In this document: one piece after another, positions 1 to 22,461 of the stretch
Position numbering within the stretch: position 1 is the stretch's first letter
Layout of the letters: the number at the start of each line of letters is the position of its first letter
Virus record (IMG/VR): IMGVR_UViG_2657245448_000004
Source of the DNA: a virus
Taxonomy: Duplodnaviria > Heunggongvirae > Uroviricota > Caudoviricetes
Direction: 5' to 3' (one strand)
Length of the DNA: 22,461 nucleotides
Program-made: the position numbers and the translations under genes
Notes under the pieces: generated by a model
Databases searched by the model: none
The model's input: only the letters and a program-made list of their open reading frames with translations
What the model was told of the DNA's origin: nothing

Positions 1-102
1 TTTTGGATGTATGATACTTTCCCGTCTAAGAAAAAGATCTGTGAACTAAATAAAGAATTGAGAAAGATTAAGATTCCTGAGTGATTATACGCCTAATCAG
101 TA

Positions 103-121
103 GCCCGGTGTTTAACCGGGC
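103..121 (-). other. GC-rich stem-loop just downstream of the SSB-like gene stop (no U-tract)
   Basis: 7-bp stem gcccggt/accgggc with 5-nt loop gttta, 16 nt past the stop codon at 137..139. No T-run follows on either strand, so it is not a canonical intrinsic terminator. Confidence 0.3.
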
Positions 122-136
122 GTCTATGAAGTAGGG

Positions 137-685
137 TTAAATTAGTGCTTCAGCATCAGCACCTTCGCTGATATCGTCGAAATCGTCAGCGCTTGCCACT
201 CCGCCGCCAGCGAATGCATCGCCGTCTCGCAGGAACTGGACTCCGCCGAGTGAGGCATTAATGCGTTTACCGAAATTATTGTCCTGTGCCCAGATATCGA
301 TAACGGCGTTTACATAGCACCCTGCATAAGGACGTCCGTCAGCCTGAATAAGTGGCGAACGATCGCGATCAAGAACAGCTGGGCGCGCTTTGTTAGCAGC
401 ATTCAGGAAGAAATTGCCGGGGAAGCCTTCATACTCTGCTTTTTCATCACCATCATGCAGGCACAGATTGAGTTTTTTCTCCAGCTGGTTATAAATGGGC
501 TCCCACTTCTCTCCCCATTTTTCCTTCGCTACCTGCTTCATAGCTTTACGGATTTCTTCCAGTTGTGGGTGTTTGGGAGACATTAAAAATACTGCGGAGA
601 AACGCGGATCGCCTTCGCCGTTTACAGTTTTAGCTTCAAACAGAGACGGGAAGGCCAGACGAACATTGTTCAGCTTCAGTTTCAT
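137..685 (-). CDS. phage SSB-like protein (DUF2815-like, recalled from memory)
   Basis: 182-aa ORF ending 16 nt after the nuclease gene on the same strand. N-terminus MKLKLNNVRLAFPSLFEA and acidic C-terminal tail resemble the phage SSB-like family that pairs with DUF2800 nucleases. Confidence 0.6.
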   Translation of the reverse strand: MKLKLNNVRLAFPSLFEAKTVNGEGDPRFSAVFLMSPKHPQLEEIRKAMKQVAKEKWGEKWEPIYNQLEKKLNLCLHDGDEKAEYEGFPGNFFLNAANKARPAVLDRDRSPLIQADGRPYAGCYVNAVIDIWAQDNNFGKRINASLGGVQFLRDGDAFAGGGVASADDFDDISEGADAEALI

Positions 686-700
686 GGGTATTTCCTTAAA

Positions 701-2002
701 TCAGATGAGGTCTGCGGTTAGCGTATCGTCGGATACGTCGTCGAAATCATTTACAGGGTTGATATTGAGTGCGGGGCGTGGGTCTGACTCGGGAACGACG
801 GTTGGTTTACCATCAGCTCGTGTTATCAGTGCCTCGACTTTTGACCAACGGCGTGGACTGGCCTTTTTGATAAGTTTTTCGGCTTTTGTGGGACTAATAA
901 GTTTAAAGTCGAATACTTCTTCAGTTTTGTACCTGAACTGGTCCTTCAGAAGTGCGCGAGCTGCCTCTTCATCACTCCAGGCCCGGTTACCTTGTTTTCC
1001 TGTTACCAGTTTAAACCCCGGTACCGGATGTCCGGCATTGAGTTCATTGTGAACCCGGTCCCGTACTGCCTTTAGCCAGGACTCAATAAAGTCGGCCTGG
1101 CTATAGATCTCCGCAAGCTGCTCAATGGTTAACAGAGGTACACGTGCGCTGGCATTGGTGATTATTTCGCTGACAGGCTTTGTCAGATCTTCAAAGTCGC
1201 TGGCCGCTGTTTGTAAATGCTGCATTTTCTGGGCAGTGCAAATAGCTTTTGCTTTACAGAAGCGGCACTGCTTTTCTCCAGGTATGAAGTTTTCCAGCGG
1301 TAGTGTCTCAATGCCTTCGCATTCAGCAATATTGAGAACAAGGATCGCACTGGTTGCGGCCTCCTGTGCTCGTTTACCGAAAGACTGAAGTTCCTGCACG
1401 GTTAACGACCATTCTGAAACGTGGTTGAGCCTTGGCTGGTGAATAAATAATCTTACAGTCTCAAAGTCATACAGCATGCTGAATTGTTCGAGAGCACCCA
1501 GAGCATACAGTTGTAGTTGCTCATTTTGTTCTGCATCAATGCGGACGCCTTTGCCATATTTCAGGTCGTGGATTTGTAATTCGCTACCAGCGATGATTAT
1601 GCCGTCGGCAGTTCCGAAAGATTCTTCCACACCCGTTATATGTGAGAAATCAACACGTTGTTCAACCAATAGTTCATTATTCTGTGCAAGAGTCCAGACC
1701 GTATCAACATACCGGCCAACGGCTTCGACCATTTCATCATCCACCTGTGGGCCAGATGTATCATCAGGATTTTCGCGAAGGGGGTATGAGCCGAGAAACA
1801 TAGAAACATTGCATCCGGCGTAGTGTTCCGGGTGGCTTTGCCTGTTTCGTAGAACTTTTTCAGCAAGCGCGTGCGCTGCAGTGCCCTCGATTGCAAAAGT
1901 TGTTTCTTTATCCGGTTGTGTGGCCTCCAGCGCCAGACTTCCTGGGCAGCGCATCCATCGATGCGCTGATGATGGAGAAAGTTGTGCATGAACGTCTGGC
2001 AT
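701..2002 (-). CDS. PD-(D/E)XK-type nuclease with Cas4-like cysteine cluster (DUF2800-like)
   Basis: 433-aa ORF. N-terminal Cys (RWMRCPGS) plus C-terminal C-x2-C-x5-C ([10 protein letters not shown]) fit a Cas4/AddB-style 4Fe-4S cluster; IHDLKYGKG and QLY resemble RecB-family nuclease motifs. Start is 3 nt from the upstream gene end. Confidence 0.65.
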
Positions 2003-2004
2003 GA

Positions 2005-2907
2005 TTAACCCTCCAGTGCTTTTTCAGCCAGGGTGATTACTTCAGCGAGATTTTCATCCGTTACTTCACCAAGTTTCCTGGCTCCCTGTTTTTCCAGAAT
2101 TGCAATAGCTTCTGCCCGGTAACCCCCTTTTGCTAACTGGAGGATCAACCCTTCAGCTTGTTTGCGTAGTGCCGCGAAATCAATTGTATGGTCATCTTTG
2201 GCGTCATTATTCTGGCTGGAATTTGCTGTGTCTCTGCGTGCAAATTCTTCCTGCAGCTGAAGGTACTCAACACGGTTGGTCTCGATATGGCCTTTTTTCA
2301 GCATCTCGTTCAACTTGCGTAAGGTGTGGAGTTCACTGGCTGCTGTGCCGGATACATTTTTGACGTAAAACGGCCCCGTGCGTTCTCCATCTTTGTTACT
2401 GGCCTTTTTCGGCTTAACTTCATCACGCCCATCCGCAGGTGCATCAAGTAGCTGCTCGGCAAAAGCACGTCGCTCGCCGATGGTTGGCAGGTCGTCCCAG
2501 AACTTAAGGATGTTACGGGACAGGTCCAGGAGAGCAGGTTTAAGCAGCGCCCTGGCTCGTTTGACGCCCTGCAATGCGCTGTCGAGAGCATCAATCTGAA
2601 CTACTCGTTTATCGCCTTCAGCATCACGGTAGGCAACAGCACGTTGCAGCATGTCTTCTGTGATAGGGGTGGCTACTGGGTAGAAACCAGCCAGTGCGAT
2701 AACGTCGCTGAACTCCAGATCATCCAGTGTCATTGCCGCTGACATATTTTCAGTTTCAGTTGCTGTATCCCGACATTCCTGCACTCGTGAAATCGTGTCA
2801 GGATGCATAACAATACCTGATGCCATTGTGCGGATAAGACGTTCAAGCAGCGCATTATGTTGTGCCAGAAGTTGATTATTAAGTTCGAGACTGGTTTCTA
2901 AACTCAT
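2005..2907 (-). CDS. hypothetical early-left operon protein (function not recognised)
   Basis: 300-aa ORF tightly packed between the small membrane ORF (ATGA overlap) and the nuclease gene. Charged, helical-looking composition; no motif I can name. Confidence 0.55.
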
Positions 2908-3074
2908 ACTGTGGTCCTCGCTACAAGGAGAATGAAAGTGATGATCAGACCGAGCGCAGTGGCAACGGCCAGACCGGTCATCAAATCGAAGTTTTTACGG
3001 CGATAACGGAGAACATCGCGCCCCGTCAGTCGATAGAGGTGTTCAGGTTTCATCGGTTGTATTCCTTTTTTCAT
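2904..3074 (-). CDS. small membrane protein (56 aa), first gene of the early-left operon
   Basis: Not in the ORF track (under 60 aa). Hand translation of the minus strand: [56 protein letters not shown], with one hydrophobic C-terminal helix. Its TGA stop overlaps the ATG of the 2005..2907 gene, suggesting translational coupling. Confidence 0.45.
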   Translation of the reverse strand: MKKGIQPMKPEHLYRLTGRDVLRYRRKNFDLMTGLAVATALGLIITFILLVARTTV

Positions 3075-3110
3075 ATCGGGGAGCGCGCTGTTGCGAGTGC
3101 GCTTTCAGAC

Positions 3111-3138
3111 ATAAAAAAGCCCGTCATTTGCGGCGGGC
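3111..3138 (-). terminator. putative intrinsic terminator (minus strand) upstream of the early-left operon
   Basis: Hairpin GCCCG...CGGGC at 3119..3138, followed on the minus strand by a 6-nt U-run (plus-strand A-run 3113..3118). Confidence 0.4.
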
Positions 3139-3277
3139 AAAGACTACACACAGCAATTACATGGATATCATCGAGTGCCTGCTTTTAACCACATCAGGCG
3201 AGGTGGTTCTCCTTGTACCCCTACAGTGAGAAATCGTCTAATATCTCTTCACCCCTACAGTTTGAGAGAGATTAGAT

Positions 3278-3847
3278 ATGTCTGAAGAAAAAGGAATTCT
3301 TTCCCGGATAACTGAATCGTTATCCGGCGTGGGAGGAGCAATTAAAGGCGCGGTTGGAGCAGCAAGAGAGATTCAGAATCTGACTGTCGACTATGCAGTT
3401 AAAGAGAAGACGCACACCTTACTCGATAAGCTAATGGATGTTCAGATGCAGCAAATGTCGCTTCAGGAGCTGCTGATTGCGGCTAAGGAGAAAATTGTTG
3501 AACTGGAAAATGAGAAAGTAAAGCAAGAGAACTGGGCCGCTGAAGCGGCGAGCTATGAACTTTACCAGCCTATGCGGGGTACTCTGGTCTATCGCAGCAA
3601 GCTTTCTGCAGATACTGACCAATCTCCGGTTTATATTTGTCCCAATTGCTACGAGCAAAAGAGAAAATCTATATTGCAAGCGGAAGGTCTGGTTATTAAG
3701 CCAGGCCTTGGGCGAGCCGTTAATATGGTTTGTTCGCACTGTAGGGCTTCCTATCTGTTCAACCGAAATGCTTTAGAGGCCAGACTGCCTGCTGAAGATG
3801 AAAATCCGGGGAAGGCAATCACGGATTACGATCCTTACAACCAGTAA
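3278..3847 (+). CDS. hypothetical protein: Gly-rich N-terminus, coiled-coil, C-terminal zinc-ribbon-like CxxC...CxxC; candidate accessory/defence gene
   Basis: 189-aa ORF with a GA-rich SD-like stretch (GAGAGAGA) just upstream of the ATG. Heptad-like charged segment around residues 40-90; CPNC at residues 121-124 and CSHC at 152-155. Opposite strand to both neighbours and convergent with the repressor gene. Confidence 0.75.
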   Translation: MSEEKGILSRITESLSGVGGAIKGAVGAAREIQNLTVDYAVKEKTHTLLDKLMDVQMQQMSLQELLIAAKEKIVELENEKVKQENWAAEAASYELYQPMRGTLVYRSKLSADTDQSPVYICPNCYEQKRKSILQAEGLVIKPGLGRAVNMVCSHCRASYLFNRNALEARLPAEDENPGKAITDYDPYNQ

Positions 3848-3896
3848 TTTCTTTAAGCATGGGTACCCTTCCGGCCACCCAGAGTTAAAGGAACTA

Positions 3897-3925
3897 AGCG
3901 CCCCATCGTCGGGGCGTTTCAACTT
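3897..3925 (+). terminator. putative intrinsic terminator for the 3278..3847 gene
   Basis: 6 to 8-bp GC-rich stem (cgcccc / ggggcg, loop atcgtc) followed by TTTC, about 50 nt after the stop codon. Confidence 0.4.
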
Positions 3926-4154
3926 GCGTGACTTATCAGTTCGTCGCGGTGTTGTCCTCTACGCTTACCGTACGCATACGGACTCGGCGCTTACCTCGAT
4001 CCCATCGGGTGCCATTTCATTTTGCCAGGAGTACTGCGGCTTACCTGTCACGCGGTTCAGTTTGTTAAAGAGCTGGTATTAAAAAACGCATTAATTATGC
4101 GGTATCGTATTTATATGCGTTATGGGATTTTGCGTCAATACGAAAATGAATTAT

Positions 4155-4192
4155 TTTGCAAATAAGAAAACCGCCCTTGTGGAGAGCGGTTT
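4155..4192 (-). terminator. putative intrinsic terminator downstream of the repressor gene
   Basis: Stem aaaccgc / gcggttt (4168..4174 with 4186..4192), 11-nt loop, followed on the minus strand by a T-rich tract (TTTCTTATTT); about 30 nt past the repressor stop. Confidence 0.45.
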
Positions 4193-4222
4193 GATCAGAA
4201 GTAAGTTATCAGACTGTAAAGG

Positions 4223-4897
4223 TTAGTACATGCGTAGCGCGGATTTGGCGATCCCCGCCACGTAATGGATTTTTTCAATGTTTTCGCGTGGTACTCTGAC
4301 TGGTGGATGATCTTCATTTACAGACATTAGATGGAACAGGCCATCGCGTTCGAACAAGAAGGTTTTAACCATGACCTCACCGTCCCGGGTAACCACAAGT
4401 ACTTCATCACCAGGAGTGTAGTCGTGGTTGGGTTCGACGATTACGAACTCACCCTCTTTGATTCTAGGCATCATTGAATCACCAACACATTTCAGGGCGT
4501 ATGCATCTTCATCCTTTGTCGGCCAGTATATGAAACCATCACTGCTACCTACTGAATATTGGGTGTCGCTCCAAAGTCCTCCAACGCCTAGCTGAGTGTT
4601 TCCCAAAACAGGTACTTTATTAAACCTAAGAGAAATATACGTTTTTATACCCGTCGCGTCCTCTTTCTCCATTTCTTGAAGGCTCCTTTCTGCCAGGTCT
4701 ATTGGTGACACGTGGAAGTAGTCGGCGATCTGCTTTAACGTTGCGTATTTCGGATCTTTCACCTCTCCTGATACCAGCCTGTGTAGCGTTGGTTGGTTCA
4801 GTTGTAACCGACGTGCCAGCTCAGTTATCGAGCTTATCTTGGCTTTGTCCATCAGGTACTTGATGTTTTGAGAAAGGATATCGGTAGTATCAATCAT
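4223..4897 (-). CDS. CI-like repressor (N-terminal HTH, C-terminal S24/LexA-type peptidase domain)
   Basis: 224-aa ORF. N-terminal HTH-like segment (SSITELARRLQLNQPTLHRLVSG) and C-terminal autocleavage-type domain with Ser/Lys motifs (CVGDSMMP ... EVMVKTF). Divergent from a Cro-like gene. Confidence 0.9.
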   Translation of the reverse strand: MIDTTDILSQNIKYLMDKAKISSITELARRLQLNQPTLHRLVSGEVKDPKYATLKQIADYFHVSPIDLAERSLQEMEKEDATGIKTYISLRFNKVPVLGNTQLGVGGLWSDTQYSVGSSDGFIYWPTKDEDAYALKCVGDSMMPRIKEGEFVIVEPNHDYTPGDEVLVVTRDGEVMVKTFLFERDGLFHLMSVNEDHPPVRVPRENIEKIHYVAGIAKSALRMY

Positions 4898-5038
4898 TTG
4901 GATTCATCCATGTTGTATACAGGGACGGTGATTATGCGTTATCGGATATTTTAATCCAGGATGATATAGAATTGCCGTATTGCTGAATAATCCGTTTTCG
5001 TATAAATTTGCGCTATAGACGAAAGTGGAGACTTAAAT
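4898..5038. promoter_or_regulatory. immunity switch region with divergent promoters and operator-like repeats
   Basis: 141-bp AT-rich gap between the divergent repressor and Cro-like genes. Similar motifs TATAGAATTGCCGTAT (about 4964..4980) and TATAAATTTGCGCTAT (about 5001..5017); SD GGAG at 5027..5030 ahead of the Cro ATG. Exact -35/-10 elements not resolved. Confidence 0.5.
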
Positions 5039-5239
5039 ATGTCCGGACTAACACCACAAGAGATGGTCAAAAGCTTGATTGATTCAGGGTATACCCAAAA
5101 CCAAATTGCCGAAATTGCAGGCGTGAAGCAGTCTTCTATTAGTCGGCTTCTCACCGGGGTTCATTCTGACCCTCGCTTTTCTACAGTACGTGCGATAGAA
5201 AAGCTTTTTCAGGAAGTGACAGCTAGACAAAAGGCGTAA
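5039..5239 (+). CDS. Cro-like HTH regulator
   Basis: 66-aa ORF with an HTH-like segment (YTQNQIAEIAGVKQSSISRLLTG), divergent from the repressor and heading the rightward operon. Confidence 0.8.
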   Translation: MSGLTPQEMVKSLIDSGYTQNQIAEIAGVKQSSISRLLTGVHSDPRFSTVRAIEKLFQEVTARQKA

Positions 5240-5242
5240 CCC

Positions 5243-7504
5243 ATGTCTGATAACAAACCATGGGGAGCTACGCCCGATGAGTGGTTCCACTTCGATCTGG
5301 TGTTGGGGATGACAGACAGGCTTTTACCTGTGGTGTCCAATCCCTGTGCAGAACTGTCGCCTAATAGCAAGCTGTCTCATAATTTCGGCAAAACCCCCAG
5401 TCGCTACAATGGCCAACGTAAGGTTGTTGGTATCCCCGACTGGGCTAACTATGTTGTTACGGAAAACGATTTTGCCCGGTGGTCGAACGAACCCGATTAC
5501 GGTATTTGCGTTCGTACTGGCGACGGGGTGGTGGCTCTGGACTGCGATATCAATGACGCCGGGATGCAGGAGATCGTACGCAATATTATCCTGTCATGCC
5601 TGGGGGAACTTCCGCCACGTCGCTGGCGGGCTGACAGTCATAAATGCCTGTACCTGATTGCTGTTGATGGCGACTACCGTAAACGTGGTCACCGCCTGGA
5701 AGGCGAAAACAAACAAATAGAGCTGCTCGCTAAGGGCCAGCAGTTTGTGGCTTGTGGTACCCATCCGGCAGGCGAACGTATTCAGTGGGACTGCGGTCTG
5801 CCCGGCGAACCTCTGAAAATTACATCTGAACAGCTCGAAAGCCTGTGGCAGCGTCTGGCGGATAACTTACCCGTGAAAGACAGCTATACCGCAGGTGCAG
5901 GACGTCAGCGTGATCTTTCCTGTGTTGATCCTTCCGCGACAGATGATGTCGCCGACTGGCTTGACGCGAACGGGTGGACTCTGTCAGTCAGCTCTGATGG
6001 TTCCCGCAATCTGAAACCGTTTCGGGATGAGTCAGAATACAGCAACGGTTGCAGCGAAACATCCATTAAGTATTTCCCAAAAGGGACGGGGGGATTTGAA
6101 CAGGGACATTTTAAAAGCATGCACAACACCGATGCGGGGCTTACTGATGCCGACTGGCTGGAAGGCTACGGCTATACGCAATCCCTGTTCGAAGATCTCA
6201 CGGTGGTTGAAGATGGCGATAAGCCTGAATTTACCGATATTAATACAGATATGACAGCTCATTTTCTGGAACGCTTTATCTACGTCATCGAGGGTGACCA
6301 GGTATGTGATCTTAGCCGACCGCCATATCAGTGCATGATGGATATGAAGTCGTTCAAAAACCTGATGGCGCCTTACCAGTTCCCGCCAGAAGGGAAAGGG
6401 CAACCAACTCCCGCAACCAAACGGTGGATAGAGCATCGGCATAAGAAGATTGCTGAGACGACAGGCTATAAGCCCGGTGCGGGACGTATTATCGAGCGTT
6501 TCGACGGGCGGTTTGAGATAAACGAATTTTATATGCCTGAGCATCCACGTACAGCGGATACAAGTAAGGTGTCCACGTTCCTTAATCATATGGCGTATCT
6601 GGTACCTGATGCCTGGCAGCGCGAGTTTTTCATCGCCCGTCTGGGGTGGATGGTTCAGCGTCCGGAGCGTCGATGCCCGATTTCTATTCTGCATGTGGCT
6701 TCCGCACATGGTACGGGCAGAGGATGGGTCAGCCAGTTAATGGAGCGCGTGCTTGGTCCGTGGAACTGTGCTCGTACTCGCATGAAGATCCTGTGCGATA
6801 ACCAGTTCCATGACTATCTGTACAATACGCTTCTATGCACCATTGACGAGGTGCGCGAAAATGATAAGCGGTATGAGGTGAACGATAAGATCCGTGACGT
6901 GCTGACAGAACCACGGTTTGAAGTGAACCGCAAATATGGCAGCAAAAAAACGATGGATATATACACCGGCTTTCTGTTCTACACCAACCACTTTGATGCG
7001 CTGGCGCTGCCAGAGGAAGACCGACGTATCGCTGTGCTGGGGGGCCCTGACTTCGCCGCAACTGAAGAGCATTACGCCAGCCTGTACGGTGCGCTAAGCG
7101 ACAGCGACTTTATCGCCCAGGTGTACTGGTATCTGATGGGCGTTGACCTGTCTCGCTTTAACTGGCAGCGCGCCCCCGAGACGAAAGAACGCCTTCTGAT
7201 GATTGAAAGCAATAAGAGCGATGTGGAGGCTGCTCTTATTGAAATCCTGGATAATCCGCCTGTGCCAGCAATGACTTATCAACAAATTGTTAACGCAATA
7301 CTGGCAGAAGCAGGAATGGATGTAGAAATTAACCAGAAGCATATTACTCGCATTTTGAAAGAAAGAACAAAGCGGGAACCCGTACGCGTAAAAATTGACG
7401 GGTTTGTATATAGGATTTGGATTCTTGTAAAAAATAACGATTTCAGCAACGAAGAATTGCGCGAAATATATAAATCTTGCGAAATTTTGCAATCTGGATT
7501 GTAA
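5243..7504 (+). CDS. replication primase-polymerase (AEP-type N-terminus) fused to a helicase/NTPase-like C-terminal domain
   Basis: 753-aa ORF starting 3 nt after the Cro stop. N-terminal AEP-like motifs: hhhDhD (VVALDCDIND) and sGxxH (ACGTHPAG). C-terminal P-loop-like segment SAHGTGRGW about 40 aa before a Walker-B-like LLCTIDEV. Confidence 0.8.
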   Translation: MSDNKPWGATPDEWFHFDLVLGMTDRLLPVVSNPCAELSPNSKLSHNFGKTPSRYNGQRKVVGIPDWANYVVTENDFARWSNEPDYGICVRTGDGVVALDCDINDAGMQEIVRNIILSCLGELPPRRWRADSHKCLYLIAVDGDYRKRGHRLEGENKQIELLAKGQQFVACGTHPAGERIQWDCGLPGEPLKITSEQLESLWQRLADNLPVKDSYTAGAGRQRDLSCVDPSATDDVADWLDANGWTLSVSSDGSRNLKPFRDESEYSNGCSETSIKYFPKGTGGFEQGHFKSMHNTDAGLTDADWLEGYGYTQSLFEDLTVVEDGDKPEFTDINTDMTAHFLERFIYVIEGDQVCDLSRPPYQCMMDMKSFKNLMAPYQFPPEGKGQPTPATKRWIEHRHKKIAETTGYKPGAGRIIERFDGRFEINEFYMPEHPRTADTSKVSTFLNHMAYLVPDAWQREFFIARLGWMVQRPERRCPISILHVASAHGTGRGWVSQLMERVLGPWNCARTRMKILCDNQFHDYLYNTLLCTIDEVRENDKRYEVNDKIRDVLTEPRFEVNRKYGSKKTMDIYTGFLFYTNHFDALALPEEDRRIAVLGGPDFAATEEHYASLYGALSDSDFIAQVYWYLMGVDLSRFNWQRAPETKERLLMIESNKSDVEAALIEILDNPPVPAMTYQQIVNAILAEAGMDVEINQKHITRILKERTKREPVRVKIDGFVYRIWILVKNNDFSNEELREIYKSCEILQSGL

Positions 7505-7770
7505 AAAGGTGACGGCTAGGTGACGGCAAAACGCTTAAGCGTCACCTTAAAAAGTATATATAAAACAATGGGAAATGTGCTAAAGGTGACAGGTGACGGC
7601 AGAATTTAAAACTATATACGCGATAGTGTGTATTTTAGGTATTATACGATCGCTTATATATAGAGAACTAAAATCAACCGTCACCTGTCACCTAAAACAT
7701 CTTCAGGCCTTATATGGCGCGCTTTGCAGCAGGTGACGGATATGTAATTACGCGTCACCTAGCCGTCACC
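7505..7770. repeat. iteron array flanking an AT-rich core; putative replication origin
   Basis: About ten copies of the core GGTGAC(G/A)G in both orientations: direct at 7507..7517, 7518..7528, 7583..7592, 7591..7601, 7731..7740; inverted at 7539..7548, 7678..7693 (two copies), 7751..7760, 7761..7770. They flank a strongly AT-rich stretch (about 7549..7677) immediately after the primase gene. Confidence 0.7.
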
Positions 7771-7819
7771 CGGAAATTAACTTGAAAAAATTAGCAAATA
7801 ACTAAATGAGGATACGACG

Positions 7820-8110
7820 ATGTCAAAGATATTCCGCCAATGTATGCCTTACGGTATCCGCAAAACAGCTGAGGGGGCTTGGGAAGCATTCAACAGAGAC
7901 TACCAGCCCTTAGGGGAGGCTTTTTTCTTCAAAAGAGCACTAACGCAGGCCACTCGAGATGTGTTGGCGCCACCGCCGGTAACTCAGCGCGACGACTGTG
8001 TATGGCTGTATAGCGATATCGAGCACCCGATGCACTCTGAGGCTTACTGGAAAGCGTATTGCCAGCGGCTTAAACATCTTTCTAACCTCAAAATGAAAGA
8101 TGAACGGTAA
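7820..8110 (+). CDS. hypothetical protein upstream of the Q antiterminator
   Basis: 96-aa ORF with SD GAGGA at 7808..7812, in the position that Nin-region genes occupy in lambdoid phages. No recognisable motif. Confidence 0.55.
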   Translation: MSKIFRQCMPYGIRKTAEGAWEAFNRDYQPLGEAFFFKRALTQATRDVLAPPPVTQRDDCVWLYSDIEHPMHSEAYWKAYCQRLKHLSNLKMKDER

Positions 8111-8135
8111 GTAGCAAAACGTAGAGGTCAGAGCT

Positions 8136-8558
8136 ATGCGTGATATTCGACTGGTTTTAGAGCGATGGGGGGGCTGGGCTGCGAGCGAAGGTTGCAGTGT
8201 CTACTATCCACCTGTTTCCGCTGGATTTAAGAATCTGCTACCTGCAACGCAAGCCGGGCGGCTGAAGTGCAGTGACAATGACGGTCTGATCATCAGCTCT
8301 GCTATGAACTGCCTGAAGAAAAAAGATCCGTACCTGTGTACGCTCCTTGAGTGGCATTACATCCAGGCGATGCCTGTGAGGGCTATGGGTGTGAAGCTCG
8401 GCGTATCACACACTCAAGTTCTGAAGAGGCTCCAGGCTGCAGAGGGATTTATCGACGGCTGCCTGGCTATGCTGGACGTGGTTCTGGAAATGGATCAAGC
8501 AGTTCAGTCAAAGCCTAAGGCTATCAGGACTTTGCGAAGGAGCTGCCCGGCGGCATAA
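8136..8558 (+). CDS. Q: late-gene antiterminator, Q-like
   Basis: 140-aa ORF. N-terminus MRDIRLVLERWGGWAASEG and the QKAEGFIDGCLAMLDVVLEMD segment match my recollection of the prophage Q antiterminator family. It lies directly upstream of the lysis cassette with an intervening regulatory region. Confidence 0.75.
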   Translation: MRDIRLVLERWGGWAASEGCSVYYPPVSAGFKNLLPATQAGRLKCSDNDGLIISSAMNCLKKKDPYLCTLLEWHYIQAMPVRAMGVKLGVSHTQVLKRLQAAEGFIDGCLAMLDVVLEMDQAVQSKPKAIRTLRRSCPAA

Positions 8559-8609
8559 TATCCAGTAATCAATCACGTAAGGGAATCAGATGGTATTCAG
8601 GATTGCCGT

Positions 8610-8650
8610 AAACACCTGACGGCTTCAGGTATCAAGGTAAGATAAAAAAT
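8610..8650 (+). promoter_or_regulatory. candidate late promoter (PR'-like) downstream of Q; position tentative
   Basis: Weak sigma70-like elements: CTGACG (8615..8620), 17-bp spacer, TAAGAT (8638..8643). Placement is by synteny with Q-dependent late promoters; an alternative promoter between the two terminators cannot be excluded. Confidence 0.2.
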
Positions 8651-8711
8651 AGTTGTGGAATTCCAAAAAGCCGATTAGCCTGATATCTGTTGAAAACAGT
8701 TCATCACGAAG

Positions 8712-8739
8712 AGGCTTCCGCAAGGGGGCCTTTTTTATT
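8712..8739 (+). terminator. intrinsic terminator (tR'-like) downstream of Q
   Basis: 8-bp stem (aggcttcc / ggggcct, with two G-U pairs), GCAA tetraloop, followed by TTTTTTATT. Confidence 0.6.
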
Positions 8740-8966
8740 GCCCCATTCTGGGGAAAAGTTAATAAAACAGGGCTTTCGCTGCGAAAAAACGCTATGCAGT
8801 TTTTGCCCTTTTTTATGCACCTTTTATTCACTCGAATTTCGTCATTCTGGACCACTTAAGTTGATTAAATAGGCCTTTCATCGCAAATCTATTGCGAGCG
8901 GGGATCGTGTGGTTCCTATAACGTACATTATGTTAAATAACTTCCTTTTTTAACAAATTTAACAAG

Positions 8967-8990
8967 GTTCGCTATGGCGAACTTTTTTTG
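8967..8990 (+). terminator. second intrinsic terminator in the Q-holin intergenic region
   Basis: Perfect 6-bp stem GTTCGC / GCGAAC with loop tatg, followed by TTTTTTTGTATT. Confidence 0.55.
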
Positions 8991-9090
8991 TATTCAGGGC
9001 CCACCGAAGGACGGCTCATAACCCAATCCTACGGGCGTATACGCAGGGCCCGCCTTTCAACAACACCCCGTAATGGCGGAGGTGGGAAGT

Positions 9091-9432
9091 ATGAAAATGC
9101 ACAATGCTCCTCATTCCTGGCCTGACTTACTGGAACTCTTACAAAGTTGGTGGCGTGGAGATACGCCGTTGGGCGCAGTGGTTATGTCAATTGTTATGGC
9201 TGGCTTGCGCATTGCCTATTTTGGCGGTGGCGGCGGCTGGAAACGAAAAACGCTTGAGATTTTGCTCTGTGGTGCTCTGACGCTGACTTTTGCATCCGCT
9301 CTTGAGTATGTCGGATGGCCTAAATCGCTTTCTGTTGCCATTGGTGGTGGTGTTGGGCTGATCGGTGTCGATGCTATTCGTGGGGCTGCAATGCGAGTAA
9401 TCGGTAACAAGTTTGGTGGCTCTAAGGAGTAA
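9091..9432 (+). CDS. S: holin with lambda S-like dual-start (MKM) motif
   Basis: The ORF track starts at 9073, but a strong SD (GGAGG, 9078..9082) sits 8 nt ahead of the ATG at 9091. The product then begins MKMHNAPHSW, as lambda S begins MKMPEKHDLL (from memory), and has hydrophobic TM segments. It ends 3 nt before the endolysin gene. Confidence 0.8.
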   Translation: MKMHNAPHSWPDLLELLQSWWRGDTPLGAVVMSIVMAGLRIAYFGGGGGWKRKTLEILLCGALTLTFASALEYVGWPKSLSVAIGGGVGLIGVDAIRGAAMRVIGNKFGGSKE

Positions 9433-9435
9433 TTC

Positions 9436-9912
9436 ATGCAGACACTAAATTCCCAACGTAAAGCTTTCCTGGATATGGTGGCATGGTCAGAAGGAACGGA
9501 TAACGGGCGACAACCGACACGTAATCACGGTTATGACGTTATCGTCGGAGGTGAGTTGTTCACTGATTACTCCGATCACCCTCGCAAACTTGTCACGCTA
9601 AACCCGAAGCTTAAATCAACAGCCGCAGGCCGGTATCAGCTTCTTTCACGCTGGTGGGATGCCTACCGCAAGCAGCTTGGCCTGAAAGATTTTTCGCCAG
9701 AAAGTCAGGACGCTGTGGCGCTGCAGCAGATTAAAGAGCGTGGCGCTTTACCGATGATTGACCGTGGCGATATTCGTCAGGCAATCGACCGTTGCAGCAA
9801 TATCTGGGCGTCGTTACCTGGTGCAGGTTACGGTCAGTATGAACATAAAATCGGTGACCTGATTTCCAGGTTTAAAGATGCTGGTGGGGTGGTAAATGAA
9901 GCTGACTTATAA
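9436..9912 (+). CDS. R: endolysin, lambda R-like lytic transglycosylase
   Basis: 158 aa, same length as lambda R and near-identical over long stretches as I recall it (NSQRKAFLDM.AWSEGTDNGRQ.TRNHGYDVIVGGELFTDYSDHPRKLVTLNPKLKST.AGRYQLLSRWWDAYRKQLGLKDFSP). SD AAGGAG upstream. Confidence 0.95.
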   Translation: MQTLNSQRKAFLDMVAWSEGTDNGRQPTRNHGYDVIVGGELFTDYSDHPRKLVTLNPKLKSTAAGRYQLLSRWWDAYRKQLGLKDFSPESQDAVALQQIKERGALPMIDRGDIRQAIDRCSNIWASLPGAGYGQYEHKIGDLISRFKDAGGVVNEADL

Positions 9913-10420
9913 GATTGTCATCGCGGCATTTTTCTTCTCTGCCTTTGGGGCGCTCGTCTGGTCTGCAAACCATTACCACAGCAAGTATCAGGCAGAAAAG
10001 TTGCGGGCTGATAAAGCGGAAGGTGAAGCTGAATATCAAGGGAAAGTGATAGCTAATCAGGCATTAAACTTCAATCGTTTTAACCAGATAGCAGAAAACG
10101 CAAGCCGATTAAATTCTCTGGTCGACATCGGTCACGAGAAGACAGTCATCAAATACCGTGAGGTTCTGCTCCGTGAAAAGAACTGTGATTTCCCTGTTCC
10201 TGCTGATATTGCTGTCGGGTTGCTCAACTACGCGAACCGTTTACGCGCCAGCGCATTGCACGCCGATTCCGGGTACATTGACCCAGCCGGTGATCGTGCC
10301 ACTACCACCAGAACGTTGACATATTGCCAGGCTGTTCTGTGGATTAACCCATTGTTGGCAGCCATCGAGAAGGCGAATAACCAGTTGGCTGGTGTCCGAC
10401 AAATAGAACAGTCCCGGTAA
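9896..10420 (+). CDS. Rz: Rz-like inner-membrane spanin (i-spanin)
   Basis: 174-aa ORF overlapping the endolysin 3' end by 17 nt. N-terminal TM helix (IVIAAFFFSAFGALVW) followed by a charged, coiled-coil-like periplasmic domain; contains an embedded +1-frame lipoprotein gene. Confidence 0.75.
   Translation: MKLTYKIVIAAFFFSAFGALVWSANHYHSKYQAEKLRADKAEGEAEYQGKVIANQALNFNRFNQIAENASRLNSLVDIGHEKTVIKYREVLLREKNCDFPVPADIAVGLLNYANRLRASALHADSGYIDPAGDRATTTRTLTYCQAVLWINPLLAAIEKANNQLAGVRQIEQSR
10173..10319 (+). CDS. Rz1: Rz1-like outer-membrane lipoprotein spanin (o-spanin), embedded in Rz in the +1 frame, GTG start
   Basis: Hand translation of the +1 frame inside Rz: (M)KRTVISLFLLILLSGCSTTRTVYAPAHCTPIPGTLTQPVIVPLPPER. 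Lipobox LLSGC, proline-rich mature part, SD GAGG (10160..10163) 9 nt before the GTG. Absent from the ORF track (48 aa). Confidence 0.7.
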   Translation: MKRTVISLFLLILLSGCSTTRTVYAPAHCTPIPGTLTQPVIVPLPPER

Positions 10421-10481
10421 TAGCATTACAGAAGCTCTTCCAGGAGGGGCTTCGATAATGACCTGATAACTGGAAAATAAA

Positions 10482-11054
10482 ATGACTAAGAAGCTGAAAG
10501 CAAAACACGAGGTGTTTTGTCGCGAGTTTCTTGTCGATCTGAATGCTACACAAGCAGCTATTCGCGCAGGCTACGTCTCCAGGCGAGCACATGTTACGGG
10601 GGCTGAACTATACGGTAAACCTGAGATACGCGCCCGTATTAACGAGCTAAAGCAGGAGCGTATTGATCAACTGGGCATTGATGCGAATTATGTGCTGATG
10701 CGACTGGTTGAGATCGACAGGCTCGATGTGGCTGACATCCTAGAGGACGATTTAAGTATTAAGCCTCTGTCTGCGTGGCCGGAATCGTGGCGTCGGTACC
10801 TGAGTGGATTTAACCTCGCTGAAATGTTTGAGGGGCGAGGAGATGACAGAGAAATGGTCGGGATCCTTAAAAAGATTAAGTGGCCTGATAAGGTTAAAAA
10901 CCTTGAGTTGCTTGGGCGTCATGTTTCTGTTCAGGCGTTTAAAGACAACGTCAAAAATGAAGTGACTGGCGCTGATGGAGGACCAGTCAGAACAGAAATT
11001 ACCAACTTAACGCCGGAGCAGGCTGCAGAGGCGTATAGAAAAATGATGGGCTAA
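10482..11054 (+). CDS. terminase small subunit
   Basis: 190-aa ORF immediately upstream of the large terminase. N-terminal motif [20 protein letters not shown] resembles the small-terminase family as I recall it. Confidence 0.75.
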
Positions 11055-11056
11055 GT

Positions 11057-12679
11057 ATGCCGTTACCATTCCCCTTCGATTTTAAACATCCTGATTACCA
11101 GATGGTTTTTGAATGGCGGATGGAACGCCTACAGCGCATTCGCCAGAATCCTGAAATATTGCCTGCACTAAAACAGTTTTACCGAACCAATCCGGCTCAG
11201 TTCATCATCGACTGGGGCATGACAACGGACCCGCGTAATATTGATTATGGCCTGCCGGTGACCATTCCGTTTTTACTCTTCCCTAAGCAGGAGGAGTGGA
11301 TCCACTGGATTATGGAACGCTGGGGCAATCGGGAGAATGGTATTACCGAAAAATCCCGTGAAATGGGGCTCAGTTGGACCGCGATCGGACTGGCATGTTC
11401 GCTTTGTCTCTTCAACAAAGAAATGGTTATCGGTTTCGGCTCCCGTAAAGAGGAATACGTCGACAGCACCGGTGACCCGAAAGCATTGTTCTGGAAGGCG
11501 CGCAAGTTCGTGGAAACACTGCCTGTAGAGTTTCGCGGTTCGTGGAGCGAGAAGAAGCACGCGCCATATATGCGTGTTGAGTTTCCTGAAACTGGTGCCG
11601 TTATCAAAGGCGAGGCTGGCGATAATATTGGTCGTGGTGACCGTACCACGCTTTATCTGGTTGATGAGGCTGCATTCCTTCAGCGTCCTCTGCTGATTGA
11701 TGCGGCGTTGTCACAAACGACGCGTTGCCGTATCGACCTGAGTTCAGTTAACGGCATGGCTAACCCGTTCGCTCAGAAGCGTCATGGCGGGAAGATACCG
11801 GTATTCACATTCCACTGGCGGGATGATCCTCGCAAGGATGAAGAGTGGTATCGCAGGGAATGCGAGAAAATCGATAATCCGGTGGTGGTGGCACAGGAAC
11901 TTGATCTGAACTACAGCGCATCAGCGGAAGGCGTCCTGATTCCATCCGAATGGGTACAGGCTGCCGTTGATGCGCATATCAAACTGGGTATCCAGCCAAC
12001 AGGCAAACGACTTGGCGCGATGGATGTCGCCGACGAAGGCAGGGACAAAAATGCCTTTTCCACCCGTCATGGCTTCCTCCTGGAAAATGTGCGGGAATGG
12101 TCCGGTGTGGGCAGCGACATTTATCAGTCCGTCAAGAAGGTTTTCGGCTTTTGCGAACAGGACAACCTCGAAGAGTTTCGCTTTGACGAGGACGGGCTGG
12201 GCGCTGGCGTTCGCGGCGATGCACGCGCTATCAACGAACTGCGTAACGCTGCGCGTCGACCGTCAATACTTGCCACACCGTTTCGAGGTAGTGGCGCGGT
12301 ATTTGATCCGGATGATGAAGCTGTTCGCGGGGACAACGGGCAAGCCGCACGTCTGAACAAGGACTTCTTCGCTAACGCCAAAGCCCAGAGCTGGTGGCGG
12401 TTACGTAAACTTTTTCAGAATACCTGGCGCGCCGTGGTTGAAGGTATGGCTTACAACCCGGACGAAATCATCTCAATCAGCAGTAGCATGGCACTCAAAG
12501 ATAAACTCATCATCGAGCTTTCGCAGCCGACCTATTCCATTAATGGTGTGGGAAAAATAGTTATTGATAAACAGCCTGATGGAACCCGATCGCCAAACCT
12601 TGCCGACTCGGTGATGATCAACTATGCCCCAATGAATTCAGCCCTGAACATCTGGGAGCTGCTAGGGAGACAGGCCTGA
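11057..12679 (+). CDS. terminase large subunit
   Basis: 540-aa ORF between the small terminase and the portal, with start and stop tightly coupled to both neighbours. Size and position are typical; no specific motif verified. Confidence 0.75.
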
Positions 12680-14145
12680 TGGCACGAAACAAACAAGCCC
12701 TGCGGCGAACTGCGCAGGCCACAGCTGATGGTTATGAGAATTTTATTGCCCGCGTAGGGATGCAGACACCTAACCAGCACTCAGCATCCACCTACCGGGC
12801 TAATTTCACCAGTCGTAACCGCATGCTGGTGGAATGGTCCTATCGTTCGTCCTGGATCATCGGCGAAGCAGTCGATGCTATCCCGGATGATATGACCCGC
12901 AAAGGCATTCGCATCACTTCGGAAATTGATGCAAAAGATCGTGGCATTCTCGAATCACAACTGGATGAGTTGCAAATCTGGGATGCGCTGAATGACGTGC
13001 TGAAATGGTCGCGCCTCTACGGCGGCGCGGTGGGTTTCATCATGATTGAGGGGCAGGCACCAATGACCCCGCTGCGACCCGAAACCATCGGTAAGGGCAA
13101 GTTTAAGGGAATTCTCCCGCTCGACCGCTGGATGATTGACCCGGTACTGACCCGCCGCATTAAAGATATGGGGCCGGACCTGGGTAAACCTGAGTTTTAC
13201 GATGTGGTGACCACAGCAACGGGAATTCCTGCCTGGCGCATTCATCACAGTCGACTGATTCGCTTTGATGGCGTCACGCTGCCATTTCAGCAGAAGATGA
13301 CCGAGAACGAATGGGGAATGTCGGTTGTAGAGCGTATCTGGGATCGTCTTACCGCGTTCGACAGCGCTACTGTCGGCGCGGCGCAGCTGGTCTACAAAGC
13401 GCATTTGCGTACCTACAGCGTGGAGAAGCTACGCGAGCTTATCGCACTTGGTGGTCCTGCGTATGAAGCGTTGCTGAAGAATATTGACCTGATTCGACAG
13501 TTCCAGAGCAATGAAGGCATGACTCTCATGGACTCGCGGGATAAGTTTGAAACCCATCAGTACAGCTTCAGTGGTCTGGATGACATCCTTTCACAGTTTG
13601 CAGAACAGATTAGTGGCGCTGTTGGTATCCCACTGGTGCGGTTGTTCGGACAGTCCCCGAAGGGATTTTCTACCGGCGATGCAGACCTTGCCAACTATTA
13701 CGACCGGGTAAGCTCGTTGCAGGAGAGGCGTTTACGTCTTCCGGTGCGGCGGATACTGGACATCATGCATCGTTCGGAACTTGGCAAGCCGCTGCCGGAC
13801 GATTTCACGTTTGAGTTTAACCCGCTCTGGCAAATGTCTGATGTCGATCGCTCAACGGTGGCGTTAAACACTACCAACGCAATCAGTACAGCGCTGGGTG
13901 ATGGTCTGATGACACTGAAAGCCGCTATGACTGATTTGCGAGAAAATTCTGACGTAACCGGCATCGGGGCATCCATTACCGACGAGGACATCGAGAATGC
14001 CGAAGATGAAGCGCCGCCCGGCATCGGCGAACCTGATGACGAACCGCAGGAACCGTCAGGCGGAAATCCGGTATCGAACCAGCCTACGCAGGATAGCGCG
14101 GGCGGTCGGGGACATCGTAAATGGTCACTACGATGGTTCAAATGA
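12679..14145 (+). CDS. portal protein
   Basis: 488-aa ORF whose ATG overlaps the terminase stop (TGATG). Position and size fit a portal; acidic C-terminal tail. Confidence 0.7.
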   Translation: MARNKQALRRTAQATADGYENFIARVGMQTPNQHSASTYRANFTSRNRMLVEWSYRSSWIIGEAVDAIPDDMTRKGIRITSEIDAKDRGILESQLDELQIWDALNDVLKWSRLYGGAVGFIMIEGQAPMTPLRPETIGKGKFKGILPLDRWMIDPVLTRRIKDMGPDLGKPEFYDVVTTATGIPAWRIHHSRLIRFDGVTLPFQQKMTENEWGMSVVERIWDRLTAFDSATVGAAQLVYKAHLRTYSVEKLRELIALGGPAYEALLKNIDLIRQFQSNEGMTLMDSRDKFETHQYSFSGLDDILSQFAEQISGAVGIPLVRLFGQSPKGFSTGDADLANYYDRVSSLQERRLRLPVRRILDIMHRSELGKPLPDDFTFEFNPLWQMSDVDRSTVALNTTNAISTALGDGLMTLKAAMTDLRENSDVTGIGASITDEDIENAEDEAPPGIGEPDDEPQEPSGGNPVSNQPTQDSAGGRGHRKWSLRWFK

Positions 14146-14770
14146 CAGTATCACGGAAATTATTGAGGCGCTGGAGCGCTACAGTGAAATCATCACCCCC
14201 TGGGCGACAAAGGTCGCGGAAAACTTTACCGCCGATATTGTGCGCAAGAATGATGAGCAGTGGCGTAAACACAGCAAAACCATCAGCCGTGAGCTACGCA
14301 ATCTGGTAAACAGTGCCCCGCCAGGGCAGGTGATGAAATCCATCGTTGCTGAACAGGTTAAGTACATTAAATCGCTACCCCTCGAGGCGGCTGACAGGGT
14401 GTACGACATCCAGAATCGGGCGATTGAAGCTGTTGTGACCGGTGGGAGAGCGGAACATTTTGCTAAAGAAATAGCCGCATCGGGTGATATAGCAAAGTCC
14501 AGAGCTGACCTGATTGCCCGTACTGAACTTGGACGTGCAACCGGCGCGCTGGATCAGGCGCGTGCGCTGGCAATTGGTTCGAATGGTTATATCTGGCGTA
14601 CAGCCGAAGATGGTGACGTCAGGCATTCTCATCGGGAAATGGAAGGTAAATTTGTCGAATGGGGCAAACCTCCAACGCTTGATGGCATGACCGGTCACGC
14701 TGGCGAGCTCCCGAATTGCCGCTGTTATAAAGAAATCGTTTTTCCCACCTCCCATTCTTATCCCGCCTGA
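13997..14770 (+). CDS. head morphogenesis protein (Mu F / SPP1 gp7-like); start uncertain
   Basis: The C-terminal region (LIARTELGRATGALDQA ... WRTAEDGDVRHSHREMEGKFVEWG) resembles the MuF-like domain. The ORF as drawn overlaps the portal 3' end by 149 nt, so the true start may lie further downstream. Confidence 0.65.
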   Translation: MPKMKRRPASANLMTNRRNRQAEIRYRTSLRRIARAVGDIVNGHYDGSNDSITEIIEALERYSEIITPWATKVAENFTADIVRKNDEQWRKHSKTISRELRNLVNSAPPGQVMKSIVAEQVKYIKSLPLEAADRVYDIQNRAIEAVVTGGRAEHFAKEIAASGDIAKSRADLIARTELGRATGALDQARALAIGSNGYIWRTAEDGDVRHSHREMEGKFVEWGKPPTLDGMTGHAGELPNCRCYKEIVFPTSHSYPA

Positions 14771-14784
14771 ATCGCAGGTAACAC

Positions 14785-16005
14785 ATGAAATATTTTTTCA
14801 ATACCCGGCTGGGGGAAACCCGCTATCAGCTGGCTGACGGCTCGTTGCTGTGCAAAGACGTGCCGATAGGACGAACAGGTAAGCAGCTCTATGGTGCTGA
14901 TGACCTGCCAAAACTGAAACCCGATAAGTTCGGTGAAATAGTCGTCACGCGTTCTCCTGAGCAGGTATTCCATCCGGCCACGCTCGCCTCATTCGAAGGG
15001 ATGAGCATCACGATCCTGCATCCTGAAGATGAAAACGGGAATGTGCGGCTGGTAAATCCCGAGAACTGGAAAGAGCTTGCTGTCGGGCACCTCCAGAATG
15101 TCCGGCGCGGGACGGGTGAGCAGTCTGATTTGATGCTGGCTGACCTTATCGTCAAAGACGAAAACGCCATTCAGCTTATCGAAGATGGCCTGCGAGAAGT
15201 GTCGTGCGGCTATGACGCGGAGTACGAGCAGACCGAGCCAGGTAAAGCCGGGCAGGTCGATATTACCGGAAACCATGTGGCTCTTGTCCCCAAAGGCAGA
15301 GCCGGAAATCGTTGTGCAATTGGAGACAGAGACACAATGGCAAATCAAAAGAAAAACTGGTGGAACCGCATGCGTGCAGCCATCAAGACAGGAGATGCCG
15401 ACACCATGAACGAACTGGTGGAGTCGGCTCCCGCATCGGTTACAGGAGATGAGGGGGATTTGCCGCAGGGCGTTAATCTCAACATCAACCTGTCCCCGCA
15501 GCAACCACTACCGGACAAAGCACCAGAGATGGGTGGAGGTCCAACCGGCGACAGTGATGATGACCTCAAAACATTACTGAAAGCCCTGCTGGCTAAGCTG
15601 GAAGGAAATGCCACGGGCGATAACGATAATAAGCCTGACGATAATCCGACCGGTGACGGCGAGGACGATGAAGAGGAAACCACGATTACTGGTGACTCAG
15701 CCTGGCGTGCCGAAGTTATCGTTCCGGGTATCGATCTGAGCCGTAAGATGAAACCGACCGAGTTCAAACGCGAGGTTCTGGCTTCCGCAGATAAAACGCT
15801 GGTTCGCCAGATTGTCGGTGATGCGGATATCCGCAAATTGCCGAAACAATCGGTCGACATGGCGTTTAATGCCGTGTCTGAGATTGCCAAAGGGCGAAAC
15901 ACCCGCGCCACCACCGGCGATGCACAGCGCCTAAACATGGGCATGACCAGTATCGCTTCCCTGAACAAACAAAACGCTGAATTCTGGGCAAACCGTAAAG
16001 GGTAA
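14785..16005 (+). CDS. putative prohead scaffold/protease-like protein
   Basis: 406-aa ORF between the MuF-like and capsid genes, with an acidic, low-complexity central region (GDSDDD, DNDNKPDDNPTGDGEDDEEE) typical of scaffolds. The family label (DUF2213-like) is from memory. Confidence 0.5.
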   Translation: MKYFFNTRLGETRYQLADGSLLCKDVPIGRTGKQLYGADDLPKLKPDKFGEIVVTRSPEQVFHPATLASFEGMSITILHPEDENGNVRLVNPENWKELAVGHLQNVRRGTGEQSDLMLADLIVKDENAIQLIEDGLREVSCGYDAEYEQTEPGKAGQVDITGNHVALVPKGRAGNRCAIGDRDTMANQKKNWWNRMRAAIKTGDADTMNELVESAPASVTGDEGDLPQGVNLNINLSPQQPLPDKAPEMGGGPTGDSDDDLKTLLKALLAKLEGNATGDNDNKPDDNPTGDGEDDEEETTITGDSAWRAEVIVPGIDLSRKMKPTEFKREVLASADKTLVRQIVGDADIRKLPKQSVDMAFNAVSEIAKGRNTRATTGDAQRLNMGMTSIASLNKQNAEFWANRKG

Positions 16006-16008
16006 AAA

Positions 16009-16515
16009 ATGAATAATGTATTTCTGTACCGGATGCCTGTTGGCATTGCCGGGGCTGTCTCTCGCCCGCAGGACTTAACCGTCGAACCGGTGGTCCTTAA
16101 ATCCGATAACGCCTTCGCTGCCTATGGCCTGGCTGGTAAATACGATGATGACGGTTTTTTCGTGCCGCTGGCAGATGGTGATACCGCAGACAAGGTAAAG
16201 GGGATCTACGTGCGCCCTTATCCGACCACGTCGCAGCCGGACATGGTTCGCCAGGTGGGAACAGGCAAGAACTTCCCGGGCGACGCCATGAAGCGTGGCT
16301 ACGTGACTGTTAATCTCGGTTCTGATTTTGATGCCAGCACCATCAAAAAAGGCGACCCGGTATACGTTGTCGTCTCCACTGATGAATCCATCAAAGTGCC
16401 GCTGGGGGGATTCATGTCCACGTCAGTCAGTGGCAAAAATGTGGTGCTGACCAACGCTGAATTCACAGGTGCCGGTGATGCTGACGGCAATGCAGAAATT
16501 TCCTGGAAGATTTAA
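16009..16515 (+). CDS. putative head decoration/cement-like protein
   Basis: 168-aa ORF starting 4 nt after the scaffold-like gene and directly upstream of the major capsid gene. Function is assigned by position only. Confidence 0.45.
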   Translation: MNNVFLYRMPVGIAGAVSRPQDLTVEPVVLKSDNAFAAYGLAGKYDDDGFFVPLADGDTADKVKGIYVRPYPTTSQPDMVRQVGTGKNFPGDAMKRGYVTVNLGSDFDASTIKKGDPVYVVVSTDESIKVPLGGFMSTSVSGKNVVLTNAEFTGAGDADGNAEISWKI

Positions 16516-16526
16516 GGAACAGACGA

Positions 16527-17468
16527 ATGATTACTTTTGATCAGGCAACCGTTGACAGCTCTGGTGCCTTTCTCATCGGGGAGCTGGAGCGACTCGACCA
16601 GACGCTGAACCTGCCACTGGTGGGGTACACCTGGACCCGCGATATTCAGTTGCGTGAAGATGTCTCTATCGCAGATGACATTTCCAGCTGGACGAATACC
16701 AGCTTCGCCGCTGCGGGTACTGGTGCAAATCCGAATGGCAAAAACTGGGTAGGCAAAGACTCAACCGCTATTGCTGGCGTGAACGTGGATATCGGCAAAT
16801 CCGGTAACCCGCTGAACCTGTGGGGGATGGAACTTGGCTGGACGGTCATAGAATTGCAGGCTGCTCAGCAGGTCGGCCGCCCGATTGATACGCAGAAGTA
16901 TGACGGTATGCAACTGAAATGGCAGATGGATAACGATGAACAGGTATATGTTGGCGATTCCGCATTAAACCTGAAAGGCCTTGTTACCCTGGACGGCGTG
17001 CCTGTCAACAACGCTGCCAAAACGTGGGCAACCTCAACACCGGACGAAATCCGCGCAAGCATTAACCAGGTGCTGTCTGATGCGTGGGCCGCTTCCGGTT
17101 ACTCTGTGGTTCCGCGTGATTTGCTGATCCCGCCTGAGCAGTTTGCTCTGTTGTCCAGCATCATCGTTTCATCTGCGGGTAACCAGTCCCTGTTGACGTA
17201 TCTTCAGACCAACACCATCAGCTATCACCAGAACGGTGTTCCGCTGAATATCCGCGCGGTTAAATGGCTGAAAGGCCGTGGTGTGAGGAAAAAGGATCGC
17301 ATGGTTGCGTACACCAACGATAAAAAATACGTTCGCTACCCGCTGGTTCCGCTTCAGAGCGTGCCGGTGCAGTATCGCGGTCTGTATCAGATCGTCACTT
17401 ACTACGGCAAGCTGGGTGCGGTTGAGCCAGTGTACAAAGAAACCATTTCGTACGTTGATGGCATTTAA
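16527..17468 (+). CDS. major capsid protein (putative)
   Basis: 313-aa ORF in the canonical position after the scaffold and decoration genes, followed by a GC-rich stem-loop. Family recognition is tentative. Confidence 0.6.
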   Translation: MITFDQATVDSSGAFLIGELERLDQTLNLPLVGYTWTRDIQLREDVSIADDISSWTNTSFAAAGTGANPNGKNWVGKDSTAIAGVNVDIGKSGNPLNLWGMELGWTVIELQAAQQVGRPIDTQKYDGMQLKWQMDNDEQVYVGDSALNLKGLVTLDGVPVNNAAKTWATSTPDEIRASINQVLSDAWAASGYSVVPRDLLIPPEQFALLSSIIVSSAGNQSLLTYLQTNTISYHQNGVPLNIRAVKWLKGRGVRKKDRMVAYTNDKKYVRYPLVPLQSVPVQYRGLYQIVTYYGKLGAVEPVYKETISYVDGI

Positions 17469-17476
17469 CAGCCACA

Positions 17477-17495
17477 TGGCCCCCTGGCGGGGCCA
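17477..17495 (+). other. GC-rich stem-loop after the major capsid gene
   Basis: 7-bp stem tggcccc / ggggcca with loop ctggc, 9 nt past the capsid stop and lacking a U-tract. A possible transcript-stabilising or partial-termination element. Confidence 0.35.
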
Positions 17496-17509
17496 TTAAG
17501 GATGACCCG

Positions 17510-17731
17510 ATGGCAAAAAATAATGCAGTAATACACGTACATACCCCGTTTGTGCTCACGCTTCCCGACGGTTCACGGCGCGAGTTTGTTAAAGGCCGTC
17601 ATGCTGTGGAGGAAGACGTTGCCACGCACTGGTTCACTCGTGCGCACGCGGAAGTATCCGTTGGCAAAGCCACAGACGCGCGTAACGAGGTAAAAAATGC
17701 CAAAGAATCAAAATCTGCCAGCGGTAAGTGA
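17510..17731 (+). CDS. small hypothetical head-module protein
   Basis: 73-aa ORF with an SD-like AAGGATGA upstream; sits between the capsid and connector genes. Confidence 0.45.
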
Positions 17732-18104
17732 TTTTCGCCGCGACTTCCCGCAGTTTGCTGACCCTGCCAAATATCCCGAAGCGCAAATCCAGTTTCGTCT
17801 GAATCTGGCCGATGAACTGCTGAGCGAAAACGTCACCGGCAAAAAGTTGTTTCCGTATTTTGCCGGATTGTTCGTTGCACACTACATGACGCTCTGGGCG
17901 GCAGACAGCCGGGCGATGCTGGCTGGCGGGCCGGGCGGTTCAACCAATGGTGTTCAGTCCTCAAAGTCCGTTGACAAGGTAAGCGTCAGCTATGACACCA
18001 GCGCGACGCTGAATCCTGATGCAGGTTTCTGGAATAACACCCGATATGGCGCTGAATTTTATCAGTTGATCACGATGTTCGGTGCAGGCGGTCGCCAGCT
18101 ATGA
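17697..18104 (+). CDS. putative head-tail connector/adaptor protein
   Basis: 135-aa ORF with SD GAGG at 17685..17688; overlaps the upstream ORF by 35 nt and the downstream ORF by ATGA. Function assigned by position. Confidence 0.5.
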
Positions 18105-18655
18105 GTTTCAAAAGCGGTGTAACAACGAGGGTGGATAACGCTAAGGCCATTCTGGATGCGCTCAGGTCGTTAACCAAAAAAGATGTGCTGGTCGGCATCC
18201 CTTCGGAAGACAGCGGGCGGGATGATGTTCCGTTTGGTAATGCGGGCATCGGTTACCTCAACGAATACGGCTCACCAGAGCAGAACATCCCGCCACGACC
18301 TCACCTGGTCCCCGGCGTTAAATCGGCAGAAGAGCAGACGGTGCCGCAGCTCAAAACCGCGGCGCAGGCTGCTCTTGATGGTAATGCTGCGGGAGCAGAA
18401 CGCGCACTCAACCGTGCCGGAACGCTGGCCGCTAATGGCGTCAGGCGTTACATGACTATTACCGGCTTTACGCCGCTTGCTGACAGCACTGTTGAAGCCC
18501 GGGCTCGTCGGGGGCGCAAGGGGGCAACACTGGAACTTGCCCGGCGTGTTGCTGGCGAATCTCCCGGAACCGATCTGGCGAAACCATTAATTGACACCGG
18601 GCAATATCGCAGAGCTATTACCCATGTAGTGAGGGATAAAGATGCCGACTCTTGA
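18101..18655 (+). CDS. putative neck/head-closure protein
   Basis: 184-aa ORF coupled to its upstream neighbour by an ATGA overlap. Function assigned by position. Confidence 0.45.
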
Positions 18656-19031
18656 TGTAACAGATGTGCTTTTTGACCCCGATTTTTGCGGCTTCAATTT
18701 GTGGGTAACACGCCGAGTGCAAACGGTGGATGAGGACGGGATCGGCAGCGACAGTGAAGTTAAAAAGCAGTTTGCCGGAGTCGTAACTGTTGATCGCTCT
18801 CTGGAAAACCGTCGTATGCAGGCCGGGCAGGTAATCAGTGGTGCAATTCTGATTGTGACGACTGAGCGACTGACACAGGGACAGACTGGCCGTGATGCCG
18901 ATATCGTGACGTATCAGGGCCGTGATTATCGTGTGACTTTCGTCGACCCGTATACAGCGTATGGTGCCGGATTCGTTCAGGCGCATTGTGAGTTGATGCC
19001 GTTTGATGGGGGAACTCCGGTTGAGCAATAA
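18642..19031 (+). CDS. putative tail-completion/neck protein
   Basis: 129-aa ORF with SD GAGGGA upstream; overlaps its neighbours in the usual late-operon manner. Confidence 0.45.
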   Translation: MPTLDVTDVLFDPDFCGFNLWVTRRVQTVDEDGIGSDSEVKKQFAGVVTVDRSLENRRMQAGQVISGAILIVTTERLTQGQTGRDADIVTYQGRDYRVTFVDPYTAYGAGFVQAHCELMPFDGGTPVEQ

Positions 19032-19569
19032 CACCAGTACAGAGCGCGGATGGTTAATACCAACCAGTGGCGATCCGGATTATGACGAAGCGCTCGACAG
19101 GCTGTTAAGCCAGTGGATGCGTAACGTTTCCGGCCTGTCTGCCGGGATGGTTCGCCCGCGCTGGCAGAAAGAGCAGCCGCCACTGCTACCGGTTGAAACG
19201 AACTGGTGTGCGTTTGGGGTTATCGGATGGTCAGGTGATGACAGTCCGGCATTCACCAGACAGACCGATGATGGCTCTCAGCTCTGGCGGCATGAAACGA
19301 TTGAGTGTATGGCTTCGTTTTATGGACCGGCGGGGATGGTGTATGCGTCCCGGTTTCGTGACGGTATATCTGTGCCGCAGAACAATGCAGCACTGAATGC
19401 GCTGGGGCTGTCTCTTGGCGATTACACAGGTCTGACTCCCTTCCCTGAACTTATTAATCAGCAATGGGTCCGCCGCTACGATATGACGGTGCGCCTGCGC
19501 CGGAAGGTTGTGCGCGAGTACGGTATTAAATCGCTGGTGGAAGCACCAGTCATCTTTTTCGGAGATTAA
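19003..19569 (+). CDS. hypothetical tail-module protein; start uncertain
   Basis: 188-aa ORF overlapping the upstream gene by 29 nt; an alternative downstream start is possible. Confidence 0.45.
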   Translation: MMGELRLSNNTSTERGWLIPTSGDPDYDEALDRLLSQWMRNVSGLSAGMVRPRWQKEQPPLLPVETNWCAFGVIGWSGDDSPAFTRQTDDGSQLWRHETIECMASFYGPAGMVYASRFRDGISVPQNNAALNALGLSLGDYTGLTPFPELINQQWVRRYDMTVRLRRKVVREYGIKSLVEAPVIFFGD

Positions 19570-19572
19570 GCT

Positions 19573-20718
19573 ATGGCACAGGGCTTGCCTGTATCAAACG
19601 TTGTTAATGTTGATGTGATCATGTCGCCGCGTGCAGCATCAGGGCGAAATTTTGGTGCATTACTCATTCTCGGCCCGTCCACAATCATTCCGGTAAGTGA
19701 GCGCATTCGCCGTTATTCTGCCGCGGAAGATATTGGAAAAGATTTTGGCGTGGAATCACCAGAATATAAAGCTGCGCAGGTGTTTTTCTCACAATCACCG
19801 AAACCTCAGGAGGTTTTTGTTGGTCGTTGGGTGAAAACGAAGGGAGACAGCGAACAGGCCACGCCTGAGACGCTGGAGCAGGCTGTGAATGCCATGCTTG
19901 ATTATACTTCATGGTATGGGCTGGGGATTGCAGACGATGCAGATATTCCGGATGCAGACTGGCTGAAAGTGGCTGCGGCGATCGAATCCTCTTCTGTAAG
20001 CCGTATTCTGGCGATTACGACAAGCGATGAGAAATGCCTGCAGACTGCATCCAGAGATGATTTGGCATCAAAACTGAAAAGCGCCGGATATTCACGCAGT
20101 TTTATACAATATTCATCGGGTAATAAATTCGCTGCGTTATCTGCATTTGGCCGGGCATTCACGGTTAATTTCAATGGCAGTAATACCGCGATTACGCTCA
20201 AGTTTAAGCAGGAGCCGGGTGTCGGGTATGAAACACTGACAGTCAGCCAGGCATCGGCACTTGATGCAAAAAACTGCAATGTGTTCGTGTACTACCAGAA
20301 TGATACAGCTATCCTCCAGCAGGGAGTGATGGCTAACGGCGATTTCTTTGATGAACGCCACGGCCTGGACTGGTTACAGAATTATGTGCAGACCAACCTC
20401 TATAACCTGCTTTATACCAGCACCACGAAGGTTCCCCAGACTGAAGCCGGTATTACCCGACTGTTATCAAATGTTGAAAAATCACTGGATCAGGCCGTTC
20501 AGAATGGACTGATTGCTCCGGGCGTATGGAACGGTGGCGACCTTGGCCAGTTGTCATCAGGTGACACGCTGCCCAAAGGTTATTACGTATACGCCCAGCC
20601 GCTGGATGAACAGGCACAATCAGAACGTGAAGCCCGTAAGGCTCCGGTGATTCAGGCTGCAATAAAACTTGCAGGCGCGGTTCATTACGCTGACGTACAG
20701 ATTAACGTTGTTCGCTAA
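19573..20718 (+). CDS. major tail structural protein (sheath-like, putative)
   Basis: 381-aa ORF with SD GGAGA, directly upstream of a tube-like gene. The sheath-like family label is from memory and is low certainty. Confidence 0.5.
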
Positions 20719-20728
20719 GGGGAAGTGA

Positions 20729-21169
20729 ATGTCTACCTATTCTTTTATGGATGTCACTGCGACGCTGACCGGGCCGACCGGTTCGATTGACCTCGGGTAC
20801 GGTTCGGCAAGTTCTGAAGAGGGGATTGTGGTTGCGATGGGCGGTCCTAAAAACACCATGACCATCGGTGCTGATGGTGAAGTGATGCACAGCCTCCATG
20901 CAGATAAAAGCGGGACGATTACCGTTAACCTTCTGAAGACATCACCGACAAATAAAAAATTGTCGCTGGCGTATAACGCACAGAGCCAGTCTTCTGCCAC
21001 ATGGGGGAATAACGTTATCGTTATCCGCAACAAGGTCAGCGGCGACATCATCACGGCACGCAGTGTTGCGTTCCAGAAACAACCGGATAACGCCAACGCT
21101 AAAACCGGTAATACGATGCCGTGGGTGTTTGACTGCGGCAAGATTGACCAGGTTCTCGGGGAGTTTTAA
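20729..21169 (+). CDS. tail tube-like protein (putative)
   Basis: 146-aa ORF with SD AAGGGGAAG, between the major tail protein and the chaperone. Confidence 0.5.
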   Translation: MSTYSFMDVTATLTGPTGSIDLGYGSASSEEGIVVAMGGPKNTMTIGADGEVMHSLHADKSGTITVNLLKTSPTNKKLSLAYNAQSQSSATWGNNVIVIRNKVSGDIITARSVAFQKQPDNANAKTGNTMPWVFDCGKIDQVLGEF

Positions 21170-21172
21170 TGC

Positions 21173-21625
21173 ATGGAATTCGAAATTAAAGGCGTGAAAT
21201 ATCGCACGGCAAAACTCAGCGTTTTTGACCAGCTGAAAGTGACCCGCAAACTTCTGCCGGTGCTGGCAGGAATGATGTCAGATTTCGGGAGTATTCGCTC
21301 CCGTTTGCCTGCTGACGGCAAAATCGACACCGTGAAATTCGAACAGTTAAAACCGGTGTTTGAAACCATGCTCCCGCGTATCGCTGAGGAACTGTCTTCC
21401 CTGACCGAAGATGACACCGATGCGATTATTCATCCCTGTCTTGCGGTGGTATCGCGGCGTCATATGGACGGATGGGTGCCGGTATTTACCCAGGGCGAAC
21501 TGATGTTTGATGATATTGACTTGCTGGTCATGCTGCAGCTGGTGGCGCGGGTGGTCGCCGATTCGCTGGGAAATTTTTTGCCTACACCCCTTACCAGCAC
21601 GACGCAGAGCCTGCAACAGGGCTGA
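21173..21625 (+). CDS. tail assembly chaperone (gpG-like)
   Basis: 150-aa ORF immediately upstream of the tape-measure gene. Carries a U-rich slippery heptamer near its 3' end, and an open -1 frame extends to the tape-measure start. Confidence 0.6.
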   Translation: MEFEIKGVKYRTAKLSVFDQLKVTRKLLPVLAGMMSDFGSIRSRLPADGKIDTVKFEQLKPVFETMLPRIAEELSSLTEDDTDAIIHPCLAVVSRRHMDGWVPVFTQGELMFDDIDLLVMLQLVARVVADSLGNFLPTPLTSTTQSLQQG

Positions 21626-21813
21626 CGTTTAACAGCCTGCCGGACGGGCTGTCCTACCTTCTCAATCCGGTTGACGCCGGGTTAATTCCTTATACAGCAC
21701 TTAAAGATGGCTCTGTCGATTTGTATGACATTGCTCTCTTGAATGACCATCTGGCGGTAAAAGCGGATAACCAGCGACGCATTGAGAAATGGAGAGAGGA
21801 TAATGAACGCTGA
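21173..21813 (+). CDS. putative chaperone frameshift-fusion product (gpGT-like) made by -1 slippage at TTTTTTG (21574..21580)
   Basis: Heptamer T_TTT_TTG lies in the zero frame (codons TTT 21575..21577, TTG 21578..21580). The -1 frame is open from 21580 to a TGA at 21811..21813 and encodes AYTPYQHDAEPATGLTFNSLPDGLSYLLNPVDAGLIPYTALKDGSVDLYDIALLNDHLAVKADNQRRIEKWREDNER. Confidence 0.5.
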
Positions 21814-22038
21814 AACTATTAAAGATTTCCTCGTCTCGCTTGGCTTCCGTGTGGATGATGCAGGAGCGAAAAAGTTCGGTTCTGTCCTCGCCGGTACAAC
21901 TGCAAATGTCATCAAAATGGGGCTGGCTGTTGAAGGGGCTGCGCTGTCCGTGGTGGCCTTCACGGCTAAGATCGCCTCCGGCCTGGATAATCTTTACTGG
22001 GCGTCACAGCGCACCGGCGCGACGGTCCAGGGAATTCA
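21803..22038 (+). CDS. tail tape-measure protein, N-terminal part (truncated by ambiguous bases)
   Basis: ATG at 21803 preceded by SD GGAGAGAGGA; the ORF track's TTG at 21782 is less likely. Product begins MNAETIKDFLVSLGFRVDDAGAKKFG and sits directly after the chaperone. The reading frame is lost at the N-run. Confidence 0.5.
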
Positions 22039-22052
22039 NTNNAGACNGCNNN
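22039..22052. other. cluster of ambiguous bases (N) next to an EcoRI site; possible assembly or cloning junction
   Basis: Seven N calls at 22039, 22041, 22042, 22047 and 22050..22052; GAATTC at 22032..22037 immediately upstream. Coding character changes across this point. Confidence 0.9.
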
Positions 22053-22460
22053 GTTGTCGTTCTGCAAACATCGAAAGCGGAAATCATTGGGAATGGCGTG
22101 GATGAGACGACGCTGACAGCAACAGTAAAAGATCCTTTTGATAACGTGGTTAAAAATCTGTCAGTAGTCTTCCGCACCTCCCCCGCAGACACGCAACTGA
22201 GTCTGAACACGCGTAATACTAATGAGAACGGTATTGCTGAAGTTACCCTTAAGGGCACGGTTTTGGGTGTTCATACAGCCGAAGCCATACTGCTTAACGG
22301 CAATAGAGATACGAAGACAGTCAATATTGCGCCCGATACCAGCAACGCGCAGGTCACCCTGAACATCCCTGCTCAACAGGTGGTGACGAATAACAGCGAC
22401 AGCGTGCAGCTGACGGCAACGGTGAAAGATCCGTCGAATCATCCGGTGGCGGGAATAACG
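22053..22460 (+). CDS. fragment encoding bacterial Ig-like (Big_1-type) repeats, invasin/intimin-like adhesin; partial at both ends
   Basis: Hand translation of the frame beginning at 22053: VVVLQTSKAEIIGNGVDETTLTATVKDPFDNVVKNLSVVFRTSPADTQLSLNTRNTNENGIAEVTLKGTVLGVHTAEAILLNGNRDTKTVNIAPDTSNAQVTLNIPAQQVVTNNSDSVQLTATVKDPSNHPVAGIT. The repeated LTATVKDP...G motif is characteristic of Big_1 repeats. No stop before the window end. Confidence 0.55.
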
Positions 22461-22461
22461 G

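Follow-up and report, generated by a model that had tools for sequence, protein, structure and literature searches.

Here we show that a short minus-strand open reading frame (ORF) in a 22,461-nt stretch of DNA (IMG/VR record IMGVR_UViG_2657245448_000004, analysed at full length and called the window below) is, on the strength of its conservation, a genuine prophage gene and, judging by the arrangement of the genes around it, the first coding sequence (CDS) of a leftward early operon. By profile match its product belongs to phrog_11981, a family without assigned function which, according to our searches, is restricted to prophages of the Enterobacterales, and hydropathy and structure modelling predict a tail-anchored inner-membrane protein. 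We tentatively propose that this protein is a membrane-bound partner of the phrog_6784 protein encoded by the next gene and of the replication/recombination module that follows, a reading that we consider possible rather than probable. Two RNA elements upstream, one resembling the host small RNA RprA and one a leader with a boxA, are more unusual than the small ORF itself.

The reading frame, its start codon and its conservation

Counted from the first ATG, the minus-strand ORF 2904..3074 comprises 56 codons, and it was in this form, as an unannotated 56-aa protein, that an earlier note made from the sequence described it. The ORF is indeed present, but the length has to be corrected to 49 aa. 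The first ATG (3074) lacks a Shine-Dalgarno (SD) sequence, and among the 87 loci in which the ORF was found (the window, two annotated records, five contigs with distant homologues and 79 IMG/VR contigs) most relatives either lack it, carry it mutated or have it in another frame; the great majority of upstream variants in these loci have AAGGA or AGGAG 7-9 nt 5' of the second ATG (3053). Homologues annotated with their own start are 46-49 aa long, the few longer entries being partial or mis-started, database entries with the extension diverge from one another 5' of MKPEH, and PHROG 11981 aligns with residues 8-56 only of the 56-aa form. The missing SD at the first ATG and its presence at the second, together with the homologue lengths and the span of the PHROG match, therefore define the gene as 2904..3053, with the second ATG as its conserved start (Table 1). 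The 56-aa reading was rejected, as the extension from the first ATG is not conserved.

The gene is unannotated only in the ORF track on which the earlier note relied. The 150-nt CDS is present in RefSeq (WP_000801676.1) and GenBank (URC08720.1), labelled "hypothetical protein" in both, as well as in PHROG 11981; it was annotated in 30 of 30 E. coli records sampled across the ranking, and 153 of the 5426 complete E. coli genomes carry it in its full 150-nt length. A comparison over 2.3 kb showed no difference between the window and the induced E. coli phage vB_EcoM-606R2 (ON470579), nor between the window and prophages of many E. coli chromosomes (100% identity in each case).

Table 1. Features of the early left region, listed in the direction of transcription (window coordinates)
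Feature	Coordinates	Strand	Basis
OL/PL-like region with operator-like repeats	4087..4165	-	repeats common to the cI-cro intergenic region
Promoter-like site, TTGACG-17-TATAAA	4138..4110	-	sequence reading
Operon leader: boxA GCTCTTTAACAA (4073..4062), then a conserved structured stretch of ~170 nt	3899..4073	-	sequence, comparison
RprA-like 3' module: AATTGCTGTGTGTAGTCTTTGCCC, hairpin, T6	3113..3158	-	Rfam, alignment with K-12 rprA
Second conserved hairpin, between terminator and SD	3082..3103	-	RNAalifold covariation
7-codon extension from first ATG, part of the 5' UTR	3054..3074	-	not conserved, no SD
Shine-Dalgarno AAGGA, 9 nt before the ATG at 3053	3063..3067	-	sequence reading; conserved in relatives
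CDS, 49-aa protein (WP_000801676.1; phrog_11981)	2904..3053	-	RefSeq/GenBank annotation, PHROG match, conservation
Codons 1-22, basic N-terminal peptide, predicted cytoplasmic	2988..3053	-	alignment, dN/dS, hhalign
Codons 24-45, predicted transmembrane helix	2919..2984	-	hydropathy, charge distribution, AF2
Near-invariant block TTCATTCTCCTTGTAGCGAGG; V44-A45-R46 double as SD (GAGG) of the next gene	2916..2936	-	version comparison
ATGA stop/start overlap: TGA 2906..2904, ATG of next gene 2907..2905	2904..2907	-	sequence reading
Coupled 300-aa protein, phrog_6784	2005..2907	-	PHROG match, co-occurrence

As the first 7 kb overlap with 67 ORFs of 30 aa or more, an ORF of 56 codons would be unremarkable on its own, and it is conservation that sets this one above chance. 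The frame, whose maintenance in related prophages the earlier note had left to comparison, is intact in all 87 loci at 47-49 codons, across 39 distinct nucleotide versions. Over the whole ORF the dN/dS ratio, calculated by the method of Nei and Gojobori, was 0.31, with 0.18 in codons 1-20 and 0.35 in the hydrophobic segment. Ratios above 1 were obtained for both other sense frames and for two of the antisense frames, three of these four being closed by stops in all versions; the remaining antisense frame, whose third positions coincide with those of the gene, gave the same ratio as the gene, as expected, and is interrupted in 20 of 34 versions. Short ORFs of such size are common in any sequence, but a frame kept in every carrying locus and in the 153 E. 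coli genomes, frame-specific substitutions, a conserved SD and an HMM family with four cluster representatives at 50% identity leave next to no chance that this is a fortuitous ORF and not a gene, a reading refuted by the conservation analysis.

Compared with the neighbouring 300-aa gene in the same loci, the small ORF has a lower pN (0.067 versus 0.114) and less than half the synonymous divergence (0.20 versus 0.47), and part of its conservation must therefore act at the nucleotide level. Codons 40-46 illustrate this best: across 34 distinct versions nothing varies there except codon 44, which has two synonymous variants. A search of the small ORF for iterons, repeats and composition shifts as a possible cause of the low synonymous rate found none, nor did it contain any repeat or compositional anomaly hinting at an origin or other DNA site.

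Of the 87 loci, 80 have an ATGA overlap at the junction with the next gene and four more have TAATG; the SD of that gene (GAGG) is embedded in the last codons of the small ORF, V-A-R. Since the stop/start overlap is combined with an embedded ribosome-binding site, both proteins are expected to be made together. The earlier note's picture of an ORF heading the early left operon and translationally coupled to its neighbour through an ATGA overlap is thus borne out, the small ORF standing first in a leftward early operon within a cI/cro/Q regulatory layout. On reading the sequence, no slippery heptamer was seen that could fuse the small ORF to the next gene by -1 frameshifting.

Gene order beyond this point is constant: the small ORF is followed by the ~300-aa phrog_6784 gene, a DUF2800 PD-(D/E)XK nuclease, an Enc34/gp2.5-type single-stranded DNA-binding protein (SSB) and PolA, sometimes with extra genes in between. 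This module occurs with different immunity regions and leader types, and the virion genes of its phages differ as well: the window has a baseplate/myovirus set, the related loci L003 and L005 a T7-type head-tail connector. In another relative (L006) a DUF7666 gene follows the small ORF and the phrog_6784 homologue comes directly after it, and one contig (L137) carries a phrog_6784 homologue somewhere along its length, scored by presence only. The 300-aa neighbour itself gave no Pfam or PDB sequence match; its AlphaFold2 (AF2) model had a mean pLDDT of 66 and returned no Foldseek match in the PDB at E<1. A genome-wide species scan with this protein recovered only three loci, among them a Sodalis variant.

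Predicted topology and relatives of the protein

Conservation is highest in the N-terminal 22 residues (MKPEHLhRLTGRDVLRyRRK), with M1, K2, P3, E4, L9, T10, D13, V14 and R18 invariant in the family alignment and five Arg and two Lys within the first 20 residues. Residues 24-45 form an uncharged 22-residue run with a Kyte-Doolittle 19-residue mean of 2.56, and four residues follow it; in five family members the corresponding mean is 2.3-2.9, with 3-4 residues beyond the helix. The helix sequence drifts, and it stays hydrophobic and uncharged in all homologues. AF2 modelled a single long helix over residues 11-48 (mean pLDDT 82.5), with pLDDT 89-97 in the transmembrane part. The N side has a net charge of +4 in the window protein (+2 to +4 in the family) and the C side +1, and the positive-inside rule accordingly favours an N-terminus in the cytoplasm. 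A single hydrophobic C-terminal helix in a protein with no N-terminal signal sequence is the arrangement of the tail-anchored class, to which we assign the protein by prediction only. Both the C-terminal transmembrane helix and the basic N-terminus described in the earlier note agree with these predictions.

Searches with the small protein placed it in a narrow family. Among the PHROGs, phrog_11981 was its sole match (E=1.4e-36, 125 bits, profile positions 1-49 of 49). A word-indexed search returned 52 clusters, all from Enterobacterales, with carriers including E. coli, E. albertii, Salmonella, Citrobacter, Enterobacter, Edwardsiella and Trabulsiella. When 1.84 billion representative proteins were searched with a profile, four true family representatives emerged; the remaining hits, repeats or low-complexity sequences, were discarded. 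Pfam gave nothing at E<=1, PADLOC no match, NCBIfam one non-significant match far below the cut-off, and the PDB sequence search non-significant matches only, with no related solved structure. A literature search on these phages found nothing.

A second family, of 44-aa proteins (P0179-P0198) from prophages of Serratia and other Enterobacterales, can be recognised as homologous by profile comparison: HMMER did not retrieve it from the window family, and hhalign of the two family profiles gave a probability of 89% (E=2e-6). Its members (e.g. MNSLKQMQHRHRVTGADFHTPKTRGLLYPLVLLCVAFSILYLAR) have the layout MNSLKQMQHRHRVTGADFHTPKTRG followed by a transmembrane helix ending in AR. Common to both families are the HR[LV]TGxD motif, the C-terminal transmembrane helix and an ...F(I/L)LLVAR ending, and some members of the sister family end in ...TTFILLVAR exactly as the window protein does. 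The Serratia-type proteins are of similar size and occupy the same position, 3' of an RprA-like terminator where examined and directly 5' of a phrog_6784-like or DUF7666 gene, upstream of DUF2800, in a module whose order is maintained. They differ from the window family in having neither the KPEHL start nor the LRYRRK basic stretch, and in three loci (L213-L215) a 3-nt gap to the next gene takes the place of the overlap.

At the same place in two further loci (L120 and a Sodalis prophage, L091) there is an ORF of 43-47 aa with KPDHL and LRYLRKR-like strings. Neither product has a transmembrane helix, and hhalign against the window family gave a probability of only 1-4%; if these ORFs were truly homologous, membrane anchoring would not be essential.

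Putative promoter, leader and terminator upstream of the gene

Just downstream of the cI terminator, the region 4087..4165 looks like an OL/PL region. The promoter within it is putative: the TTGACG-17-TATAAA site was read from the sequence and was not called by a consensus promoter scan. About 35 nt beyond this site lies an exact rrn-type boxA, and the ~170-nt stretch that follows recurs in conserved form after four or more different promoter/operator regions, with a predicted long-range closing helix and a few compensatory changes. Rfam returned nothing for this leader at the gathering threshold, and outside its own group none of the named phages matched it.

Among the 87 loci, 51 have the boxA leader and 30 a put-type sequence motif. 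The two are mutually exclusive and occur at the same position, which suggests that the boxA leader is an antitermination element as well. The put-type leaders tie this operon to the PL-putL operon of HK022: two relatives (L003 and L006) have, before the same small ORF, a leader with 83% identity over 57 nt to the putL of HK022, and the L003 leader matches the annotated putL of HK75, O276 and HK639 equally; terminators after the leader are a feature in common. The window differs in that the putL position is taken by the unrelated boxA-containing leader. In addition, a plus-strand gene (3278..3847; phrog_1244, zinc-ribbon-like) is inserted in the window between the leader and the operon.

The element ending 60 nt 5' of the start codon has the form of an intrinsic terminator and resembles the 3' end of RprA. 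Against RF00034 (RprA) it scored 50.2 bits in Rfam (E about 1e-5), short of the gathering score of 70, and it does not qualify as a full RprA, because agreement with the consensus is confined to the 3' ~47-50 nt, the 5' half being unrelated. These nucleotides correspond to RprA in its processed 47-nt form, an RNA with regulatory activity of its own (PMC9262595). In 79 of 85 loci such a terminator precedes the start of the small ORF by 19-91 nt. More than 120 IMG/VR contigs contain the exact 21-nt core; of 121 occurrences, 72 have no small ORF after them, and the 5' flank of chromosomal rprA was absent next to the core in all occurrences examined. The core, so often found apart from the small ORF and never with the rprA flank, is therefore a general phage module. 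The window contains no target site for the RprA-like seed, the sole complement match being the element itself, and a literature search for phage-borne RprA-like RNAs found nothing. Covariation in the second hairpin, between this terminator and the SD, is seen at RNAalifold columns 61:80, with G-C in seven sequences and A-U in six.

Candidate functions of the small protein and its operon

Three observations lead us to favour, with due reserve, a function as membrane partner of the phrog_6784 protein: the pair of genes persists across widely diverged loci, translation of the two is coupled, and it is the cytoplasmic peptide that is conserved in the protein. In this proposal transcription would probably start from the repressor-controlled PL-like promoter ~1 kb upstream of the small gene, and the transcript would pass the boxA-type leader (the putL antiterminator RNA in relatives) and have to read through the RprA-like intrinsic terminator before reaching the start codon. 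With such a promoter and a need for read-through, the small protein would be made only after induction or infection; the gene is thus an early and probably antitermination-dependent one, as far as the layout of the region tells. The basic N-terminal peptide would face the cytoplasm, held by the one transmembrane helix and its four-residue tail, and together with the phrog_6784 protein it may serve as a membrane anchor or organiser for the DUF2800 nuclease, the Enc34-type SSB and PolA. The interaction and the anchoring role are put forward with low confidence. The maintenance of HR[LV]TGxD across both families while the transmembrane sequence drifts points to the peptide itself mattering.

A protein with a task like the one proposed here is p16.7 of phi29, an early membrane protein of ~130 aa, encoded with replication genes, which organises phage DNA replication at the membrane and consists of an N-terminal transmembrane helix and a DNA-binding domain. 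The likeness would be one of proposed role only, as the two proteins have no sequence relationship and the window protein has no solved-structure match. Several findings speak against the partner proposal. The phrog_6784 protein has no recognisable fold or domain, the conserved gene order may simply reflect vertical inheritance of the block, part of the small ORF's conservation lies, as noted, at the nucleotide level, and the possible counterparts in L120 and L091, whose homology is itself in doubt, have no transmembrane helix.

The earlier note had proposed a candidate toxic or regulatory peptide of the Kil-like kind. Such a host-directed effector would insert into the inner membrane early in the lytic cycle and inhibit division or envelope synthesis or depolarise the membrane, independently of its neighbours. 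The leftward early operon beside recombination-type genes is indeed where kil lies in lambda, and Kil, DicB and KilR are likewise small early-operon products with recombination-type neighbours; a small, predicted membrane-targeted protein with a conserved cytoplasmic peptide could bind a host target, and a position behind a terminator would suit a product not to be made in lysogens. The searches nevertheless lend the claim no support, as Pfam, PHROGs, PADLOC, NCBIfam and the PDB gave no toxin match: in Pfam and PHROGs the protein resembles neither Kil, DicB and Hok nor any other toxin family, it shares no Pfam or PHROG membership with Kil, DicB or KilR, and has no significant NCBIfam or PADLOC match. 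Kil, DicB and KilR are, moreover, soluble, whereas the window protein is predicted to be membrane-anchored. Nor does it group with the type I toxins (Hok/Gef, TisB, Ldr): it matches no Pfam or NCBIfam toxin family, its transmembrane helix is C-terminal, its gene is the first cistron of a long operon, and no opposite-strand promoter-like site for an antisense antitoxin was found within 2900-3080. The gene also keeps a single position in modules that have diverged, and it has changed less than its neighbour. Host-takeover accessory genes of lambdoid phages are usually mosaic and dispensable, and the strict linkage to the replication/recombination module fits a component of that module better than a free-standing host-killing gene. 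We regard a Kil-like function as rather doubtful, while keeping it among the serious candidates.

It is quite improbable that the ORF is a coupling device only, one that loads ribosomes on the downstream gene and prevents Rho-dependent polarity while its peptide has no function. Such a device would account for the ATGA overlap, for the downstream SD lying inside the last codons and for the depressed synonymous divergence, and a weak hairpin is predicted at the gene junction in which UCUCC pairs with GGAGA-like SD bases; as an SD-sequestering structure, however, this hairpin was rejected, its stability being no greater than that of shuffles. Selection on the amino acids is purifying, most strongly at the N-terminal dN/dS of 0.18, with synonymous changes at six codons (R8, D13, V14, R16, R19 and D23), the hydrophobic helix is retained despite sequence change, and the motif is common to two families that differ at the DNA level.

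We give as little credence to a membrane protein that would exclude superinfecting phages or block injection. Several exclusion proteins are, like this one, small inner-membrane phage proteins (in the present case by prediction), but exclusion genes are normally expressed from the prophage, and here a PL-like, repressor-controlled promoter region and an intrinsic terminator precede the gene, which goes along with the replication genes and not with the immunity region, a variable part of these phages; its product finds no match in PADLOC. Very improbable, finally, is an N-like arginine-rich regulator whose basic N-terminus binds leader RNA and takes part in antitermination. The position would parallel that of N after nutL, there is an exact boxA upstream, and the N-terminus has the five Arg and two Lys noted above, but the ORF lies downstream of the very terminator that would need suppression, and the same gene follows the protein-independent putL RNA in relatives. 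Unlike the lambda N-type antiterminators, the protein is basic at its N-terminus only, the remainder being a transmembrane helix with no region for contact with NusA or RNA polymerase, and the sister family lacks the basic LRYRRK stretch.

A broader model, which we consider speculative and on balance unlikely, would extend the partner proposal to the RNA elements. The 49-aa and 44-aa families would form a new tail-anchored class that pairs with phrog_6784 and puts the module at the inner membrane, and read-through of the phage RprA copy would gate its synthesis, the terminated transcript acting as a host-directed RprA mimic and the antiterminated one giving the membrane protein and the replication genes.

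Taken by itself, the small gene is one more conserved small membrane-protein gene of a prophage early operon, already held in RefSeq and PHROGs; what the present analysis adds is a corrected start, a firm case for expression as a protein and a sharper hypothesis, that of a partner of the module and not an independent killer. The gene would carry more weight if it does pair with phrog_6784; the two genes head a replication/recombination module whose E. coli version is found in ~3% of complete E. coli genomes. The RprA-like copy and the boxA leader bear on how early transcription is gated in temperate phages, and they raise the possibility that such phages tap host small RNA networks.

Probable promoter region and leader of the early operon

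The leftward early operon, of which the 49-aa small ORF is the first coding sequence, is preceded by a series of elements (see table). The repeats in the most distal of these recur in the cI-cro intergenic region (4933-5003), and this arrangement of sequence motifs suggests that 4087-4165 is probably the OL/PL of the operon, lying ~1 kb before its first gene. A 47-aa plus-strand ORF (4022-4165) annotated in GenBank overlaps part of this region and looks spurious.

Features upstream of the small ORF and its counterparts in related loci
Feature	Coordinates	Strand	Evidence or remark
Operator-like repeats and TTGACG-17-TATAAA site	4087-4165	(-)	
Leader: exact rrn-type boxA (GCTCTTTAACAA), then conserved ~170-nt stretch	3899-4073	(-)	
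189-aa gene, phrog_1244	3278-3847	(+)	weak zinc-ribbon matches
RprA-like element: AATTGCTGTGTGTAGTCTTTGCCC, terminator hairpin and T6	3113-3158	(-)	Rfam
Conserved hairpin between RprA-like terminator and small-ORF Shine-Dalgarno (SD)	3082-3103	(-)	
L120 (related locus) small ORF, 47 aa	starts 109 nt past RprA-like core		
L091 (Sodalis locus) small ORF	L091:3361-3492		

The boxA leader, predicted to form a long-range helix and a GC-rich hairpin, occupies the position held in 30 related loci by an HK022-type putL antiterminator RNA, and across related loci the two are mutually exclusive. It matched nothing in Rfam at the gathering threshold and, among named phages, none outside its own group; we regard it as a candidate for a new cis-acting antitermination RNA. 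The long leader of L006, the related locus from E. albertii, contains a tRNA-like T-arm (GCGGGTTCGAATCCCGC; L006:5100-5180). The phrog_1244 gene is inserted in opposite orientation between leader and operon, so that transcripts from PL would need antisense passage across it. Two copies of an 11-nt direct repeat, ACCCCTACAGT, lie just upstream of this gene (3217-3227 and 3251-3261).

The RprA-like element and the adjoining hairpin

The RprA-like element reproduces the 3'-terminal ~47 nt of RprA, a host Hfq-dependent sRNA, scoring 50 bits in Rfam against a gathering score of 70, with a weaker match extending up to 3222 (-). More than 120 IMG/VR contigs contain its 21-nt core, which occurs in several phage contexts unrelated to one another, and we found no description of phage-borne RprA-like RNAs in the literature. 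Termination of early transcripts at this element could yield an RprA-mimicking sRNA. In the hairpin that follows, one pair carries a G-C to A-U covariation. The U-tract of the terminator can also pair with the A-rich stretch preceding the SD, a pairing in which no covariation was seen.

Constraint on the small ORF and its counterparts

Over the same 67 loci, synonymous divergence was 0.20 in the small ORF (2904-3053), less than half the 0.47 of the adjacent 300-aa gene (2005-2907). At the nucleotide level, codons 1-4, 9-12 and 40-46 show little or no variation; the downstream ribosome-binding site accounts for the block at codons 40-46 only, not for codons 1-4 or 9-12.

At the equivalent position, L120 and L091 carry ORFs of 43-47 aa without a TM helix, which combine KPDHL and LRYLRKR-like strings with a conserved C-terminal ...RNPNA(H/K)F..TLYI, and are followed by a domain-permuted phrog_6784-like protein. 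ORFs of this type may be soluble relatives of the 49-aa protein. In L006, a 173-aa ORF (L006:5474-5995) whose N-terminus resembles a sliding-clamp fragment lies between terminator and small ORF.

Variable genes around PolA

Further downstream, the SSB-PolA gap of L006 and of the related loci L213-L215 holds variable inserts, including SIR2_2, Band_7, HNH, Nmad5 and TerB-like genes, and in E. coli phage vB_EcoM-606R2 (ON470579) a TIR-like gene lies past PolA, beyond the window. Together these genes look like defence or counter-defence cargo of the replication operon.

Follow-up and report, generated by a model that had tools for sequence, protein, structure and literature searches.

Gene content of the locus

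The window analysed in this work is the whole 22,461-nt stretch of the IMG/VR record IMGVR_UViG_2657245448_000004, which derives from a virus of the Caudoviricetes. It carries a 189-aa ORF of the rip1 family on the plus strand, and the neighbours of this ORF are all encoded on the minus strand (Table 1). Two of them lie to the left (2904-3074 and 2005-2907), followed further left by DUF2800 and Enc34-type ssDNA-binding genes, and one lies to the right, a gene for a CI/LexA-type prophage repressor, which is convergent with the rip1 ORF. The gene map and the Peptidase_S24 and HTH matches of the repressor bear out the initial annotation of this DNA, which had described the ORF as lying on the opposite strand to both neighbours and facing a CI-like repressor gene.

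Table 1. Features of the rip1 locus and related features of the window (nucleotide positions of the window unless residues are indicated)
Feature	Position	Strand	Remarks
56-aa ORF	2904-3074	-	phrog_11981, E=1.4e-36; hydrophobic C-terminal stretch GLAVATALGLIITFILLVA
RprA-like RNA element	3109-3222	-	flanked directly by rip1 and by the first early-left ORF
Upstream block, presumed promoter/regulatory region	3167-3277	+	travels with the gene
TAATAT	3239-3244		flanked by direct repeat ACCCCTACAGT at 3217-3227 and 3251-3261
SD-like purine run GAGAGAG	3264-3270		7 nt 5' of the ATG
rip1-family gene	3278-3847	+	ORF with ATG start, 189 aa
Gly/Ala-rich amphipathic helix (predicted)	residues ~7-34		helix 7-34 in the AF2 model
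Long helix (predicted)	residues 39-90		helix 39-90 in the AF2 model
Beta / four-Cys zinc-ribbon-like domain (predicted)	residues 93-162		beta domain 93-162 in the AF2 model
GC hairpin, possible weak or bidirectional terminator	3899-3925	+	6-bp stem 3899-3904 / 3911-3916; read from sequence
Leftward leader, untranslated	3899-4073	-	GGTAAGC at 4045-4039, 3995-3989 and 3969-3963
47-aa ORF	4022-4165	+	hypothetical protein in ON470588; spans OL/pL; probably not a gene
Leftward early promoter, pL-like (predicted)	4097-4151	-	TTGACG 4138-4133, 17 nt, TATAAA 4115-4110
Operator-like 14-mers at pL	4097-4110, 4115-4128, 4138-4151		three sites, overlapping pL
CI/LexA-type prophage repressor	4223-4897	-	Peptidase_S24 E=2.6e-18, HTH_26 E=3.7e-12; phrog_4 'transcriptional repressor'
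Exact ATRCGNNANNGNAT matches between cI and cro	4934-4947, 4990-5003
Small terminase gene	10482-11054
Portal gene	12679-14145

The 189-aa protein has a Gly/Ala-rich stretch at residues 15-29, contains C121, C124, C152 and C155 as its only cysteines, and ends in an acidic 25-aa tail with DYDPY as the last residues. Its homologues share the N-terminus MS(E/D)EKGI, which corroborates the start codon. The ORF shows 100% identity to a protein in four phage records, where it is labelled 'hypothetical protein' or 'uncharacterized protein'.

Positions 1-22038 of the window are 100% identical to the Escherichia phages vB_EcoM-606R2, -689R2 and -611R5, and vB_EcoM-683R1 is 100% identical over 3278-22038. 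The match to the phage records breaks off at 22038, Ns occur in 22039-22053 right after the sequence GGAATTC, and the remaining bases, from 22053 to 22461, show 100% identity to yeeJ, a chromosomal adhesin gene. Intact prophages continue past 22038 with what is presumably the tape-measure gene and with baseplate genes. Since phage identity ends at 22038, with yeeJ beyond this point, and intact prophages continue otherwise, the window is either a contig that is chimeric or mis-joined, or a prophage that has been truncated.

To the left of rip1, the 56-aa ORF is the first gene of the leftward operon and is conserved in all relatives examined. The RprA-like element between these two genes matches Rfam RF00034 over the full model with a score of 50.2 bits (gathering score 70; E=9.5e-6 in a 251-nt search). 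The 3' half of the element, AAUUGCUGUGUGUAGUCUUUGCCCG...CGGGCUUUUUU, differs little from the consensus, ends in an intrinsic terminator and is conserved in distant phage relatives (L011). The segment 3113-3158 is 84.8% identical over 46 nt to the annotated chromosomal rprA, a match found in essentially every E. coli genome, and 167 genomes contain a copy in which 80% or more of the 71-nt query is covered. A mosaic breakpoint, at 3166, falls inside the element, which may be a phage-borne mimic of the host sRNA or simply a borrowed terminator.

Membership of the Rip1 family

The initial annotation recognised no characterised family in the 189-aa product and regarded it as novel. This part did not survive: the remote-homology and fold searches that it had proposed both found a characterised defence protein, Rip1, whose family has a name, a dissected mechanism and a cryo-EM structure (PDB 9oox). 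A phmmer search of the PDB sequences returned one entry, 9oox 'ring interacting pore 1 (Rip1)', with query residues 3-166 aligned to residues 3-162 of the 164 in chain 9oox_L (E=8.5e-48), and a search with the family profile gave the same entry with E=1.3e-52. The entry, released on 2026-02-04, is titled 'Cryo-EM Structure of the Escherichia phage HK446 Rip1 in complex with the Enterobacteria phage T6 small terminase'. HK446 gp37 (YP_007111990) is identical to the printed 9oox residues 3-162 and shares 87 of 164 residues (53%) with the window protein.

From the profile libraries scanned, PHROGs alone recognised the family (phrog_1244, 'unknown function', E=6e-40). The Pfam scan produced no family above the curated cut-off and only a zinc ribbon and a CRM1 repeat among sub-threshold matches (E<=0.1), the NCBIfam scan of the protein yielded no useful match, and PADLOC-DB v2.0.0 (2023), a library older than the description of Rip1, gave no match at E<=1.

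A translated search of the phage collection identified homologues in HK446 and ev099 (52-53% identity), in HK620, HK630 and HK629, where they are named HkaP, and in Pseudomonas D3112-like phages, where the homologue is orf25. By hhalign, HkaP and D3112 orf25 / MP38 ORF25 fall into this family (probability 99.6-100%, E=4e-25 and 2e-45); they are likewise opposite-strand morons, but are just ~30% identical to the window protein, and no individual characterisation of these homologues was found in the literature. With a cut-off of E<=1e-3, an exhaustive profile search revealed 3420 cluster representatives, a number which indicates that the gene is more than a chance ORF; almost all of them have ~150-175 aa.

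Across 49 diverse homologues Y93 and the four cysteines are invariant, and a SILQ motif is conserved along with them. Six further residues, W86, L95, G101, Y105, L133 and Q134, are nearly invariant in the family and are all present in the window protein. The two CxxC pairs noticed earlier, C121/C124 and C152/C155, are thus a family hallmark, and the Gly/Ala-rich N-terminus reported with them was also found, followed by a long helix in the AF2 model. The acidic tail makes the window protein 25 aa longer than HK446 Rip1, from which the D(Y/W)D.Y ending is absent. Because similar endings occur in D3112 orf25 (DWDGY) and in many other members, the tail is a family feature rather than an innovation.

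In the AF2 model two helices are followed by a beta domain (Table 1), with a pLDDT of 72 overall, 83-91 over residues 51-110 and low values (49-56) for the N-terminal helix. A Foldseek comparison of this model with the PDB gave 9oox_M as the best match (E=2e-10, TMt 0.88, rmsd 2.2 Å over 128 columns, 50% identity) and no second significant fold, the next match having E=0.38. The window protein is accordingly modelled with the Rip1 fold, a long helix plus a C-terminal beta / zinc-ribbon domain. The peak helical hydrophobic moment of the protein (0.41-0.42) falls within residues 7-39, and the value observed for residues 6-34 was reached by 160 of 5000 shuffles. A transmembrane-grade stretch was not found anywhere in the protein (maximum Kyte-Doolittle 19-mer average 0.88, no TM helix predicted). 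Over the N-terminal residues 1-35, 22 of 35 positions are identical to HK446 Rip1, as counted by eye in the alignment. The N-terminal amphipathic helix, which is the pore-forming part of Rip1, is predicted to be present in the window protein.

The window protein therefore resembles HK446 Rip1 (gp37; 9oox) in full-length homology, in fold and in a three-part architecture of amphipathic helix, long helix and four-Cys beta domain. It is close to certain that it belongs to the Rip1 family, and it carries the defining features of Rip1 as far as these are computable in silico.

Rip1 was described by Patel et al. (2026, Nature 651:1060), whose work is summarised in a 2026 review (PMC13434031). According to this review, Rip1 is harmless by itself and shows no toxicity, until ring-shaped late proteins of an invading phage, the small terminase or the portal, template a 12-mer Rip1 ring. 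Escape mutations were located in the portal for Pseudomonas phages and, for E. coli phages, in the small terminase, and the complex consists of 12 Rip1 monomers around an 11-mer small-terminase ring. The ring is contacted by the C-terminal half of Rip1, whereas the N-terminal part is an amphipathic helix; the complex contains a pore, with dye release from liposomes, holes in cells and premature lysis. The same review describes Rip1 homologues as widespread in Proteobacteria, chiefly in prophages (PMC13434031). A meeting report (PMC12908700) and a citing paper (PMC13601566) are in agreement with this mechanism. The mechanism and structure of the family were already published in 2026, and the gene is not new in this sense.

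Accessory distribution and regulatory surroundings

The distribution of the gene was analyzed in 5426 complete E. coli genomes using a query composed of the left-operon backbone, rip1 and the repressor gene. The backbone-spanning query had matches in 169 genomes, and this rip1 allele was present in 49, always as one chromosomal copy with 95-100% identity. All 12 sampled annotation rows from the 49 RefSeq carriers read 'hypothetical protein'. In KOr019, the flanks are 97-99% identical up to window position 3315 and from 3887, and the sequence between them encodes a 174-aa allele with 44.5% protein identity. STEC435 has no Rip1 and carries 288 bp of other sequence in place of 3167-3898, and 14EC029, also without Rip1, diverges from the window at 3166. 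NCTC9022 retains rip1 next to a different immunity region, with a breakpoint at 4073, the edge of OL. In more distant phages with this backbone, the corresponding position holds alleles of 64% and 51% identity. Examination of variability at the locus, suggested by the initial annotation, thus revealed an accessory (moron) gene that is kept, swapped or absent between near-identical flanks.

The abrupt end of the prophage copy at 22038, followed by Ns and chromosomal yeeJ, would also suit a decaying prophage in which rip1 persists as a non-functional relic. We consider this extremely improbable, because the ORF is intact, 100% identical in four phage records and 95-100% identical in the 49 complete genomes, and has retained every invariant residue of the family.

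The leftward early operon contains further variable cargo, including a TIR-like domain protein in vB_EcoM-611R5 (L001 3105-3866, left of the window), a NUMOD4-domain gene and an Ant antirepressor in STEC435 (L008 1-240 and 2480-2998), an Nmad5 nucleotide-modification protein in NCTC9022 (L009 1-581) and a Band_7 protein in a distant relative (L011 1746-2615). These genes may represent further defence or counter-defence functions.

The region upstream of rip1 travels with the gene. A block of ~105 nt (~3172-3277), in which TAATAT stands between two ACCCCTACAG repeats, shows a close alignment to the sequence preceding HK446 rip1, where a similar block with these repeats is found, and in STEC435 the upstream block and rip1 are missing together. 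HK446 is a lambdoid siphovirus, whereas the phage of the window has a module of DUF2800, Enc34-type ssDNA-binding protein, PolA and PrimPol genes and a sheath-type tail. As the block is conserved with HK446 while the proteins are just 53% identical and the phages are unrelated, rip1 is mobile as a cassette that includes a regulatory region of its own, and alleles are exchanged together with the upstream block. The promoter scan called no canonical sigma-70 promoter upstream of rip1; the TTGTAC at 3213-3218 and the TAATAT are 20 nt apart.

Two expression signals attributed to the gene in the initial annotation held up only in part. For the Shine-Dalgarno sequence, no more than a purine run is present, which is weaker than claimed. 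The downstream terminator corresponds to a GC hairpin (3899-3916) that begins 52 nt past the rip1 stop codon and is followed by TTTCAACTT, a T tail of poor quality; it was not among the terminators called by the scan. A prophage without rip1 retains the hairpin, with window 3899-4073 at 97% identity. Because related prophages without rip1 keep it, the hairpin belongs to the backbone and not to the gene.

On the other side of this hairpin, three operator-like 14-mers overlap a predicted leftward promoter, which the promoter scan missed because of the final A of its -10 hexamer. ATRCGNNANNGNAT is matched exactly at this promoter and at two sites between cI and cro, and nowhere else; the pattern was derived from these same sites, and the evidence is their clustering and not their count. 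The two clusters (4097-4151 and 4934-5003), with palindromic 14-mers of the ATGCGGTATCGTAT type, lie on both sides of the repressor gene. Judging from the sequence, a cluster downstream of cI combined with a near-consensus leftward promoter corresponds to an OL/pL arrangement. A leftward early transcript would then cross rip1 in the antisense direction before reaching the early-left genes, which depends on read-through of the weak hairpins at 4101-4087 and 3916-3899. On induction, such antisense transcription through rip1 may damp its expression.

Several other features mark the path of this transcript. The untranslated leader is 97% conserved in prophages without rip1 or with other immunity regions and contains GGTAAGC three times on the minus strand, and a strong terminator lies at ~3140-3112. 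Folding of a 211-nt leader (4105-3895, minus strand) gave a z-score of 0.11 and no support for a put/nut-like RNA, and an N-like gene was not found in the window.

We also considered whether the pL-antisense placement could work as an inbuilt switch that provides self-immunity, with a possible link to the adjacent RprA-like element. With pL off in the lysogen, Rip1 would be made. Upon induction, transcription from pL would run into rip1 in the antisense direction and silence the gene before the resident phage produces its own rings of small terminase and portal. The leftward transcript would end in or traverse the RprA-like 3' element, and its release as a phage-made mimic of the host sRNA would be possible. 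If such a switch existed, an anti-Rip1 protein would be unnecessary. The idea is conceivable, though on balance we find it doubtful.

The position of rip1 has close parallels in other phages. HK446 rip1 also lies antisense in the leftward early unit beside the immunity region, and the homologues of HK446, HK620 and HK630 are all found on the opposite strand between N and cIII. This slot on the opposite strand between N and cIII, inside the pL operon near the immunity region, is the one occupied by sieB in lambda and P22. SieB is an integral membrane protein that is reportedly expressed from the prophage with an outcome of the abortive-infection type. The shared slot, the annotation of HK620 hkaP as 'putative superinfection exclusion protein' and the modest 53% identity to the characterised Rip1 could point to a Rip1 homologue that has diverged into an early-acting, SieB-like exclusion factor targeting DNA entry or early gene expression. 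Such a divergence is very unlikely, given that the window protein has no Pfam match and hence none to any SieB model, and lacks a predicted membrane-spanning segment, whereas SieB is a membrane protein. Moreover, the family-invariant residues and the fold have all been retained, and the HK620 annotation has a positional basis only.

A different possibility is suggested by the D3112-type copies, which are opposite-strand inserts between terminase genes, in contrast to the copy of the window beside the repressor. Rip1 proteins bind terminase or portal rings, according to the review (PMC13434031), and the phage of the window encodes a small terminase and a portal of its own (Table 1). The protein could therefore serve the lytic cycle of its own phage, binding the resident small terminase or portal ring and timing lysis or regulating packaging, with defence being incidental. 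We regard this as highly improbable: the gene is dispensable, being absent, or replaced by the allele of 44.5% identity, in prophages whose flanks are 97-99% identical, and in every phage examined (HK446, HK620, HK630, D3112 and L010-L012) its direction opposes that of the early and late operons, a hallmark of lysogen-expressed morons.

Probable function and relation to known systems

Full-length homology to Rip1, the location of homologues in the sieB slot, and the pattern of presence, exchange and absence at the locus support the conclusion that this is very probably an anti-phage defence gene. These observations agree with the earlier proposal of an exclusion or defence moron in the repressor-proximal slot. 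We estimate a probability of about 85% that the ORF, a moron of a temperate phage or prophage of E. coli, encodes a functional abortive-infection defence of the Rip1 type that acts by pore formation; relic, SieB-like factor and lytic-cycle protein are quite unlikely even when taken together.

The mode of action proposed here is transferred from the characterised family, and this applies to expression in the lysogen, to the trigger phages and to pore formation by the window protein. A lysogen would produce the protein from its own upstream region as an inert soluble monomer or small oligomer. During the late phase of infection by a foreign phage, a ring of small terminase, which forms an 11-mer in the solved structure, or of portal protein would act as a template, and the C-terminal zinc-ribbon domains of ~12 Rip1 molecules would assemble around it. 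The N-terminal Gly/Ala-rich amphipathic helices, clustered in this way, would form a pore in the inner membrane, and the cell would be permeabilised and lysed before progeny mature, protecting the clonal population. The likely mechanism is pore-forming abortive infection and not classical exclusion of the Rex or SieB type.

Two other phage-defence proteins share elements of this logic. RAZR (ring-activated zinc-finger RNase; Zhang et al. 2026, PMC13017515) is a small zinc-finger immunity protein that assembles in a ring about large phage proteins which are themselves ring-shaped, the portal among them. It has the ring-sensing principle in common with Rip1 but is an unrelated protein with an RNase effector, which assembles as a 24-mer and inhibits translation instead of forming a membrane pore. 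RAZR was rejected as the identity of the window protein because it is a different protein; Rip1 is not mentioned in PMC13017515. The tail assembly blocker Tab of JBD26 (PMC10884400) also targets a late morphogenesis protein, but it has 83 aa and a partner, anti-Tab, and blocks tail assembly via the tape measure protein without a pore. Tab was considered since D3112 orf25 sits in the Tab slot, in line with the reported location of a Pseudomonas Rip1 where JBD26 carries Tab (PMC10884400 and PMC13434031), and was rejected as an unrelated protein with another target. The exclusion genes olg1 and gene 10 of Fc02 were likewise rejected, since these genes of a beetrevirus are located upstream of its repressor gene and belong to another family.

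Reasoning from position and architecture had thus reached the right functional class without a homology search, and the comparisons presented here change the annotation from 'hypothetical protein' to a Rip1-family defence protein. The locus also represents a second, non-lambdoid phage backbone in which the slot equivalent to that of sieB is filled by Rip1. The questions it raises are those of the 2026 work on Rip1, namely the trigger specificity of divergent alleles and the way in which a resident phage avoids its own Rip1.

Follow-up and report, generated by a model that had tools for sequence, protein, structure and literature searches.

What does a stretch of 375 bp beside the repressor gene of an E. 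coli prophage do? The gap runs from the end of a plus-strand gene (3847) to the end of the minus-strand repressor ORF (4223) in a 22,461-nucleotide piece of prophage DNA, which was analysed as a whole and is referred to here as the window. Its sequence is 100% identical in four induced phages (vB_EcoM-606R2 and relatives) and in 21 of the listed complete E. coli genomes, and the PGAP annotation (NCBI) of identical E. coli prophages places no feature in it. A preliminary description of the locus had considered the region larger than two convergent terminators need and had suggested that it encodes a small RNA or holds protein-binding sites linked to the accessory gene on its left. The gap is embedded in the following gene order:

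137-685, minus strand, DUF2815, early-left gene
701-2002, minus strand, DUF2800, early-left gene
2005-2907, minus strand, 300-aa ORF, early-left gene
ending at 3074 in the gene order (start of the first ORF of the early-left operon at 3074 or 3053), minus strand, 49/56-aa ORF
3278-3847, plus strand, 189-aa gene (phrog_1244), function unknown
4223-4897, minus strand, S24/LexA-type (cI-like) repressor
5039-5239, plus strand, cro-like gene
5243-7504, primase/helicase
8136-8558, Q-like antiterminator

Genes of the usual kinds do not account for the gap. A search for tRNA or tmRNA genes found none. The 94-aa plus-strand ORF at 3798-4082, already taken for non-coding in the preliminary description, was rejected as a gene together with a 46-aa ORF at 3928-4068. 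The variable columns of the plus-strand ORFs across the region split 24/22/30 over codon positions 1/2/3, so that a third-position excess is absent; the starts and stops of these ORFs lie inside flanks that are non-homologous between loci; and one class of related sequences (class 2 below) has lost one nucleotide at each of two separate places.

Read on the minus strand, the gap turned out to be a three-part mosaic of a terminator (4158-4192), an OL/PL-like promoter region (4087-4161) and a conserved RNA module (4073-3897). The right part (4074-4222) co-travels with the repressor allele, and the left 50 bp with the 189-aa gene. The impression that the region exceeds two convergent terminators was correct; it also contains a PL-like promoter, operator-like repeats and an RNA module. 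Outside the module, the following elements can be distinguished:

4158-4192, minus strand, intrinsic terminator of the cI-like repressor gene (4223-4897), stem 4192-4168 plus T-run
4110-4138, minus strand, PL-like sigma-70 promoter, -35 TTGACG (4138-4133), 17-nt spacer, -10 TATAAA (4115-4110)
4096-4161, no strand assigned, operator-like (OL-like) repeats, TATGCGNTATNGNAT at 4096-4110 and 4114-4128
4087-4101, minus strand, palindrome CGCAT-N5-ATGCG with T6 behind it, downstream of the predicted start and ahead of boxA, -4.8 kcal/mol
3845-3896, no strand assigned, flank hairpin that moves with the 189-aa gene and lies outside the module, -19.6 kcal/mol, z = -2.05

Three hairpins had been noticed in the gap, and all of them are present where they had been placed, but only one is a clear terminator. 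This is the hairpin at 4168-4192, which belongs to the repressor gene; it has 10 pairs, 5 of them G-C, with the T-run next to it on the minus strand and the tail TCTTATTTGC, and other repressor alleles have their own terminator in the same place. The hairpin at 4087-4101 has the formal shape of a terminator, but its stem is only 5 bp and it sits past the predicted start, ahead of boxA. One of the operator-like repeats overlaps it, and it is tied to the repressor allele, being found only in flanks of the window's immunity type. The third, at 3897-3916 (arms of 9 nt at 3896-3904 and 3911-3919, 89% complementarity), is not a clear terminator either and forms the 3' hairpin of the module.

The promoter and terminator calls are consensus matches. 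A hexamer scan showed agreement of the promoter with the consensus at 10 of 12 positions, and allelic copies with TTGACA-17-TATAAA agree at 11 of 12; an automated promoter scan skipped 4110-4138 because it demands T at position 6 of the -10 element, which reads TATAAA here. The predicted start is near 4103. The same arrangement recurs elsewhere with other sequences. In at least 10 unrelated flank types (about 100 related loci) a comparable promoter ends 16-65 nt ahead of boxA, and each flank version has a terminator followed by a TTGAC(A/G/T)-N17/18 promoter with inverted repeats of its own on either side. The order of repressor gene, terminator, operator-flanked promoter and boxA is constant in at least 10 immunity types. 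In the 22-kb window, the 15-mer TATGCGNTATNGNAT occurs three times (4096, 4114 and 4933), whereas 0.10 copies would be expected and 0 of 100 shuffled sequences had as many as three. The third copy, at 4933, lies between the repressor and cro-like genes, and within the window this cI-cro region is the only place outside the gap with the operator-like motif. Moreover, 4138-4161 repeats 4980-5003 of the cI-cro region in inverted orientation (24-nt arms, 83% complementary). Judged by their sequence, these mirrored sites common to both divergent early promoters look like repressor operators. At one related locus (L030), OL/PL is homologous to the OL/PL of phage HK022 as far as the transcription start, beyond which HK022 has putL and L030 has a short leader and the module.

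The boundaries of the module emerged from the comparison with other prophages. Among 5426 complete E. coli genomes, 104 were matched by blastn, and the alignments break at fixed points, some covering only query positions 1-226, others only 40/52-375 and still others only 50/52-224/226. The fixed break points therefore indicate that a discrete unit at about 3897-4073 recurs with different left, right or both neighbours. Homology of the window to loci with another left neighbour starts only at 3887-3899. The unit, 175-177 nt long, occurs in both non-lambdoid and phi80/HK022-like lambdoid prophages. Two loci (L004 and L005) carry another repressor allele, in L004 the left gene is another one as well, and in a phi80-like lambdoid prophage (L003) the module is 85.7% identical. 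In every context it lies just downstream of a PL-like promoter, in the 5' leader of the early-left operon and in the orientation of that operon. Its anatomy is as follows:

3897-4073, minus strand, conserved 177-nt RNA module made up of boxA, a branched domain and a 3' hairpin
4062-4073, minus strand, boxA, GCUCUUUAACAA, 12/12 identical to the E. coli rrn boxA-spacer
3926-4053, minus strand, branched domain of about 128 nt with four helices, closed by the long-range P1
4053-4047 with 3932-3926, minus strand, P1, closing stem
4041-4033 with 3950-3938, minus strand, P2, helix
4030-4027 with 3958-3955, minus strand, P3, helix, includes GAGG
4010-3993, minus strand, P4, hairpin
3990-3961, minus strand, P5, hairpin
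4011-4029, minus strand, most conserved strand CCUGGCAAAAYGAAAURGC, with CCU in P3 and GGCAAAAYGAAAURGC predicted unpaired
3899-3916, minus strand, 3' hairpin CGCCCC-GAYGAU-GGGGCG with a 6-nt loop

The abrupt 5' edge of conservation is boxA itself, starting with (C/U)GCUCUUUAACAA. The window has a single perfect copy of GCUCUUUAACAA, 36 nt past the predicted -10 and read on the minus strand only. The E. coli rrn boxA-spacer is ugcucuuuaacaauuua (PMC2724277, Table 1); the consensus boxA UGCUCUUUAACAA is likewise matched, with C or U as the first base instead of U. Across 42 sequences of four classes boxA is nearly invariant, the deviant forms (GCUUCUUUAACAA or UGCUUUUUAACAA) being found in lambdoid class 1 copies, some of which have one extra or one changed U. 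Downstream of boxA, 8 nt lead to the P1-closed domain and another 9 nt to the 3' hairpin. Besides boxA, the sequence core of all classes includes CCUGGC..AA..GAAAU.GC and the GAGG of P3. The sequence of the 3' hairpin is not conserved between classes, and in every context it lacks a U-run on the minus strand; in the window it has only UUU on the plus strand.

The fold was derived by hand from compensatory changes. In 53 class 1 sequences, 98.9% of the cells pair, with double changes at 6 pairs. In 42 distinct sequences of the four classes, 97.4% of the cells pair and compensatory double changes are present at 29 of the 41 pairs, versus 14.5 +/- 2.4 in shuffles (0 of 500 reach 29), counts that favour the structure because the alignment was fitted to the model. 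Control structures slid by 1-3 columns yield 2-7 compensatory pairs and 26-40% pairing. Covariation extends to 7 of 7 pairs in P4, 6 of 7 in P1 and 5 of 6 in the 3' hairpin, and there are 65 G.U cells on the minus strand versus 23 cells favouring the plus strand. RNAalifold on MAFFT alignments produced inconsistent folds, and the minus strand, folded as a single sequence, does not exceed shuffles in stability (z = +0.63), so that the support for the structure comes from covariation and not from energy. Covariation analysis across homologous prophages was one of the checks that the preliminary description had proposed; both the sequence (the module is present in 104 of the 5426 E. coli genomes) and a single fold in four classes are kept. 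Its repeated GCTTACC motif fared less well. Three copies are there (3963, 3989 and 4039, within 83 nt, out of 6 on both strands of the 22-kb window versus 1.94 expected), but in class 1 they form parts of helices and junctions rather than a conserved repeated motif, and two of the three (GGUAAGC in RNA) are lost in other classes that retain the fold.

A covariance model of the module (R1) gives the window copy 220 bits and finds one copy per module-bearing locus searched. Three more sequence classes came to light in pattern scans, and it was with the conserved strand at 4011-4029 as the anchor of the search that classes 3 and 4 were retrieved. Apart from class 1, to which the window belongs, the classes are:

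class 2 (L099 and L101-L103), P4 and P5 swapped for other sequence, architecture the same
class 3 (Yersinia phages YeP4-6 and relatives), 23-32 bits with R1
class 4 (L107-L109 and L111), other lambdoid-type prophages, 79-89 bits with R1

There are also natural deletion variants, two without P5 (L096 and L098) and one without the 5' half (L100), which may be defective prophages or may mean that parts of the fold are dispensable. A pseudoknot between AAY (4021-4019) and RUU (3925-3923) was considered as well. Its Y:R pair covaries inside class 1 (CG 35, AU 9, UA 5); by eye, the pairing is lost in L101, L102 and classes 3 and 4, and we do not claim it. The idea of an AgvB-like mimic of GcvB (an anti-sRNA), based on ACAACAC, was dropped, because this stretch belongs to P2 and varies between copies.

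Two phages outside these classes have partly similar leaders. In Serratia phage BZS1, a class 4 leader with a perfect boxA is followed by an unrelated domain with a 9-bp long-range closing stem. In phi80, an L003-type leader and a boxA-like sequence precede about 330 nt of unannotated DNA. The two cases suggest that there is a more general architecture of PL, boxA and a closed RNA domain, in which the domains may be interchangeable.

Class 1 is a feature of a minority of strains. The 104 E. coli genomes (about 2%) carry one copy each, a single genome two, and they include O103, O121 and O45 Shiga-toxin-producing strains and uropathogenic lineages. The class also occurs in about 100 IMG/VR contigs and in human-gut and other metagenomes, a metagenome scan having retrieved chiefly class 1 and one false positive (L121). 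Among 50,697 deposited phage genomes, only the four vB_EcoM phages have class 1, and a scan of the GTDB species representatives with a boxA+P1 pattern returned one false positive only (L105), so that the reference genomes lack the element and only a subset of strains has it. The module appears to be new: the whole window has no Rfam match at gathering thresholds, the region 3800-4260 has only two chance-level matches at E <= 10 (15.9 and 13.7 bits versus a threshold of 60), and we found no description of the module in the searchable literature.

If the module heads the early-left transcript, the next question is what this transcript meets. In the commonest context (L017), the module is followed by a long hairpin (z = -4.2), a 64-aa ORF, the hairpin GCCCG-N10-CGGGC with U6, and then the 49-aa ORF, the ORF of about 300 aa, DUF2800, DUF2815 and the polymerase. 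In the window, the convergent 189-aa gene stands in place of the 64-aa ORF, so the leftward transcript would have to cross about 750 nt of antisense untranslated RNA before it reaches the counterpart of that hairpin:

3113-3140, minus strand, terminator-like hairpin GCCCG-N10-CGGGC followed by U6, directly upstream of the early-left operon

The hairpin is modest (centroid -8.2 kcal/mol, 5 G-C pairs, 10-nt loop) and is kept in L017 (z = -2.46). No promoter-like sites were found between the module and this hairpin on the minus strand, and the hairpin with its U6 is a candidate target of antitermination. A dedicated partner protein was sought as well. The ORF beside the module varies among the 104 loci, being the 189-aa gene in 22, the 64-aa ORF in 18 and others elsewhere, and clustering of the ORFs within 4.5 kb of the module at these loci left the repressor as the only family common to the contexts. 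No N-like family (NCBIfam, PHROGs) was found among ten proteins of the window and two related loci, PGAP annotates no N in an identical prophage, and a search for an arginine-rich protein found none, although a very divergent N might have escaped. The gene for the ECs_2282 zinc protein, which flanks the module in L003, was considered as a relative of the 189-aa gene, and the two show no homology.

Taken together, these observations are best explained if the prophage has its left control region in the gap, in a form that corresponds to OL/PL plus nutL. The module would be a nutL/putL-equivalent leader providing processive antitermination and protection from Rho for the early-left replication operon, without a tie to the 189-aa gene. 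We assign this reading a probability of roughly 0.6. It is favoured because position, orientation, boxA, the lack of N, the gated operon and the exchange with putL all speak the same way. Transcription from the promoter at 4110-4138, Nus-factor binding and antitermination itself are what we infer from this. Of the earlier suggestion of a small RNA or protein-binding sites, both a structured RNA and operator-like sites survive, but the RNA reads on the minus strand. Since the RNA would come from a repressor-controlled PL-like promoter, it is expected to be silent in lysogens and present on induction, and small-RNA sequencing of lysogens would probably miss it.

The sequence of events might be the following. 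Upon inactivation of the repressor, RNA polymerase would start at the PL-like promoter (about 4103) and transcribe leftward on the minus strand, the first conserved product being the 177-nt leader with its rrn-type boxA, four-helix domain of about 128 nt and hairpin. The folded domain would stay tethered to the elongation complex via the invariant strand CCUGGCAAAAYGAAAURGC and take the role that N-boxB has in lambda or the put RNA in HK022. Polymerase modified in this way would resist Rho over about 1 kb of untranslated RNA (antisense in the window) and would pass the hairpin 3140-3113 into the 49/56-aa ORF, the 300-aa ORF, DUF2800, DUF2815 and the DNA polymerase gene. By analogy, protection from Rho by boxA would be the most secure part of this scheme. 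That the folded domain extends the protection to intrinsic terminators, replacing N-boxB, is our hypothesis; known rrn-type boxA systems counter Rho-dependent, not intrinsic, terminators, and read-through of the hairpin with U6 would therefore depend on the putative activity of the folded domain. NusA binds, in leaders of the nut and rrn kinds, to A-rich single strands beside boxA. The invariant strand is, for this reason, a candidate contact of NusA or polymerase.

Several alternatives have to be weighed against this reading. In one, boxA alone would act as an anti-Rho shield of a long leader, and the fold would serve another purpose, such as stabilising the 5' end, offering a processing site to RNase III or RNase E or regulating first-gene translation. 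Protection of untranslated RNA by boxA only is established (PMC7665894), long extra hairpins follow the module in several contexts (L017, z = -4.2; the window, z = -2.05) and the downstream genes vary between contexts. Yet neither these first downstream genes nor the extra hairpins are conserved, whereas the domain and boxA are kept as a unit in four classes, with fixed spacing and an invariant unpaired strand, and a stabiliser or processing site has no need of a covarying four-helix architecture of about 128 nt. We therefore regard this explanation as improbable.

Much the same has to be said of a true N-type nut site, in which the 3' hairpin would serve as boxB, the domain would be an inserted spacer and an N-like protein would have escaped recognition. 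P1 does draw boxA and the 3' hairpin near each other, and the nut spacers of phage H-19B are said to contain dyad symmetry. The phages of the mEp021 group use an N-like protein, Gp17, with boxA/boxB sites (PMC11893012); this nut/Gp17 system belongs to another phage group, and its DNA similarity to the module is nil. Such a site is hard to reconcile with the search for its protein: nothing N-like or arginine-rich was found, the repressor alone is common to the contexts within 4.5 kb, and the ORF at the N position is variable (the 64-aa ORF at 18 loci, the convergent 189-aa gene at 22, others at the rest). Moreover, boxB loops are protein-specific, whereas here both the hairpin sequence and its loop differ between classes. 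We give an N-type site little credence.

A trans-acting small RNA or RNA decoy, made from PL on induction or infection and directed at targets of the host or a competitor phage, seems to us quite unlikely. The module is discrete, mobile, structured and of a size typical of sRNAs, and in the commonest context an RNA of about 220 nt could end at a hairpin about 20 nt further on, GGCUUCGGGCC with UUUU behind it. Prophage-encoded regulatory RNAs are, reportedly, well known in pathogenic E. coli. For a small RNA, though, the module would be oddly built and oddly placed, since it has no conserved terminator, its 3' hairpin being without a U-run in every context, it always lies within the 5' leader of the early-left operon and in the operon's orientation, it has no single-stranded seed that varies as a target-matching one would, and a perfect boxA would make little sense there. 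Finally, the original proposal of convergent terminators plus an sRNA or binding sites tied to the accessory gene 3278-3847 has become barely credible: the hairpin 4168-4192 is a genuine terminator and the 3' hairpin on the plus strand (GCGCCCC-N6-GGGGCGUUU) could double as a weak terminator that helps to end that gene, but a homologue of the gene stands beside the module at only 22 of the 104 loci, always convergent, and is missing at the other 82, where wholly different left neighbours occur, so that the distribution largely refutes the link, and the homology boundaries of the module leave out the 3' flank of the gene while its functional strand is the opposite one.

The preferred reading, a nutL/putL-equivalent leader, bears on how N-less lambdoid and lambda-unrelated temperate phages get past early terminators. 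For this question, the module is a concrete candidate with sharp boundaries, a covariation-backed fold and an invariant single-stranded core, and its perfect boxA predicts that it depends on Nus factors. Were the reading true, the module would be a new RNA family for Rfam, a compact and portable anti-termination/anti-Rho part and a new RNA route to reprogram RNA polymerase jointly with host Nus factors. There is also a lesson for annotation, as a long gap by a prophage repressor gene may be a control region, read on the strand opposite to that of the accessory gene beside it.

How does the module compare with the known systems? Lambda nutL consists of boxA, a spacer and boxB and works together with N and the host factors NusA, B, E and G. 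Like it, the module comes first on the PL transcript behind a repressor-controlled leftward promoter, has a boxA followed by a hairpin, and precedes terminators that gate the early-left genes. The two differ in that the boxA of the module follows the full rrn consensus (CUUUA), whereas that of lambda is CGCUCUUA, in that folded RNA of about 128 nt, where lambda has about 8 nt, separates boxA from the hairpin, and in that no N gene was detected at the scanned loci. The lambda boxB, with its GNRA-like pentaloop a few nt past boxA, has no match, the nearest hairpin outside the domain being 145 nt away with a 6-nt loop, GAYGAU. Both lambda and HK022 have a second, rightward site, whereas the window has one perfect boxA and each locus one R1 match.

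The likeness to HK022 put is that of a cis-acting folded RNA (predicted in the case of the module) directly behind PL in phages without N, and in L030 the module takes exactly the position of putL. Homology to put, for which the comparison was made with HK022 only, was rejected: the HK022 PL-putL region has no blastn match and no R1 match on its own strand, and the sequences are visibly unrelated. A 17-bit R1 match in HK022 (L093 2433-2520) was treated as chance, as it is remote from PL and the left operon reads on the other strand. The module is also larger, about 177 nt and multi-branched against about 70 nt and two stems in put, and it contains a boxA, an element missing from put. A trait of put is its action on RNA polymerase by way of the beta' zinc-binding domain. 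It can do without any dedicated protein factor in trans (PMC9378689), whereas the boxA sequence argues for Nus involvement in the module, which would set it apart from put.

With rrn leaders (boxB-boxA-boxC; rrnTAC with Nus factors, SuhB and S4), the module shares an identical boxA-spacer start, and as in rrn and CRISPR-array leaders its boxA stands at the start of a long untranslated transcript on which Rho could otherwise act. An rrn-type boxB may have a counterpart in the window, where the hairpin 4101-4087 precedes boxA, although this hairpin is restricted to the allele and coincides in part with an operator-like repeat; in the module, a boxC rich in GU was not seen. Neither boxB nor boxC is required in rrn, where boxA and its flanking sequence override terminators that depend on Rho (PMC2724277). 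Systems with boxA only shield untranslated RNA from Rho, both in rrn (Berg et al., cited in PMC2724277) and in CRISPR transcripts (PMC7665894). Unlike the rrn and CRISPR leaders, the module is phage-borne, repressor-controlled and equipped with a family-specific folded domain, and it may have to overcome an intrinsic terminator. We propose, tentatively, that next to nut/rrn and put the module might be a signal of a third kind for early antitermination in phages, one that combines the principles of both. This could account for the switching-on of early genes in many N-less temperate phages of Enterobacterales, among them non-lambdoid DUF2800/DNA-polymerase phages, phi80/HK022-like lambdoids and Yersinia phages. 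In such a signal, boxA would load the host NusB-S10 and the linked folded RNA of about 128 nt, instead of N, would complete the termination-resistant complex.

The position directly 3' of the module, the conserved minus-strand RNA with a boxA, a branched domain and a 3' hairpin, is occupied by a convergent gene in two unrelated contexts:

L003 (phi80-like lambdoid prophage) 3165-3617, ECs_2282-family protein
window 3278-3847, + strand, phrog_1244 protein of 189 aa

Both products carry CxxC pairs and have no assigned function, and no relatedness between the two proteins could be detected. This spot may be a hotspot for the insertion of accessory genes ('morons'); if so, the inserted gene would face antisense transcription from the leftward early promoter, PL. 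Upstream of the 189-aa gene, which starts at 3278, lies a direct repeat that could be a regulator-binding site for this accessory gene:

window 3206-3216 and 3251-3261, two copies of ACCCCTACAGT, 45 bp apart

Two terminator-like hairpins were also found in the window, the first of them conserved in L017, the commonest module context:

window 3113-3140, minus strand, and L017 3513-3538, GCCCG-N10-CGGGC hairpin followed by U6
window 8964-8985, + strand, strong hairpin with a T-run

The former lies directly upstream of the early-left operon and is missed by a simple terminator scan because its loop is 10 nt long. The latter, about 400 bp 3' of the Q-like gene and ahead of the lysis genes, sits where one would expect the late-promoter terminator that Q overcomes.

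The module itself occurs in naturally shortened forms:

L096 6471-6621, L098 1320-1470 and L100 4965-5091, module deletion variants

In two of these, hairpin P5 is shorter by about 26 nt; the other is missing P2 through the 5' half of P4.

Comparison with other phages involved the following regions:

L116 2975-3420, phi80 prophage in E. coli DH5alpha (NZ_CP045741.1)
L115 2440-2700, Serratia phage vB_SspM_BZS1 (MT843275.1)
L115 2538-2549, perfect boxA GCTCTTTAACAA of the same phage
L030 3845-3960, uncultured lambdoid prophage, set against HK022 (L093) 4300-4400, minus strand

Phi80 shares its PL leader with the L003-type prophage and has a boxA-like UGCUUUUUAACAA, separated from the first left-operon gene by about 330 nt of unannotated G+C-rich DNA. 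This stretch has no homology to the module. The annotation of the phi80 region compared includes no N gene. In BZS1, the CI terminator is followed by a TTGACG promoter, a class 4 leader (one of the four module sequence classes) and the perfect boxA, after which comes an unrelated domain of about 105 nt closed by strands GUCACCCAG/CUGGGUGAC. Judged from sequence, BZS1 appears to share the architecture of the module but to differ in its inner sequence. Finally, the operators and PL of L030 closely resemble those of HK022; 3' of the transcription start, however, L030 has the boxA module where HK022 has its antitermination RNA, putL.

Follow-up and report, generated by a model that had tools for sequence, protein, structure and literature searches.

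A ten-site dyad array directly downstream of a PrimPol/SF3-helicase gene is the probable replication origin of a temperate Escherichia coli phage and its relatives

In SaPI/PICI satellites the replication origin lies immediately 3' of the ORF for the initiator-helicase (Ubeda et al. 2007, 2012; Fillol-Salom et al. 2018, PMC6092414; PMC9371898). Its 6-12 short iterons fall into two sets, one to each side of a central AT-rich region, and at least two iterons per side point in opposite directions (PMC6092414; PMC9371898). For the SaPI Reps, binding of a C-terminal winged helix to the iterons 3' of rep was shown experimentally (Qiao et al. 2022, PMC9371898), and the Rep is a self-loading hexameric helicase which can be fused to the primase (PriRep5) and whose specificity varies between elements (PMC6092414; PMC9371898). 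On our best reading, this SaPI/PICI pri-rep-ori is the closest described arrangement to the locus reported here, which belongs to a full-size temperate phage. In phage lambda the iterons are inside the O gene and O recruits the host DnaB through P; across lambda, phi80, 82 and P22 the DNA-binding part of O and its sites co-vary and are inherited together. SV40 large T antigen and papillomavirus E1 are SF3 helicases with their own origin-binding domain, which use inverted site pairs and assemble two hexamers. O-ori complexes are also on record for Stx phages (PMC7466680), and a further Stx-phage replication type, Eru10, is defined by cI, a PF09250 primase-polymerase protein and Q (Fagerlund et al. 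2022, PMC8951638). The Eru10 paper (PMC8951638) classifies gene content only and mentions neither 'origin of replication' nor 'iteron', and a literature search found no paper that pairs DUF5906 with iterons.

The window, by which we mean the whole 22,461-nt stretch analysed (IMG/VR virus record IMGVR_UViG_2657245448_000004), is part of a 42.7-kb temperate phage with a lambda-like gene order: CI, an S24 repressor (4223-4897, minus strand), Cro (5039-5239), the replicase, the site array, a 96-aa ORF (ORF96), Q and the lysis genes. The leftward operon codes for a DEAD helicase, a VRR-NUC nuclease, a DNA polymerase, DUF2815 and DUF2800. As in the Eru10 type, the only replication gene between cI and Q is the PF09250 replicase; the order replicase-array-Q is common to all loci that we compared, and in the prophage of E. 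coli STEC435 (L003) stx2b directly follows Q. The 501 bases around the array (7400-7900) are 100% identical to those of the induced E. coli phages vB_EcoM-606R2, -689R2, -611R5 and -683R1; these phages are 33-43 kb in size, with genes for terminase, head, tail, lysis and DNA polymerase. A search of complete E. coli genomes matched the array region in 45 of 5,426, always in the chromosome and in one copy per genome. A few non-ACGT bases are present at 22039-22052 of the window.

The array is real and highly non-random. Ten GGTGAC sites lie within 7507-7771 (7508-7770 for the hexamer itself), in a region (7505-7819) without any ORF of at least 50 aa. The 22.4-kb window has 25 copies of the hexamer, and shuffled sequence has 9.4 +/- 2.8 (0 of 100 shuffles reached 25); the array is the hexamer's sole cluster in the whole 42.7-kb phage (background 0.16 sites per 263 nt, Poisson P ~3e-15). 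The flanking bases extend the hexamer to a 9-mer site, A-GGTGAC-(G/A)G. The first-pass annotation had described about ten copies of GGTGAC(G/A)G in both orientations; the ten GGTGAC sites are there, but only 8 of them match that longer motif, the other two (7539-7547 and 7752-7760, minus strand) reading GGTGACGC. Site 1 begins 4 nt past the replicase stop codon at 7504, so that the array does lie directly 3' of the primase/helicase gene, as had been proposed. Sites 1 (7507..7515), 2 (7518..7526), 5 (7591..7599) and 8 (7731..7739) on the plus strand and site 6 (7678..7686) on the minus strand all read AGGTGACGG; site 4 (7584..7592, plus strand, with a 2-nt overlap with site 5) and site 7 (7685..7693, minus strand) read AGGTGACAG; sites 3 (7539..7547) and 9 (7752..7760), both on the minus strand, read AGGTGACGC; and site 10 (7763..7771, minus strand) reads GGGTGACGG.

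The orientations of the sites are mirror-symmetric (+ + - + + followed by - - + - -) about a two-fold axis near 7639, and the centre-to-centre spacings are 11, 22, 44, 7, 88, 7, 45, 22 and 11 bp. Given the arm spacings of 11, 22 and 44 bp, the sites of each arm would be separated by roughly integral numbers of helical turns and share one face of the helix. The inner site pairs are the exception to this phasing, as their members overlap and are 7 bp apart; the pairs at 7584-7599 (+,+) and 7678-7693 (-,-) point toward each other and are kept in nearly all of 20 relatives. Tandem Repeats Finder reported only the 11-bp pair made by sites 1 and 2. We also observed that two 16-bp palindromes of the form TTGC-N8-GCAA, at 7477-7492 (TTGCGAAATTTTGCAA) and 7782-7797 (TTGAAAAAATTAGCAA), bracket the array at about 153 bp from the dyad centre; the left one sits in the last replicase codons, and the right-side one is perfect in relatives (TTGCAAATATTTGCAA, TTGCAGAAAACTGCAA). 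The pattern TTGC-N8-GCAA is not enriched in the window, where it occurs 15 times against 14.6 expected.

Between the inner pairs, with five sites on each side, lies an AT-rich core (7600..7677) which we presume to be the unwinding element. By nearest-neighbour energies, no other 80-bp duplex in the window is as unstable as 7600-7679 (dG -90.2; window mean -112.7, sd 5.9). An AT-rich core of about 130 bp had been claimed from the first pass; the core is present, but it measures about 78 bp, and the 130-bp low-GC zone (~7548-7677) takes in the left inner site pair and the AT-rich left spacer. The core contains an inner inverted repeat (7613-7627 and 7646-7660), and in an alignment of 13 loci two motifs within it, tATAtACGcGAGA on the left and tA.gTATATAgaaCTaaAA on the right, are kept irrespective of the type of site present. 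The hairpin potential of 7580-7700 has a z-score of -7.3, and a search of Rfam at a permissive E-value returned only microRNA-hairpin noise far under gathering scores, which we attribute to the dyad symmetry of the array. Cumulative GC skew over the whole phage tracks the direction of transcription and makes no turn at the array.

The replicase gene (5243..7504, plus strand) encodes a 753-aa protein with an AEP Prim-Pol domain, a D5-like SF3 helicase (DUF5906) and a C-terminal predicted winged helix, the first two matching PF09250 (E 3e-7) and PF19263 (E 6e-14) in Pfam. In a sequence search of the PDB, NrS-1 alone was matched, through the helicase part (primase-helicase 6K9C, E 4e-8); among solved structures NrS-1 (6K9C, 6K9E) is the closest and alone is related in sequence, and it has the same PrimPol-SF3-C-terminal order. 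An AF2 model of aa 416-753 (pLDDT 89.5) resembles 6K9C by fold (E 9e-17), and its other fold matches include ASFV PrimPol, MPXV E5/VACV D5, SaPI5 PriRep (7OLA, E 3e-9) and the DNA-bound SaPI1 Rep (7PDS). The C-terminal domain (aa 640-753, codons 7160..7504, plus strand) matches no Pfam family; it is confidently predicted to be a winged helix (pLDDT 87.7) with a recognition helix at aa 698-709 and wing strands at aa 714-718 and 721-727. The domain is rare, with 26 representative clusters among 1.84 billion proteins, and it is C-terminal in the full-length matches. Homologues were retrieved with a full-length query and an exhaustive search, a word-indexed search with the C-terminal 154 aa having given fragments only. 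The SF3 P-loop reads HGTGRGW (6707-6727, aa 489-495), with Arg in place of the Walker-A Lys; NrS-1 has GTGKG where this family has GTGRG at the aligned position. About 60 family members, some with identities of only 30-40%, all have this Arg, which marks it as a family trait rather than a sign of decay.

The region 7505-7771 is, in our assessment, very probably the replication origin of this temperate phage, paired with the predicted winged helix of its initiator. The likeness to SaPI/PICI elements is in the layout, with the origin candidate immediately 3' of the ORF and 5 + 5 sites around an AT-rich core, and in the initiator, an SF3 helicase whose predicted C-terminal winged helix goes with model fold matches to 7OLA and 7PDS. 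The differences are also clear: the element is no helper-dependent satellite but a full 42.7-kb temperate phage that carries DNA polymerase, lysis and virion genes of its own, its primase is an AEP PrimPol, and its sites are 9-mers in a ten-site, helically phased dyad layout that is kept across genera. No sequence similarity was detectable between the window replicase and SaPI Reps.

Phage P4, with whose alpha/ori system the locus had been compared in the first-pass annotation, offers a partial parallel only. Like the window replicase, alpha combines a primase, a D5-like SF3 helicase (DUF5906 in both) and a C-terminal DNA-binding domain, the last being putative in the window protein, and P4 has octamers in both orientations outside the gene, including a ten-copy cluster directly 3' of alpha. 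The element 3' of alpha, however, is crr and not ori, so the analogy holds for the external octamers and the primase-SF3 helicase but not for the identity of the element, nor for the type of primase. Alpha, with its zinc ribbon, Toprim, D5_N, SF3 and Pox_D5 C-terminal domains, matches PF08273, PF13362, PF08706, PF19263 and PF03288, whereas the window protein matches Prim-Pol and DUF5906 only; BLASTP of the window replicase against alpha gave no significant match (E = 0.32), and the P4 origin-binding domain is absent from the fold matches of the window winged helix. P4 also needs two separate cis elements, crr (4291-4590) and ori (9086-9809), the latter 2.1 kb upstream of alpha, and crr consists of two 120-bp direct repeats behind a terminator, unlike the one dyad-symmetric, terminator-free array in the window. 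As a side observation, the type-1 repeat of P4 crr (P4 locus L026, 4291-4600), read in the alpha sense, is AGGTGAACAG, which corresponds to A-GGT-NN-CAG, the site consensus of the family described below, plus one extra base; this likeness could be due to chance, to convergence or to a very remote shared ancestor of the two binding domains.

The position of crr raises the alternative that the array is a cis accessory element, crr-like or acting in copy control or handcuffing, which the replicase binds while synthesis starts elsewhere; the P4 octamer cluster is likewise directly 3' of alpha and needed in cis with ori at a distance. We consider this improbable, because the 42.7-kb phage genome has no second site cluster and the array has an unwinding core of its own: it encloses the least stable duplex in the window, together with core motifs that do not depend on site type, and has the complete-origin anatomy seen in SaPI/PICI elements. 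With one cluster in 42.7 kb, no other candidate origin bears these sites, and the array as origin remains our preferred reading.

Compared with the lambdoid phages, the locus shares an initiator from the early rightward operon, repeated sites beside an AT-rich region, the slot between cro and Q and the co-evolution of initiator and sites. The sites nevertheless lie outside any ORF, unlike those of lambda inside O, as had been noted from the first pass, and the initiator is itself primase and helicase; no Phage_rep_O or P domain was found in the window, and a single replicase gene occupies the space between cro and the array. SV40 large T antigen and E1 resemble the window in the SF3 helicase and the two-fold symmetric inverted sites, but their binding sites are central with melting regions flanking, whereas the window sites flank a central AT-rich core, and their origin-binding domain has another fold and sits at the N-terminus.

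We compared seven E. coli loci (the window, BCE049, C11, STEC435, O121, TB06051 and B771) and 14 further loci fetched through the replicase protein, with identities to the window replicase down to 36%: Izhakiella, Erwinia, two Serratia, Klebsiella aerogenes, two Arsenophonus, two Xenorhabdus, Limnobaculum, Avibacterium and three metagenomic contigs. The arrays of diverged E. coli prophages align column for column, yet the sequence of every site differs. BCE049 has GGTGACGG, as in the window; C11, STEC435, O121 and TB06051 have GGTGGCAG; and B771 has GGTAACAG. The family consensus is A-GGT-NN-CAG, in which NN is GA, GG, AA, GT, TG or AG; each locus has one central dinucleotide in all its sites, and it varies between loci. 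The Limnobaculum site deviates (TGACACAG). In most of 20 loci, which span Escherichia, Klebsiella, Erwinia, Izhakiella, Serratia, Arsenophonus, Xenorhabdus and Avibacterium, the layout of the sites, in position and in orientation, is preserved with nearly base-pair precision while the spacers diverge freely. The standard offsets from the stop codon, signed by orientation and found in most loci, are +4, +15, -37, +81, +88, -176, -183, +228, -250 and -261 nt; offsets in L018, L020, L021, L022 and L023 are off this standard. Site 1 is at +3 to +5 in most relatives, and the canonical array begins 21-108 nt farther downstream in L018, L020 and L021. The arm spacings (11, 22, 44 and 7 bp) are strictly kept and the centre is looser, at 87-109 bp, which fits a geometric constraint on each arm-bound oligomer.

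Some of these loci are of separate interest. L018 (4841-5230) and L021 (4886-5290) have 14 and 12 sites, with the extra copies upstream of the canonical array, so site number is not fixed in the family. In L011 (Erwinia tracheiphila, 3001-5245) frameshifts split the replicase gene into three ORFs while the array has lost little, 8 of its 10 sites being exact, and the locus looks like a recently decayed prophage. L012 (5170-5500), L013 (4751-5080) and L014 (5179-5510) encode proteins with the same PrimPol N-terminal domain, a VapE-type helicase and a different C-terminus, ...RVDGKMTKAWV; directly 3' of each gene, inverted sets of repeats, each made of AGGTGG and 4-5 bases particular to the locus, surround a conserved CCCCATATATATATATAAGTCG core, which suggests the same origin logic in a second replicase type. 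The B771 and C11 prophages, both integrated beside yfhL/shoB, have an early-left operon and replicase 90-100% identical to those of the window phage; CI and Cro are shared with it by B771 only, the C11 alleles being different. In both prophages the early module is joined to unrelated virion modules, those of a lambda-like siphovirus (B771) and of a sheath/baseplate myovirus (C11).

Ten sites that agree within a genome and differ between genomes point to one sequence-specific reader, and the comparison shows the ten A-GGT-NN-CAG sites to be, judging by their sequences, the recognition sites of a single such factor. That factor is best identified as the C-terminal, predicted winged-helix domain of the upstream PrimPol/SF3-helicase. 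Over aa 1-702 the replicases of the seven E. coli loci are 99-100% identical, and they vary only at about aa 703-746, where the variation sorts exactly with site type; the patch at aa 703-733 (7349..7441, plus strand) is the sole diverged part of the replicase among the E. coli relatives, and we refer to it as the specificity patch. Site type tracks about 25 residues at the replicase C-terminus, corresponding to the end of the predicted recognition helix and the wing, both strands of which fall within the variable patch. The wing occurs as REPVRVKIDGFVYRIW, REAVKLKVDGMTVRMW and RQPTDLVKIDGMGYRFW, in the contexts ...REPVRV-KIDGFVYRIW... with GA, ...REAVKL-KVDGMTVRMW... with GG and ...RQPTDLVKIDGMGYRFW... 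with AA. Where the first strand is EPVRV, the residues after the invariant Gly are FVY/IAQ with GA and CTN/NTQ with GT. Over 20 loci, patch identity is 0.67 in pairs of the same site type against 0.45 where the types differ (reached in 0 of 10,000 label permutations), and the rest of the C-terminal 247 aa has no association with site type (0.79 against 0.77; 2,569 of 10,000 permutations).

The patch and the sites are only 60-420 bp apart, so linkage alone would make them co-segregate. The case for the winged helix as reader is therefore built on the concerted change of all ten sites, the borders of the exchanged segment, the exclusion of neighbouring genes and the position of the patch in the predicted fold. 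The DNA of the window and that of E. coli C11 show 50-90% identity between about 7350 and 7770 and 100% identity on either side, so that wing codons and ten sites form an exchangeable cassette of about 420 bp (7350..7770), which begins with the patch and ends at the final base of site 10. As to the neighbours, B771 (AA) and the window (GA) have CI 99.6%, Cro 100% and replicase aa 1-640 99-100% identical, and in this comparison of replicase, CI and Cro their differences are confined to aa 701-735 and the intergenic region; C11 and STEC435 (GG) have an ORF96 100% identical to that of the window (GA); and the Q alleles do not sort by site type. CI, Cro, ORF96 and Q were accordingly ruled out as site readers, since their alleles are shared across differing site types.

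Another phage or host protein might still read the sites, with the match of the replicase C-terminus due to linkage only. Patch and sites do adjoin and move as one recombination tract, and our comparison covered the neighbouring genes and the early-left operon of two relatives only. Even so, we judge such a reader extremely improbable: besides the four neighbours just named, the early-left proteins shared with B771 and C11 are 90-100% identical to those of the window phage, a host protein cannot account for six specificities in one host species or genus, and the variable patch falls exactly on the DNA-reading elements of the modelled winged helix. Moreover, the B771 patch recurs in Serratia and Arsenophonus, which are also of the AA type, on backbones only 55-84% identical, so patch and site type stay matched on diverged proteins.

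Taking the replicase wing as the reader, a further and more tentative proposal, which we regard as possible but rather less than probable, is that a simple recognition code, natural swaps of the ~420-bp cassette and at least six mutually orthogonal initiator/origin pairs exist on otherwise identical replicases. Under such a code, the central NN would be set by the residue triplet that follows the invariant Gly in the wing, together with one or two positions in the strand before it: FVY/IAQ would specify GA, CTN/NTQ GT, MTV/DAV GG, MGY/IGY/IAY AA, VPQ AG and KTE TG. If this is true, the orthogonal pairs would stop co-resident prophages and satellites from firing each other's origins, and they would be reusable as orthogonal inducible replicons.

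The suggestion made at first pass that the region may also hold the promoter of the Q operon found no support, as a sigma-70 scan of 7300-8200 gave nothing on the plus strand and one weak minus-strand match inside the gene; a scan of the same interval for intrinsic terminators found none. Early rightward transcription therefore probably crosses the array toward Q. One could argue from this that the array is mainly transcriptional, either as a replicase roadblock or timer for read-through into Q or as a Q-operon promoter: it lies between the replicase gene and Q, in an order conserved in all loci, and with neither terminator nor recognisable promoter, read-through from the early promoter must cross it. 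We find this very improbable, as no plus-strand promoter-like site was found, a roadblock needs no dyad two-arm layout, AT-rich core or helical phasing, and the protein that tracks the sites is a primase-helicase and not a regulator. Origin occupancy could affect Q read-through as a secondary effect.

We return to the origin reading. The first-pass proposal of an initiator-bound origin outside the initiator gene is strengthened by the concerted ten-site change that tracks the predicted wing, while DNA binding, melting and initiation at the array are inferred from analogy. Counting against the reading are the Arg at the Walker-A position throughout the family and the lack of a GC-skew signal. 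The mechanism that we propose is modelled on SaPI Rep and the viral SF3 initiators. Upon prophage induction, transcription from the Cro-side promoter would yield the replicase, whose winged-helix domains would dock on both five-site arms, and one hexamer per side would assemble around the 78-bp AT-rich core. The core would then melt and two self-loaded helicases would depart in opposite directions, with the fused PrimPol domain priming and the phage's own DNA polymerase extending. The SF3 initiators of SV40 and papillomavirus lend support to this two-hexamer picture by analogy. Being adjacent, wing codons and sites would be inherited and exchanged jointly as a specificity cassette of about 420 bp, and such exchange would give the family at least six initiator/origin specificities.

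What is new here is an unusually clean allelic series and a PICI-type origin layout in PrimPol temperate phages. The array gives a concrete origin candidate for the replication module carried by the 45 of 5,426 complete E. coli genomes and spread across Enterobacterales and Pasteurellaceae, including Stx2b-converting "Eru10" prophages; its practical weight comes from the fact that replication drives Shiga-toxin gene dosage after induction. The origin type with two iteron sets around an AT-rich core, said to be unique to PICI satellites, would thereby extend to temperate phages with an AEP PrimPol-helicase. Finally, the six site types on near-identical backbones with sharp cassette borders form a natural allelic series, which is a ready data set for how a wing may read DNA and for the building of orthogonal replicons.

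Follow-up and report, generated by a model that had tools for sequence, protein, structure and literature searches.

A candidate plasmid-style XerC/XerD site between the Q and holin genes of an integrated tailed phage

The late regulatory region of a prophage was analysed in a window of 22,461 nucleotides, which is the whole stretch of DNA considered in this study. The genes that flank the region are Q and a holin gene, as the initial annotation had stated, and both assignments were supported by profile matches. The features in and around the gap between them are as follows.

8136..8558, plus strand: Q antiterminator gene, 140 aa (PF06530 Phage_antitermQ, E 8e-41)
8532..8559, plus strand: P1 (TTGCGA-16-CATAAT), a candidate promoter that overlaps the stop codon of Q (sigma-70 scan 9/12)
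8590..8645, plus strand: remains of a gene of the 'phiTE_015 family' (113 aa), shortened by a 281-bp deletion in comparison with the ETEC H10407 prophage
8653..8681, plus strand: candidate late promoter PR' (P2), with the -35 TTGTGG at 8653-8658, a 17-bp spacer, and the -10 TAGCCT at 8676-8681
8708..8741, plus strand: intrinsic terminator T1, with the stem at 8708-8735 (AAGAGGCUUCC-GCAA-GGGGGCCUUUU) and a U-tract to about 8741 (MFE -17.1 kcal/mol, z -3.05)
8742..8910, plus strand: about 170 bp of putative accessory sequences for Xer recombination, next to the XerC arm and conserved with the core
8793..8832, plus strand: conserved box TATGCA-N15-TATGCAC-N4-TATTCAC (the pattern retrieved 76 IMG/VR loci)
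8911..8938, plus strand: dif-like Xer core GGTTCCTATAA-CGTACA-TTATGTTAAAT, with the XerC arm at 8911-8921, the central region CGTACA at 8922-8927, and the XerD arm at 8928-8938
8927..8956, minus strand: TTGTTA-18-CATAAT, a promoter-like site that overlaps the XerD arm and is directed toward the accessory region (scan 9/12)
8964..8990, plus strand: intrinsic terminator T2, with the stem at 8964-8985 and U7 to 8990 (MFE -10.4 kcal/mol, z -3.9)
8997..9051, plus strand: predicted tRNA-like three-way-junction leader RNA (fold predicted independently by RNAalifold), with helix P1 (8997-9002 with 9046-9051), helix P2 (9004-9006 with 9032-9034, 9008-9011 with 9027-9030, and 9013-9014 with 9022-9023), the anticodon-like apical loop CUCAUAA (9015-9021), and helix P3 (9035-9037 with 9042-9044)
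9064..9096, plus strand: predicted hairpin that takes in GGAGGUG (Shine-Dalgarno sequence, 9078-9084) as well as the first AUG (MFE fold of 8990-9100, z only -2.06)
9091..9432, plus strand: lambda-family holin gene (PF05106, E 1e-27)

The Q protein is 41-47% identical to Q of Stx phages and has a weak similarity to the Q21 structures 6P18 and 6JNX. The RefSeq annotation of 9091..9432 is 'phage holin, lambda family'. Plus-strand ORFs of 60-68 aa in the gap span T1. A 38-aa minus-strand ORF overlapping T1 and the accessory region is annotated in ON470588, while RefSeq does not call it; this ORF is probably spurious.

The presence of two intrinsic terminators between Q and the holin gene, already pointed out in the initial annotation, was borne out, although the coordinates given there (8712..8739 and 8967..8990) differ slightly from 8708-8741 for T1 and 8964-8990 for T2. 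The U-tract of T1 is U6AUU. A consensus terminator scan flagged T2 and did not flag T1, and terminator-like sites were not enriched in 2.5 kb (4 found versus 2.2 expected). In relatives, however, all 15 T1 variants (15/15) fold at -12 to -20 kcal/mol before a T-run with differing stem sequences, and at least five different compensated stems were found for T2. Stem pairing that is kept by compensatory changes argues that both T1 and T2 are real terminators. They lie where a Q-dependent late cassette has its intrinsic terminators, between the promoter and the late genes. The initial annotation set the pair against the single tR' of lambda, but two terminators after PR' are not unusual among relatives. 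In Stx2 phage Sakai (42% identity in Q), a hairpin followed by T7 lies at +29..+53 and the mapped tR' at +258, and phage mEp390 has two tandem terminators ahead of the holin gene.

Which promoter is linked to Q? Judging from the sequence, PR' is most likely P2 (TTGTGG-17-TAGCCT, 8653-8681), and its transcription would start at about 8688. The pattern consisting of the -10 element, 7 nt, and GTTGAA, together with the transcribed stretch to T1, is homologous to the Q-overlapping promoter of a relative (L006), and the stretch from P2 to T1 co-varies with the Q allele. The assignment is uncertain because P1 is the better match to sigma-70 promoters and sits at the position of PR' in Stx2 Sakai, L005, and L006, where PR' overlaps the 3' end of Q. 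In relatives, P1 would stand ahead of the phiTE_015 gene. The architecture of Q21 (PMC6606751) served as the reference for Q-binding and pause elements. A weak AACAGT is found at +8..+13 of P2 and none after P1, and no xAxxxT pause-type hexamer is present in the sequence downstream of P1. Short Q21-style repeats with an 8-bp period are found at both P1 (GCTGC/GCGGC) and P2 (AGCCGAT/AGCCTGAT), and thus they do not discriminate between the two. T1 may be read as the tR' of a Q-PR' module. The short terminated RNA anticipated in the initial annotation is likely to be produced from the Q-linked promoter and to end at T1. Its predicted length is about 50 nt if transcription begins at P2, and about 175 nt if it begins at P1, with a start near 8566.

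Downstream of T2, a direct repeat and a palindrome had been described. Both are present, each one base away from the reported place: the repeat copies CAGGGCCCACC and CAGGGCCCGCC lie at 8995-9005 and 9044-9054 (not about 8994..9004 and 9043..9053), and the palindrome GCGTATACGC lies at 9035-9044 (not about 9034..9043). A reading of the two as repeated protein sites was not supported. Since GGGCCC is self-complementary, the two repeat copies can form helix P1 of the predicted RNA junction, the palindrome would form helix P3, and compensatory changes are found in relatives. The pairing is kept at 93% in relatives versus 29-48% in slid controls, and six pairs change on both sides, the covariation stemming from few independent lineages. 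The motif was found at 62 IMG/VR loci. A tRNA gene and a known RNA family were both considered for 8997-9051 and rejected; ARAGORN detected 0 tRNA genes in the window, and Rfam gave no match at 8990-9060 even at E up to 10 and none in the relative L037. The stretch 8997-9051 is modelled as a covariation-supported three-way junction with a putative role in vivo.

In related phages, the leader RNA motif normally comes after the late terminator (tR'). A hairpin and a T-run lie directly upstream of the motif in every variant group examined, with differing stem sequences, and T2 plus the motif, without any Xer site, is found 105-360 nt after other Q-like genes. By this comparison, T2 is the terminator that ordinarily stands before the leader RNA motif. 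T2 and the RNA make up an ordinary terminator-leader unit of many related phages, and thus the second terminator, for which an extra control of lysis had been proposed, would result from module mosaicism rather than from purpose-built control. The holin ORF begins with Met1-Lys2-Met3 and has a dual start, with AUG codons at 9091 and 9097. The predicted hairpin at 9064..9096 may be comparable to the 'sdi' structure of lambda S.

The initial annotation does not mention a Xer site in the DNA of about 230 bp between the terminators. This DNA was found to be a conserved XerC/XerD module and not a spacer. An Xer recombination site is composed of two 11-bp arms with a central region of 6-8 bp between them (PMC11724359). 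At 8911-8938, 11-bp arms are separated by a 6-bp centre, and this is the sole dif-like match within the window (0/100 shuffles gave a match). The XerD arm TTATGTTAAAT is identical to that of E. coli dif (GGTGCGCATAA-TGTATA-TTATGTTAAAT) at 11/11 positions. The XerC arm GGTTCCTATAA, with the inner TATAA, is identical at 8/11 positions (3/11 differ). Thus, the XerD arm is dif-like, while the XerC arm is less conserved, and its inner ..ATAA is palindromic to the TTAT of the XerD arm. A set of 55 unique relatives was retrieved with only the accessory box as the query; 51 of them have a perfect XerD arm, and positions 2-4 of the central region are variable. The information content in this set is 1.87 bits for the XerD arm, 1.33 for the XerC arm, 1.15 for the central region, and 0.8 for the flanks. 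According to the published rules for Xer sites, conservation decreases from the XerD arm through the XerC arm to the central region (PMC11724359), and 8911-8938 follows them because its information content falls in the same order and then to the flanks.

The window sequence at 8894-8950, or sub-stretches of it, shows about 77-89% identity to many of the 63 plasmid records matched, most of which are non-mobilizable E. coli plasmids of about 46-51 kb. One of the matched plasmids is pECO-b75, whose site was listed by Fournes et al. as psi/ArcA-type (PMC11724359). The same sequence was found in Yersinia phage vB_YpM_39. Therefore, 8911-8938 seems to be a dif-like XerC/XerD core, with putative binding, cutting, and recombination by XerCD. 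A literature search on Xer, cer-like, and psi-like sites in tailed prophages, in which subscription journals were poorly covered and an earlier description may have been missed, found nothing relevant. As far as searched, a plasmid-style XerC/XerD site in an integrated tailed phage is new to the literature. In module versions located at terS|terL, the -35 element of the minus-strand promoter-like site at 8927..8956 is not conserved. This site presumably resembles the cer-internal promoter Pcer, which makes Rcd RNA in ColE1, and is regarded as putative.

On the XerC side only, 150-170 bp are conserved and travel with the core among phage contigs whatever the flanking genes are, suggesting that 8742..8910 acts as an accessory sequence. 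The accessory sequences of cer and psi are about 200 bp (PMC11724359), and the length here is in the range of such sites (about 150-200 bp next to the XerC arm). In the 21 nt adjoining the XerC arm, psi of pSC101 and the L019 relative are identical at 16/21 positions (76%; TGTGGCGAGTG..), whereas the window reads TATTGCGAGCG.. and has only about 11/21 there. The accessory region overall has a weak similarity to psi (z 2.8). The two proximal repeats of the box are 11 bp apart and begin 97 bp upstream of the XerC arm, and the ArcA direct repeat of psi is located 94 bp upstream of its XerC arm (PMC11724359). TATGCAC-N4-TATTCAC thus occupies the place of the ArcA repeat of psi. Between the box and the core, the distance is constant at either 128 nt or 118 nt.

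Which protein may bind this box? PepA has no recognisable DNA motif (PMC11724359). A psi-type ArcA repeat is absent, as no TAACA-N-AACA was found on either strand of the accessory region. A cer-type ArgR box is also absent; with a PWM built from 22 published boxes, the best score was 4.3, while known boxes score at least 15.7 and the 95th percentile of shuffles is 6.9. DnaA boxes, for which the consensus TTATNCACA was used, were rejected; TTATGCACC and TTATTCACT match it at 8/9 positions, but the match is lost in family variants (TTTATGCAG). The cre-tag of CreB, whose consensus is TTCAC-N6-TTCAC, was also rejected, as the family consensus of the box is of the TGCA type and not TTCAC.

The module of about 230 bp is distributed in more than 100 phage contigs and in prophages across Enterobacterales, always within late operons. 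Among the IMG/VR stretches, 76 carry block A and at least 115 carry block B. The module occupies 29 genomic places in Enterobacterales and one Vibrionaceae, and its placements include Q|holin, terS|terL, and terL|portal gene. A same-strand ORF adjoins it upstream in 130/140 cases and downstream in 113/140 cases. A cos or pac site was considered and rejected, since the placement relative to the terminase genes varies in this way. A BLAST search of well-studied classic phages found no homologue of the Xer module or the RNA motif. Strains WP3-W18-ESBL-08 and ES1 show 100% identity to this region. Different Q alleles join at 8706 and 8725, and the 8725 junction, with a different Q type, lies inside the T1 hairpin. 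The xrs homology stops at 8959 in phages with other lysis genes.

Taken together, it is fairly probable that three modules make up the Q-holin gap as a mosaic, namely Q-PR'-T1, the Xer site, and T2-leader-holin, with a role of the Xer site in dimer resolution. In this model, the first module would consist of the Q-linked late promoter and T1, and a lysogen would make an RNA of about 50 nt ending at T1. The second module (8742-8938) would offer the XerC and XerD recombinases of the host a dif-like core of 28 bp and about 170 bp of accessory sequences on the XerC side, which, by analogy with psi and cer, may wrap around PepA and a second DNA-binding protein. By the same analogy, recombination would require two copies in direct repeat on a single supercoiled circle, and it would convert dimers of the circular, self-replicating phage genome into monomers. 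This module would be untranscribed until the Q-modified polymerase reads through, because it is located downstream of T1 inside the late operon. The third module would place T2, the tRNA-like junction RNA, and the hairpin sequestering the Shine-Dalgarno sequence ahead of the dual-start holin gene. T2 may serve as a second barrier, insulating the silent lysis genes from read-through or from transcription starting in the second module. As an integrated prophage, the phage has an integrase of its own, and so the need for dimer resolution is an assumption of the model.

It is unlikely that the tandem terminators and the GC-rich repeats are a purpose-built lysis checkpoint, with a spacer or a short regulatory RNA gene between the terminators and with the repeats as protein sites. 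Both terminators are real, two barriers would reduce leaky expression of the holin gene, and short RNAs terminated downstream of PR', such as StxS, are known to act as regulators (PMC7547250). In contrast, the inter-terminator DNA is the conserved Xer module, which is found elsewhere also without terminators and without Q, the repeats form base pairs with one another in the RNA and show covariation, and T2 plus the motif stands alone as a unit elsewhere. Moreover, tandem terminators are also present in relatives that have no Xer module.

Is the Xer module an inert relic, which was acquired by recombination from phage-plasmid ancestors and is functionless in integrated phages? The closest catalogued sites are on plasmids of about 48 kb, and the XerC arm and proximal accessory sequence in the window (GAGCGGG..GGTTCC) are off the family consensus (GAGTGCC..GGTGCC). 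However, the XerD arm is intact in the 51 of 55 unique variants described above, with flanks that have diverged to about 0.8 bits; the distance from box to core is fixed; and the module persists in many genera at several genomic positions. Such a relic is thus quite unlikely.

The conserved block was also considered as a late promoter instead of a recombination site. In many phages, the block GGTGC..TAACGTNCATTATGTTAAAT ends about 30 nt ahead of the ATG of terL or the portal gene, its TGnTAAAT loosely resembles an extended -10 element (TGTTAAAT) without a -35 element, and the upstream repeats of the box are helically phased (21 and 11 bp), so the block might be an activator-dependent promoter with the TATGCA repeats as activator sites. 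This is very unlikely. The 28 bp match dif arm for arm with the exact 6-bp spacing, and the central 6 bp are variable as in Xer sites. The hexamer after 'TGn' lacks the T at -7 and varies (TAAATA or TAAATC), and the same core with other upstream DNA is a catalogued plasmid Xer site. The box at 97 bp upstream is too far for a class I or class II activator. A late promoter or a Q-utilisation site was rejected for the dif-like 28 bp also because the recognition helices of Q differ among phages sharing the block.

Although the dif-like core has a perfect XerD arm and the central region shares 4/6 bases with dif (CGTACA versus TGTATA), it is extremely unlikely that the site is an attachment site for XerCD integration at chromosomal dif, as in CTX-phi and other IMEX elements, because the prophage has its own tyrosine integrase next to yfhL and its other end by yfhH/pgpC/tadA, so that neither the lack of an integrase nor an insertion at dif nor a site at the prophage ends is seen, the Xer site being internal between Q and the holin gene and therefore not the prophage crossover point, and because accessory sequences favour resolution over integration.

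The three-module mosaic with a dimer-resolution site can be extended to a broader proposal, which is doubtful as a whole: a new accessory-dependent class of XerCD sites in integrated temperate tailed phages of Enterobacterales, combined with temporal gating and a new family of late-leader RNAs. In this proposal, a host or phage protein would bind TATGCAC-N4-TATTCAC. Gating would result from the place behind tR'; the site would be untranscribed early, when dimers of the replicating circle are resolved, and the later sweep of the Q-modified polymerase would disrupt the synaptic complex and make multimers available for packaging. The tRNA-like junction after tR' might be a processing signal or a mimic of a CAU anticodon.

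Small plasmids are known to use Xer sites with accessory sequences as stability devices, and filamentous phages to use dif-like sites as integration targets. If late operons of integrated tailed prophages across Enterobacterales contain a conserved site that looks complete, the exploitation of host Xer would be extended to a large new group of elements, and the novel box would point to a further accessory factor, distinct from ArgR and ArcA. Antitermination would be linked to site-specific recombination in a directly testable manner, and ectopic dif-like sites in polylysogens would be candidate deletion hot spots. The leader RNA motif is a candidate for a new family within a classic regulatory region.

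How does this locus compare with known systems? Lambdoid Q-PR'-tR' cassettes (lambda 6S RNA, StxS, and phage 21) have in common with it a PF06530 Q followed by a promoter, an intrinsic terminator about 50 nt past the promoter, and lysis genes beyond. Here, in contrast, a gene remnant stands between Q and the favoured promoter P2, and the lysis genes are preceded by the candidate recombination site and by a second terminator. The tRNA-like structures and tRNA genes of Stx phages occupy the same position as the leader RNA, between Q and the late genes just after tR', and the anticodon loop of the CAU tRNA of VT2-Sakai is identical to the CUCAUAA loop. As in tRNAs, an acceptor-like 6-bp helix is present and followed by GCC(A/U/C), while the D arm and the T arm are lacking and helix P3 is a 3-bp hairpin.

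Chromosomal dif shares the 6-bp central region, 11/11 positions of the XerD arm, and 8/11 of the XerC arm, but the site described here lies away from the replication terminus and is flanked by conserved accessory-like sequence. Cer of ColE1 and its relatives (XerCD, PepA, and ArgR) have the same order of accessory sequence, XerC arm, central region, and XerD arm. The half-sites TGCA(C/T) and ATGCAG/ATTCAC of the box resemble ArgR boxes of cer such as TGCATAGCTATGCAG, although the half-site spacer is one base longer here, the ArgR PWM score is at background, and the box is about 15 bp nearer to the core. The length of the central region is 6 bp and not 7-8 bp, and the XerD arm is of the dif type (GTT, not GGT). 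Psi of pSC101 (XerCD, PepA, and ArcA) shares with this phage a 28-bp core whose 6-bp central region ends in CA, a XerD arm that is almost identical (TTATGTTAAAC versus TTATGTTAAAT here), an accessory sequence on the XerC side, and a two-repeat box with an 11-bp period about 95 bp upstream. The 16/21 match (TGTGGCGAGTG..GGTGC) belongs to the L019-type relatives and not to the window. Instead of the ArcA repeat (TAACAA..GCAACA) of psi, TATGCAC-N4-TATTCAC is present, and the remaining accessory sequence is not alignable. The replicon of psi is a small plasmid, whereas the site described here lies within the late operon of an integrated tailed prophage.

It was found that a dif-like Xer core, GGTTCCTATAA-CGTACA-TTATGTTAAAT, lies between two intrinsic terminators, T1 and T2, in the gap between the Q and holin genes. 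The features are as follows.

8136-8558, Q antiterminator, 140 aa (PF06530)
8532-8559, candidate promoter P1, TTGCGA-16-CATAAT
8653-8681, candidate promoter P2, TTGTGG-17-TAGCCT
8708-8735, stem of T1, 12 bp with a GCAA loop, then U6AUU, -17.1 kcal/mol
8911-8938, dif-like core
8964-8985, stem of T2, 9 bp, then U7, -10.4 kcal/mol
9091-9432, lambda-family holin (PF05106)

The initial annotation had the terminators right, and the short RNA that it proposed is likely, but it missed the main content, which is the Xer site. Compared with E. coli dif, GGTGCGCATAA-TGTATA-TTATGTTAAAT (PMC2731167), the XerD arm is perfect, the XerC arm matches at 8/11 positions, and the spacing is correct at 6 bp. The core is the sole such site in 22 kb and is absent from all shuffles. 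Two conserved blocks between T1 and T2 recur in many other phage contigs. Block A, CGCTATGCA-N15-TATGCAC-NN-TTTATTCAC, was found in 76 IMG/VR stretches and block B, ..GGTGC....TAACGTNCATTATGTTAAAT, in at least 115; where both occur, their spacing is almost always 128 nt. The block B sequence was linked to dif through a full-text literature search, and the published Xer rule, under which the XerD arm varies less than the XerC arm and the central region is not conserved (PMC11724359), was tested only on loci retrieved with block A, which avoids circularity. These loci give 55 unique sequences, 51 of which have a perfect XerD arm; the information content is highest in that arm (1.87 bits), followed by the XerC arm (1.33), the central region (1.15), and the flanks (about 0.8). 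The core and its proximal flank also match, at about 80% identity, non-mobilizable E. coli plasmids of about 46-51 kb, including pECO-b75, whose site was catalogued as psi-type by Fournes et al. (PMC11724359). The pECO-b75-type sequence is also present in Yersinia phage vB_YpM_39, directly upstream of a higB2 toxin gene (locus L008, 2380-2560). In Yersinia phage YP3 (locus L007, 2490-2750), the accessory box described below, a core whose XerC side has diverged, and a terminator are flanked by an HTH protein gene and a DUF4054 head gene.

A simple terminator scan flagged T2 alone and revealed no enrichment of terminator-like sites in the region. T1 and T2 were accepted because of the comparison with relatives: 15 variants of T1, although their stem sequences differ, all form a hairpin (-12 to -20 kcal/mol) ahead of a T-run, and hairpins of other sequence stand at the T2 position. 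Together with the folds, this conservation upholds both terminators. In other phages, T1 alone or T2 alone is the sole late terminator. The phage record lists a 38-aa "hypothetical protein" (URC09095.1) on the minus strand at 8704-8820, overlapping both T1 and the Xer accessory region; since nothing is annotated there in RefSeq E. coli genomes, it is probably a spurious call.

Relatives have the region in common block by block. In the ETEC H10407 prophage and others, a 113-aa gene of the phiTE_015 family lies between Q and T1; only its ends (8590-8645) remain in the window, 281 bp being deleted relative to H10407. In another relative (L004), the deletion inside this gene is not the same one. 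L005, a prophage whose Q allele differs, matches the window at 98% identity from 8725, inside T1, onward. In L006, a prophage that has a third Q allele and other lysis genes, the homology is limited to 8706-8959 (79%). The tandem terminators are the product of joining Q-PR'-T1, the Xer site, and T2-leader-holin. The helix-turn-helix recognition regions differ among the three Q alleles; therefore, the Q-specific loading site should lie upstream of T1, in DNA that varies with Q, and the segment between T1 and T2 is Q-independent. In an E. coli O121 prophage of the same family, IS1A interrupts the Q gene (L003, 317-1014), which should lock the late genes off.

Where is PR'? L005 and L006 have promoters (TTGTGT-18-TATGGT and TAGTGC-18-TACGCT, respectively) that overlap the 3′ end of Q and start directly after its stop codon; in L005, a -10-like TAGAAT stands at about +3 to +8, some 30 nt ahead of the T1 homologue. 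The layout is the same in the Stx2 phage Sakai, whose mapped PR' start is about 20 nt past the Q stop codon. It also matches phage 21, in which the Q-binding subsites are located in the spacer from -35 to -10, with a -10-like pause element near +3 to +8 (PMC6606751). Promoter P1 is placed as in these phages and fits the consensus better than P2; it is followed by no pause-type hexamer. Promoter P2 shares with L006 the arrangement "-10, 7 nt, GTTGAA" and the transcribed stretch into T1, which follows the Q allele in all loci examined. On these sequence features, I lean towards P2 rather than P1 as PR'. T1 is the first terminator met from either promoter, so a short RNA is predicted, of about 50 nt from P2 or about 175 nt from P1. 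In VT2-Sakai (L163, 1983-2006), a GC-rich hairpin with T7 lies at about +29 to +53 from the published PR' start. The published tR' is at +258, and the primary StxS is 258 nt (PMC7547250); either the hairpin is a poor terminator or a shorter RNA was overlooked.

T2 is linked to a leader RNA. A search with GGACGGNTCATANCCCAATCC gave 62 IMG/VR stretches, and the element directly follows a hairpin and T-run in each variant group examined, whatever stands further upstream. In loci without the Xer site, it lies 105-360 nt past a distant Q-like gene, ahead of holins of several families. RNAalifold predicted a three-way junction; pairing is found in 93% of cells (16 distinct sequences) versus 29-48% with slid partners, and both-sided changes occur at six pairs (e.g., U-A to C-G at two, C-G to A-U at another). 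The covariation support, coming from few lineages, is good but not overwhelming. The 11-nt direct repeat (8995-9005 and 9044-9054) and the palindrome GCGTATACGC (9035-9044) of the initial annotation are present, each one base away from where it had placed them. Because GGGCCC is self-complementary, the repeats are, in this predicted fold, both strands of RNA helix P1, and the palindrome is RNA hairpin P3. The apical loop CUCAUAA is invariant, is closed by G-C pairs, and is identical to the anticodon loop of a CAU tRNA at the same map position in Stx phages. The element was recognized by neither ARAGORN nor Rfam; it is possibly a processing signal or an anticodon-arm mimic. A second structured-looking domain (CAGGCTCCGGG...CCCG..AGCCTG), absent from the window, lies between the three-way junction and the holin in L037 (about 10500-10640, minus strand), L013, L019, and L036. 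Downstream of the element, the MFE fold pairs the holin Shine-Dalgarno sequence and first AUG (z -2.06), and the holin has a dual start, Met-Lys-Met. This predicted pairing resembles the sdi structure of lambda S.

The 532-bp gap sequence was found in 146 of 5,426 complete E. coli genomes, in every case on the chromosome, and four deposited Escherichia phages (vB_EcoM-606R2, -689R2, -611R5, and -683R1) are 100% identical to 8100-9450. The element is an integrated prophage, and insertion at dif can be excluded for this phage, the prophage having its own tyrosine integrase adjoining yfhL and its opposite end near yfhH/pgpC/tadA. It encodes its own DNA polymerase and primase-helicase. Directly 3′ of the primase-helicase gene (5243-7504), the 9-mer AGGTGACGG occurs in at least 8 direct and inverted copies around an AT-rich TATATATAA core; this region (7505-7770) is probably the phage replication origin, and its microRNA-like Rfam matches are the repeat-region palindrome. 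A TIR-domain protein among the replication genes (L223, the same prophage, 16378-17139, upstream of the window) may act in defence or anti-defence.

Upstream of the XerC arm, a conserved box, TATGCAC-N4-TATTCAC, consists of two repeats 11 bp apart and starts 97 bp from the arm. The module was found in prophages of Citrobacter, Enterobacter, Pantoea, Proteus, Pectobacterium, Rahnella, Trabulsiella, Kosakonia, and others, and in one of Vibrionaceae. Among 140 modules having the box, the commonest upstream neighbours are the small terminase subunit (56) and Q or the phiTE_015 gene (44), and the commonest downstream ones are a large-terminase-like gene (37) and a lambda-type holin (31), with a portal protein in two; the adjacent ORF is on the same strand upstream in 130 and downstream in 113. 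Thus, the module is a portable intergenic cassette of late operons. No description of a Xer site in the late operon of an integrated tailed phage turned up in the searchable literature, whose coverage is incomplete. If it works as psi and cer do, the putative site would act solely between direct repeats on one supercoiled circle. The phage brings its own replisome, and dimers of its circular replicative form would then be resolved at the site. Before late transcription, the site would be silent in all of its contexts; in the window, T1 would shield it from a presumably constitutive PR'. It is a speculation that late read-through turns the site off.

A minus-strand sigma-70-like promoter (TTGTTA-18-CATAAT, 8927-8956) overlaps the XerD arm and is directed into the accessory region; its -35 is not conserved in other contexts. 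It resembles the promoter inside cer of ColE1, which makes the Rcd RNA. Plasmid Xer sites have about 200 bp of accessory sequence adjoining the XerC arm (PMC11724359), and in the window about 170 bp separate T1 from the XerC arm. The box of the window differs from the cer-type ArgR box and also from the ArcA repeat. The remainder of the accessory region aligns poorly with psi (z 2.8), which agrees with the published finding that accessory sequences are poorly conserved (PMC11724359). Therefore, the module is classified, from its sequence, as a novel psi/cer-type variant that has a putative second accessory factor other than ArgR or ArcA. The ArcA repeat of psi starts 94 bp upstream of the XerC arm, versus 97 bp for the box, and pSC101 psi is 76% identical to the relative L019 over the 21 nt adjoining that arm.

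Follow-up and report, generated by a model that had tools for sequence, protein, structure and literature searches.

The window (the whole stretch of viral DNA that was analyzed, 22,461 nt) carries a lambdoid lysis cassette at about 9091-10420, with the small and large terminase genes next. The cassette holds the genes of a holin, an endolysin, and Rz (the i-spanin), and, wholly inside Rz, a short open reading frame (ORF) that is predicted to encode the o-spanin. The features are as follows.

9091..9432, + strand, lambda-S-type holin (PF05106, E 1.2e-27; TIGR01594, E 7e-40, residues 8-116 of the 119-aa ORF)
9436..9912, + strand, endolysin, 158 aa (phrog_90, E 2e-63; annotated as endolysin in ON470582)
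9896..10420, + strand, Rz, i-spanin, 174 aa (phrog_214 "Rz-like spanin", E 1e-58)
10160..10163, + strand, GAGG Shine-Dalgarno (SD) sequence of the embedded gene, read from the sequence (duplex with the 16S anti-SD, -6.4 kcal/mol)
10173..10319, + strand, predicted embedded o-spanin (Rz1-like) coding sequence, 48 aa and a TGA stop, +1 frame relative to Rz
10173..10220, + strand, predicted lipoprotein signal peptide MKRTVISLFLLILLSG (n-region MKR, a hydrophobic core, and L-S-G, then Cys)
10221..10223, + strand, Cys17 codon, predicted lipid-modified residue 1 of the mature protein; the next residue is Ser
10221..10316, + strand, predicted mature periplasmic proline-rich segment CSTTRTVYAPAHCTPIPGTLTQPVIVPLPPER, 32 aa, supported by the wobble-phase switch and by +1-frame identity
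10257..10259, + strand, Cys29 codon, the sole periplasmic Cys of the o-spanin and a candidate for an intermolecular disulfide, by comparison with lambda Rz1 C29 (PMC6139136)
10316..10417, + strand, Rz C-terminal helix LTYCQAVLWINPLLAAIEKANNQLAGVRQIEQSR, putatively homologous to the C-terminal half of overlapped-type o-spanins
10317..10319, + strand, TGA stop of the embedded gene, also the proposed frame-switch site relative to overlapped-type spanins

The lysis cassette and the frame inside Rz

Rz runs from ATG 9896 to TAA 10418-10420 and has an N-terminal transmembrane segment and a periplasmic domain, with cysteines at positions 97 and 144; a search of NCBIfam gave no match to Rz. The frame of the embedded ORF is the +1 frame of Rz, since (10173-9896) mod 3 = 1; it opens at 10113, closes with the TGA at 10317-10319, and contains GTG codons at 10158, 10173, and 10185. 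Read from GTG 10173, the product is 48 aa long (MKRTVISLFLLILLSGC followed by STTRTVYAPAHCTPIPGTLTQPVIVPLPPER). A 9-nt spacer (10164-10172) lies between GAGG and this GTG (7 to 9 nt from the GAGG region in the duplex calculation), LLSGC is encoded at 10209-10223 (L-S-G-C at 10212-10223), and 7 of the 32 mature residues (22%) are proline.

A first-pass annotation, made by reading the sequence, had described this arrangement: GAGG, a GTG nine nucleotides later, an LLSGC lipobox, a proline-rich segment, and a TGA, in the +1 frame inside Rz, with a 48-aa product. Every element was found at the coordinates it had given. It had also proposed that the gene completes the lysis cassette and would be missed by length-filtered ORF calling. 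Profile matches bear out the order holin, endolysin, i-spanin, and o-spanin; as for the second point, the longest mechanical ORF of the embedded frame (from GTG 10158) is 53 aa, under a 60-aa filter, so the ORF would be absent from a length-filtered track.

The signal peptide passes a PROSITE PS51257-type lipoprotein rule (own implementation, run from all potential starts in the six frames of the window), and Pfam LPAM_1 matches the embedded product at 18.5 bits (E 0.0027), just below its 20-bit cut-off. The rule returned 5 matches in the window versus a mean of 3.35 in 20 shuffles and was rejected as a significance test, being too unspecific. Within the lipobox, L14 is kept in 91 and G16 in 90 of the 93 nonredundant related loci described below.

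Several features of the surrounding DNA were also recorded. The holin probably begins at an MKM dual-start motif (ATG 9091/ATG 9097; SD sequence GGAGG, duplex -10.8 kcal/mol), like lambda S107/S105. In ON470582, the holin is annotated with only 82 aa, from the equivalent of 9184, and that product looks N-terminally truncated. A terminator-like hairpin (8964-8995; 9-bp stem and T-run) lies in the gap of ~530 nt that separates the holin from the Q antiterminator gene (8136-8558) and is a candidate for a late-operon terminator read through by Q; neither a tRNA nor an Rfam family was found in this gap. A mosaic joint lies within Rz (9896-10012): nucleotide similarity to SfV, SfII, and SfIV (88 to 89%) covers the holin, the endolysin, and then the start of Rz and ends ~117 nt into Rz, so the transmembrane part of Rz is SfV-like, and its periplasmic part, with Rz1, is HK225-like.

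Selection on the embedded frame

Related loci (n = 172) were drawn from 12 phage records (tblastn with the embedded peptide), 80 viral contigs, and 80 bacterial genomes belonging to many enterobacterial genera; a nonredundant set was formed at <90% nucleotide identity (n = 93). No stop codon interrupts the +1 frame within the interval in 92 of the 93 loci; the +2 frame is stopped in 92. Among the 92 loci that could be aligned, the lipobox Cys is invariant (92/92), Cys29 is present in 90, and a stop codon stands at the position aligned to 10317 in all. Such persistence in diverged homologs, with the +2 frame blocked, argues against a +1 frame that is open by chance, merely resembles a lipoprotein signal, and yields no product, a reading with which the shortness of the ORF, its GTG start, and the frequency of lipobox-like patterns (5 in the window, 3.35 on average in shuffles) would agree.

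Codon-position variability also speaks against chance, because it changes phase exactly at the borders of the ORF. The third position of Rz codons has an entropy of 1.59 upstream, 0.40 over 10221-10316, and 1.47 downstream, and over the same interval the first position of Rz codons, where the embedded frame has its wobble, is the most variable (entropy, 1.14). The switch covers exactly 10221-10316 (Mann-Whitney p = 2.4e-14), and the usual Rz wobble returns at codon 142, which holds the last base of the TGA. At the protein level, the same nucleotides give an identity to the window of 0.75 for the +1 product and 0.52 for the Rz frame, and in 91/91 loci conservation is higher for the +1 product than for Rz. 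Ten distinct close variants from E. coli carry seven substitutions in the overlap, five of which are silent in Rz1 and change Rz. The chance reading, whose probability we put close to nil, is refuted as far as sequence evidence reaches, and the position of the ORF inside the Rz gene of a lysis cassette, taken with this comparative evidence, is far beyond chance.

The same conservation might instead reflect constraint on the Rz protein or on an RNA structure, with no second coding frame. Rz residues 97-121 (CDFPVPADIAVGLLNYANRLRASAL) are indeed conserved too, so both frames are constrained over 10184-10260. Over 10262-10316, however, the first and second positions of Rz codons vary freely (entropy up to 1.96) and the third is nearly invariant, the reverse of the pattern expected from selection on the Rz protein and the one expected from a +1 coding frame. 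An RNA structure, for its part, would not keep a Cys codon, a stop codon, and a proline-rich product in the same frame, and searches of the window with Rfam (gathering thresholds) and ARAGORN returned no match, so the conservation is not explained by an RNA gene. We regard this explanation as very improbable. By the pattern of substitution, the embedded ORF is a coding frame under purifying selection and is the dominant frame over its C-terminal two thirds.

Reading of the frames placed the embedded gene in loci L009, L011, L080, L082, L136, L142, and L144 as well. The only related locus seen with a disrupted spanin pair was that of Kluyvera genomosp. 3 (L165; CP022114.1, 1501-1803), in which a frameshift within the overlap has made a fusion of the N-terminal part of Rz with the Rz1 tail (…ASAMHPIPGTLTQPVIAPLPPAQ*); from this fusion, it is probably a decaying prophage.

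Family, start codon, and proposed function

The embedded peptide matches phrog_456 ("Rz-like spanin") with an E value of 7.5e-7. A tblastn search with it gave matches in 23 phage records. For at least 20 of these, the matching DNA is covered by an annotated spanin gene or by an unnamed ORF at the i-spanin position; one record carries no annotation, and Pm34, which matched least well, has its spanin genes overlapped. Along its whole length, the peptide shares 71% identity with embedded ORFs of phages HK225, mEp237, LLS, Flotzy, and PHB10 (70.8% over 48/48 residues for HK225 and mEp237, E about 1e-13), and the surrounding Rz is 53 to 54% identical to the HK225-family i-spanins (54% to that of HK225) and 31% identical to that of ZF40. 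The homologous ORF is annotated in the record of phage LLS as a 48-aa o-spanin from the homologous GTG, and in Serratia phages OS31 and BZS1 as an Rz1 precursor.

Kongari et al. (2018; PMC6139136) grouped HK225, ZF40, and mEp237 as one embedded family for the i-spanins and as one for the o-spanins. In the supplement of that paper (SpaninDB), the o-spanins of HK225 and mEp237 have 48 aa, 32 of them periplasmic, begin at the homologous GTG, and extend from 0.53 to 0.81 of the i-spanin. The o-spanin of the window has the same values (start at 0.53 and end at 0.81 of the length of Rz; 48 aa, 32 periplasmic). By sequence and geometry, then, the embedded gene is a member of the HK225/mEp237/ZF40 embedded spanin family. 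The shared traits are the embedded +1 architecture, the GTG start, the pattern of cysteines, and the motifs CD... and TYCQ of the i-spanin and PAQC of the o-spanin. The window differs in AP-AH-C for VP-AQ-C, in LLSGC for LLVGC, and in the SfV-like first part of Rz (9896 to about 10012, 89% nucleotide identity). A further difference concerns LLS, whose homolog adjoins genes annotated as a pinholin and SAR-endolysin type, whereas the holin and endolysin of the window are lambda-S- and lambda-R-like.

The likeness to lambda Rz/Rz1 is one of architecture: a lipoprotein gene in the +1 frame inside the gene of a type II inner-membrane protein, at the end of the lysis cassette, with a proline-rich mature part. 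In both systems, the o-spanin has a single periplasmic Cys, and the i-spanin has two. There is no detectable homology in sequence. The lambda Rz1 family PF06085 did not match the embedded product at E <= 1, while lambda Rz1 itself, run as a control against the same library, scored 72.2 bits; BLASTP between the embedded product and lambda Rz1 gave 23% identity, mostly in the signal peptide. The mature part of lambda Rz1 is 40 aa and its gene ends at ~0.87 of Rz, versus 32 aa and 0.81 in the window. Of the name "Rz1-like" used in the first-pass annotation, the architecture and functional class therefore stand and the sequence relationship does not, given the missing PF06085 match; its embedded o-spanin architecture is corroborated by the +1 frame open in 92/93 loci and by the curated SpaninDB homologs of HK225 and mEp237, which agree in the GTG and in the 48 aa.

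The o-spanin class is used here as a functional one, after Summer 2007 and Kongari 2018. The ORF lies wholly inside Rz, in the +1 frame and downstream of the holin and endolysin, and its product carries a lipobox of the form [LVI][ASTVI][GAS]C. Residue +2 of the predicted mature protein is Ser18 (Ser in 88/92 relatives) and not Asp. Under the sorting rule of the E. coli Lol system, lipoproteins with no Asp at +2 go to the outer membrane, the location predicted here.

A lipoprotein with another role, for example in exclusion or modification of the host (Cor/Bor type), was weighed as well. Weak matches to Cor were obtained (phrog_1119, E 0.0056; NCBIfam Cor, E 0.17), but they span the signal peptide alone (residues 1-21); the other NCBIfam matches of Rz1 were likewise weak and at the level of the signal peptide (best E 0.0018, far under the cut-offs). 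The gene sits inside the i-spanin gene of a lysis cassette, and homology links its mature part to curated o-spanins and, when the tail of Rz is added, to the LysC domain, which leaves such a role highly unlikely. We conclude, with a probability of about 0.93 on the sequence evidence, that 10173-10319 is the o-spanin gene of a two-component spanin and lies within Rz in the +1 frame.

Translation quite likely starts at GTG 10173. Its SD duplex (-6.4 kcal/mol) ranks in the top ~11% by strength among the window positions sampled (0.107 of them at <= -6.0), and the codon aligned with it is a start codon in 71/93 nonredundant loci (GTG in 64, ATG in 4, and TTG in 3). The earliest start codon of the open frame is GTG 10158, from which the precursor would have 53 aa (MRFCSVKRTV...). 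With its Cys at position 22, this version also passes the lipoprotein rule, and its exact sequence has been deposited as "putative lipoprotein Rz1 precursor" (BAI31869.1, from E. coli O103:H2 12009); KRR57707.1 has the same start. GTG 10158 has no SD sequence, however (duplex, -1.0 kcal/mol), the codon aligned with it is a start in only 3/93 relatives (it is mostly GGG or GGA), and the curated homologs begin at the downstream GTG and not at its equivalent, so that we consider a real gene starting at 10158 unlikely. The mature lipoprotein would be identical with either start, because the signal peptide is removed.

The remaining 22/93 relatives have no start codon aligned to 10173, and most of them must begin at an upstream TTG or ATG. 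Those from Hafnia, Serratia, and Providencia have a TTG behind an AGGAG-type SD sequence eight codons upstream; this TTG aligns with 10149 and is found in 31/93 loci. In ZF40 and a Vibrio phage, the o-spanin start is ATG. GTG 10185 of the window was rejected as a start: it has no SD sequence (duplex, -0.9 kcal/mol), the signal would be 12 residues long and lack a charged n-region, and the Cys would be at position 13, outside the range of the rule.

By analogy with lambda Rz/Rz1 and general lipoprotein biology, from which we infer export, lipidation, sorting, complex formation, the disulfide, and membrane fusion, the gene would act as follows. Translation would begin at GTG 10173 behind GAGG 10160-10163, and the precursor, with its 16-residue signal peptide, would be exported, lipidated at Cys17, and cleaved by signal peptidase II. 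Ser at +2 would send the 32-residue lipopeptide to the outer membrane, where the o-spanin, probably as a dimer linked by a Cys29 disulfide, would bind the periplasmic C-terminal part of Rz in a complex spanning the periplasm. Once the holin and endolysin had destroyed the peptidoglycan, the complex would join, fuse, or disrupt both membranes as the final step of lysis. In lambda, C29, C99, and C152 form homotypic intermolecular disulfides (PMC6139136), and o-spanin Cys29 with Rz Cys97 and Cys144 may be read as their parallels.

Overlapped spanins and the state of annotation

In spanins of the overlapped type (P2 LysB/LysC and those of Mu, SfV, and APSE), the o-spanin extends beyond a short i-spanin (~130 aa) and carries the C-terminal helix. 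The first indication of a relationship with the window came as weak matches to one profile, Pfam LysC (PF23793; 69 positions). Rz1 alone scored 16.9 bits (cut-off, 27 bits), its residues 12-46 covering profile positions 1-33, and residues 128-173 of Rz covered positions 25-68. An artificial composite of Rz1 and Rz 142-174 matched LysC over positions 1-68 (41.2 bits, E 1.6e-10), as did 30/30 composites built from diverse loci (best E 6.6e-15). Aligned with hhalign, the composites matched the overlapped o-spanins of SfV, Mulock, APSE-1, Pm34, and P2 (probability 99.1, E 4.8e-19, 84 columns), and Rz 138-174 by itself matched residues 68-109 of the SfV-type o-spanin (probability 90.5, E 1.3e-6). 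The HK225-type and overlapped-type i-spanins were also matched to each other (probability 98.2, E 5.9e-14); Rz 9-130 of the window aligns up to the last residue of its partner. Direct BLASTP of P2 LysB or LysC against the proteins of the window was uninformative, and the relation to them is apparent only via the Pfam profile and SfV-type intermediates.

The boundary was examined in a three-frame comparison with SfV, Mulock, APSE-1, and Pm34. One T added in TT 10315-10316 turns the window into a single frame reading ...PPER-LTYCQAVLW..., with the spacing of SfV (...IPEP-LTYGASL...); eleven residues separate LT and LTY in both. Vibrio phage Pm34 has an early stop in the i-spanin frame and a single +1 ORF that carries both parts (LysC, 55.9 bits). 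The loci that bear on this comparison are window 10314-10417, L175 (SfV) 1540-1630, L012 (Pm34) 1489-1752, L176, L177, and L174 (P2).

By these alignments, the i-spanins of the two types appear homologous over Rz 9-130, as do the N-terminal halves of the o-spanins; the difference would be one of a single nucleotide of frame at CGTTGA (10314-10319), which in the window ends the o-spanin and leaves the helix on the i-spanin. The comparison thus tips toward one ancestral two-gene module, represented by both the HK225-type pair and the overlapped LysB/LysC-Mu/SfV/APSE type and re-partitioned by a single-nucleotide frame switch at CGT-TGA 10314-10319. The C-terminal helix of ~33 residues may well be part of the o-spanin in the overlapped type and covalently part of the i-spanin in the HK225 type. 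The summed periplasmic length appears roughly the same in both types (estimated by eye from the sequences).

Kongari et al. (2018; PMC6139136) reported no family that mixes embedded with overlapped or separated members. A full-text literature search for such a link by a frame switch, made in non-subscription journals, turned up that paper alone. If true, the relationship would be the first documented link between embedded and overlapped spanin families and a concrete route for the origin of embedded genes; it would also mean a role for the helix at the subunit interface on either chain and would provide a natural experiment on the location of the i-spanin/o-spanin interface. This homology is the only part of the analysis that a spanin specialist might find new. 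The embedded gene itself is already known, as a family and, through the deposited 53-aa ORF, as an exact sequence; it does not change knowledge of spanins, and its value is practical.

That embedded o-spanins are mostly unannotated has been described (PMC6139136), and public records agree. In four 100%-identical phage records, the o-spanin is missing (annotation taken from one of them, ON470582). Out of 124 RefSeq E. coli genomes with this Rz, the o-spanin is missing and Rz is a "hypothetical protein" in 25/25 of the matches listed. In the ON4705xx phage records, Rz is named "endopeptidase Rz"; neither this label nor "hypothetical protein" reflects the i-spanin role. With the o-spanin unannotated, the lysis cassettes of this prophage type are reported as incomplete, and adding it would give a corrected annotation and the right parts list for engineering or inducing such phages.

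Two further records were noted. In that of vB_PvuS_Pm34 (PP059946.1), only the 133-aa i-spanin is annotated, as a "hypothetical protein"; the LysC-type overlapped o-spanin of 87 aa (L012 1489-1752) is unannotated. In Serratia phages OS31 and BZS1 (L003 1312-1635 and L010 1312-1635), a "lipoprotein Rz1 precursor" of 107 aa is annotated from a far-upstream GTG. In both, TTG 1465 behind an AGGGG SD sequence would give a normal precursor of 56 aa, so that the start in the deposited records probably lies too far upstream.

What the first reader, a model, noticed from the sequence alone, without database searches (positions are those of the whole stretch)
21574..21813. Probable -1 programmed ribosomal frameshift in the tail assembly chaperone gene (gpG/gpGT-like)
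A slippery heptamer T_TTT_TTG sits in the correct register 43 nt before the chaperone stop. The -1 frame stays open from the slip site for 77 codons of protein-like sequence and stops exactly where the tape-measure gene starts. This reproduces the conserved chaperone frameshift architecture of tailed phages and predicts a longer fusion product of about 213 aa made at low frequency.
Basis: partly seen in the sequence, partly recalled or inferred. Interest (0 to 1): 0.5.

Follow-up and report, generated by a model that had tools for sequence, protein, structure and literature searches.

The report
Tail chaperone -1 frameshift site, confirmed
This E. coli prophage has the usual tail-chaperone arrangement of tailed phages, in which a few ribosomes slip back one base on a run of T's to make a longer fusion protein; comparison with about 75 relatives supports it strongly, and it is an ordinary, already familiar mechanism.

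Summary
The chaperone ORF (21173..21625, Pfam Phage_TAC_15) lies between the tail-tube and tape-measure genes. T_TTT_TTG (21574..21580) is in register. The -1 frame stays open for 77 codons to a TGA at 21811-21813, which overlaps the tape-measure ATG (21803). The -1 peptide matches Pfam DUF6889.

In 66 distinct relatives from other species, the in-register T6 run is invariant and synonymous codon variation falls to zero at AAT-TTT-TTG. Purifying selection switches to the -1 frame directly after the run. The -1 ORF always ends at the tape-measure start. Nine distant phages (27-39% identity) share this architecture.

Two refinements:
- The site is a compound run, G_GGA_AAT_TTT_TTG, containing three overlapping heptamers. 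Distant relatives use X_XXT_TTT, the equivalent of A_AAT_TTT here. The exact slip codon is therefore unresolved, and the junction is either NFF|AY or NFL|AY.
- The proposed hairpin (21632-21652) lies 51 nt downstream, after the stop. It is not conserved and not significant, so it is not a stimulator.

Phage P2 E/E+E' uses the same TTTTTTG without a downstream structure. GenBank records of the homologous phages Mulock and Magia already carry joined frameshift CDSs. This is a new member of a known kind, of low interest. Its practical value is an annotation correction: DUF6889 "genes" are the frameshift-encoded C-terminal part of the chaperone fusion.

The parts
20729..21169 (+). Tail tube gene, directly upstream of the chaperone
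   Evidence: Pfam PF11681 (KPP10_Orf10 / Phage_Tube_PhiTE), E 9e-61. The sheath gene (19573..20718, DUF3383 / phrog_205 tail sheath) and the neck terminator gene (19003..19569) lie further upstream.
21173..21625 (+). Tail assembly chaperone ORF (0 frame, 150 aa; the 'G'-like short product)
21568..21580 (+). Compound slippery run G_GGA_AAT_TTT_TTG: three overlapping in-register heptamers (21568-74, 21571-77, 21574-80)
   Evidence: In 66 distinct relatives the codons here are GGA 60/66, AAT 60/60 of Asn, TTT 66/66 and TTG 60/60 of Leu. Elsewhere in the gene the same codons make up 10%, 41%, 50% and 12% of their amino acid's codons. The ratio of observed to expected synonymous codon entropy is 0 at codons 134-136, against a gene mean of 0.79.
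21574..21580 (+).
   Evidence: T_TTT_TTN is in register in 66/66 relatives (TTG 60, TTT 5, TTC 1). In L030 and L058 a -1-frame stop (TAG or TAA) lies immediately 5' of the first T, so the shift must occur on the T run. Phage P2 E/E+E' uses the same heptamer (PMC3091744).
21571..21577 (+). A_AAT_TTT, an alternative or additional slip position, with the conserved Phe135 codon in the A site
   Evidence: Distant relatives have X_XXT_TTT at the homologous Phe codon: A_AAT_TTT in Acinetobacter, C_CCT_TTT in Burkholderia and G_GGT_TTT in Ralstonia. Two others keep only T_TTT. Sharma et al. 2014 single out R_RR.U_UU.Y motifs as shift-prone in E. coli despite the heterogeneous RRU codon, and find a heterogeneous ZZN codon such as UUG a poorer shifter than the homogeneous UUU/UUC (PMC4066793).
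21580..21813 (+). -1 frame extension ('T'-like part): 77 codons plus TGA. The fusion product is 213 aa
   Evidence: In relatives the -1 frame runs 61-66 codons past the 0-frame stop in 64 of the 66 distinct loci, against mostly 2-10 (maximum 59) for the +1 frame. Codon-position entropy is 0.75/0.61/1.38 in the -1 frame, the same pattern as the N part. In the first 12 codons after the run, pairwise aa identity is 0.60 in the -1 frame and 0.35 in the 0 frame.
21688..21804 (+). DUF6889 domain, encoded in the -1 frame
   Evidence: Pfam PF21829, E 1.2e-20, residues 37-75 of the extension; phrog_4364, E 1.8e-23. PGAP annotates it as a separate 54-aa CDS with a CTG start at window position 21649.
21623..21625 (+). 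0-frame stop of the chaperone
   Evidence: The tail after the heptamer is 14 codons long in 53 of 66 relatives.
21791..21805 (+). Shine-Dalgarno-like GGAGAGAGG and the ATG (21803) of the tape-measure gene, embedded in the last codons of the -1 ORF (W R E D N E R)
   Evidence: Read from the sequence. PGAP places the start at the same position. The N-terminal 78 aa hit tape-measure PHROGs 12506 and 2276.
21803..22036 (+). 5' part of the tape-measure gene, cut off in the window by a chimeric junction
21632..21652 (+).
   Evidence: dG -12.5 kcal/mol, z -1.9, and 14 of 200 shuffles fold as well. It begins 51 nt after the heptamer and lies after the 0-frame stop. The 3' arm is not conserved, and the consensus fold of 25 relatives has only 2 pairs at -0.12 kcal/mol.

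Best explanation

Most ribosomes translate 21173..21625 into a 150-aa chaperone. A minority slip back one base on the run G_GGA_AAU_UUU_UUG (21568-21580) and continue in the -1 frame to the TGA at 21811-21813. This gives a 213-aa fusion of the chaperone domain with a DUF6889 domain.

Two slip positions are plausible:
- Tandem slippage on U_UUU_UUG, giving the junction ...GNFL|AYTP.
- Slippage on A_AAU_UUU, or on the U_UUU tetramer, giving ...GNFF|AYTP.

No downstream RNA structure is involved. The signal is the slippery run alone, as reported for phage P2 E/E+E'.

By analogy with lambda gpG/gpGT, the short form would coat the tape-measure protein. The rare long form would add a C-terminal domain that recruits the tube protein. 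The fixed frameshift frequency would set the ratio of the two forms.

What is shown here: the architecture, the coding status of the -1 frame, and the location and conservation of the slip site. What is inferred: that the shift is ribosomal, its frequency, and the roles of the two products.
For: 1. Synteny is neck terminator, sheath, tube, chaperone, (-1 ORF), tape measure. The 177-nt stretch between the chaperone stop and the tape-measure start is filled exactly by the -1 ORF.

2. In 66 distinct loci from other species (46-86% aa identity), T_TTT_TTN is in register in 66/66. In the 64 intact copies the -1 ORF extends 61-66 codons past the stop and ends at or overlapping the next gene's start.

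3. Synonymous variation collapses only at codons 132-136: TTT 66/66 against 50% elsewhere, AAT 60/60 against 41%, TTG 60/60 against 12%, and GGA 60/66 against 10%.

4. Directly after the run, variability peaks at -1-frame codon position 3 (entropy 0.92/0.86/1.33). Amino-acid identity is 0.60 in the -1 frame and 0.35 in the 0 frame.

5. The window has no ATG or GTG in the -1 ORF before the DUF6889 domain; 33 of 66 loci, the window's family among them, lack one. Annotated starts of DUF6889 'genes' are inconsistent.

6. Stops in the -1 frame immediately 5' of the T run in L030 and L058 pin the shift to the run.

7. Nine distant phages (27-39% identity) share the architecture. All tblastn matches end at residue 134-135, which is the slip site.

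8. One extra T makes a single 213-aa ORF carrying both Pfam domains (P0001 / L152).

9. P2 E/E+E' frameshifts at TTTTTTG without a downstream structure (PMC3091744). The lambda G/GT role is described in PMC5009743.

10. GenBank records of the homologous phages Mulock and Magia carry joined 'frameshift product' CDSs.
Against: There is no experimental evidence for this phage, and none was found for this protein family.

According to Sharma et al. 2014, a heterogeneous A-site codon such as UUG is a poorer shifter in E. coli than UUU or UUC. No stimulatory structure is present either. The frequency may therefore be low and is unknown.

Sequence alone cannot separate ribosomal slippage from RNA-polymerase slippage on the T6 run.

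The 66 relatives are not phylogenetically independent, so the counts overstate the statistical weight.

The functional roles of the two products are by analogy only. There is no sequence similarity to lambda gpG/gpT or to P2 gpE.
Confidence: 0.85

Rival explanations
1. Transcriptional slippage. RNA polymerase occasionally adds one extra U while copying the T6 run, making a minority of mRNAs in which the chaperone and the DUF6889 domain are in one frame. The protein outcome (junction NFF|AY) and the biology would be the same, but the slip would be made by the polymerase rather than the ribosome.
For: The invariant element is a homopolymer, T6, and it is T7 in 5 of 66 relatives. A T7 DNA variant gives the in-frame fusion. 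A 2022 paper, cited in PMC12846349 and known here only from its title, proposes a non-translational route for the chaperones of T4-like phages.
Against: From general knowledge, efficient slippage by E. coli RNA polymerase needs runs of about 8-9 or more A or T; a run of 6 is short.

Distant relatives have only T4, or no T run at all (Bordetella: G_GGA_AAT). Those keep X_XXY_YYZ register and have a hairpin 5-7 nt downstream, which is a ribosomal signature.

Synonymous constraint also covers GGA and AAT upstream of the T run. That makes sense for tRNA re-pairing but not for polymerase slippage.
Confidence: 0.07
2. DUF6889 is an independent small gene, as RefSeq/PGAP and many GenBank records annotate it. 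It would be translated from its own start codon in the gap between the chaperone and tape-measure genes, with no frameshift.
For: PGAP calls a 54-aa CDS here. Databases hold many stand-alone DUF6889 entries of 43-78 aa. Half of the relatives have an internal ATG or GTG before the domain.
Against: In the window the -1 ORF has no ATG or GTG at all before the domain. The first canonical start, TTG at 21721, would cut the domain. PGAP had to use CTG.

Annotated N-termini differ from record to record.

Protein-level conservation and -1-frame codon periodicity begin directly at the slippery run, 23 codons upstream of the annotated start and inside the chaperone ORF.

This reading gives no reason for zero synonymous variation at AAT-TTT-TTG.
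Confidence: 0.04
3. Chance or decay. The overlap would be a frameshift mutation or sequencing error that split one ancestral gene, or the open -1 frame would be a compositional accident.
For: The source sequence is of imperfect quality near its right end (Ns at 22039-22052). T5 and T7 length variants occur in public assemblies.
Against: Hundreds of independent genomes hold the same sequence: 368 E. coli genomes hold a match (62 at >=99% identity), and 78 of 80 IMG/VR loci contain CTGGGAAA followed by exactly six T.

The two-frame arrangement is kept across Enterobacterales, Acinetobacter, Burkholderia, Ralstonia and Bordetella phages.

The rare broken copies (L012, L038, L053) are visibly degraded in other ways.
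Confidence: 0.01

Closest known systems
Phage P2 gpE / gpE+E' (FETUD tail operon)
   Same: It is a contractile-tailed temperate enterobacterial phage with the gene order sheath, tube, chaperone, (-1 ORF), tape measure. [quoted passage not shown] No downstream RNA structure is present (PMC3091744).
   Different: No P2-type family appeared among the Pfam or PHROG hits, which were Phage_TAC_15, DUF6889 and phrog_1688. P2 gpE is 91 aa and gpE+E' 142 aa, against 150 and 213 aa here. Here the T run is embedded in a longer run with two more heptamers.
Phage lambda gpG / gpGT
   Different: Lambda has a non-contractile tail and, from general knowledge, the slippery sequence G_GGA_AAG. There is no detectable sequence similarity. 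The functions of the two products are untested for this family.
Klebsiella phage Mulock and Burkholderia phage Magia 'tape measure chaperone frameshift product' (GenBank annotations)
   Same: They are true homologues. Mulock's chaperone is 60% identical and has the identical CTTGGGAAATTTTTTG run and a 63-codon -1 extension. Magia is a distant homologue (42% over the C-terminal part) with the same architecture.
   Different: These are annotation-level predictions without experiments; the Mulock paper does not mention the frameshift. Magia has C_CCT_TTT plus a hairpin 5 nt downstream instead of a T6 run.
Pakpunavirus / Vandenendeviridae chaperone locus (phage Adele study)
   Same: [quoted passage not shown]
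   Different: It concerns lytic Pseudomonas phages. Homology of their chaperone to this one was not tested here. The motif is reported only as GTTTTT.

Membership tests
Conserved tail-assembly-chaperone -1 frameshift of tailed phages (lambda G/GT type; Xu, Hendrix & Duda 2004) | The two ORFs lie between the major tail (tube) gene and the tape-measure gene | tested here: met
   Tube 20729..21169, chaperone 21173..21625, -1 ORF to 21813, tape-measure ATG at 21803.
Conserved tail-assembly-chaperone -1 frameshift of tailed phages (lambda G/GT type; Xu, Hendrix & Duda 2004) | The second ORF overlaps the 3' end of the first in the -1 frame and lacks its own initiation signal | tested here: met
   The overlap is 21520..21625. 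In the window the -1 ORF has no ATG or GTG before the domain, and 33 of 66 relatives likewise lack one.
Conserved tail-assembly-chaperone -1 frameshift of tailed phages (lambda G/GT type; Xu, Hendrix & Duda 2004) | A slippery X_XXY_YYZ sequence lies in register within the overlap and is conserved among relatives | tested here: met
   There are three overlapping heptamers. T_TTT_TTN is present in 66/66 relatives, with zero synonymous variation at the site.
Conserved tail-assembly-chaperone -1 frameshift of tailed phages (lambda G/GT type; Xu, Hendrix & Duda 2004) | The -1 frame is under protein-coding selection from the slip site onward | tested here: met
   Codon-position entropies follow the -1 frame (0.75/0.61/1.38), the peptide hits DUF6889, and aa identity in the overlap is 0.60 against 0.35.
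Conserved tail-assembly-chaperone -1 frameshift of tailed phages (lambda G/GT type; Xu, Hendrix & Duda 2004) | The fusion product is actually made at low frequency and is needed for tail assembly | not testable with these tools
   This needs a reporter assay, western blot or mass spectrometry, plus genetics.
Tail assembly chaperone protein fold (HK97 gp / lambda gpG-like) | The short product has the chaperone fold or matches a chaperone family profile | tested here: met
   [not shown]
Stimulated -1 PRF signals (dnaX / IS911 type: heptamer plus downstream hairpin or pseudoknot, or upstream SD-like element) | A stable structure starts 5-9 nt 3' of the heptamer and is conserved or covarying | tested here: not met
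   The first predicted stem starts 21 nt downstream, with z -0.8 to -1.4. The consensus fold of 25 relatives is empty. Mean z over 63 relatives is -0.26. There is no Rfam match.
Stimulated -1 PRF signals (dnaX / IS911 type: heptamer plus downstream hairpin or pseudoknot, or upstream SD-like element) | An SD-like element lies 6-17 nt upstream of the motif | tested here: inconclusive
   G-rich stretches (GGGTGG at -25..-20; GGGA at -6..-3) are present but not at the canonical spacing. Apart from GTG127 and CTG132, synonymous conservation upstream of codon 132 is only mildly below the gene mean (mean ratio 0.67 for codons 125-132 against 0.79). No dedicated test was run.

The most novel reading that the evidence does not exclude
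Within the Phage_TAC_15 family the frameshift signal may come in two interchangeable designs.

- Enterobacterial members such as this one carry a long, structure-free slippery cassette (G_GGA_AAU_UUU_UUG). It offers up to three consecutive slip opportunities.
- Distant members (Burkholderia, Acinetobacter, Edwardsiella, Bordetella) carry a minimal X_XXU_UUU, a bare U_UUU, or G_GGA_AAU, together with a hairpin 4-7 nt downstream.

In addition, the nucleotide-invariant cassette may act as a recombination joint. That would let the DUF6889 domain travel with the tape-measure module rather than with the chaperone/tube module.
Probability: 0.3. Interest if true: 0.35.

Novelty: new member of a known kind. 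Interest (0 to 1): 0.2.

Why it matters
The main value is for annotation.

- In RefSeq and in most phage records of this group, the -1 ORF is called as a separate "DUF6889 family protein". It is often misnamed "NTP pyrophosphohydrolase" and given arbitrary non-ATG starts.
- The evidence here says DUF6889 is the frameshift-encoded C-terminal domain of the Phage_TAC_15 chaperone. That gives a function-level context to a Pfam domain of unknown function.
- It also suggests that the matching loci found in 368 complete E. coli genomes could carry a joined CDS at this position.

Mechanistically it adds one more well-supported, structure-independent T-run frameshift site in an E. coli host. The site could be tested cleanly because its three overlapping heptamers can be separated by synonymous mutations. 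It does not change the understanding of frameshifting or of tail assembly.

Tried and rejected
1. It was folded alone and in context and tested on 25 relatives. It is too far away (51 nt), lies after the stop, and is neither conserved nor significant. Rejected.

2. Any other downstream structure. MFE z-scores for the 55 nt after the run in 63 distinct relatives have mean -0.26, and the window scores -1.4. Nothing was found.

3. Rfam scan of 21300..21950 at E<=1. The only hit was a spurious miRNA match below threshold.

4. Promoter and terminator scan of 20700..22036. No promoter was found, and terminator-like sites were at chance level. There is no sign of a separate transcription unit for the -1 ORF.

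5. Search for natural in-frame chaperone-DUF6889 fusions.
- The only one found was P0001, a T7 variant from one sequencing run. It is probably a homopolymer error or a mutant.
- It shows that +1 T joins the two domains, but it is not an evolutionary fusion.

6. Structure of the whole fusion. The MAFFT alignment of the fusion with short homologues was misaligned, so the two parts were modelled separately.
- The chaperone model has pLDDT 66 and the T part 64, with only a C-terminal helix confident.
- Foldseek against the PDB gave nothing.
- A PDB sequence search gave nothing.

7. The papers of Christie 2002 and Vladimirov 2022 are not in the library. The roughly 10% frequency for P2 is therefore recalled from memory, not verified.

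8. An upstream SD-like stimulator was only inspected by eye. No convincing element at canonical spacing was seen.
Full report
**The observation**

The window carries a tightly packed tail module on the + strand:
- neck terminator, 19003..19569
- sheath, 19573..20718 (DUF3383, phrog_205)
- tube, 20729..21169 (PF11681)
- a 150-aa ORF, 21173..21625, that matches Pfam Phage_TAC_15 (E 4.9e-31) and PHROG 1688 "tail assembly chaperone" (E 3.6e-65)
- a gene starting at ATG 21803 whose first 78 residues match tape-measure PHROGs

The codons around the site are CTG GGA AAT TTT TTG CCT, so T_TTT_TTG (21574..21580) is in X_XXY_YYZ register. The -1 frame is open from 21520 to the TGA at 21811-21813. Reading from 21580 gives 77 codons, and the fusion is 213 aa. 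The tape-measure ATG is at 21803, so the -1 ORF overlaps it by 11 nt. The hairpin spans 21632-21652.

It contains three overlapping in-register heptamers.

**Is it more than chance?**

Within the window, 21 + strand ORFs contain 22 in-register heptamers. Only the three at this site are followed by 77 or more open -1 codons. The other 19 have 36 or fewer, and the median of all 22 is 7.5.

The 77-residue -1 peptide matches Pfam DUF6889 (E 1.2e-20) and phrog_4364 (E 1.8e-23). It is therefore a conserved protein domain, not an accidental open frame.

**Comparative evidence, near relatives**

The same DNA is found at 100% identity in four E. coli phages (vB_EcoM-606R2 and others), and 368 of 5426 complete E. 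coli genomes hold a match (62 at >=99% identity).

A scan of one genome per species gave 67 loci with chaperones 46-86% identical. With four annotated loci, and after removing duplicates and three degraded copies, 66 distinct sequences remained. In them:
- T_TTT_TTN is in register in 66/66 (TTG 60, TTT 5, TTC 1).
- G_GGA_AAT and A_AAT_TTT are each absent from a minority of lineages, nine and seven loci respectively in the listing, so the T run is the common denominator.
- The -1 frame continues 61-66 codons past the 0-frame stop in all of them and ends at or overlapping the next gene's start. The +1 frame mostly closes within 2-10 codons.
- In L030 and L058 a -1-frame stop (TAG or TAA) sits immediately 5' of the first T. 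A productive shift there can only occur on the T run.

Codon choice at the site is fixed:

| Codon | At the site | Share of that amino acid's codons elsewhere in the gene |
|---|---|---|
| GGA | 60/66 | 10% |
| AAT | 60/60 of Asn | 41% |
| TTT | 66/66 | 50% |
| TTG | 60/60 of Leu | 12% |

The ratio of observed to expected synonymous codon entropy is 0 at codons 134-136, 0.28 at codon 133 and 0.41 at codon 132. The gene-wide mean is 0.79.

Directly after the run, nucleotide variability peaks at the third position of the -1 frame (entropy 0.92/0.86/1.33). That position is the second position of the 0 frame. Pairwise amino-acid identity over the next 12 codons is 0.60 in the -1 frame and 0.35 in the 0 frame. 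Across the whole extension, the codon-position entropies (0.75/0.61/1.38) match those of the N-terminal part (0.74/0.47/1.39). Selection therefore switches frame at the run.

These sequences are related to one another, so the counts are not independent trials.

**No independent start**

In the window the -1 ORF has no ATG or GTG. The first canonical start, TTG at 21721, would truncate the DUF6889 domain. PGAP nevertheless annotates a 54-aa "DUF6889 family protein" with a CTG start at window position 21649. Database entries for DUF6889 are short stand-alone ORFs of 43-78 aa with inconsistent N-termini, often named "NTP pyrophosphohydrolase". Thirty-three of the 66 relatives lack any ATG or GTG before the domain. 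No promoter and no convincing terminator separates the two ORFs.

**Distant relatives**

A tblastn search with the chaperone against 50,697 phage records gave 40 hits. Every match ends at query residue 134-135, which is the slip site.

Nine distant loci (27-42% identity) were examined: phages of Bordetella, Edwardsiella, Providencia, Acinetobacter (2), Burkholderia (3) and Ralstonia. All have a -1 ORF running 56-76 codons past the stop to the tape-measure start. In each it encodes a recognisably homologous domain (LPGGEDWLLRPV...ESL.DG.L.LADIALMND.L.V.A.N).

Their slip motifs differ:

| Phage | Motif |
|---|---|
| Acinetobacter (2 phages) | A_AAT_TTT |
| Burkholderia BgManors32 and Magia | C_CCT_TTT |
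| Ralstonia | G_GGT_TTT plus T_TTT_TTC |
| Providencia | T_TTT_TTT |
| Burkholderia E192a and Edwardsiella ZHS | bare T_TTT only |
| Bordetella | G_GGA_AAT only |

Apart from Bordetella, the family-wide core is thus T_TTT with the conserved Phe codon (Phe135 here) in the A site. That is the position of A_AAT_TTT in the window, not of T_TTT_TTG.

Sharma et al. 2014 measured all heptamers in E. coli. They single out R_RR.U_UU.Y motifs, which include A_AAU_UUU, as shift-prone despite the heterogeneous RRU codon. They find that "heterogeneous" A-site codons such as UUG shift less well than UUU or UUC. They rank the U_UU.U tetramer among the most shift-prone tetramers (PMC4066793).

I therefore treat the exact slip codon as unresolved. 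Slippage on U_UUU_UUG gives ...GNFL|AYTP. Slippage on A_AAU_UUU or U_UUU gives ...GNFF|AYTP. Both products are 213 aa.

**Stimulatory elements**

- Its z-score is only -1.9, and 14 of 200 shuffles fold as well.
- It starts 51 nt after the heptamer and lies beyond the 0-frame stop.
- Its 3' arm is not conserved.

The 50 nt after the heptamer fold no better than shuffles (z -0.8), and the first stem starts 21 nt downstream. The consensus fold of 25 diverse relatives has two base pairs and -0.12 kcal/mol. Over 63 distinct near relatives the mean z is -0.26. Rfam gives nothing.

The signal in this clade therefore appears to be the slippery run alone. The same is reported for P2 E/E+E', which shifts at the same TTTTTTG and lacks a downstream structure (PMC3091744, citing Christie 2002 and Xu 2004).

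The distant relatives with short motifs behave differently. The six with T4 and the Bordetella phage with G_GGA_AAT have a predicted hairpin starting 4-7 nt downstream. Examples are GGGCUGCU...AGCAGCCC in Burkholderia, GGACUG...CAGUCC and GGGCUG...CAGCCC in Acinetobacter, and GGAGCUG...CAGCUCC in Edwardsiella. Not all of these folds score better than shuffles: z ranges from -0.75 to -4.13, and it is -0.75 to -1.24 for the three Burkholderia loci. The two distant relatives with T6-T7 runs have no such hairpin. That is nine sequences and a pattern, not a test.

**The proteins**

The AF2 model of the chaperone is of moderate confidence (pLDDT 66). Residues 135-150, the 0-frame tail after the slip site, score below 50.
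- Foldseek against the PDB found nothing.
- A sequence search of the PDB found nothing.

The T part models as a disordered linker followed by a long C-terminal helix (pLDDT 64).

The proposed roles are taken from the lambda model (PMC5009743) and were not tested here. In that model the short form coats the tape measure, the long form recruits tube subunits, and the ratio is set by the frameshift frequency.

**Rivals**

- Transcriptional slippage on T6 would give the same protein with the NFF junction. A run of 6 is short for E. coli RNA polymerase (general knowledge). The constraint extends to GGA and AAT. Relatives with T4 plus a hairpin, or with G_GGA_AAT, point to the ribosome. I give this about 0.07.
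- An independent DUF6889 gene is contradicted by the missing start and by -1-frame conservation that begins inside the chaperone ORF.
- A mutation or sequencing error is contradicted by the hundreds of matching genomes and by conservation across bacterial orders.

**Comparison with what is known, and novelty**

This is the conserved tail-chaperone frameshift of Xu, Hendrix and Duda (2004), with the P2 heptamer, in the SEN34/Mulock group of temperate myophages. GenBank records of two homologues, Mulock and Magia, already carry joined "frameshift product" CDSs, although the Mulock paper does not discuss it. RefSeq and most other records do not.

I rate it a new member of a known kind. The useful by-product is that Pfam DUF6889 can be read as the frameshift-encoded C-terminal domain of Phage_TAC_15 chaperones.

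**Verdict**

Confidence that a -1 shifted fusion is made is 0.85. Interest is 0.2.

Noticed in passing
window 22032..22461: The right end of the window is a chimera. The tape-measure gene breaks off at an EcoRI site (GAATTC, 22032-22037), followed by Ns at 22039-22052. From 22053 the sequence is a fragment of the chromosomal adhesin gene yeeJ (Big_1 / Invasin_D3 domains; 100% identical to many E. coli genomes). No complete E. coli genome holds both parts side by side.
   Followed up: yes
window 21649..21813, and database entries P0122-P0148: The -1 ORF is annotated in RefSeq as a separate 54-aa 'DUF6889 family protein' with a CTG start. In many records it is named 'NTP pyrophosphohydrolase'. 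The annotated N-termini differ from record to record. These look like artefacts of not modelling the frameshift.
   Followed up: yes
L139-L145 (IMG/VR prophages), junction at the slip site: There is a mosaic breakpoint at the slippery run. The tube gene and the chaperone N part are 94-99% identical to the window, but the sequence after the T run drops to 59% identity and is 88% identical to another lineage (L071). The DUF6889 part thus travels with the tape-measure module, and the invariant run may serve as a recombination joint.
   Followed up: partly
L153, L154, L156, L157, L159-L161 (distant phages): Distant homologues with a short slippery motif (X_XXT_TTT, bare T_TTT, or G_GGA_AAT) have a predicted hairpin starting 4-7 nt downstream. 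The arm sequences differ between genera but remain complementary. Homologues with T6-T7 runs (Providencia, Ralstonia and the whole enterobacterial clade) have none. This may be a trade-off between slippery-run length and a stimulatory structure; n = 9.
   Followed up: partly
P0001 / L152 1896..1912; P0003, P0066: Public assemblies contain length variants of the T run. A T7 version (one sequencing run, SRR23924998) gives a single 213-aa ORF with junction GNFFAY. Two proteins (P0003, P0066) read into the +1 frame after GNF, as a one-T deletion (T5) would give. These are probably homopolymer errors or mutants, and it was not determined which.
   Followed up: partly
window 21791..21813: The last codons of the -1 ORF (W R E D N E R, then stop) contain the tape-measure gene's Shine-Dalgarno-like GGAGAGAGG and its ATG. 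The strong conservation of the ...KWRE.NER end may therefore partly reflect the overlapping translation start.
   Followed up: no
L012, L038, L053, L144: A few relatives are degraded copies. L012 and L144 have an early frameshift in the chaperone. L038 has a 1-nt indel inside the DUF6889 region. In L053 the domain is cut and replaced by unrelated sequence. These are the only exceptions to the conserved architecture.
   Followed up: yes
window 1..19000: The rest of the window is a temperate-phage genome segment:
- DUF2800/PD-(D/E)XK nuclease (701..2002, - strand)
- cI-like repressor with an S24 peptidase domain (4223..4897, - strand)
- Prim-Pol/DUF5906 replication protein (5243..7504)
- small terminase (10482..11054)
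- portal (12679..14145)
- DUF2213 protein, function not assigned here (14785..16005)
- major capsid protein (16527..17468)
   Followed up: partly
[not shown]
   Followed up: no

Follow-up and report, generated by a model that had tools for sequence, protein, structure and literature searches.

The window, by which we mean the whole stretch of 22,461 nucleotides analysed here, contains two stretches with different matches. The first and by far the longer one coincides with the interior of an Escherichia coli prophage and stops inside the gene for the tail length tape measure protein. The second, which occupies the last few hundred bases and runs off the right end, is identical to the middle of the chromosomal adhesin gene yeeJ. 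The two meet at a short patch of ambiguous bases next to an EcoRI site.

The prophage side and its tape-measure gene

Positions 1-22038 of the window are 100.000% identical, with 0 mismatches and 0 gaps over 22,038 bases, to the chromosome of E. coli WP3-W18-ESBL-08 (NZ_AP022003.1; L003 5860-27897), where the matching stretch is the interior of a prophage of ~40 kb adjoining yfhH/tadA. The tail genes of this prophage are arranged in the order sheath (DUF3383), tube (DUF3277), tail assembly chaperone, DUF6889 and a 661-amino acid (aa) protein, followed by baseplate genes. SEN34-like (Brunovirus) myovirus prophages, such as Escherichia phage vB_EcoM-611R5 (ON470588) and the prophage located by yfhH in ST38-type chromosomes, share the order sheath (DUF3383), tube, chaperone, DUF6889 and tape measure. 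The prophage to which the left side is identical is thus a common Brunovirus-like (SEN34-like) one of E. coli. In a megablast comparison with the phage collection, four deposited E. coli phages (vB_EcoM-606R2, -689R2, -611R5 and -683R1) proved to be 100% identical to the window from position 17500, with the identity ending exactly at 22038, and no record in that collection covers the yeeJ part. No papers on phage vB_EcoM-606R2 were found in the literature.

In the reference genomes, the prophage tape-measure gene is annotated as starting with the ATG that lies at 21803 of the window. The window retains the 5' end of this gene on the plus strand (21803-22038; 78 codons and 2 nt), which is 100% identical to L003 27662-27897. 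The intact coding sequence in NZ_AP022003.1 encodes 661 aa, and its native continuation, from L003 27898 onward, begins GTCTATTGGCTATGCGGTTTCGCAGG. The full-length reference protein matches phrog_2276, 'tail length tape measure protein', with an E-value of 2.7e-265; its match to Pfam PhageMin_Tail (E 1.8e-4) lies under the curated cut-off. The gene follows Phage_TAC_15 and DUF6889, the position expected downstream of the tail assembly chaperone, and in Salmonella phage SEN34 (Brunovirus), the gene at the syntenic position bears the annotation tail length tape measure protein. A tape-measure gene starting at 21803 had been proposed from the window alone, and reference annotation, the phrog_2276 match and SEN34 synteny all bear this out, for the first 78 codons only. 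In contrast to the SEN34-like prophages, the window has no full-length (~660 aa) tape-measure ORF: the match ends after codon 78 of 661, so that 583 codons (88%) are lost, and the baseplate and fibre genes expected after the tape measure are missing. All related phages and prophages that we compared have an intact tape measure of 661-669 aa. In the assembly collection, more than 8000 blocks contain the chaperone protein, and a gene of 661-668 aa follows it in 10 of the 10 matches listed.

Several other features of this side merit mention. At its left end (position 1, corresponding to L003 5860), the window begins inside a hypothetical-protein gene of the prophage (L003 5314-5943), at a place with no restriction site and no discontinuity; in contrast to the right end, this end therefore seems to be an arbitrary cut through a longer record. 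Within the tail assembly chaperone gene (21173-21625; PF21822, Phage_TAC_15), the canonical -1 slippery heptamer A_AAT_TTT is present at 21571-21577 in the 0-frame. From this heptamer, the -1 frame is open for 80 codons up to a TGA at 21811-21813, spanning the DUF6889 ORF and overlapping the tape-measure start. The heptamer looks like the conserved programmed frameshift of the G/GT type known from tail chaperones; RefSeq/GenBank entries for the region give two separate genes or leave out the second one. Upstream of the part represented in the window, the intact reference prophage encodes a TIR domain-containing protein (L003 2378-3139) beside a DNA polymerase, an SNF2-related protein and a VRR-NUC protein. 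The TIR gene is a possible defence or counter-defence determinant carried by the phage. The window was scanned for Rfam families and tRNAs, and no matches were obtained.

The yeeJ fragment and the junction

The 409 nt from 22053 to 22461 recur with 100% identity inside the yeeJ gene of at least 60 complete E. coli genomes. In strain M7424 (L002 8001-8409), this stretch corresponds, with the codon register kept, to codons 1043-1178 of the 2660 codons of a gene annotated "inverse autotransporter adhesin-like protein YeeJ" and located between asnT and shiA. Its translation is an open frame of 136 codons with two LTATVKDP motifs, which matches the Pfam domains Big_1 (E 3.8e-25, in two stretches) and Invasin_D3 (E 7.3e-12). 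The original prediction of invasin/intimin-family Ig-like repeats downstream of the discontinuity is therefore upheld, and the comparison of these ~400 bp with E. coli chromosomes, which it had called for, gives the gene a name. The full reference YeeJ has an IAT_beta domain at residues 144-419 and 17 Big_1 stretches. The window, on its plus strand at 22039-22461, holds about one and one-third Big_1 domains, or ~5% of the gene, and lacks the start, signal peptide, LysM, beta-barrel and C-terminal lectin domain. It contains a piece of a gene and no gene in itself. The usual context, mtfA-asnT-yeeJ-shiA, is replaced here by a flank of prophage DNA.

YeeJ is a biofilm-promoting inverse autotransporter (type Ve) adhesin of E. 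coli with a short variant, found in MG1655, and a long variant, found in UMN026, which carries an extra 906-bp fragment missing from MG1655 (Martinez-Gil et al. 2017, PMC5595812). The yeeJ gene of K-12 MG1655 matches the window piece over only 83 nt at 95% and 52 nt at 94%. The piece falls in the part of the gene that only the long variant has. Since K-12 has no such segment, the source is a long-variant (UMN026-type) yeeJ, with which the piece shares 100% of its nucleotides, including the Big_1/Invasin_D3 repeats, and no cloning host of the K-12 type. A second match of the piece lies in the same gene, 609 nt downstream (L002 8610-9018, 89.7% identity). This offset appears to reflect near-identical tandem Big_1 repeat units of ~609 nt (two domains each), and repeats of this type could be the basis of the long and short length variants of yeeJ.

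Around the junction, the window reads ...CGACGGTCCAGGGAATTCANTNNAGACNGCNNNGTTGTCG.... The EcoRI site GAATTC at 22032-22037 is followed by the only ambiguous bases in the entire 22.5 kb, exactly seven Ns confined to the 14 bases 22039-22052 (at 22039, 22041, 22042, 22047, 22050, 22051 and 22052), and these coincide with the switch from one sequence to the other. Base-by-base comparison allows the breakpoint to be placed within a few nucleotides. Identity with the phage ends at 22038, where the A agrees with the phage and yeeJ has G; positions 22039-22043 (N T N N A) fit phage and yeeJ alike; and from 22044 on, the window is yeeJ. Identity with yeeJ thus starts at 22039-22044, and the breakpoint lies between 22038|22039 and 22043|22044, with no meaningful homology between phage and yeeJ at this place. 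The called bases within 22039-22052 match yeeJ in register at 7 of 7 positions and the phage continuation, GTCTATTGGCTATG, at 2 of 7; the patch therefore belongs to the yeeJ-derived sequence and represents its first 14 bases, poorly called. We also asked whether the Ns could be the consensus of a mixed template, with phage and yeeJ signals superimposed, and set this aside because the pattern is uninformative: all 7 Ns fall at positions where the two differ, yet 12 of the 14 positions differ anyway, so that the chance of such a coincidence is C(12,7)/C(14,7) = 0.23, and the 5 remaining differing positions are cleanly called as yeeJ.

The EcoRI site is native to the phage tape-measure gene. In 16 of 16 IMG/VR prophage contigs, as in the intact prophage, the EcoRI-containing sequence GGGAATTCAG recurs, and the site therefore belongs to the phage sequence; all 16 IMG/VR contigs with the 59-mer ending GAATTCA run on into tape-measure sequence. 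The window has 9 EcoRI sites where 7.0 +/- 2.7 are expected, so that it is the location of this site that is notable, its existence being within expectation. For a random breakpoint, the probability of falling no more than 7 nt 3' of any of the 9 sites is ~0.003, and adjacency to an EcoRI site has a chance of ~0.003-0.007. On the other side, the yeeJ gene of M7424 (L002) contains no GAATTC anywhere and no AATT at the breakpoint. Of what the original prediction had noted here, the seven Ns within 14 bp after GAATTC and the discontinuity at the N cluster were both recovered, with the identity switching from phage to yeeJ at 22038/22039-22044. For the EcoRI site as a mark of the discontinuity, a refinement applies: it does adjoin the breakpoint, but it is native to the phage and has no counterpart in yeeJ at or near that point.

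The joined sequence does not make a protein of two parts. The codon register of yeeJ is +1 relative to the tape-measure frame, and the latter halts at a TGA at 22103-22105, after ~23 unrelated or ambiguous codons; consequently, no fusion protein is encoded. The joined product encodes nothing functional, because the tape measure loses 583 of 661 codons and because the yeeJ piece, read in another frame, has neither a start nor a signal peptide nor a beta-barrel.

Interpretation of the join

We searched for the join in 5426 complete genomes of E. coli, 16 prophage contigs from IMG/VR, another 10 assemblies and three collections of contigs. When a junction-spanning query (21600-22461) was compared with the complete genomes, 3051 of them matched one half or the other, and 0 of 5426 had both halves at a single place. 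Taken separately, the two partners are common: the tail-gene segment 20700-22038 is present to 80% or more in 309 of these genomes, and the yeeJ piece reaches the same level in 1278. A pattern search for the junction, with the N patch left free, returned 0 matches in the IMG/VR viral contigs, GTDB (one genome per species) and JGI metagenome contigs.

Among the matches listed, none of the genomes has both halves at 100%. Those listed with a 100% phage half have one matching place each and hence no yeeJ piece, and the 60 listed with a 100% yeeJ piece are other strains; some genomes in which the prophage is 99.3-99.8% identical have additional matching places (2-3). In NZ_AP022003.1 (ST38-type), the yeeJ locus is a remnant adjoining the yersiniabactin island at asnT, in which only nt 276-607, 5206-5681 and 5965-7598 of the gene are kept. 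The part present in the window is deleted there, so the halves do not co-occur in the best-matching genomes. This decayed yeeJ (L023 2623-5430, i.e. NZ_AP022003.1 2032623-2035430) consists of a 750-nt beta-domain ORF and a frameshifted Ig-like pseudogene. Given that the genomes with the identical prophage have no such yeeJ part, either the source strain, combining the prophage with a long intact yeeJ, is not represented among the complete genomes, or two different DNAs supplied the halves. Neither alternative favours a natural junction.

We conclude, with a probability of about 0.9, that the join between prophage and yeeJ is an artefact of cloning, read merging or assembly and that the last 423 bases are foreign to the preceding 22 kb. 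A technical origin is indicated because the only ambiguous calls of the window lie on the breakpoint, an EcoRI site is adjacent, the product is senseless and the join is unique. Read in this way, the feature is an artefact and no biological entity. A chimeric or low-quality join of phage and host DNA had been the favoured reading of the original prediction as well, and it gains support from the identification of the partners as prophage and chromosomal yeeJ, from their being out of frame and from a join seen nowhere else among the sequences examined. The sequences show directly what the two halves are, where they meet, that their frames disagree and that the join is absent from the other sequences examined; the technical cause itself is something we infer. 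Specifically, prophage sequence ending one base past its native EcoRI site would have been joined to an internal yeeJ piece during cloning, read merging or assembly, and the N patch would be the badly read beginning of the yeeJ-derived sequence at the join. A foreign tail of 423 bases at the window end would fit a single chimeric Sanger-type read that extended the end of a contig.

More tentatively, EcoRI-based cloning may have been involved, since the phage side ends at an EcoRI site. Chimeric clones and reads, and contig-end misjoins of older records, likewise display an abrupt switch between non-adjacent loci, a breakpoint without homology, a burst of ambiguous calls and a cloning-enzyme site on one side. 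The join differs from a textbook ligation of two EcoRI fragments in that the yeeJ partner has no EcoRI site. With neither GAATTC in that gene nor AATT at the breakpoint, a simple ligation of this kind cannot explain the join.

The principal alternative to a technical chimera is that the junction is real and arose in the source strain through a chromosomal rearrangement, by illegitimate recombination or by an inversion or deletion with ends in the tape-measure gene and yeeJ, the Ns being a coincidental local problem of sequencing. Both sequences are E. coli chromosomal DNA, some genomes hold the prophage together with more than one matching place and, in NZ_AP022003.1, the two loci are ~0.67 Mb apart on opposite strands, such that an inversion could unite them on one strand. 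Nevertheless, we consider such a rearrangement very unlikely: the junction was found in 0 of the 5426 complete genomes and 0 times in the three contig collections, the partners share no homology at the breakpoint, and a rearrangement gives no reason for Ns precisely on the junction or for the adjacent EcoRI site. If the junction were real, both the prophage tail module and the adhesin would be inactivated.

The reading that had already been ranked as less likely from the window alone, an unusual tape measure or other tail gene with Ig-like (Big_1) domains acquired from a host adhesin, is very hard to sustain. Ig-like domains are known on phage structural proteins, and the fragment matches a PHROG family, phrog_7803 (E 4.3e-43). 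However, the Big_1 frame is +1 to a tape-measure frame that stops at 22103-22105, the fragment agrees in 100% of its nucleotides with the middle of a chromosomal gene of 2660 aa, and every related phage compared keeps an intact tape measure of 661-669 aa. An Ig-like fusion that is conserved in relatives, whether in frame or through a programmed frameshift, is absent from all the related prophages and phages examined. Tape-measure proteins have an established role in tail building, and a phage short of 88% of this protein would build no tail. We accordingly reject this reading.

Finally, clone libraries are known to yield chimeras with host DNA as an artefact, and the yeeJ piece could in principle be contaminating DNA of an E. 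coli K-12 cloning host, but this can be dismissed with near certainty given that MG1655 yeeJ offers just the two short imperfect matches (83 nt and 52 nt) described above.

Implications for annotation and phage collections

This finding is of value for data hygiene: annotation of the prophage should leave out the last 423 bases of the window, and neither the truncated tape-measure ORF nor the "Ig-like" ORF should be taken for a novel tail protein or a phage-borne adhesin cargo. The problem extends beyond this record. DNA of the host adhesin seems to have found its way into phage collections, probably as prophage flanks near serU/asnT, and such fragments can therefore seed false "phage Ig-domain protein" annotations. 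In the IMG/VR "viral" contig IMGVR_UViG_3300039330_000034, positions 1-2299 (L005 1-2299) are 100% identical to nt 1211-3509 of yeeJ, and phrog_7803, a family of unknown function with 1642 positions, matches the YeeJ repeats.
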